A stretch of DNA of 64,000 nucleotides from Ophelia neglecta (Eukaryota), in the NCBI GenBank assembly GCA_965285935.1, contig OZ260664.1, forward strand, positions 12,586,001 through 12,650,000, read 5' to 3'. The position numbers were made by a program, and so were the translations under genes. The notes beneath the pieces are model-generated. The model had not been told where the DNA came from and did not search any database. It worked only from the letters and a program-made list of their open reading frames with translations. Positions 1 through 64,000 of this stretch are shown here, one piece after another (positions within the stretch are counted from its first letter, which is position 1; the number at the start of each line of letters is the position of its first letter).

Positions 1-29091: not shown

Positions 29092-29403
29092 TATATAAAC
29101 GATCATCAAGCTAGCTGTATTGAGTGATCGTCTAGATGCGTATCGCATCTCAGTTGTTTGTTGATACAGTCATTCCACTGTCGTACACGACCACATATGT
29201 CAAAAGTGATAGTTTAGCACAAAAGACGCTTTATTCCTGAACTAACCTGTGACAATTTTATATAAAAGTTTGTGCTTCACCATACAACTCATCTGTTTGG
29301 GATATTGGACTTTATATATTCTTATGCACGGCTACATAAAGCGCTGTGTGTAAAAAAAACCATCTGAGGCTTTGTGAAAAATGATCGTAAACACATGGTA
29401 AGT
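29092..29403 (+). promoter_or_regulatory. Candidate TATA promoter and non-coding first exon of the ETS gene
   Basis: CCAAT at 28939, TATATAAA at 29092, strong donor ATG|GTAAGT at 29398; the first ETS coding exon begins at an acceptor (TTTTATTTGCAG, exon start 33663), so an upstream exon is expected. The link is inferred only. Confidence 0.3.
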
Positions 29404-32400
29404 TAGGCAATACCTAAGTTTTCATATTTAGCATTCAGTGAACATTTATTATCACAAATTTTATTAAGGTGTTGCAGCCCTCTTTGGTTCTTTTTGAACA
29501 GACTGTGTATTTGGCAACTTTCCTTGGCCCAGTTCACTTGTTAAATGTAGACCACGGTTTCAGGTGAAATTAATCACCCTAGGCGTCTACCTTCATATCT
29601 ACCTGGTTATGCTGTTATGCGACGGAGGGAATGCTTTGGTGCTTGCTTGTTAAAAAACTAACTTTTGGTCGTTTGGTTAATTTCTTTATAAACACTTGGA
29701 AAGGACGACAAAGCGATTATCCTTCCTGTGATCATTCAAGGGTGCCATGGTAGTTATTTGTACTAGATGTGATCAGCTGTTCTATAGTACGCGTGCCTAT
29801 CCCATGTCTATGAACTCATGTACCTCTAGTTTAAGCCTGACGCACAATGTACAATGTACACGCGTATACATGTAAGAATTCATGTTCGTGTTCTGACTAC
29901 ATGTATACCATCCTGTATTATGAACCTCCGGTCGACTTTGGCATCGAGTACTCAGTACACATATGCCTACTTCTATTTCGACAGAATAATATTTTTTTAA
30001 TGCATATCAATTAGATCTCTTTTTTGCAGTTGTCCGGACAAGTTGTTGTAGTGTCCTAACTATGTAGAGTTCGAGATAGTTTGGCACATAGCATGTTTAA
30101 TGACTCCATTTTGCTTGAGGGAACCCTGCCGTGTGCACTGGATTATGTTGTTTCAAAATGTCATAATTCATGAAAACAGGCCACCTTGTGTCATTTCATT
30201 CGTTTTAAGCATGTTATAAGCAATGCCAGACGACATTTCCTGAGTTTTCTGCAATCTTCGTCCGTCACGATGCCATCGTGGCAACGGCGCGAACCTGTTG
30301 GCACCAGTGCTGCCCCCCGGCGGGCAAAGCCTGCACCACCTATCAAACGGCTAAAACACAGATCATTTGACAGCAGGGGATTTTTACAAGTCATTGGCCA
30401 AACTGGCAGGTTGTTTGGGCTGTAACGTTACACGCCTGCTTTCAAATATATTTAAGCACATCTAAAGTGGTGCTCCTTAAAGTTGTCATAACAGCAAAGT
30501 AATAACGTTATTTTCGAGGACAGCTTGTACTTATTTTGCAAATCACGAGGGATTGGGAGTATAACCACATTTTATCAAAATCTCATAGATGAATGTCATA
30601 ATTATGCTGACAACATAGCCGCTAGCAGCTAGGCTTGTTGGAAATATAAAACCCTTTGATGGTTTGGCCTGTATATAAATGTCCACTCAGGCAAAGGGGT
30701 TTTGTTTGGTTCAGAACGGCTGGTAACCTCAGAGTAGGGTCGTTTCTTTAATACAATACCATATGAAGGCTTGATAAGTATGCTTCAACTTTAATTCTGT
30801 TTGGCAGACGACTTTAATCTGTCGTTCAATGTCGCATCTGTCAACCACAAAACGACCATTAAAGAAGTAATACTCAAACAAGGCCCCTCTTTTACCTCTT
30901 CAATCTCGGTTGCTAGCGGCCCATGAAGCCACTGAATTTGAATATACTGGGCATAAACTGTATGTGATAAGATATCATATTAAGAAACCCACATAAACGT
31001 GGCTCTTGTACTGCTACAAGAAGGTTCTAAATTTGCCTGTCTACTTATTAATGCAAGGTGGAACAAAAGTACGCTGGTATCAGTCAACTCGCGTCGGTTT
31101 GTTCCATGTCTCTCGTCTCAGTTCTCGGTCGTTCTGCCCTTTATAAACTCGAGTTTTACTTTGCTAGTTTATGTTTATAAAAGACTGCTATTAAAATCAT
31201 GCAATCGTCTTTTAAATGACCGAAATGTTTTGCATGGCCTTATTAGAATCTAGCAAACGAGGAAGGTTGTTTTTGGATGTTTAATGAGGAAGTTTACACC
31301 AATATTAACCAGATTATATACGAGCGTCCGAAAAAATTCCCTAAAACGAGATGACTAATTATACCGGACGCTTTTATTTGGTTCTTATTCGGAGCCTTTG
31401 AATTTTTATCCTCTCATTCAGTGCAGTATAAGTAACGAGGAGCCTGCTCTCTGCCTCAGATGCGATTGGTAATTTCTCTTTTTTTATTTTGGCAGGAAAA
31501 CCCTCGTCTTTGCTCGTTACTACGCGTGTAAATATAGCACGGCAGTGATTGGCTTCTGTCCATCCCAGACCTAATTTCTGTAACCCGTGTGGCAGTGAGG
31601 TTGTGGCCTAGGCTGGCCACATGTACATATAGGTAGAGCTGCTGGTCGGAACCGCGTATATCCGTTTGGCAGAAGCGGTTATTGACTTTAGGTCACCATA
31701 TACATGTTACAAGCTGGTCTTTGTCAGTTTTTGCTGGAAAGGCACGTACTCGACTCCCACCACAAGACACGTTTCGGGCAGAAACAGCATGTCCCTCTCG
31801 TTAAAGAGCTAGCACAAAGTCTCTATATTTGTGTGGATAGTTTCTTGTTGTGAGAGAGCCAGGTGTCATTGTCTAATAACAACATGTGAAAGTGACTGTG
31901 AACAGCAGCCACAGGGCAGACACTACAACTCTCAACCTTTTAATACGCTACAGTTCTTTTCTAAAGCTTTACATAGTGCGCCATCAAAGATAATTAAGTA
32001 AATGTCCACTTGATATTGCCAAGAAGGCATTCAATCCAAAGCGCCGATATGCAATTCGATCCCCCCCTCTCCCAATACAAAAATAAATAAAAGAAAACGG
32101 GGGATTTGGGGACAAATTTAAGAGAGGTTTCCGAGTTCTGACAAACTCTCACCGTGACAGGCGACACCAGTCTCCTACAGTAACTATGTTAGCTAGTACA
32201 CCCATCTCTCAGCTAACCGAACGAACTTAGCTCATAGCCGCGTCCCCTGCCCCGTAACACAAGGCCGGAGCTGCCTCTGTCGCCTTCAACAAGCTACTAA
32301 ATTATTTTTTTACGCAATTTCTCCAACTAGGAAGTTTTTTCTAAGCATCTGCAGCTCTATCGTTTCAGTATATGCCCTGTTTAAAAGAACAACTGTTTAA

Positions 32401-33884
32401 CGACCGCATACGATCAACAACTAACGCTTTGCATACGGTTTTAATAGGGTAACCGGGCGAACAGACTCAGATGTTTTATAGGAGCTTCCGTAGGTTTTTT
32501 CATATTTTACGCAGCAATTAAATATTTTTTAGTCTAATTACTACCGACGTTGACTATTGTGGGAGCGGGCCACGAAAAGGATCTGTTATCTTCGCTTGAC
32601 GGATTGTCCTACCATAAAAATAAGACAGTTTGTTTTAAAAAAGTTTTGAAGACATCTTCAGGTAAACACGAGGCAATAAAGTAGCATTAAACACGCCCCG
32701 TGTCTAATTGAGATGTTTTATGAAAGATACAGAAGGTGTACATTAAAGAAACATGATTTTCTAGGAGTAATTAAGTATTCATTGAAAAAATACACTTTCT
32801 TCAAATGAATGTGGTTCTGTTTCTTAAAAATCATTAATGGATTCGTTGACACAGTAACTTCAAATTAATTTTGCTGTGCTTGTATTCATAACCGATTAAA
32901 TTGCCAAATAAACTATTTCAAGCTCAAAGTTCTTCAATTCATGTTCATGCAGCTTGGCAATATTTACGGCCCGTTTATAGCATCAAATCATTTATAGGGA
33001 CCTGTTTGTGTAGCGACTATGACCTCTTGTAGCTTGTTTTACAATCAAGGCATGGTATACACTGTATACCCTTCCCCTTTCCCCCCTCCAAGCCCCCTGT
33101 CGGCCTATCGGCCCATCTCTTCTGCTGGTCACATATCGTTGTTTTAACACATGAAAAGGTGAAACCTTAGCAGACGAGCCCAGCACTGTAACATATTAAA
33201 AATGGTGGTTAGCTACACATTTGATGATTCGGTTATGTCGTACAAAAACCAAAGATCTTTGGAAGCTGTCGATTTCCACAGACTACTGTTTACCGACTTC
33301 GTTGGGGGTAGAGTTATCAATTTCTAGACAAACAGAAGCGTGCGGTTAGATTTGGTAGGATGACTGCCATGTTTACGAGGCTCCTAGCCCTTTGACTTCG
33401 TAAAACCATCAGGGTTTTTATCATAATTGACAAGATGGGCAGTAATTGCCTCCTGATTAAATTTGTTAAGAAAGGCCAGACCCTTAACTAGACGCGACCG
33501 TCCCGACAAAAGTTCACCGCAGACAAAAGTGGTGTGATTTTGACATCCAAGTTTAAATGACCACCCCTATCGTATGGCTCGCCGCTGGGATTCAAATTAC
33601 ATTTACCTTCTCGTCTTTGTCCTTAATGGCCGGTAATTGCATATCTTCATTTTTATTTGCAGGTCCTGTCTTGCCGAGCGTCTAACCCTGGCCGAGCAGT
33701 TATAGACTAAATTGATATAAGCGACAACAAACGCACAACTTGGGCGATAAACCGCAGAATATACGACAAGGACACTCGTGTGTGTTGAGGCGGTTTTTTT
33801 TGTTCAAATCTGGAGGACCTAATCGCCCGCCACCCCGAAGCTTTCCTTGTTAGGCTCTATGTGTGTTCTTAGCCACTGTAGAAA

Positions 33885-35940
33885 ATGCATTCTTCAGGCA
33901 TATGTCTCGCCGACATTGAGAGCAGTCCACTTCCGCCCTTGACGCCTGCAAATACGTACTCTTGGTCGGTTGAAAGTAGTCCGACCACCCATTCGGCGGA
34001 TGACTTTGACTGTGATCCGACCAGTTTGGATGGCGATTTTGACGATGAAGATATTGTTCGTATCGCGTATAGTTTGATGGAGGAGACCAAGCAGGGCATT
34101 CTGAGCTGCAGTCCGGGCAGTATGTCTGGGGACCTGTCCGAGTTCTCGGCTGCAGACGACAGGGAGATGTCCCTCTCCCCACTCCGTGACGATCTCCACC
34201 TGATGCAGGGGACGCGGCCGTGCCAGACCACCTCTCCCAGCAGGACAACACATGTCTCCGGGCCGGGTCAGCTGAACAAACAGACGGCGGACGGGGCCCA
34301 GACCTACCTGCCGGCCACCGCGGGAGACTTCCCCGCCCCGACCCCCTCCAAACAGCGCCTGAAGAGTCCACCGTCCTACTACGAACACATCAGACGCCAG
34401 CGGAACTCAGGACCGATCGGACGTAAATCTAGAAGCGCGGGAACAGACGTGGAAATCAAGCAGGAGATGGACAGCCGACCGCATTGTGTGTACGGAGGTG
34501 GCTCGGGGTGTGGCCCCAGCCCCCTCCCCGAGGCGGGGTGGTACAACGGGCACCAGACACCCGCAGGCAGACCAGGACTCTTCGGTGAGTTTTCTGATTG
34601 ATGGAGAAAACTTAAATCGTAAAAGTTACTATGCACCATGTCATGCAAGTTATGTCAGCCCAAATACCAAGTAGGTCTAGCGGACGCGAACTGTATGATG
34701 TTGTTTTTATAATTTTAATATAGAAAAGATGCATTCTCAAGTTATTGAGGGTTATATATGTATATATAGAATGCATTTTAGATATTAGTTATCATTTTTC
34801 AAAGTGTCCATCTTCTTGTTGCAGGCCACTACCAGATACCAGCCTCCGACCCTAACTACCACCTGCTGACGGCCATCGAGGCGCATGCGCAGATGATCTG
34901 TTTAGATCCGCCTCCTTGTTTGGAGGACACCGAGCAGAAGACGAAGGAAGCCATCCTCTCCTACCATCAGCTGGGACTCATGTCTGCAGGTAAAGGTCGC
35001 TATTATCGTCTCGTTTCTTTCTAATATGTGTATTTCAATCTAAAAGATTCGGCGTCCTCCACAAATAAATTCAGTAGTCTTTAGTAAGTCTAAGAGCGTC
35101 GAAGTAAAACACCAATCAAGTCTACAGTATTAGATATTACGGAAATTCATTTTGAGCATAACCCGTTTGAAGCATAAGATAACTTAGTGGTTTTCCCTCA
35201 AAACCCTCCCTCTCCCTGTGTCACTCCTCCGCAGGCGACACTAATCACGTTTGATAATTTCATTGGAATGGTAATTTTACAATATTGATTAAATTTATAT
35301 GACATTATCTGCGGTAAACTGGTGGTTGTTATTTTTATTTTTTTTTTTGTAGTTGTTATAATTTGTTTTTTTCGTTTCAGGCTCAGGCCAGGTCCAGCTG
35401 TGGCAGTTCCTGCTGGAGATGCTCGCCGACCCGGACACCCACGCCTGCTGCATCCGGTGGGAAGGAGGCAGCGGGGAGTTCCGCATGACTGACCCCGAGG
35501 AAGTGGCCCGCCGATGGGGAAAACGTAAAAATCGTACCAACATGAATTACGATAAAATGGGTCGGGCGCTGCGATACTACTACGACAAACTCATACTTAC
35601 CAAAGTGCCTGGCAAGAAGTATACGTACCGATTCAATCTAAGAGGACTTTTGCGATCGGGCCGGAAATCTCAGCTAGGCTGCAGTAACTATGGCTACAGT
35701 TTGACCCAAACTATGCCGCCGATACAGCAGTTACCACAGGGAATGCCTTCAGTTCCGGCGCTCAACGCGCATGCGTCGGACTGCATGGCCAGCAGCAGCG
35801 GAAGTCACCCTTCCCCTATGCACGCGCAATGCCAGGTGCCCAGTCCTTGCGGCTACGATGCTCCGTCGCCGCCAGCCCCGTCCCTCCGCTCGTGCCGGGA
35901 ACCATACTGCCACCTGCCGGCGAGCTATTGTGACTATTAA
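33885..35940 (+). CDS. ETS-domain transcription factor, ERG/FLI1/FEV-like; coding exons 33885-34584, 34825-34989, 35381-35940; 474 aa
   Basis: In-frame TAG two codons before the ATG; two phase-1 GT-AG introns keep the frame; spliced product contains [15 protein letters not shown]...[57 protein letters not shown], a clear ETS domain closest to the ERG subfamily; no PNT domain seen. Confidence 0.93.
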
Positions 35941-36422
35941 AACTCGGCAGTATATATATATCACAATTTATGGTCAAAAGGGATGCGAGAGTTCCTTTGA
36001 ACTTGGCAGCATGTCAATTGTAGTTAGAATGTTTCAGTTATATTATTTTACACTTTATTTAGATTTTTATATTAGTATGATGCCATTTGTATTTTGATGT
36101 TTCTATACAGACTTGACACTTTTGTCCGTTGACTGGAGTTGGTGTGTTTCTTGTAGGTATTCTACTTTCGGAGATAGACCGAGGAAGTCGTTTGGTTTTG
36201 TTTATGTCAAACGTCGTTACGAGTTTAGCGGCCTTAGTACAATTGCACGCACTTTAAGTTTGTAATAAATCCGACGAAATTCGACTCTTAGTGGATTAAG
36301 TCTTCTCAATGCTGTTAAAACAGATACACAAACTATTGTACATGTTAAAAATGACGACTGGTCTCTGAGGAGATATGAAAAACACGATTTATGTGAATTT
36401 AACTGTTGACATTCAGATCAAT

Positions 36423-36515
36423 TGTAAACGGTGAAATCCATAATTATAGGCGATTTGTAAACAGGTGTAAATACCTTGTAAAGATCTCAAATTGTAAATA
36501 TAGGTCAACTGTAAA
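36423..36515 (+). promoter_or_regulatory. Cluster of six TGTAAA motifs, two being TGTAAATA (Pumilio-element consensus), downstream of the ETS stop
   Basis: TGTAAA at 36423, 36456, 36466, 36477, 36493, 36510; AATAAA signals near 36264, 37048 and 37243. Confidence 0.4.
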
Positions 36516-37473
36516 CTGACTAACCGGCCTACACGATACGTCATCGGGCCTATATTGTATAGGCCTGACTTACTGCTAATATATTTATTGATACATGACC
36601 TCTCAATTCATACAAAACGGTTCGCATCCATTGTATACTGCCATTGTTTTCAAAATTAGGTCATGATTGACTTGTTTTTGCGGACGTTCACTTGGGCGGT
36701 GACAAGGCCACGTGTATTAATATGTGAATCACTTCACTTGACCACTGATATAAGGTGCTTTAATCTGTACAGCTATAATACAGCACAATTTCAGCTTTGC
36801 GTCTATTATTTGAAATCGGGCTTTAAATGCCTTGCTCATTGTTCATTTTCTAAATGACTGATTCTAAATCGATTTCATGCAACATGAATGGTAAAATTCG
36901 TGTTATTGTAAATTGTATAATATTTGTAAGTAAAATTTACTTTTATATCTTTTTTTATAATCAAGAGCTTCCGAAGTCTCTACGTTGCAATTTATTGTTG
37001 ACAATATTTCCATGTTCGTTAATGTATATGAAAGGACTGGATTCTAAGAATAAACAATAGGCAAATATGATCAATTTAACAAACTTTTAAATCAATATAA
37101 TATATCTTCCTCGCGATTTTGATTGGTTTTTAAAGTTTGTTTATTATTTTTCTTAATCTATATTGATTACAATTGACTATTGGTTTATCTGGTCCTGATA
37201 TACACAATTCTTTGTATTTTAATATGAAAACAGTTTTACTCAATAAATATTCTAAAATGATTCAATATCTCTTTTATTTCTTGTTGTCACACTAAAAAAA
37301 ACTTGTTTATTAGTATTATTAGCTTATTTCCTTTGATGATTAATTAGCGATTATATTTTTGGATTTTCGGACAAACTGGCAAAAACGTAGTTATCGAAAT
37401 TTCCAACACATTTTAAAGCAGCTCAAGATATATAGAAGTGTCAAAAACAAACAGTGCTCGGGTAGGGGATAGG

Positions 37474-37638
37474 TTGTTGTTGTTGTTTGGGGTTTTACGT
37501 GGCTTTCAACACTTATCGGTCATATCACCAAGGTGCCTACTTGTGACAGTGGGCTCAATGCCCTCTTTATAGTGTTGCCTCACTGGAGTACCTGCCGTAG
37601 ACACCAGACAGGGAACCCCACCCAGTCACCTTTATACT
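37474..37638 (-). mobile_element. 5'-truncated copy of the tRNA-derived SINE at 44494
   Basis: Near-identical to 44494-44655 (GGGTTTTACGTGGCTTTCAACACTTATCGG...CCCAGTCAC) with a (TTG)n tail; lacks the tRNA head. Confidence 0.85.
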
Positions 37639-37644
37639 ATAGAC

Positions 37645-37890
37645 AGGCAGGGGATAGGCCTTCACAATTCAATTGTTTAATGTTCTCGGGCAGGGGATAG
37701 GCCTTCACAATTCAATTGTTTAAGGTGTTCGGGCAGGGAATAGGCCTTCACAATTCAATTGTTTAAGGTGTTCGGATAGGGGATAGGCCTTCACAGTTAA
37801 ATAGTTAAATTTACTCGGGCAGGGGATAGGCCTTCACAAGTCAATAGTTAAATGTACTCGGGTAGGGGATAGACTTGCATAATTCAATTT
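37645..37890. repeat. 43-bp minisatellite (GGGCAGGGGATAGGCCTTCACAATTCAATTGTTTAAGGTGTTC-like), 6 copies
   Basis: Units start near 37645, 37688, 37731, 37774, 37817 and 37860; a further partial unit at ~37455 precedes the SINE fragment. Confidence 0.9.
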
Positions 37891-38490
37891 TTAAATGAAT
37901 ATGACTATGGGAAATAGGTTTGGAATGTTTGGGAATAGTATGAAGCTGGTAGAGACGGTGTTTGAGATGACTCATTGCCCCCTCTCTAGTAGAATCTTAA
38001 TGGAATAGATCCAAGGAATATTACTATAAGGCCATGTGGTAACTACTCCTGCAAAACTTTGGTTTTCAAAATAAAATATGAAAGCAGAACCGAAAGAAAT
38101 GTTTCGCTGCACGGTGTCCGTTGTTTATTCGCATTCAAATACAATTATAAGAAATATGTTCAATAACAACCAAATTTTTAATAAACGTAGATGCTGCACG
38201 CCCTTAACTAAGTTAGGCCTACAGAAAAATAGTTTGAAAACTACTCATAGGCCTATTAAATGTTGTTTGAACCATGCTATGCTGCTCAAAGCAAGGCTGT
38301 CTAATACTGCTTTAGTTTCCTGGGAAATTGGAGTGATATCTCGGTCGAAATATACTACTTACCTGAGTGCACTATTAACTATAAAATACAAAAGTAGCTA
38401 GGTGATACTACTCGAATGCATATCAATAAATAAGTCTTTCCATTATCACAGTCCCCACGGCGATGCCGTGTCACTTAATTAGTCAAACCA

Positions 38491-41400
38491 TCAATGAATG
38501 GTAAATTTGAAAAATATAGCACGTTTTCGTTCCATATCGCTGGTTTGAACGGCTATGAATTTATCACCAGGTAGAAAGTGAACCGTGTCAACGCTCATGT
38601 GAACGTAGGCCTTACACAGCAGAGTGCCCACACGCGCATCCCACACGCGCAGTGTCCGGTCATGTGACCCTGTCACCAGGTAATCTGATTGGCTGCTGAA
38701 CGAGGCTGACGAGACCTGTGTAAGAATCAACAAGAAAATGCTGCAGAGTTGAATATTAAACATTAGTAGACGAAAGGCTACTTTAAATCTCTAATTTTAA
38801 ATGGTATTATTAAACTAAATTTCAATTACAACTAACCACATTAGAATGCCCTTTTAAGTACAAAGTAGAGGCAAACTTGGCACTGTCGTCTGCAGATTTC
38901 GTCCAGAGCACAATTGATCCTTGTTTATTTCCTGTTGCAATCGAGTTGCGATCGGTACTGGCGGTTACCATAGTAACCGGCAGTGTCAGAACCTCGTCCA
39001 CAGATATGTCCAGTTTTTTCCAGTAGTGATGGAGAGGTTTCTCAGGCCAATGTCCCGTCTTGGCATCTTTTAACTCTATTGGGTAAACAGCAGGAGGTTG
39101 CCATAGATACACGTCTCCATAGCAACCTAACAGAACACCCCGACAATGACCCCCATCTTCTCCAGCGTTTGATACTGAAAACACCTGGAGGTTTTTTGAT
39201 GCTTTCTGCTTAGCTATTCTATCCTCAAACTGACATGTCAACATTTTGCCAGTCTGGACAGAGATGGCCACCGCAGAGTAGTGTGGTACTCCAAGGCTTG
39301 TTGTTTGGGGGTTTACAAGGCCCACGATGTGTTCTTCCTCCGAACCTGCCAATGATGTACATAATGTGATATCGCCTATCAGGTTGCCAATGGCGACGCT
39401 GTTCACTGATTCTCTCTCCACGAAATCTATTATCACCAAACGATTTGGGTCGCCTTCCTGTACAAGAGCTAATCGTTTCCCGCCGTTCAGATAACACAAA
39501 CTATTAAATTTGTCGCCAGAAACGAGGTTAGCCACCGTCTGTGCCTCCCCCGAGGGTACTTTCCAGCACACCAGTGCCCGGGAGTCCAGGTCAAGGCAGG
39601 CGAGACTGGACGAGTCAGCAGAGAAAGCCATGCTGGAGAAGGAGCCTGTCCCTAGCTGCTTGACCATAGCCAGATCCTCCCCGCTCAGAGTCCACAGGGT
39701 GACACCTCGCGTACAACCTGCAATTAGTTCGAATGGTTGTTACAAATAATTTTTAAAAGTTATCCTAAATTCACAAAGTTACGTTTTGTTCAGCTTTTCC
39801 AATCGGTAAAGTTGAAAAAAAGCCAATTTTGATTTTAAACAGTTTGGTACCGCATTCTGCCATTGGACAAATATATATTTTTTTCTGAAAATTAACTTCG
39901 GTATGAAAGATCATCTAGTCTATCTTTATCTTCATTCAGAATTTGTCCAGAGTAGCCACGGACCTTCTACAAAGAAAGAGTTCACAAGTGTTTCTTACCT
40001 ATTGCCACATGCTTTCCATCAGGACTGAAAGCTAAATGCAACACGTCTAGATCTTCCAGCCTGAGGGCGCCATCAGACTTCCGTTGGTCGACTGTCTCCT
40101 CCTCAGTGTGGGTCAGTAACTCCTCGAGGTCCCAGTACTTCAGCACTCGGTCTGAGGCGCACGTGAATACTTGGTCTCTGTCCGTACATAGGATCCGAGC
40201 GAGCGTGCCGTTGTGACATTTAATGGAGTTTTTCTGAATTTTTGAAGGAATGTCAAAGAGTTTTATCGTTCCAATTTCGTCTGCCGTAACAATGACCTGA
40301 CCGTCACTGCTCATGGAGACGGTGGTGACGGGGGCACGGGCATTGAAGGTCGCCACGTCACTCACATTGCCGATGTCGACGTCCCATACTTTGACCTCTT
40401 GTTGACCTTTGATACACGTCACCAAGATGCTATTTTGTTTGCTATATGAGCTGAGGATAGGCGATTTGATGTTCAGTTCTTTGAAGATATCGGTGACTAT
40501 CTTCCCTAGGTGCATGTCGACGATAAAGATCTGCGCGTTCTCACAGCCACACACGACAAGGTCATGACCTGCTAGCGGAGAGAGGGGATAGAGAAACCCC
40601 GGCTCCACCGGCACAGGTAGAGCTATCTTGGTCTGCAGCTGCTTACCCCAGCAATCCCATAGCACAATGCACCCTATGGTCTTCTTTTGGCCTTTAATTT
40701 TGTGTGTTGAAATGGTATGGTTGTCGTCACTGGAAAAGATAAGGTTTGTGGTCCCCACAACGCCGCTCAGGTTCATTGCGCCCCTAGCCCGATAGGGGGC
40801 GCCCTCCTCTGTCAAATCTTCCAGCAGTGCTAGCCTGTCTTTTCCCGCCAAGGCTAGATACCTGTCGTCTGAGGAGGTCGCTATGCACGAGTTGAGCTCG
40901 TCTTTATGGTTGGTGTCGGTGTTCTGAGTATGGACAACACGGCCCCTGAAACAACAAGAAGCCAATTCCCTCTTATAGCTTAATATGTAATATTGAATGC
41001 TCTCTTATGGACGGGTATCAATAATATTGTTTAAAAAGTGAGCAGGATTTAATATATTATTTCTCTTAAGTTACACACATTGGTTAAGCGATGGTAATGA
41101 TCAGATACTACTCAGAGGCAGCAGTAGCTTCTTTTCTAACGCTTTTTTCAACAAGCTTAGAACCCAAAGGTAATGGATTTCTAGTGATTAAATTACAATT
41201 ATATTGTGACCTACGTGGTCGTACTGCAGACGTGGAAGAACTTGGAACAGAGCAGGTAGAGCCTCTGTCCGTTTTTGGAGAAGACACAGTGCTTTGGAGC
41301 CAGACGACTTTTACTGGAAATGGCGCGAGTTTTGAGCTTCTCGGTGTTTAGTATGAAGAAACTTGAGATTTTCTTTTCATTCTCGCTCCTAAGTAGTAAA

Positions 41401-44033
41401 TACGACCCGTCATCTGTTTGAGCCGATATTTCCGTGACACCGTTAAGGTACCATTTGAGAAGGCTGGTAGAGGGCGCCATACAGCCCGTGATGGGGACAA
41501 GCGATGCATCGTGGGAGTTTAGTAGCACGACTTCAGCCTGGTGGCATAATTCTCGTAACATTGGTTTGTCCTTGGCCTTGTCAATTAGCTGCCCTAGTAA
41601 CTGCGTTGCCATGGAAGAAGGGTCACCGTCCAGTTGGACGCTGGAATAGCGCAGACAATTCTTAACAGACTCTACCTCCTCATCTGTGACGTCATCCATT
41701 CTCTGGATGATCTGATTGACTGAAAATACTTCAGTAAACTTTTGAAGAAAATCCATATTGCAGAAGACGTGTTCCTTCAGCGCCTGTGTATCTCCTGCGT
41801 GTTTTAAATGGTAAGGAAGTGACGTCATTCTCCGAATGTTGGACAGGACTTTAGGTTGCGGTGTGACCTGTCTGTCGGCGTCCTCTATCGTTAGTTTCCG
41901 GTGTGGCAGGTGTATGAGCCGAGTGTACCTCTCCTCAACTAAGTAGATCTCGGCTAATAATCTGTGTCTCTTCCGGAACTCCTCGCCCGATGCGTATTTC
42001 CCTTGAGCGGCCTCGGTGAACTGGCGGTGGTACCAGTTCATAGTGATCTTACCGTGCGTGTGTCTCTCCACGATGTACTCTCGAAGGTCATGACGAACGC
42101 GCGCCCACATCAGTGATGGAATACGAACCACGCCCTCTATCGGAGGGGAGTGGTACTTGTAAACTTCCTGAAGCACGGGGTCGTCACATGACAACACGTC
42201 CTCCAACTCAATCTCGCTCAGCCCATTCAATCCCAAAGTTAAATAAGCTAGACATGCGCGGACGAACACAGCACCGTACTTCCGTTCCAGCCGATCAAAT
42301 AAAGAGTTGATGGCTTCCTGGGTAGTTTTCGCCAGTCGGATTCCGGATGTGTCCGTGTACGATTTCCATGTACAGGCCTCGTCCAGCATCAGTTTCATGG
42401 GTAGAGGTTCGGGGTTGGCGGACAGAGAGGCGAGAAGAAGGCTGAACTGTGTCTCGGTGAGCTGCACGTTTTTGTTGCTCGTATATGCTTTAGCGTACAG
42501 TTCTGCCAAATTAGCAGCGTACGGCTTCAACTCGATGAAGCAACTTTCATCGTTATTAAGTCTGTCCCTGGCGTTTGACAGAATATTAAATTTGTCCGGT
42601 AAAGTGGAGACAATCAAATGGACATAGGTTGGCAACTCATCAGGCAGCCATTTGCATTTATATGCGCCCCCTTCAGGCGAAAGTTGATCCAAAGAGTCCA
42701 GGACAATCACCAGGGGGCGTGAGGAGCCATATCTGATGGCAATATAAGACAAAAGATCATTGAGGTACTTCGCCGCCTTGTTGACTTTCGTGAACTTAGA
42801 TTTATTTACCGTCTGACCATAGGCCAGGCAAATTTGTTTACACAAACTGCCTAAGACCTTCCTGATATCCGTACTCTGTGGAGACGTGCCCAGGAAACGT
42901 ACGATTGTCACACATCCTTTTAACCAGTTCTTTGCTTGCTGAGCAATTGCAGCCAAGTATGCAGTCTTTCCCAGCCCCGATTTCCCATACAGCACCAGCG
43001 GTTTTCCTTTCCCAGATCGCTTTAGTTTAAGTCTGAACTCTCCCAATTCATCATCTCGACCACAAAAAACTTCACATTTTGATTTGCAGAAATGCAAATG
43101 GTGGAGAATATCCTCACTAAGCCTCAATCTCGATTGGTCCATAACGTGCACCTTGCTGGAGGTGGCTTCTATAGCTTTGTGCTCTTGTAGCAGGTTCTGC
43201 ATGGACATGTAACCGGCGAAAATGTCATTATCAGTGGCGCCATCTGACTGGAACGGCCTCGTTTTTCCTGCTTTTGTTGGCACTTCCGCTTTGGCGTCCC
43301 TTTCGCCGAGGTTTGCTGTTAAATTGATTACTGTCGAGGCCTCCTTCATCATTTCCTTCTGCTCGTTTTCGCGGTATTCATCTAACAGTCGTTTGGTCGT
43401 CTCAGTAAATGTTGCACAGAATTTATTCAGGTATTCTTGGTGCTCTGGGTGTGACTGCGGGTCTATCCCACCCTCCTTCCATTCCGTGGTTAACCTGTGC
43501 ACGTTAGACAAGCCTAGCTTTTTCTTTATTTTAACGTTGCTCAAGTCCTTGATGAACTCTGCCGCATCTTGGTCAATGGTCTGCTCCGAGGTTTCTGGGT
43601 TCAGTGTCATGTCTGGAGAAAAATAGTCCATTTTACACGTTAGTGGTACCATGGCGTTACTTGTAATGTAATTAAAAAAGGTATAAAAATAGATAACCAA
43701 AGANNNNNNNNNNNNNNNNNNNNNNNNNNNNNNNNNNNNNNNNNNNNNNNNNNNNNNNNNNNNNNNNNNNNNNNNNNNNNNNNNNNNNNNNNNNNNNNNN
43801 NNNNNNNNNNNNNNNNNNNNNNNNNNNNNNNNNNNNNNNNNNNNNNNNNNNNNNNNNNNNNNNNAATACGATATAATTATGATAATAATGATAGGGATAA
43901 TAATAATAGTAATTAAAGTAATGAAAATATTTATTATCTGTAATGATGATTCGAAATATAAGTTATGATAATATAAAATAATAATGATAATATGATACAA
44001 TGCAACAATGAAATAAATGATAAATGGTAATAA

Positions 44034-44064
<31 letters not shown>

Positions 44065-46829
44065 TGAAACAACAACAATAATAACAATAATTAGTTTAGT
44101 GGGCGAAGAATTGTTGATAATTTATATACAGACTTTTCAATGCCTTTCTTTTACAATTTTAGCAAAACCTACCAAAGAACTTGTCTGCCAGTACCTGCCC
44201 GCTGACATTGGTACTCGTCTCCAGGTTACGTTTGATGTAAAATGCCGTCTTATCAGGGTCATCAGCCCACAGAATCCCTTTCTCGATCTCCTGTTCAGTA
44301 ACTGCAGGAAAAAAAGCGAGCTTAACAATATAGTGGATGTGTCTCATCTATATATTAGGAGTAGAGGGCCACACAATGAAGGGGCATAGTTAGAAACGTT
44401 GGCTGGCGGGTGGGGGGGGGGGGAGTCGGGAGGAGTCGGTAGTTGAATCATATATCTTCGGGTTTCATCGTTCCCCACGGTCCTTTCGATGCCTGTTGGT
44501 TGTTGTGGGTTTTACGTGGCTTTCAACACTTATCGGACATATCACCACGGTGCCTACTTGTGACAGTGGGCTCAATGCCCTCTTTAGAGTGCTGCCTCAC
44601 TGGAGTACCTGCCGTTGACACCAGACAGGGAACCCACCCAGTCACATTATACTGACACCGGGTTGACGAGTCCTGATACTACCCCCGAAATACCGGGCGC
44701 CTGGCAGGGGAGCTATCAGTACCTATTCTTACGTCTTGGGTTGACGCGATCGGGATTTGAACCCCGATCTACCACTTGCTAGGCGGACGCCCTAACCACT
44801 CGGCCATGGTTTGGTGGTTCCCTTCGATGGCAGTCAGTATTTGCATATTATACCATCTTCCTGGATCGAGTGACAAATCTAAGTGTTACATTTCAAAGAA
44901 GAGTCTTTCTATCACGGCAACATACCTGACTGGAAGTAGAGTTGCTTTCTTTCCACCGGAAGCTGGCCCTTCTCGATGGCTGACGACACACTCTGACGTA
45001 ATAGCTTTTGTAACGTAGTGCTTATCGATTTCCACTTCCGGGAGTCCTCCTTCCGTTTGTCCAGGTTCTCTTCTGAATAGTCGTTGAAGTGCGGAAGTTT
45101 GGAATTTATTGGCTGCGGAAAAACGGGAGGAAAAAAGATGCATTCAAAGAGTTGTGTAAGATGTGATCACACTACAGTAAAACAAACCGATATTAATGCT
45201 TTATTTATCTATAATAAAAAATAACATGGCAACCGGCATGACCCTTTTGCCTCAATTTGATATCAGGTCTCATTTCTTTGGCAAGAAAAGTACAATGGAA
45301 TTATGTATATTAATTACTATGTTTAAGCCACTTGATTATTAATAAATAAAGTTGAACTGTCTTCATACCTGGAGCAGATGGACTGGTGGTATTGCGTTGT
45401 TGTTTTTGAGGTACCAGTCGTCCAGCAGCTCCCTGTCGTCAAGTGAAAGGTCGTCTGCCATCCTCCGTAAAACCGCGAACTCCACGGCGTCGATCGCCGG
45501 CGGAATGGGCCTGGACCCGTAACGGTTTCCGGTCATAGCCTGGTAAAACATTGATACATAATACAAGGCTCGTACCACTGAAACAACCTTTGTCGAAATA
45601 ATAAAGATCCTTTACCCCACGGTAAGGAAGAAAGAAGTGCTCATTGTCGGGAAAATTGAATATACATGCGCATTTAACCCAATACGGTACACATAGTTTA
45701 TCCCTCTATCTATTATAAAGGCTGAGACATACTTCTATTCCAAATAATTCATTATTTTTGGTTAACACCCCTCAAGTTGTCTTTCGCCGGAATTAATCAA
45801 TCATATAAACCTGCTCCACACAAGTTACCCCCTCCCCCCCCCCCCAAAAAAAAAAGAATTCTATGTACACTGACATTATCACTGCAGAACAATCTTTTGG
45901 GGGAAAAATGGCGTCAGACGTTTGCCAAGTGCTATATAAAGATGATATAAGAATTGTAATAAATCCTGCTTACGACAAAGTTTGGTCCTCTGGAGAGCCT
46001 CTGACAGAGTTCGATCTCCCCGAGACAGATCTGCTCCACGGTGTGATCGTTAGAGGATCCCTCGGAGATACCCCAGCGCAGGTCGACCACCTGGAAGTCC
46101 AGCCCCAGCCCGGCACAGTAACCCTTCAACTCGGGGTAGGCTTGTCTCGCCAGGGCGTTACGCTCCGCCTTGAAATCTAGTCATACACGGAAGAAAATGA
46201 AGGATCAGTCGCATAATGGGATGTATTGTCAAACAGGAAAGCAAGGCTAGGCCGCGGTGTGACTGCGATCGACCGCAGTGTAACTGCGAGCATACGCGGC
46301 ATAACTGTGAGCATCCGTGACGTGACTGCGATCAACCGTGACGTAACTGCGAGCATCCGCGGGTTAACTGCGAGCATGCGCAGTGCAATCATGACTGTCT
46401 GCGAGAGGGCTGTCCAAAGTCGTGCGTTTCTGGTGGCTGGGAATATTTCAACTATGTATTAGAACTTTGGAATGATAATTGGCAGTTAATATTAATTCTT
46501 GTACTTAAAGAGTTAATAATTTAGCCATGGGTACCCCCACGTCATTGTGGCACAGTTAGCCCAAGACGGGTGGTGCCAATTACAAGAAAATTAAAGGAAA
46601 TACAGATGAAATGTGTGCAACTATCGCACGAATGTTAGATTTTTTAAAAATTCTTAATGCAGTTAAGTCAAGTTTTCTTTTAAAAAATGACCAGTTTTCA
46701 AAGTAAAAAATCATATACCAGAGAAAGTAGAACTGAGGAATATTCTGACAACAGACGATCTCTGAGGTGGTAAGTTCTCCATGTCCCCCACCAGGATGCG
46801 CTCGTATGGGTTGATAATAGAGGGAACCA
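38491..46829 (-). CDS. NACHT and WD40 repeat protein (NWD1/NWD2-like), conserved core; exons 46829-46719, 46176-45974, 45539-45369, 45112-44926, 44301-44173, 43612-41215, 40945-39999, 39717-38837, 38715-38491
   Basis: All junctions GT-AG and phase-compatible; spliced product shows DUF4062-type VRIFLSSTFSDFKAERNAL...VVDLRWG...CLGEIELC, WYLKNNNAIPP, SVTEQEI, Walker A GKSGLGKT, Walker B LVIVLDSLDQL, GLSEIELEDVLS, WYHRQF and WD40 repeats (e.g. LVTGSHDRTLRVWD). Confidence 0.92.
43704..43864. other. Assembly gap (161 N) next to an (ATA)n-rich low-complexity tract in an NWD intron
   Basis: Run of N; AT-rich sequence at 43865-44095. Flanking exons are phase-compatible, so no missing exon is required. 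Confidence 0.98.
44494..44818 (-). mobile_element. Full-length tRNA-derived SINE
   Basis: Minus strand: A box TGGCCGAGTGG, B box GTTCAAATCC, central GTGTCAGTATAATGTGACTGGGTGGG, (CAA)-type tail; degenerate 13-bp flanking duplication TCCTTTCGATGCC / TCCCTTCGATGGC; second copy at 37474. Confidence 0.88.
46259..46385. repeat. 21-bp minisatellite (GT(G/A)ACTGCGAGCATCCG...), ~6 copies, intronic
   Basis: ACTG(C/T)GA motif recurring every 21 bp. Confidence 0.75.
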
Positions 46830-47397
46830 CTGAATGAAGACGTATCTGTTATAACTCTAGTTAGAACCATGCACAGGTAATGGAAAAGTGAATTACGCTG
46901 CAGAATTCGGTATACTACTTTTGCGAGCAGGATACTACTTCTGCAAGCAGGAAAGCGCCTCGGATTAGAACCGTTTGGAGGTAAGCTGTCCACTTTACTG
47001 TTTGCTCTGGGTTTCATTCCACCCAAAAGCCCATCATATTCATAGCCTGACCCCCTTGTAAACAGCCCGCCTTTGACCATAGGTCAAATAAAACACCATG
47101 GGGTCTCATGGCAATGGGAGTTAAGTTTAAAACAAAGGATTATGATAGGTTATTCCTTCTTAAAAGACTGAATGCCAACAGTAACTTGGAAAACCTACAA
47201 ATCACTTGCTGAGATATACTGTGACATGAAATTCCGACCCAATCTAAATGCAGGAGTGATTTCCCACGCCGGGAAAATATGGCTAAGTAGTGAAATCCCA
47301 TTTAGATAGCGGCAGCTCACCTTTAGTGGTGTTTATTTATTTTGACTAATCGGGCGATTATTTCTAGTACACCAGGAGTAACGCATGTCTTCCCTAC

Positions 47398-50300
47398 CTT
47401 GTTTGGTGGACAGAACTTTCTTTTCATCTTTCTTATTTGCCTGTGCTTGATTGTTCGGCTTGTCTTTTATGCTGAAGAAAAAGATATATTGGGGAATGAC
47501 TTTTCCAAAAAAGATCTGATGAGATAAGAGGAAGGGGGTACGTATTATTTGACGTAGTAACACACAAGCCTCAGTACAGTGAAACCTGCCTTAAAGAACA
47601 CCTCTATAATCAGACCACCTGTCAATTCAGACCACCAATATGTGAACCATGCTGTAAATTTTCAATGGTAAATATCCTGTCTAAACAGACCACCTCAGAA
47701 ATCAGACCTGTATTTTCCAGTCCCATTGGTGGTCTTAATTCACAGGTTTCACTGAAATGTGACTGTTTAAGTACCTTTCTAGTTTGATGAGAGTTGGGGT
47801 CCTCTCAGTGTGCCGACTGGCCGAGGAGGACGGAGACTTTGTGCCGGGGGAGGAGGACGTCATGGTCAGAGGGCTCGGTTTCCTCCCCTCAGAGGGCGGG
47901 AATCGACCTGGAATGGGGACTCGAGACGGACCACCTGAAATAAATACACCGATAGTAACAATTCCCTTATACAGATTGTTTCTTGCGTAATTTCCATAAC
48001 ATTAAAAATGATAATATTTGCGTACATCGGCTTTAAACACGATTGGATAATGATAAAAAGAAGAGAGGACAATGGCAATGATGACAGTGACAAAGGCACA
48101 CAATTTCTTGGAGTAACACTTGTTTCCAATCCATTATGGAAGACAGGAAGTGGCATATTTCTTACACGAGGGGTAAAACATTCGAGGTACTATGCGTACT
48201 TTACAAAGCTAGAAAATGTGTATAAGGAAACAGAATTCTTTTTAAGTTTCTTTCGCATATCCCTATACTCGTATTATTGGGAATATATATGCTGTTTCAG
48301 CTTCAATCTCCCTTTGTTACATCTCATATTTCTTGTTACTGTGCCTTCATGCCTCGTTGAGAATGGCTTTCGACACTGGATGGAATCTCGGTTCAAAGCG
48401 CAGACGCTTTTATTATTGGTCTCGGATTTGCCGAGGCTGTGCTTGAATTTCCCCAACTTGAAGATGGCGACAAGTGTCACTACGGCTAACCATCCTATTC
48501 CATTTGGGCCTCCATCATGATTTAGGGTAGGGGGGGGGGGCATAGCCGGAAACTCAATTCGGGGGTAAATCTTAAGGTAAAAACCGGCATGCGAGGCTGT
48601 AAATTCATTCATTTTGGCACATTTATTACCACCGGAGGCTTGCCAGTGGATCTTTGTGTTAGTGGTACACGTGGTCAAAAGATGCCTTTATTAATAGCAT
48701 TGCAAAATGTCAGTGGCTATCTGATCAAACAGGGGGCTATATTATGTAGGATCCCAACAAAAAGGGGGTTGTTTTAATAGAGATTGTAAGTTCTTTACTA
48801 AGATACCATTTCTATTGGAGCATATACATATTCTGGTTCCATATGGTAGCCCCCTCCTTTTTCTTGTCAGGAGAACACGGGGGGAAAGCGCGAACGTAAA
48901 TCCTGGAGTAAATCGAGCGCGAAAGTAAAATTCGGAGGTTCGCGTGTCATGACCGGAGGGAAATAAGTAAACAACACGGCTTTAGCTCTCATAATTACTC
49001 CTTTTGACAAAAATCACAAATAATCATGACGTTCTGAATAGCTCTAAAGGTCGACATAGTAATTCAGGAATCTAAAAAGCCAAAAACCGCGATGTTAAGT
49101 CGGCGGGAACATGGTTTATTTTTGAAAAAATGTCTAGCCATTCGCCTCCATAAGGCCCTTCTTCCAAGTTCAACTAGCGAAAACCACAGTAAAGTGAAGG
49201 TTTATATCGATAAAGGTGCTTCCAATGCCCAATGATCAATGTGTACAATGTACCAGTGCCCGCTAATTATTCTTATTCAATGCTGAAAATAAAGAAACAT
49301 GCCAATTTGTTAAGATTTTCCTTTCGTGTGTGATGCGCTGGAGGTTCGCGTGTCATGATTAGGAGGTCCATGCTCTGGAATGCATTGGATCAGTTGATAT
49401 GGTAGTACAGGCCAACTCGCCCAATACCCATTCTGTTTAGGTTAGGCCTCAACTGGGTCTATATATTGTACATTATCTTTAATTCATCTTTAATTGCGAA
49501 AATATAATGCATATATCCAGTGTTCATTATCAGGCAACAATGAACGGACTGGATGGTTCAACCCAGGAAGCCCTGACCTCATCCAATTTTGTCGCCGACA
49601 AGGAGAACAGGTACACATGCATTATAGTCAACCTTCTATCTCATAGTAGTCACTTTCACTTTGATACACGAAAAGTTCCATCAGACAAACGATACTAGGC
49701 TAGTTGAAAGCTAGCTATAACGAGCACCCTGCAGAGATATAGGTAAGTCAGAAGGCTCCACCAATTCCAGCATGTTTGCCTGAGTACACGGATCAATCAG
49801 AGAGCTTTGAGGCATAGGCCTAACATGTCCACCGTGAGAATGAGCGACAATAGCCAAAACTTGTTGCTGTATAGTAAAGCACTTGGTGAGGAATTCTTTA
49901 ATTTGGTAAAGAATTATATGGAGGGAAGAAATAAGATAAAGATAATTGCTATTTCTCCAGTCATCACCTACTAATTTCTAGTATTTAGTAAGCATGTAAG
50001 TTCTCTTTTGCCTAATCTCGCGAACTTCTCTGAGCCTATGTGTCATTCTCATGATGACATTGAAGCATTGTCGTTCTTCTATTAAAGGCACATTCTACTA
50101 ACTTCAAGTCTACTTCAAGTTATTTTTGTTTCTCAGCCAATGTTGGGCTATCTTCGAAGCCAAACATATCGACATCACCCGTTTTTGATGTTTAGCCCAT
50201 AGCAACTTTCTTTCCGTCAATTGCTAAAACGTAGTGCCTGGACGCTGACGATTTTGCAACAGCTTGTAGACTGGGGAGTATGCCTGGTTCAGCATCTCGA

Positions 50301-53300
50301 GGAACTACCCTGCTTAACTCTATGTGCCTCCTTAAGGAAATTTCACTCGGCACAGCAAAATTAAAGCCAGTGCCCTCTGTTCGTTTGTCAGGTCCTTGCA
50401 GGAATCGAATCAATTGCCCGCCGAAAAGAACCCATCCTACCATTAGGAAGTGAACGCAACCATCTCTAAAAGGTACATGGGAAACTAATAGCTGTTTGTA
50501 TCATTATATGGTGTCTAACAATAATTGAAAACAAATATTTTGTGATGGGTATACGTCTTGATTCACCAAATCAAAGAAAGAACACAGGTCTCGGCAAGCA
50601 GACGGGTCTTGATCGCGGATTTTCATCATTGAACGTAAAGTCTTCTGTACCAATTAAAACCTTCCAGTTAAAGTTGTCACTCCGATTCTCTATGAGAACA
50701 ACACTTCCCTATAAGGTACCTTTTCCTTATGTTTCTTGGGTGCTTGTAATACCTAAGCTGAAGGAGGAATAGGCATTGCTGGTGTCCCTGAACAGTCAAC
50801 AATTGCCTCAACATCTGTACGGGGAGAAGCGCCTTTAAATTGACTAGATTTGTTTCTGTGCAGGGACAGAAACGTTTTTCTTTTTTTCCTTGAATTTAAT
50901 CAAGACCGGCTTCATTTTGCCAAGATGGATTAATTGTAAAGCGTGTTAGATTAAGAAACATACTTAACAAATTCAATTTTTTTTGCATGTACAAATTAAA
51001 TTGCATGAAATTCTAACGTTTATGCAACTATGTGAGAAGATGTCAGCAAGATGCATGCGATAAATTCTTGAGGAAAGTCCCATTCTTCTGAAACATGAAT
51101 GGGGACATACACACATGGTGGTAATATTTGTGAACTGAACTGTGAATTAAAATTACAGATCAGGTCAATGAAGTTATAGCCTTATGTCAACTGATCCAAT
51201 GCATTCCAGAGCATGGACCTCCTAATCATGACACGCGAACCTCCAGCGCATCACACACGAAAGGAAAAACTGCACAAATTGGCGTGTTTATTTATTTTCA
51301 GCATTGAATTAGATTATTAAGCTGGCGCTGGTACATTGTACACATTAGATTATGTAAGGGAAAATATTATCCACACTGTTGTACCTTCTCCAGAATGTAA
51401 TATCGAGTCCCTGTGGGTCAATGTTATGCAATCAAACAAAACCCCAATATTGGTTGGTACTATGTACAGGCCACCATCAGCCAGTTCTGAGTACTTTGAC
51501 AATATGTTAGACAATATTGAGGTGATGACCGCTAATTCAAATTTTATATTGCTTGGTGATCTTAATTATAATTATGTATGTGACGAGTCATTAGCCAACA
51601 ATCCAATTCACTACATCGAAAACTTATTTGCTTGTGCGCAACTAATAAGAGAACCTACTCGAGTCACTGACAAGTCATCAACCCTATTAGATGTTATACT
51701 CTCCGATATGCCAAAATCCCACTCCTCGAGTGGAGTTGTCAGATTAGCCTTAAGTGACCACTACTTGATTTATACCGTTGTTGATGTTAGAAAGATGAAG
51801 GGACCTCCTAAAATTATCACTAGACGAGATTACAACTCGTTAAACACAGATCTATTTAATCGTGATTTAAAATTAAGACTATCTTATGTATTTGACCCTT
51901 CTAAAACAGTTGCAAGCAACTGGTCCGACTGGAAAACCGCATTTCTTGCTTGCTTAGATAGGCATGCCCCGCTCCGCCAACACAGAGTGCGCGACCGTTA
52001 TAATCCATGGATTACCAGTGACATTATTAAGCGGATGTATGAAAGAGACCGAATTCACGACAAAGCCACCTTATTAAAATGTCCGACTATTATGGACCAG
52101 TATAGAGCCATTCGCAATGACATCACTGCCCAAATAAATGCCCTTGAGAAACAATATTTAGAACAGAAAATCGATGATAACAAAGGCAACTTAAAGCAAA
52201 TGTGGAAAATTTTGAAACAAACAATGGGTCAAGGTGCATCAAAATCATTGCCGAGTAATATCGATGTCAATCAATTTAATGCGTTCTTTGCAAATATCGG
52301 AGCAAAACTTGCAAACGACATCGGCCAAAAACAAATATATGATTGGAAACTTCCATCTAGCATCCACGACTTTGAATTTAAACCGGTTACTGTCACAGAA
52401 ACACTAAAACTGCTATCAAAGCTTAGCCCGGAGGAATCTAATATAGACGTACTAGGTATAGATAGCAAAGCGCTTAGCCTATCGAAATATACTATTGCTT
52501 CTAGTCTCACCTACGTGTTTAATTCGTCAATTTCAAGTGGCGAATTCCCAGATGACTGGAAGTCAGCGAGGGTAACCCCCATATTCAAGAAGAAAGGTGC
52601 GGACGATTTACCGACAAACTATCGACCCATTTCGGTTATTCCCCATATCGCCAAAATTATGGAACGTATTGTCCAAGATCAACTAAAAAATTTCTGATTG
52701 GTCACGATTTTCTCACGCATGATCAAGCCGCTTATAGACAAAATCACTCTACCCAAACATCCCTACATAGGGTACTTAGCGATCTTCTTGATGGTATCAA
52801 CGATGGTTTAGTGGGGGGAATGTGCTTCTTTGATCTCCAAAAATGTTTTGACACAATTGACCATGAGATACTACTTACAAAACTCCAACATTATGGCATC
52901 CGTAATATCCCATTTAACTGGTTCTGCAGCTACCTGAACAACAGGAAACAGGCAGTTACAGCTAATGGCAAACTATCATCATTTTTAGAATTATCATACG
53001 GTGTCCCACAAGGATCTATTCTAGGTCCAATTTTATTTCTTCTTTTCATCAATGATTTACCTTCAGCCGTATCAGATGCATTCTGCAATCTGTTTGCAGA
53101 CGATACGTCCTTGTATGCTGTCCACGAGTCCCTTGCGCTTGTTGAGTCTTCACTACAGAGAAACACTGATAAACTTGTTGCATGGTTTAGTGACAATCGA
53201 TTATCTTTAAATAAATCTAAATGTTGCGTTATGAAAGTTGGCCCTAAAAAGAAAATAAATGGTGATTCCCAACTTAAAGTCAAATTCAATGATCAACAAA

Positions 53301-56300
53301 TGGTTTCTTCTCAATATACTCAATACCTGGGGTGTACAATGGACGAAAACTTATCATGGGACAAACATTTGTCTGAGCTTTGCACCAAAGTGTCATCAAA
53401 AGTAGCGATCTTAGGCCGATTAAGACATAAAGTGAAACAATCAACACTTGTTCAAGTTTACAACACTATTATTCAACCTCATTTCGATTACTGCATCACC
53501 ATCTGGGGACAATGCACTGAAGCCAACCTTTTGAAAGTGCAGCGATTCCAAAACAGGGCAGCCCGGTTTATAACCAGTAACTTCAGCTGGAACACATCAG
53601 GTACTGCACTAGTTAAATCGCTTGGTCTTCAAACTATTGCCGAGCGTAGAGACTATTTTATGAATATCTTGACATATAAATGCCTCCACAACGCGGCCCC
53701 TCCCACCTTAAGCGACAGATTGACATATGTTGATCAATACCATTCCCGTAATACAAGACAAAGCTCAAACAAGAAACTTGTTGAATTATGCCCCCGTTAC
53801 GAAATAGCCCGCAAATCCTTCGATTATCAAGCTCCCCACTTATGGAATAAATTGCCTGGTGACGTCCGTAAATTGAATACCCTAAACCAGTTTAAAACTG
53901 CATTAAAACAATTGAACGCCAAGAACGATAGTTGTGCATGATCTCATGGCTAATTCAATTATTGGTATAAGTAAATTGCCAAATGGCTCGGTCTTGGAGG
54001 TTTTCATCCTGTATCTTACATCAAAATGGCGTAAAGAATGTATAATAAAGGTTTCCTCCAAGTTGCATGTGATAAGAAAATATTGTATATACTGTAAATA
54101 TTGTAAATACTGGACATATACATACTGTTAATAATACTTTCACGTGTACATTGTAAGCTGGGCCCCTAAGAATAACAGTTGTAAACTGATAGGGCTACCC
54201 AGGGTAAAGAAATTCAATAAATAAATAAATAAATAAATTGTTCATTAGGCATTGGAAGCATTTTTATCGATATATACCTTCACTTTACTGTGGTTTTCGC
54301 CAGTTGAACTTGGAAGAAAGGAAATATGAGGCCAAATGGTTAGACATTTTTTCAAAAATAAACGATGTTCCTGCCGACTTAACATCGCGGTTTTTGGCTT
54401 TTTAGATTCCTGAATTACTATGTCGACCTTTAGAGCTATTCAGAACGTCATGATTATTTGTGATTTTTGTCAAAAGGAGTAATTATGAGAGCTAAAGCCG
54501 TGTTGTTTACCTAATTCCCTCCGTTCATGACACGCGAACCTCCGAATTTTACTTTCGCGCTCGATTTACTCCAGGATTTACGTTCGCGCTTTCCCCCCGG
54601 GAGGAGAAGCCTGTTGTTGTAATCAAAGCATACATGATATTCACCATAACCTAGTATATATGAAAGCTTCTTTCTTTGTGTAGTACATATTTATTTGTTC
54701 TCAATTTGTCTTTGACTAGGACTAGCCTACCTTTCGTTCCCTGTACGAAGACTGCCTCTTTTCCTCGGCGGGCTCTCTGTACTGTTGGTTGTGCGGGCGT
54801 CGCGCTCTGGTGCCCAAAGTCTCGGAAGTCAAATCCCTGAGACTGGTCACCAGAGAGAGGCTTCAATTTGTGGCCAACCCTCTTACTGACAGCTAAAATC
54901 ATATAATTTCTTGAATCAACTCACAGAAATACCTTTGAGCGTTTGGATTTTTCTCCGAACATAGTCAAAAATTGAATTAATGTAAACCAGGCTGCTGGGT
55001 GTTTCCGCTACTGTGTTCAAATATCATTAATACAACAAATTATTGGACTTAGAAATAAGAAATAATATTGTTTATATTATATCAAACTAAATCCATATAA
55101 GCCAGGATAATGGTTTCAAAAGCTATGTATATACGATGTAAGATGTGTGGTGAGGAGAACCGCATTTATGGAATTATAACAAAACGTGATATATAAATAT
55201 ATATATTATACAGTACATGTTAAGTCATGCCCAAAAAAATCATTATTTTCGGGCGAAAAAAAAGTAAAGAATTTTTTTTAGTTTGGAGAGGTGCAAATAT
55301 ATTACATGTTAAACAGAATAAACTATTTCTATCAGTGTAGAGTTCAAGACCACGAACATTTTGTGGCTTCCGGGGAGGGAGGAGACGCAATTCCATTTCC
55401 GGGGACGCTGCCTCGTTTTGGCGACAAGCTGGGTCTCGTTTGGATCTTGGACGGTGGCAGAGCATCTAGTGAGGGAGGGCGATGATAAAAAAATTTAATG
55501 ATAAAGAAAACGTCAGAAAAATAATACAATTATAAAAAAAAAGTGACAACTAGCAGAAATAAAGTTTCATAGTATGGCTATCTAAAAGCAACAACATCAA
55601 CTAACCTGGTGACCTCCCACGATTTACTTACAGCTATTGGAGGGAACCAGTAAAAAAATATGTTTAAACTAATGTTAGGTACAGTGTGTCTCGAAAGCAT
55701 GTCCTTCTGTTATTAAAGGCGTACATTAGTATGTGAAGCCTAATACACAAAGGTTCATTTTTTTAGGCACACTGTATTGTAAAGATTAGCACAAGACTAC
55801 ATACTGTTATTGCGTCGATAAAAAGTTCTTGTATACAACTGATTTATCCTGTGAGTTGTGCGGTTTTGCAGATATTATTTAAAGAACGTGCATATAAACA
55901 TCCGAATTTTCTAAGGAAACTGTTTGGGAATATTTTATATAACGTTGGAGGGCAAATTAAATCGTTGTCTAACCTAAGTCAAAACGTAAATTATAAATCT
56001 ATTTTCAACACAACTTCAAGATAAATGAGTGCAAATCAGTGGTTTACACAAAATGTAACTACAGTGAAACCTGTGAATTAAGACCACCAAAGGGACTGGA
56101 AAATCCTGGTCTGATTATGGAGGTGGTCTGTTTATACAGGTTATTTAACATTGAAAGTATAGAGCAATATCCTCATATTAGTGGTCTGATTATAGAGGTG
56201 GTCTCTAAGACAGGGTTCACTGTAATAGGTTTATAAATGCTTATAAACGATCATTATTTCGGCCATAAAATGTGAGTTGGGTTAAAGAATATGAATCGAA

Positions 56301-59300
56301 ACAGGTTTATGCAAAACTGGTTACAAATTATATGCACGAATGACTCCTTTCTATTCATATAGAACGTGTACAATCATGCATGGATTAATCAAAAGAGCTT
56401 TAACAGACTGATTATGTAACATTCTTTATCAATCAATCTGCTCAATCGATATGAATGGCAATTATAGGAAGCAACGCACGAACAAGATTATCCCAGAATG
56501 CAACGGACTTACTTGATCTGCCAGGATTCAAACCACCAAGTTCGGCTGCTCCGAAATTTTGCACGCGAGGAATGGTCAACTGGAACACATGTAAATAAGG
56601 TTTTAGTGCATCATATTATATAACAGTTAATCTCTTGTATAATTAAGCAATTATGATTAAGAACAGAAACAATAGGGTTAGATGATAATACCTTCGAACA
56701 CAATTTCTAACTATTTCATGCACTTTTGTTTCAAAGTTTGTGGTGACAAACTTTATTCTTGACACCAAATAACCTTAATTTTAATTATTTTGCCCCCAAA
56801 CAAGCTTCTTTCTTTTTTCCTAAAGTCGATAAGACCTTTGATCTCGCTGATGTACATGCATGTATAGATCTGTGCATTTCGGCAATGTGCCAACTGACAT
56901 TATGTTAGCAGCAAACTACAGAATATTAGTACACATATCGTGTTTCTGATCAATCTCACGCCGTCTGGTCCGCGATTTAATCTGCCTACATATATAGTCA
57001 CACTACTGACAGACCTGATCAATAAAATAGTGTATTTAGGCAGACAGGTATATTGACACGAGCCGGTTTTGGAATTCTATTAACCTACGGGTATAAGTAA
57101 AAGAAGTAGGCATATACTATACGCTTAAAATGAAAACTTCTATATCGTTTGCTGTTGCGTAAATATTTAAGTGCTGGAATACAGAGGTTATTGGGTGAAC
57201 GTTGCACAAGTTAAATTCTTATTAATATGATTCACAAACAAATTGAAATGTTTACACCAGATCACTGATGTTAGAAAATACATGAATTCAAATTGTGTAT
57301 AACTGAGCGATGGTGAATTAAAATAAAAACTCAGTATAATTAATTATGTCTTTTTTCCACTATATCCTTCTTTATTTTCATTCCTATAGGCGCCTGTCCT
57401 ACACGGACACACTATCTCGTATCGCGCTGTCAGACACGAGATCTCGTATCGCGCTGTCAGACACGAGATCTCGTATCGCGCTGTCAGACACGAGATGTCG
57501 TATCGCGCTCTGTCCGACACGAGATCTCGTATCGCGCTCTGTCCGACACGAGATCTCGTATCGCGCTCTGTCAGACACGAGATCTCGTATCGCGCTCTGT
57601 CAGACACGAGATCTCGTATCGCGCTGTCAGACACTAGATCTCGTATCGCGCTGTCAGACACGAGATCTCGTATCTCGCGCTGTCAGACACGAGATCTCGT
57701 ATCTCGCGCTGTCAGACACAAGATCTCGTATCGCGCTGTCAGACACGAGATCTCGTATCGCGCTGTCAGACACGAGATCTCGTATCGCGCTGTCAGACAC
57801 GAGATCTCGTATCGCGCTGTCAGACACGAGATCTCGTATCGCGCTGTCAGACACGAGATCTCATATCGCGCTGTCAGACACGAGATCTCGTATCGCGCTG
57901 CTGACACGAGATCTCGTATCGCGCTCTGTCAGACACGAGATCTCGTATCGCGCTGTCAGACACGAGATCTCGTATCGCGCTGTCACACACGAGACACACG
58001 AGATCTCGTATCGCGCTGTCAGGCAAAAGATCTCGTATCGCGCTGTCAGACACTGTCACATTGCTAGTGCCCGTGACAAAGTGTTGAGTCAAAAAAGAGT
58101 CCTTGTTGTAGCGTGCATTGGCCCAAACGGGAGCCCTAGGTAAGGCGCTCCTGCTCAATGTTGTAACCCTTGGAGCGGGACCTCACCCTAATAGCTTGGT
58201 AATGGAAGTACCCCCTCCCCTCATCCCTCCCCCGGCTGCAGGACCATGGTGTACCTTTATTGTTTACTTATAACAGTGGCGGATTTAGGGGGTCGGGGCC
58301 CAGGGTGCCTGCCCGCCCCCTTTTTGCCAATAAGTGGGCCCGGACCAGGGCCTATTACTGGACCTACACAATATGCTTTCAAACAGTTGGTAACGGGGAC
58401 AATCCAGACATTTGCCTTGTCAGCATTGAAAAATTTTGCCCCCCCCCTTCCTGAAATCCTGGATCCGCCACTTTATAACCCATCCTTGTGCGTACTATAC
58501 ACGTCTTAGGTATGTGTGCCGCTAGGACTAAACAAAGTAACTAGATTAGGCTATCAAACCTCCTTCAAAACTTGTTAATAACCCGAATGATTGATATATC
58601 ACTTGACGTTTGCCAGATAAAAAGCTCAGCCGCCGTTAGACGTTTAATGTGATCGAGTAATGTTTTAATGATAAAGTGGGTAAAGATCAGGGACGGAGGT
58701 AGGGGTTTGAGGTAGACTAAGGGTGCTCGGTTCTCGGGTATAACGGGGGAGGGTAGCTCCTACCCCCGCCTTCCCTTCGACCCGCCCCACTCCCTGCCCG
58801 ACCCACAACCATCCGACTCGGAATATACCCATTAATCAATCAGTGATGATCGATAATCGATATTTATCTATCAATGGCCTGACCGAGGTAAACAGACGAA
58901 CATGTGAGGCTTTAATCTAACACGTTTAATTTCTCTGAAGGGTGCACTTAGTGTACTCGCATGAAGACTCTAAATTAATTGGACCTAAATTAATTGGAGT
59001 TCTTTCATCGAACCTAATAACATCAAGCAAAATTAAAGAAAAGATTGCAATTTTGTACTTTATATACCTTTTCCAATTATAGACCGTAGCTATAGGGCAT
59101 AGAGCTTATTCATTGTTTACGGTTTTGTTTTTCTGTACCTTTGTTTTAAGACTAAACGTCTTAATACCGAAATGTCTTAAAAGTACAAACCAAAGCAGAC
59201 CGATAGAACAACCAAATTAGGTTTATTTATCGCGTGTTTCTTAAGCCCCGCATATAAAGGTTCTGACGGTCCAGAATAAGGATGGAGGGTGTGTGACGGG

Positions 59301-60254
59301 TGTGTCCCTTAACCCCACGCTCCCCCTCCCCCACCCACCCTCACTTGGTAGAGGGGAAACCCATTCCACTAGTTCGAGACTCCCGTATAGCAACTTGTAG
59401 GCGTGTCCTTACCTCGCTACCCCTCCCACCTCAGGCGGGTCCTGACAACGAGCCGCCCCCTCCCGTCTAAAGTCGGTACTGAACCCCTTGTCTACCCCCT
59501 CCCACCTCAGGCGGTCCTAACCCCCGTGCCTATACCCCCTCCTCACCTCAGACGGTTCTCCCCCCCCCCCCCCTCTGAGCCTCCCCCTCCCGTCTGAGGC
59601 CGGTACTGAAACCCTTGTCTACTCCCTCCCACCTGAGGCGGGTCCTGACCCCCGGTCCTTCCCCTCAGGCGGGTCCTGACCCCTGGTCCTTCCACCCAGG
59701 AGGTCCTGACCCCTTGCCTACCCCTCCCGTCTAAGGCCGGTACTGAACCCCTTGTCTAACCCCTCCCACGTCAGGCGGGTCCTGACCCCCGGTCCTTCCC
59801 CTCAGGAGGTCCTGACCCCCGGTCCTTCCCCTCAGGCGGTCCTGACCCCCGGTCCTTCCCCTCAGGCGGTTCCTGACCCCTGGTCCTTCCCCTCAGGCGG
59901 TCCTGACCCCCGGTCCTTCCCCTCAGGCGGTTCCTGACCCCTGGTCCTTCCACCCAGGCGGTCCTGACCCCCGGTCCTTCCACCCAGGAGGTCCTGACCC
60001 CTTGCCTACCCCTTCCCCTCAGGAGGTCCTGACCCCCGGTCCTTCCCCCCAGGAGGTCCTGACCCCTAGCCTACCCCTTCCCCACAGGAGGTCCTGACCC
60101 CGTTCTGATCACACCCGCCATTGAAATGCCGCTCCGTCTGTTTATCTATGATTATACTCACACAGAATCAGTTCATATTTACCTGTTTTGCTACGGGAGC
60201 GAATGGGAACTCGTCGGAGGTCTTACCCCTTCCTCTAGTTTGCCTGGAATTCAT
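47398..60254 (-). CDS. Predicted N-terminal exons of the same NWD gene: 60254-60183 (ATG), 56579-56513, 55465-55358, 54892-54731, 47934-47775, 47471-47398; Pro/Ser/Lys-rich
   Basis: Six short open exons with AG/GT boundaries whose phases chain exactly (0,1,1,1,2,1) into the core, giving 5895 nt in total (1964 aa + stop). No homology motif supports them; the two most 5' exons are least certain. Confidence 0.65.
47577..47754 (+). mobile_element. MITE family A, copy 4 (intronic)
   Basis: TA|CAGTGAAACCTG ... CAGGTTTCACTG; same internal structure as the other copies. Confidence 0.85.
50050..50560 (-). pseudogene. Decayed transposase-like coding remnant inside the long-TIR element
   Basis: Reads NICFQL/LDTI**Y...FLMVGWVLFGGQLIRFLQG...NFAVPSEISLRR...EPGIL...YVLAIDGKKVAMG*TSKTGDVDMFGFEDSP with stops and a frameshift; motif order resembles the PS..L / PG / L..D region of P-element/THAP9-type transposases. 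Confidence 0.55.
51347..53941 (+). pseudogene. LINE ORF2 (partial APE endonuclease + reverse transcriptase) with one frameshift near 52690
   Basis: Motifs YRPP, LLGDLN, LSDH, PWIT, WKSARVTPIFKK, NYRPIS, FDLQKCFDTIDH, GVPQGSILGPILFLLFINDL, FADD, YLG; the two ORFs join across a 1-nt shift in the A-run at 52685-52690. Confidence 0.9.
51347..54236 (+). mobile_element. 5'-truncated non-LTR retrotransposon (L2/CR1 group LINE)
   Basis: Starts inside the APE endonuclease coding region, carries RT, a 3' UTR stem-loop-like segment and an (AAAT)n tail; interrupts the host TIR at CACATT|...|ATTG with ATT on both sides. Confidence 0.93.
56062..56222 (-). mobile_element. MITE family A, copy 5 (intronic)
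   Basis: TA|CAGTGAAACCTG ... CAGGGTTCACTG|TA. Confidence 0.85.
57409..58053. repeat. 27-bp tandem array ACACGAGATCTCGTATCGCGCTGTCAG (~23 copies, with 29-bp variants)
   Basis: Head-to-tail repeats; each unit holds the perfect 12-bp palindrome ACGAGATCTCGT and four CpGs. Confidence 0.96.
58274..58472. mobile_element. MITE family E (CAGTGGCGGAT TIR, 6-bp TSD TTATAA)
   Basis: TTATAA|CAGTGGCGGAT ... ATCCGCCACT|TTATAA (terminal G missing); related to the copy at 63186. Confidence 0.75.
59420..60100. repeat. C-rich ~30-bp minisatellite (GGTCCTGACCCCCGGTCCTTCCCCTCAGGC), regular from ~59640
   Basis: Repeated GGTCCTGACCCC and CCCCTCAGG motifs, with more divergent units at 59420-59640. Confidence 0.9.
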
Positions 60255-62128
60255 TTCACGAGGTTAGTCTAACTCCTTCGCAAATAATCCTTCTGTAGGC
60301 TTTACCTATGGTATCATGTCTATGTCCGATGACGGAGTTGATCACTTGGCAGACAAGGGCCCATATAGTTGTCACAGCTAATGTTGCCCCCATATATTTC
60401 CTGCATACAAATGATTAAATCCGTTTAATGGTGCACATAAATGCCCATATCTGCTCGGTCAGGCAATGATTGGTCCCTGTTTGGTACTTAAAAGTTCATC
60501 GCGGTTCCTATATATTTCCAGACAGTTGACAAACAAGATAAATTTTAACAACGGCCAAACCCGTTATCATGCATGCCTTAAATTAAGAGCTCTCTCCCCT
60601 GGGCAGCCACAGGGTTTATATCTTATTGCCACGGGGCCTCAAAACATTGGATTATCAAGGCCACACGGCGATCGCCTATCCAGGAGAGAGCTTGACAGCT
60701 GATCGCGTTTGTTTACTAGGTTGCCAAGCGTGGCTTTAAGCTACGGCGGAACAATAATATTATCGATATGCGTTCGTCATACATTCAAGCACTAGGGGGC
60801 GACACCATATTAGATCGATGCATGTTCATGCTATTGTTTACATAAATTTAGTACGCGTAATGTCAACTTAATTCGTTCGATTACGCGTAAGTAGGTACGC
60901 GTAAATAATCAAAACTATTGTTATTGCAAGCATATCATTGCTAGCGAAAAATCACACGTAATAAGGCGTTTTTGTTTGCATAATAGCGAAGATATATTTC
61001 ACACGGATTTCACAACACTTCTGAGGCTTGTTGTGGGGGTCTATGGGTATTTATGTTAGGCTACGTTTTCATATGAGTATCTTGATATCTTTAGAAATAG
61101 GAAGCACACTGACTTTTACCGATATATTTGGTTTGCATTAAGTCTATAGATATTAATTATTTCATGTATGTATATAAAATGTATGTGGGTGTGTGTGATC
61201 ATTTATAGGCCTATCTTAATTTGAGGAGAACAAACACATCAATAACTACATTCAAATCAAGCCTACTTGTAGCACGAAATGGTTAACTCTGACGTATTGT
61301 TTAGGTACATTTAAAATCAAACTAAACCGTTTTAGTTTGAACATTGTTTTTCTTAAATACCATAATTTCATGGAGGCAAACATGCGAGAAATCGTCGTCA
61401 AATATGATACAGCAAATGGACTCCAAAGTAATTTGAAATATATATATCGTATTGTGAAAGTCTCTGTTTTTTGCGATACCAATAACATTGAGATGCGTAA
61501 CTATAAGCTGCTTATATCCCCCCTCTGTAAGTACACCCCTCCCCCCCCCCCCCGTCCCCGCCTCTCCCCTCCCATGTGCACATAACAATGCTAAATTGGC
61601 AATCAAATCCAAGGACTATTTACTCCATTTGACGAGCTATTTTACTGGGTGAGTAGTCTTCTTCTTTAACATTTATTACAATTAAGAACAACTTTTATTA
61701 TCAAAAATTATAATGATTATTCTATAAATAAGTGACAACACCAGATGTCTGCATGAATAGTTTATTCAACTTTCTATTTCCGAACCAATAAAAACTGACA
61801 TGCAAAGCATTTGGCCAAAAACGAGGCTCGCGGGCAACTGCAAAGTTACCTATGACAAAACAGCCTGTTTTTTTTTACAGTATTGTACGATTTGAAACAA
61901 TCATAAACTACACAAAATCTAGAATTAATATGTATGAAAATAAATTCATGAGGCAAAACATACAATGACGTGTTTCTACTACGATATCGGTCAATTTTAG
62001 CACTTACTACATGGCATACGCGACTTCAATTTCAGAATTATAAGCTGTTAAAATGTATCATGTACCAATGCATTGTATATTGCATCATTTTACGCATTAG
62101 ATATTGTAAAAATAAATTGCGAAGCGTA

Positions 62129-62467
62129 AGGAAGCGGTCATTATTTATGGCCGGGGCGAGGGCGGTGAAAAATGAAAAAAAATTGCCCCCCCCCTAAGAA
62201 TGGGTAAAAAAAACTGCCCCCCCCCTAGAATAGGTCACAAAATTTGCCCCCCCCCCCCCCTAAGAATTGGTAAATTTTCGTCCCCCCCCCCCAAGAATTG
62301 CTAATTTTCGTCCCCGCCCCCCAAGAATGGGCAAATTTTCTTCCCCTCCCCCCAAGAATAGGTAAAATAAAATTTTTGCCCCCCCCCTCTAAGAATTGGT
62401 TCATTGCCCCCCCCCCCCCCCCCTGAACCACCACCTCCAACCCGGCCATAAATAATGACCGCTCCCT
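62129..62467. mobile_element. MITE with AGG(A/G)AGCGGTCATTATTTATGGCCGGG TIRs and internal C-tract repeats
   Basis: ~27-bp near-perfect inverted ends; internal AAATT..CCCCCC(T)AAGAAT repeats. Confidence 0.8.
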
Positions 62468-62543
62468 CAAGGCTCCTTGTTGGCAAAGTGTTTCTTCTTT
62501 CGCCCGCGTTGTTGTTTTCAGACGGACACTCCTCTCATTCTAT

Positions 62544-63004
62544 TTACTTGCCTCCTCCTCTATTGCGACGGCTCCGCTCTTTCTTGACGCCAGTGTTGGG
62601 GTCGCAATAGTAGTTTTGCCCGGGTTTAGGATCTTCACAGAACGTCCCACACAGTCGGCCATAGTAGTTCGGAGCGCACTCAATCCAAACCGTGGAATCC
62701 AATCTGACAAAATAAATAAAAGATGAACTGGCAAGTAATAGGAAATAGGAAAACGGAAACCTAAGACGAGCCCGTTAGTAGAAACGCCATTATATTTCCT
62801 TTAAAAAGGTACTTTCATTCATTCTATTCCGTCATAGATCAAATAAACGTGGCTTTAGACTCACTTGGTTCGCCCTTGCAGCACAACGTGAAACTGTCTT
62901 TTTGGATCGGCTGGGAAACGTACATCTGCCTTGAGAAACTCTACGAAATCGTCGGAAAAGGCGTCATCAGCGTCCCAAACCTCGACCATGAACTGGAAAC
63001 TGGA
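62544..63004 (-). CDS. Delta-like (MNNL/C2 + truncated DSL) protein, last two exons 63004-62865 and 62703-62544; 5' exons unresolved or outside the window
   Basis: Strong acceptors (ATTATTTTCAG, TTTATTTTGTCAG), donor GTGAGT, phase-2 join; product SSFQFMVEVWDADDAFSDDFVEFLKADVRFPADPKRQFHVVLQGRTKLDSTVWIECAPNYYGRLCGTFCEDPKPGQNYYCDPNTGVKKERSRRNRGGGK*, matching the DSL pattern C..NYYG..C..FC......Y.CD..G.K. Confidence 0.8.
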
Positions 63005-63185
63005 CTGAAAATAATTTATGAAAGAACGTTAAATTTGTCTGCGAAATATTCGAAAAAGTGGTGGAGAATTATAATATAATTTGACTTAACCTGACCCATA
63101 TATCTAGGCTTGATGATAGCACGAGCATGTAGCCTAGTTTTATTAATCTTTTTTAACTACAAGCGCTTACAAGCTATAATAGTAG

Positions 63186-63384
63186 CAGTGGCGGATCCAG
63201 GATTTCAGGAAGGGAGGGGGCCCAAATTTTCCAAGGCTGACAAGGCAAATGTCTGGATTGTGCCCGTTAGTAACCCTCTAAAACCACCTTGCGTGGGTCA
63301 AGAAATAGGTCCTGGTCCAGGCCCACTTTTTGGCAAGGGGGGGGGGGGAGCTGGCCCCCTGCCCCCCCCCTGAATCCGCCACTG
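63186..63384. mobile_element. MITE family E (CAGTGGCGGAT TIR, 6-bp TSD TAGTAG)
   Basis: TAGTAG|CAGTGGCGGATCCAGG ... TGAATCCGCCACTG|TAGTAG. Confidence 0.85.
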
Positions 63385-64000
63385 TAGTAGCCACGTGTTT
63401 AAGTACAGTTAGACTTAGACACCCGGATCTGTCGTTCGGACGTGCCTACCCATGATATAACATATAACCCTGTCAGATCTAATGACCTTGAGGAGAGCGA
63501 ATGTATATATCTCTCACTGAGATCCTGTTGGTTGTCATAATTGTAAAGGCAGTAACCCCTCATATCAAGTCACTGTCATCAAATACGGAGATATACATAA
63601 TATCAAATAACGTGATACTCTATTTTTATTACCCTGGTTATATGTCAGAGGACAAAGCTTTGATTTCACTGTATACTAAACCCGACTGAATGGAGCGGGT
63701 TCGTGTAATTTGTCAGTAGAGCCATTCTCGTTGATACAACCCACTTTTACTGATAATGTATGTATAGGCCTATATATGTCGGAACCGACATCGCGGACAC
63801 TTTTTTACCCCCCCCCCCCCCCCCCATTAGCGCAGTCAAAACTGTTGCCTCACTTCCCAGATCAAAATAAGCGTATAGGATCGCGCGGATTGAAAAAATG
63901 TTTCAATGGTGGTTAAAACTTTCCAAACAACGTTGCGAGGGCGCGTCATGAATTTAGATGAGAGGATACAGTGAAGCGCATTACAAAAATGTGCAGGGCA

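Follow-up and report, generated by a model that had tools for sequence, protein, structure and literature searches.

On the minus strand of a 64,000-nucleotide stretch of DNA (G000:C7:12586001-12650000, hereafter the window), we found what appears to be an unannotated five-exon, 217-codon gene. With a probability of roughly 0.55, it is a maintained gene for a secreted protein of 217 aa that consists of an MNNL domain and half of a DSL domain, and that would have been derived by truncating a Delta-headed lectin gene.

All searches were run exon by exon. The first-pass annotation had described two unannotated exons that splice together, and the sequence and the translation both agree with that description on the minus strand, where a GT..AG intron joins them. 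When the model was extended past position 64000, three more exons (0, A and B) were located by tblastn against paralogues; all three are intact and lie outside the window, and they include the ATG and a signal-like exon. The features of the resulting gene model are as follows.

Window-equivalent 68225-68175 (C7:12654175-12654225), minus strand: exon 0, with the ATG, encoding MTGLYLVLIVVLCSSIK, donor gttagt.
Window-equivalent 67850-67690 (C7:12653690-12653850), minus strand: exon A, which matches Pfam MNNL.
Window-equivalent 65539-65398 (C7:12651398-12651539), minus strand: exon B, the remainder of MNNL.
63005-64000 within the window, minus strand: the portion inside the window of an intron of 2.4 kb that separates exon B from exon C; exons 0, A and B are past the window edge.
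62865-63004, minus strand: exon C, the fourth coding exon, with the last MNNL/C2-like strands, SSFQFMVEVWDADD...VLQGRT plus 2 nt of a Lys codon.
62704-62864, minus strand: the intron between exons C and D, 161 nt, gtgagt...ttgtcag.
62544-62703, minus strand: exon D, the last recognisable exon, with a linker, DSL Cys1-Cys4, the tail KKERSRRNRGGGK and TAA.

The open frame comprises 651 nt (51+161+142+140+157 for exons 0/A/B/C/D), that is, 217 codons. Every donor and acceptor of the four introns is canonical, and the phases are compatible across the five exons. Exon C is bordered by the acceptor ..ttttcag|TCC and the donor AA|gtgagt (phase 2), and exon D by the acceptor ..ttgtcag|A at 62703 and the stop codon TAA at 62546-62544, with the codons for DSL Cys1-Cys4 at 62678-62604. 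The joint translation of exons C and D reads ...FQFMVEVWDADDAFSDD...VLQGRT-K-LDSTVWIE-C-APNYYGRL-C-GTF-C-EDPKPGQNYY-C-DPNTGVKKERSRRNRGGGK, followed by TAA. The product of exon 0 is hydrophobic and signal-like by eye, and its donor and sequence are conserved in the first exon of the paralogue.

The predicted protein resembles canonical Delta and Jagged in its MNNL/C2-like segment with CC...C...C, in the DSL start C-x3-YYG-x2-C-x3-C and, as judged by eye, in a putative signal peptide. Of the two Pfam domains, MNNL (PF07657) was recovered on exon A at 28.3 bits, above the cut-off of 22.5, while DSL (PF01414) on exon D fell short of its cut-off of 24.2 (20.1 bits, E=8e-4) and aligned to profile positions 1-29 of 46 only. 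The MNNL/C2-like segment suggested in the first-pass annotation is further borne out by a nine-copy profile of exon C, which aligns to residues 121-150 of the metatranscriptome protein P0032, within the Pfam MNNL match of that protein. BLASTP of exon C alone against the Owenia fusiformis protein CAH1802880.1 missed the homologous stretch, which the profile comparison recovered; exon D shows 42% identity to the DSL of the same protein (E 5e-5).

The early end of the DSL domain after Cys4, the basic tail and the stop are all seen in the translation. The six-cysteine DSL is incomplete in the window copy, in which the Cys5 codon is CGC and the exon with Cys6 is absent. DSL cysteines pair consecutively (1-2, 3-4 and 5-6), as given in PMC3415683; the window protein has 10 cysteines after the signal peptide, in keeping with the earlier argument that loss of the 5-6 pair leaves none unpaired. 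The half DSL is followed by a predicted basic tail of 19 residues. Within the tail KKERSRRNRGGGK (62547-62582, minus strand), R-S-R-R fits the furin-type cleavage consensus by eye, and the terminal Gly-Lys could be an amidation-type end, also by eye.

Two trivial origins of the model were rejected. A chance open reading frame was discarded on the conservation of exons C and D in paralogues of the same genome, with E values down to 1e-18 to 1e-30 and 60-80% amino-acid identity; the matches of exon C have 57-66% identity (E 1e-10 to 1e-17). An assembly error was discarded on DNA contigs from three runs of one sample, which show no difference over the end of exon D; these independent contigs reproduce the extra 12 nt and the stop of this exon. 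A search for public sequencing runs that contain the locus found these three alone, and all of them look like DNA.

The window gene is a dispersed copy of a family that is clustered on contig C1. The family exon set was found in six copies in the C1:125.448-125.513 Mb cluster and in one copy each on C9, C5 and C8, and tblastn together with splice-site comparison showed that exons 0, A, B, C and D, with matching phases and intron positions, are common to the window copy and the family. Full family members have a signal peptide, an MNNL domain, a six-cysteine DSL, a Thr-rich mucin stalk and a C-terminal fibrinogen-related domain, and are without EGF repeats or a transmembrane helix. The DSL exon of the paralogues reaches Cys5 and closes with x-x-G|gt; the next exon opens with GWxGxxC, by which the DSL is completed, and continues as a Thr-rich mucin-like stretch. 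After the stalk, five Fibrinogen_C exons (Pfam 25-49 bits per exon) were found in c1g1, g2, g3, g5, g6 and the C8 copy, while in the C5 copy fibrinogen is replaced by a chitin-binding CBM_14 domain (31.9 bits). In the C9 copy and in c1g4, the stalk is present and the fibrinogen domain is absent.

Several further observations were made on these copies. The C1 cluster (G000:C1:125448000-125513200; L009-L014, L029, L030) contains six tandem genes, five of them with a fibrinogen-related domain, and also holds two extra fibrinogen-domain units and a mucin-like repeat of ~3 kb (c1 positions 32304-40919). The C5 copy (L031, G000:C5:60668001-60678000, positions 1227-4481) is a more distant member with the same MNNL-DSL head, a Ser/Thr/Pro-rich exon and then CBM_14, and in its DSL the GWxGxxC motif reads G-VTGENC. 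Both c1g4 (L013 7297-8119) and c1g3 (L011 6719-7200) have no GT at the family's DSL donor; they appear to read through a basic linker (..KKYPRKFSPLKGG / ..FRKSHKKGGRK..) into a new phase-1 donor. The copy c1g4, with the GWxG motif lost and no fibrinogen domain, is a second shortened copy.

The exon A profile gave 107 matches among 1.84 billion representative proteins, none of which exceeded 63% identity to exon A in this protein library search; among named proteins, the closest are those of annelids, nemerteans and one gastropod, which makes a lophotrochozoan source probable. The matches include the following architectures.

P0032, metatranscriptome: MNNL-DSL-EGF-stalk-Fibrinogen_C.
P0013 and P0001, metatranscriptome: MNNL, a DSL cut to the first loop, Fibrinogen_C.
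P0017, metatranscriptome: MNNL-EGF-C-type lectin.
CAH1802880.1, Owenia fusiformis: MNNL-DSL-polyThr-Fibrinogen_C.

The Owenia protein (partial), P0032, P0013 and P0001 are of the same family type as the full-length paralogues and share their head and Thr-rich stalk. P0013 and P0001 have a reduced DSL that ends after the first loop, yet they keep both Fibrinogen_C and the stalk, neither of which is present in the window copy. Taken at the level of domain architecture, the family would seem to be a secreted 'Delta head' on a mucin stalk, so far undescribed, in which glycan-binding domains (fibrinogen, chitin-binding or C-type lectin) are interchangeable. No mention of MNNL together with fibrinogen was found in the searchable literature, and 'DSL-like' proteins with extra domains were explicitly set aside by Gazave et al. 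(PMC5356439).

In a partitioned ML tree built on exons A-D, the window copy came out as sister of the full-length c1g1 (UFBoot 97), within the fibrinogen-bearing clade. Because the window copy is nested in this position, the truncation is derived. Its trace is visible in a MAFFT alignment with six paralogues.

62556-62579, minus strand: remodelled end of the DSL exon.

Five of the six aligned paralogues keep TGY-xxx-xxx-G|gt at the end of the DSL exon. The window copy has 12 extra nt at 62579-62568, which encode ERSR; the former Cys5 codon has become CGC, that is, Arg, at 62567-62565; and the former donor G|GT has become G|GA at 62558|62557-62556, with the stop 11 nt beyond. Arg in place of an orphaned Cys5 is the change that would be expected under selection on a truncated product. 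Between the 3' flank and the intron of the sister copy, a stretch of 15 nt matches collinearly at an offset of 11 nt; its score of 20 is no better than that of shuffled sequences (maximum 22), so that its fit to a 12-nt insertion is suggestive only. Past the MITE-like insertion described below, the comparison of the 3' flank with the sister intron gave no alignment signal.

The exons that follow the DSL exon elsewhere in the family were searched for downstream. Motif scans, ORF scans and tblastn with paralogue ORFs found no GWxGxxC, Thr-rich, EGF, fibrinogen or CBM14 exon in window positions 1-62544 on either strand; tblastn with the five fibrinogen exons of c1g1 recovered every other copy and nothing in the window; and no EGF-like Cys-rich ORF or transmembrane exon was found within 62 kb downstream. 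These searches bear on whether the gene continues through a second donor that can be read directly in the tail.

62546-62552, minus strand: candidate GC-type donor GAG|GCAAGT, from which an intron would begin at 62551.

If this donor were used, the basic tail and the stop would be intronic and the gene would join unrecognised, non-homologous 3' exons. The site GAG|GCAAGT at 62551 fits the strong consensus seen in GC-AG introns, its phase 1 equals that of the family's junction between exons D and E (judged against the exon E acceptors of the paralogues), and c1g3 and c1g4 also seem to have shifted their donor downstream, beyond the basic linker. However, a partner exon of any of the five recognisable types is missing from the 62,544 nt searched, the introns at the equivalent place in the paralogues are only 150-400 nt long, and the downstream DNA consists of a MITE, minisatellites, a LINE and then a NACHT-WD40 gene. 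We therefore regard such a continuation as improbable, and read the TAA at 62546-62544 as the probable end of the protein.

Two features of the DNA past this stop matter for the argument.

62129-62467, no strand assigned: MITE-like insertion with 39-nt terminal inverted repeats (85% complementarity), 77 nt past the stop.
61761-61766, minus strand: first canonical AATAAA in a pattern scan, only a possible poly(A) signal.

The AATAAA lies ~780 nt from the stop, or ~440 nt without the MITE. The MITE family is dispersed, with at least 115 genomic matches of 70-93% identity, and the element at 62129-62467 holds internal G-run repeats. Beyond it, the order is minisatellites, a LINE endonuclease/RT and the NACHT-WD40 gene. 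Minisatellite-like blocks lie at 57638-58055 and 59400-60110, of which the latter is GC-rich (0.53) and yields long artefactual minus-strand ORFs. On the plus strand at 51336-53938, ORFs match Exo_endo_phos_2 and RVT_1, that is, ORF2 of a non-LTR retrotransposon. On the minus strand at 38825-44087, an NLR-like gene encodes a NACHT/AAA_16 NTPase and an NWD1-like winged helix followed by WD40 repeats; it is interrupted by an N run at 43704-43864.

As to whether the locus is a gene or a relic, the five exons look constrained by their substitution pattern. Compared with c1g1, the window copy has a dN of 0.155 and a dS of 1.01; the dN/dS of 0.15 (0.12-0.21 per exon) is typical of the family, in which pairwise values range from 0.06 to 0.26. 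Among 58 sites that do not vary in any of the other copies, the window copy has a single private change, equal to full-length members. All 10 cysteines and all splice sites are retained, and the upstream exons carry no disabling mutations. In a neutral simulation, the probability that the frame, the ATG and the splice sites all survive was 0.41 at 2% divergence, 0.11 at 5% and 0.01 at 10%, and was lower still once indels were allowed. The first-pass annotation had taken the intact frame and splice sites as a sign of maintenance rather than decay, and the dN/dS against c1g1, the simulation and the conserved sites together favour maintenance over long decay.

Differences between the haplotypes of one sample agree with this picture. 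At least four were found in exon A, and all four listed are at third positions and synonymous by codon count; among the listed differences, none falls in exon C, and four heterozygous SNPs (L018 492, 503, 544, 572) fall in the 161-nt intron. As drawn from the listed differences, this pattern in exons A and C versus the intron backs constraint in a supportive role only.

A recently dead or never-expressed relic, with upstream exons too young to have decayed, would look similar in some respects, and we consider it rather unlikely. Such a relic would account for the absence of exons that every fibrinogen-bearing paralogue needs, for the joint loss of the GT donor, Cys5 and the GWxGxxC exon, and for a MITE just past the stop with the first AATAAA ~780 nt away. 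The nonsynonymous rate is also above that of the sister copy: the terminal branch of the window copy is ~1.7x the sister's (dN about 0.10 vs 0.055), which could reflect some relaxation, and the dS of three-taxon branches is unstable because synonymous sites are saturated. A very recent inactivation, at ~1-2% divergence, fits the neutral simulation. In contrast, at a dS of ~1 from the nearest paralogue, the copy has lost none of its cysteines and none of eight splice dinucleotides, and its frame and ATG are intact, whereas neutral evolution allows such intactness only below about 2-5% divergence, and the conserved sites are preserved as well as in full-length copies. The 3' end also argues against a relic, having changed beyond what this neutral-divergence bound permits: the last ~25 nt of the DSL exon contain an insertion and depart by several substitutions from positions that five paralogues conserve. 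This remodelling suggests that the truncation came before any release of the upstream exons from constraint. An equivalent short gene in Capitella likewise speaks against a relic.

The Capitella teleta protein is ELU11574.1 (UniProt R7UZ33), a 'Notch ligand N-terminal domain-containing protein' of 197 aa, similar in size to the window protein. It has a signal peptide, an MNNL domain and a DSL that stops two residues past Cys4, and at its locus (L038; KB296609.1, 6001-6973) a genuine TAA at 6950-6952 follows ...TCED, with an AATAAA beginning at 6968, 16 nt later. The first-pass annotation had suggested a search for orthologues with the same truncation; a similar architecture was found, but not in an orthologue, as ELU11574.1 differs from the window gene in having only ~49% identity in exon A, no basic tail and 9 rather than 10 cysteines. 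Since the window copy is nested among the paralogues of its own genome, the head-only architecture that it shares with Capitella is convergent rather than orthologous. Physella acuta has a protein of 195 aa with MNNL only (XP_059140719.1).

Lineage-specific duplication and shortening of Delta-type genes is known from other lophotrochozoans, among which DSL expansions occur and the mollusc 'Delta2' is a Delta duplicate shortened by early termination (PMC8166818). The window gene is like Delta2 and the 'DSL-like' cases of Gazave et al. in this respect (PMC8166818, PMC5356439), whereas those proteins, unlike the window copy, retain DSL and EGF; fibrinogen partners, chitin-binding partners and a DSL that breaks off after Cys4 are mentioned in neither source. 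Judged by these comparisons, the head-only architecture is not unique, and the window gene is a new case, independent in origin, of a kind that is still uncharacterised. Elsewhere in the genome, dense arrays of DSL hits lie at C5:24226375-24242021 and C5:73822780-73841042 (on C5, at least twelve within 16 kb), and more than 15 weaker DSL hits are spread over 0.7 Mb at C7:89126891-89829418; the C5 and C7 arrays resemble the DSL tandem-repeat genes known from bivalves (PMC8166818).

The first-pass annotation had further proposed a Notch ligand, modulator or decoy, and this part of the proposal found no support. On this reading the product would be a secreted mini-Delta able to bind Notch EGF11-12, acting in solution as an agonist, antagonist or decoy, which we consider very unlikely. 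Notch ligands bind their receptor with their MNNL and DSL modules (PMC3415683, PMC5538765). C. elegans has secreted DSL ligands, among them DSL-1, a small, secreted DSL-family protein without a transmembrane helix, as is predicted for the window gene (PMC3415683); DSL-1, however, has a complete DSL and an EGF repeat and signals via LIN-12/GLP-1, while in the window protein the DSL is halved and EGF is absent. In the same genome, a cluster on C2 holds classical Delta-like genes with many long EGF exons, and the intron position inside the DSL, after Cys5-x-x-G, is common to these genes and the family of the window gene. The window copy itself is unlike canonical DSL ligands in having no Cys5-Cys6 loop, EGF repeats, transmembrane helix or intracellular tail.

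The residues of the receptor-binding surface also weigh against Notch binding. In Jagged-1, F199, R201, R203, D205 and F207 form the Notch-binding face (PMC3415683). Compared by sequence with solved structures, exon D gave only a weak match to Drosophila Serrate, and in a cysteine-anchored alignment to this structure (7alt_A, weak E 0.97) the equivalent residues of the window protein are F, E, P, P and Q, so that one of the five (F199) is kept and R201, R203, D205 and F207 are replaced. The full-length paralogues diverge at the same positions. The DSL match is below the Pfam cut-off with the third loop missing, EGF1-2/DOS modules are absent, and the parent family joins its head to lectin-type domains, pointing away from Notch signalling. 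Canonical Notch binding by the window protein is thus unlikely, and the family as a whole, by its domain composition, would not appear to consist of Notch ligands in the usual sense.

Within the reading of a maintained, truncated gene, the following history may be proposed. The copy would have arisen as a dispersed duplicate from the tandem C1 family and then lost everything past DSL Cys4. The unpaired Cys5 would have been replaced by Arg, with the frame continuing through the dead donor to the nearby stop, and the remaining head would have been kept under purifying selection. We infer that the head-only gene is expressed; its likeliest product would be a small secreted protein with a signal peptide, the MNNL/C2-like head, two DSL disulphide loops and the basic tail. 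In Notch ligands, the C2-like MNNL head binds both the receptor and lipid (PMC5538765). Given this dual binding, the head-only protein may work via a lipid- or partner-binding surface of its C2-like head, and it possibly competes with or modulates the full-length lectin-bearing paralogues. A broader proposal, which we put forward tentatively, is that head-only 'mini-Delta' proteins form a recurrent, selectively maintained class in annelid-like lophotrochozoans, produced by repeated 3' truncation of Delta-headed lectins and regulating, in soluble form, either those lectins or membrane binding.

Production of the short protein, if it occurs, would mean that the MNNL/C2 head and the first two DSL loops are stable and selectable by themselves, and such a stand-alone head would help to dissect the role of the head outside Notch signalling. 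The wider result outweighs the single gene: in this genome, Delta's receptor-binding head is joined to a mucin stalk and to lectin-type domains. This result cautions against counting DSL and MNNL hits as Notch ligands in lophotrochozoan genomes, and the Delta-headed lectins may be an innate-immunity or adhesion family.
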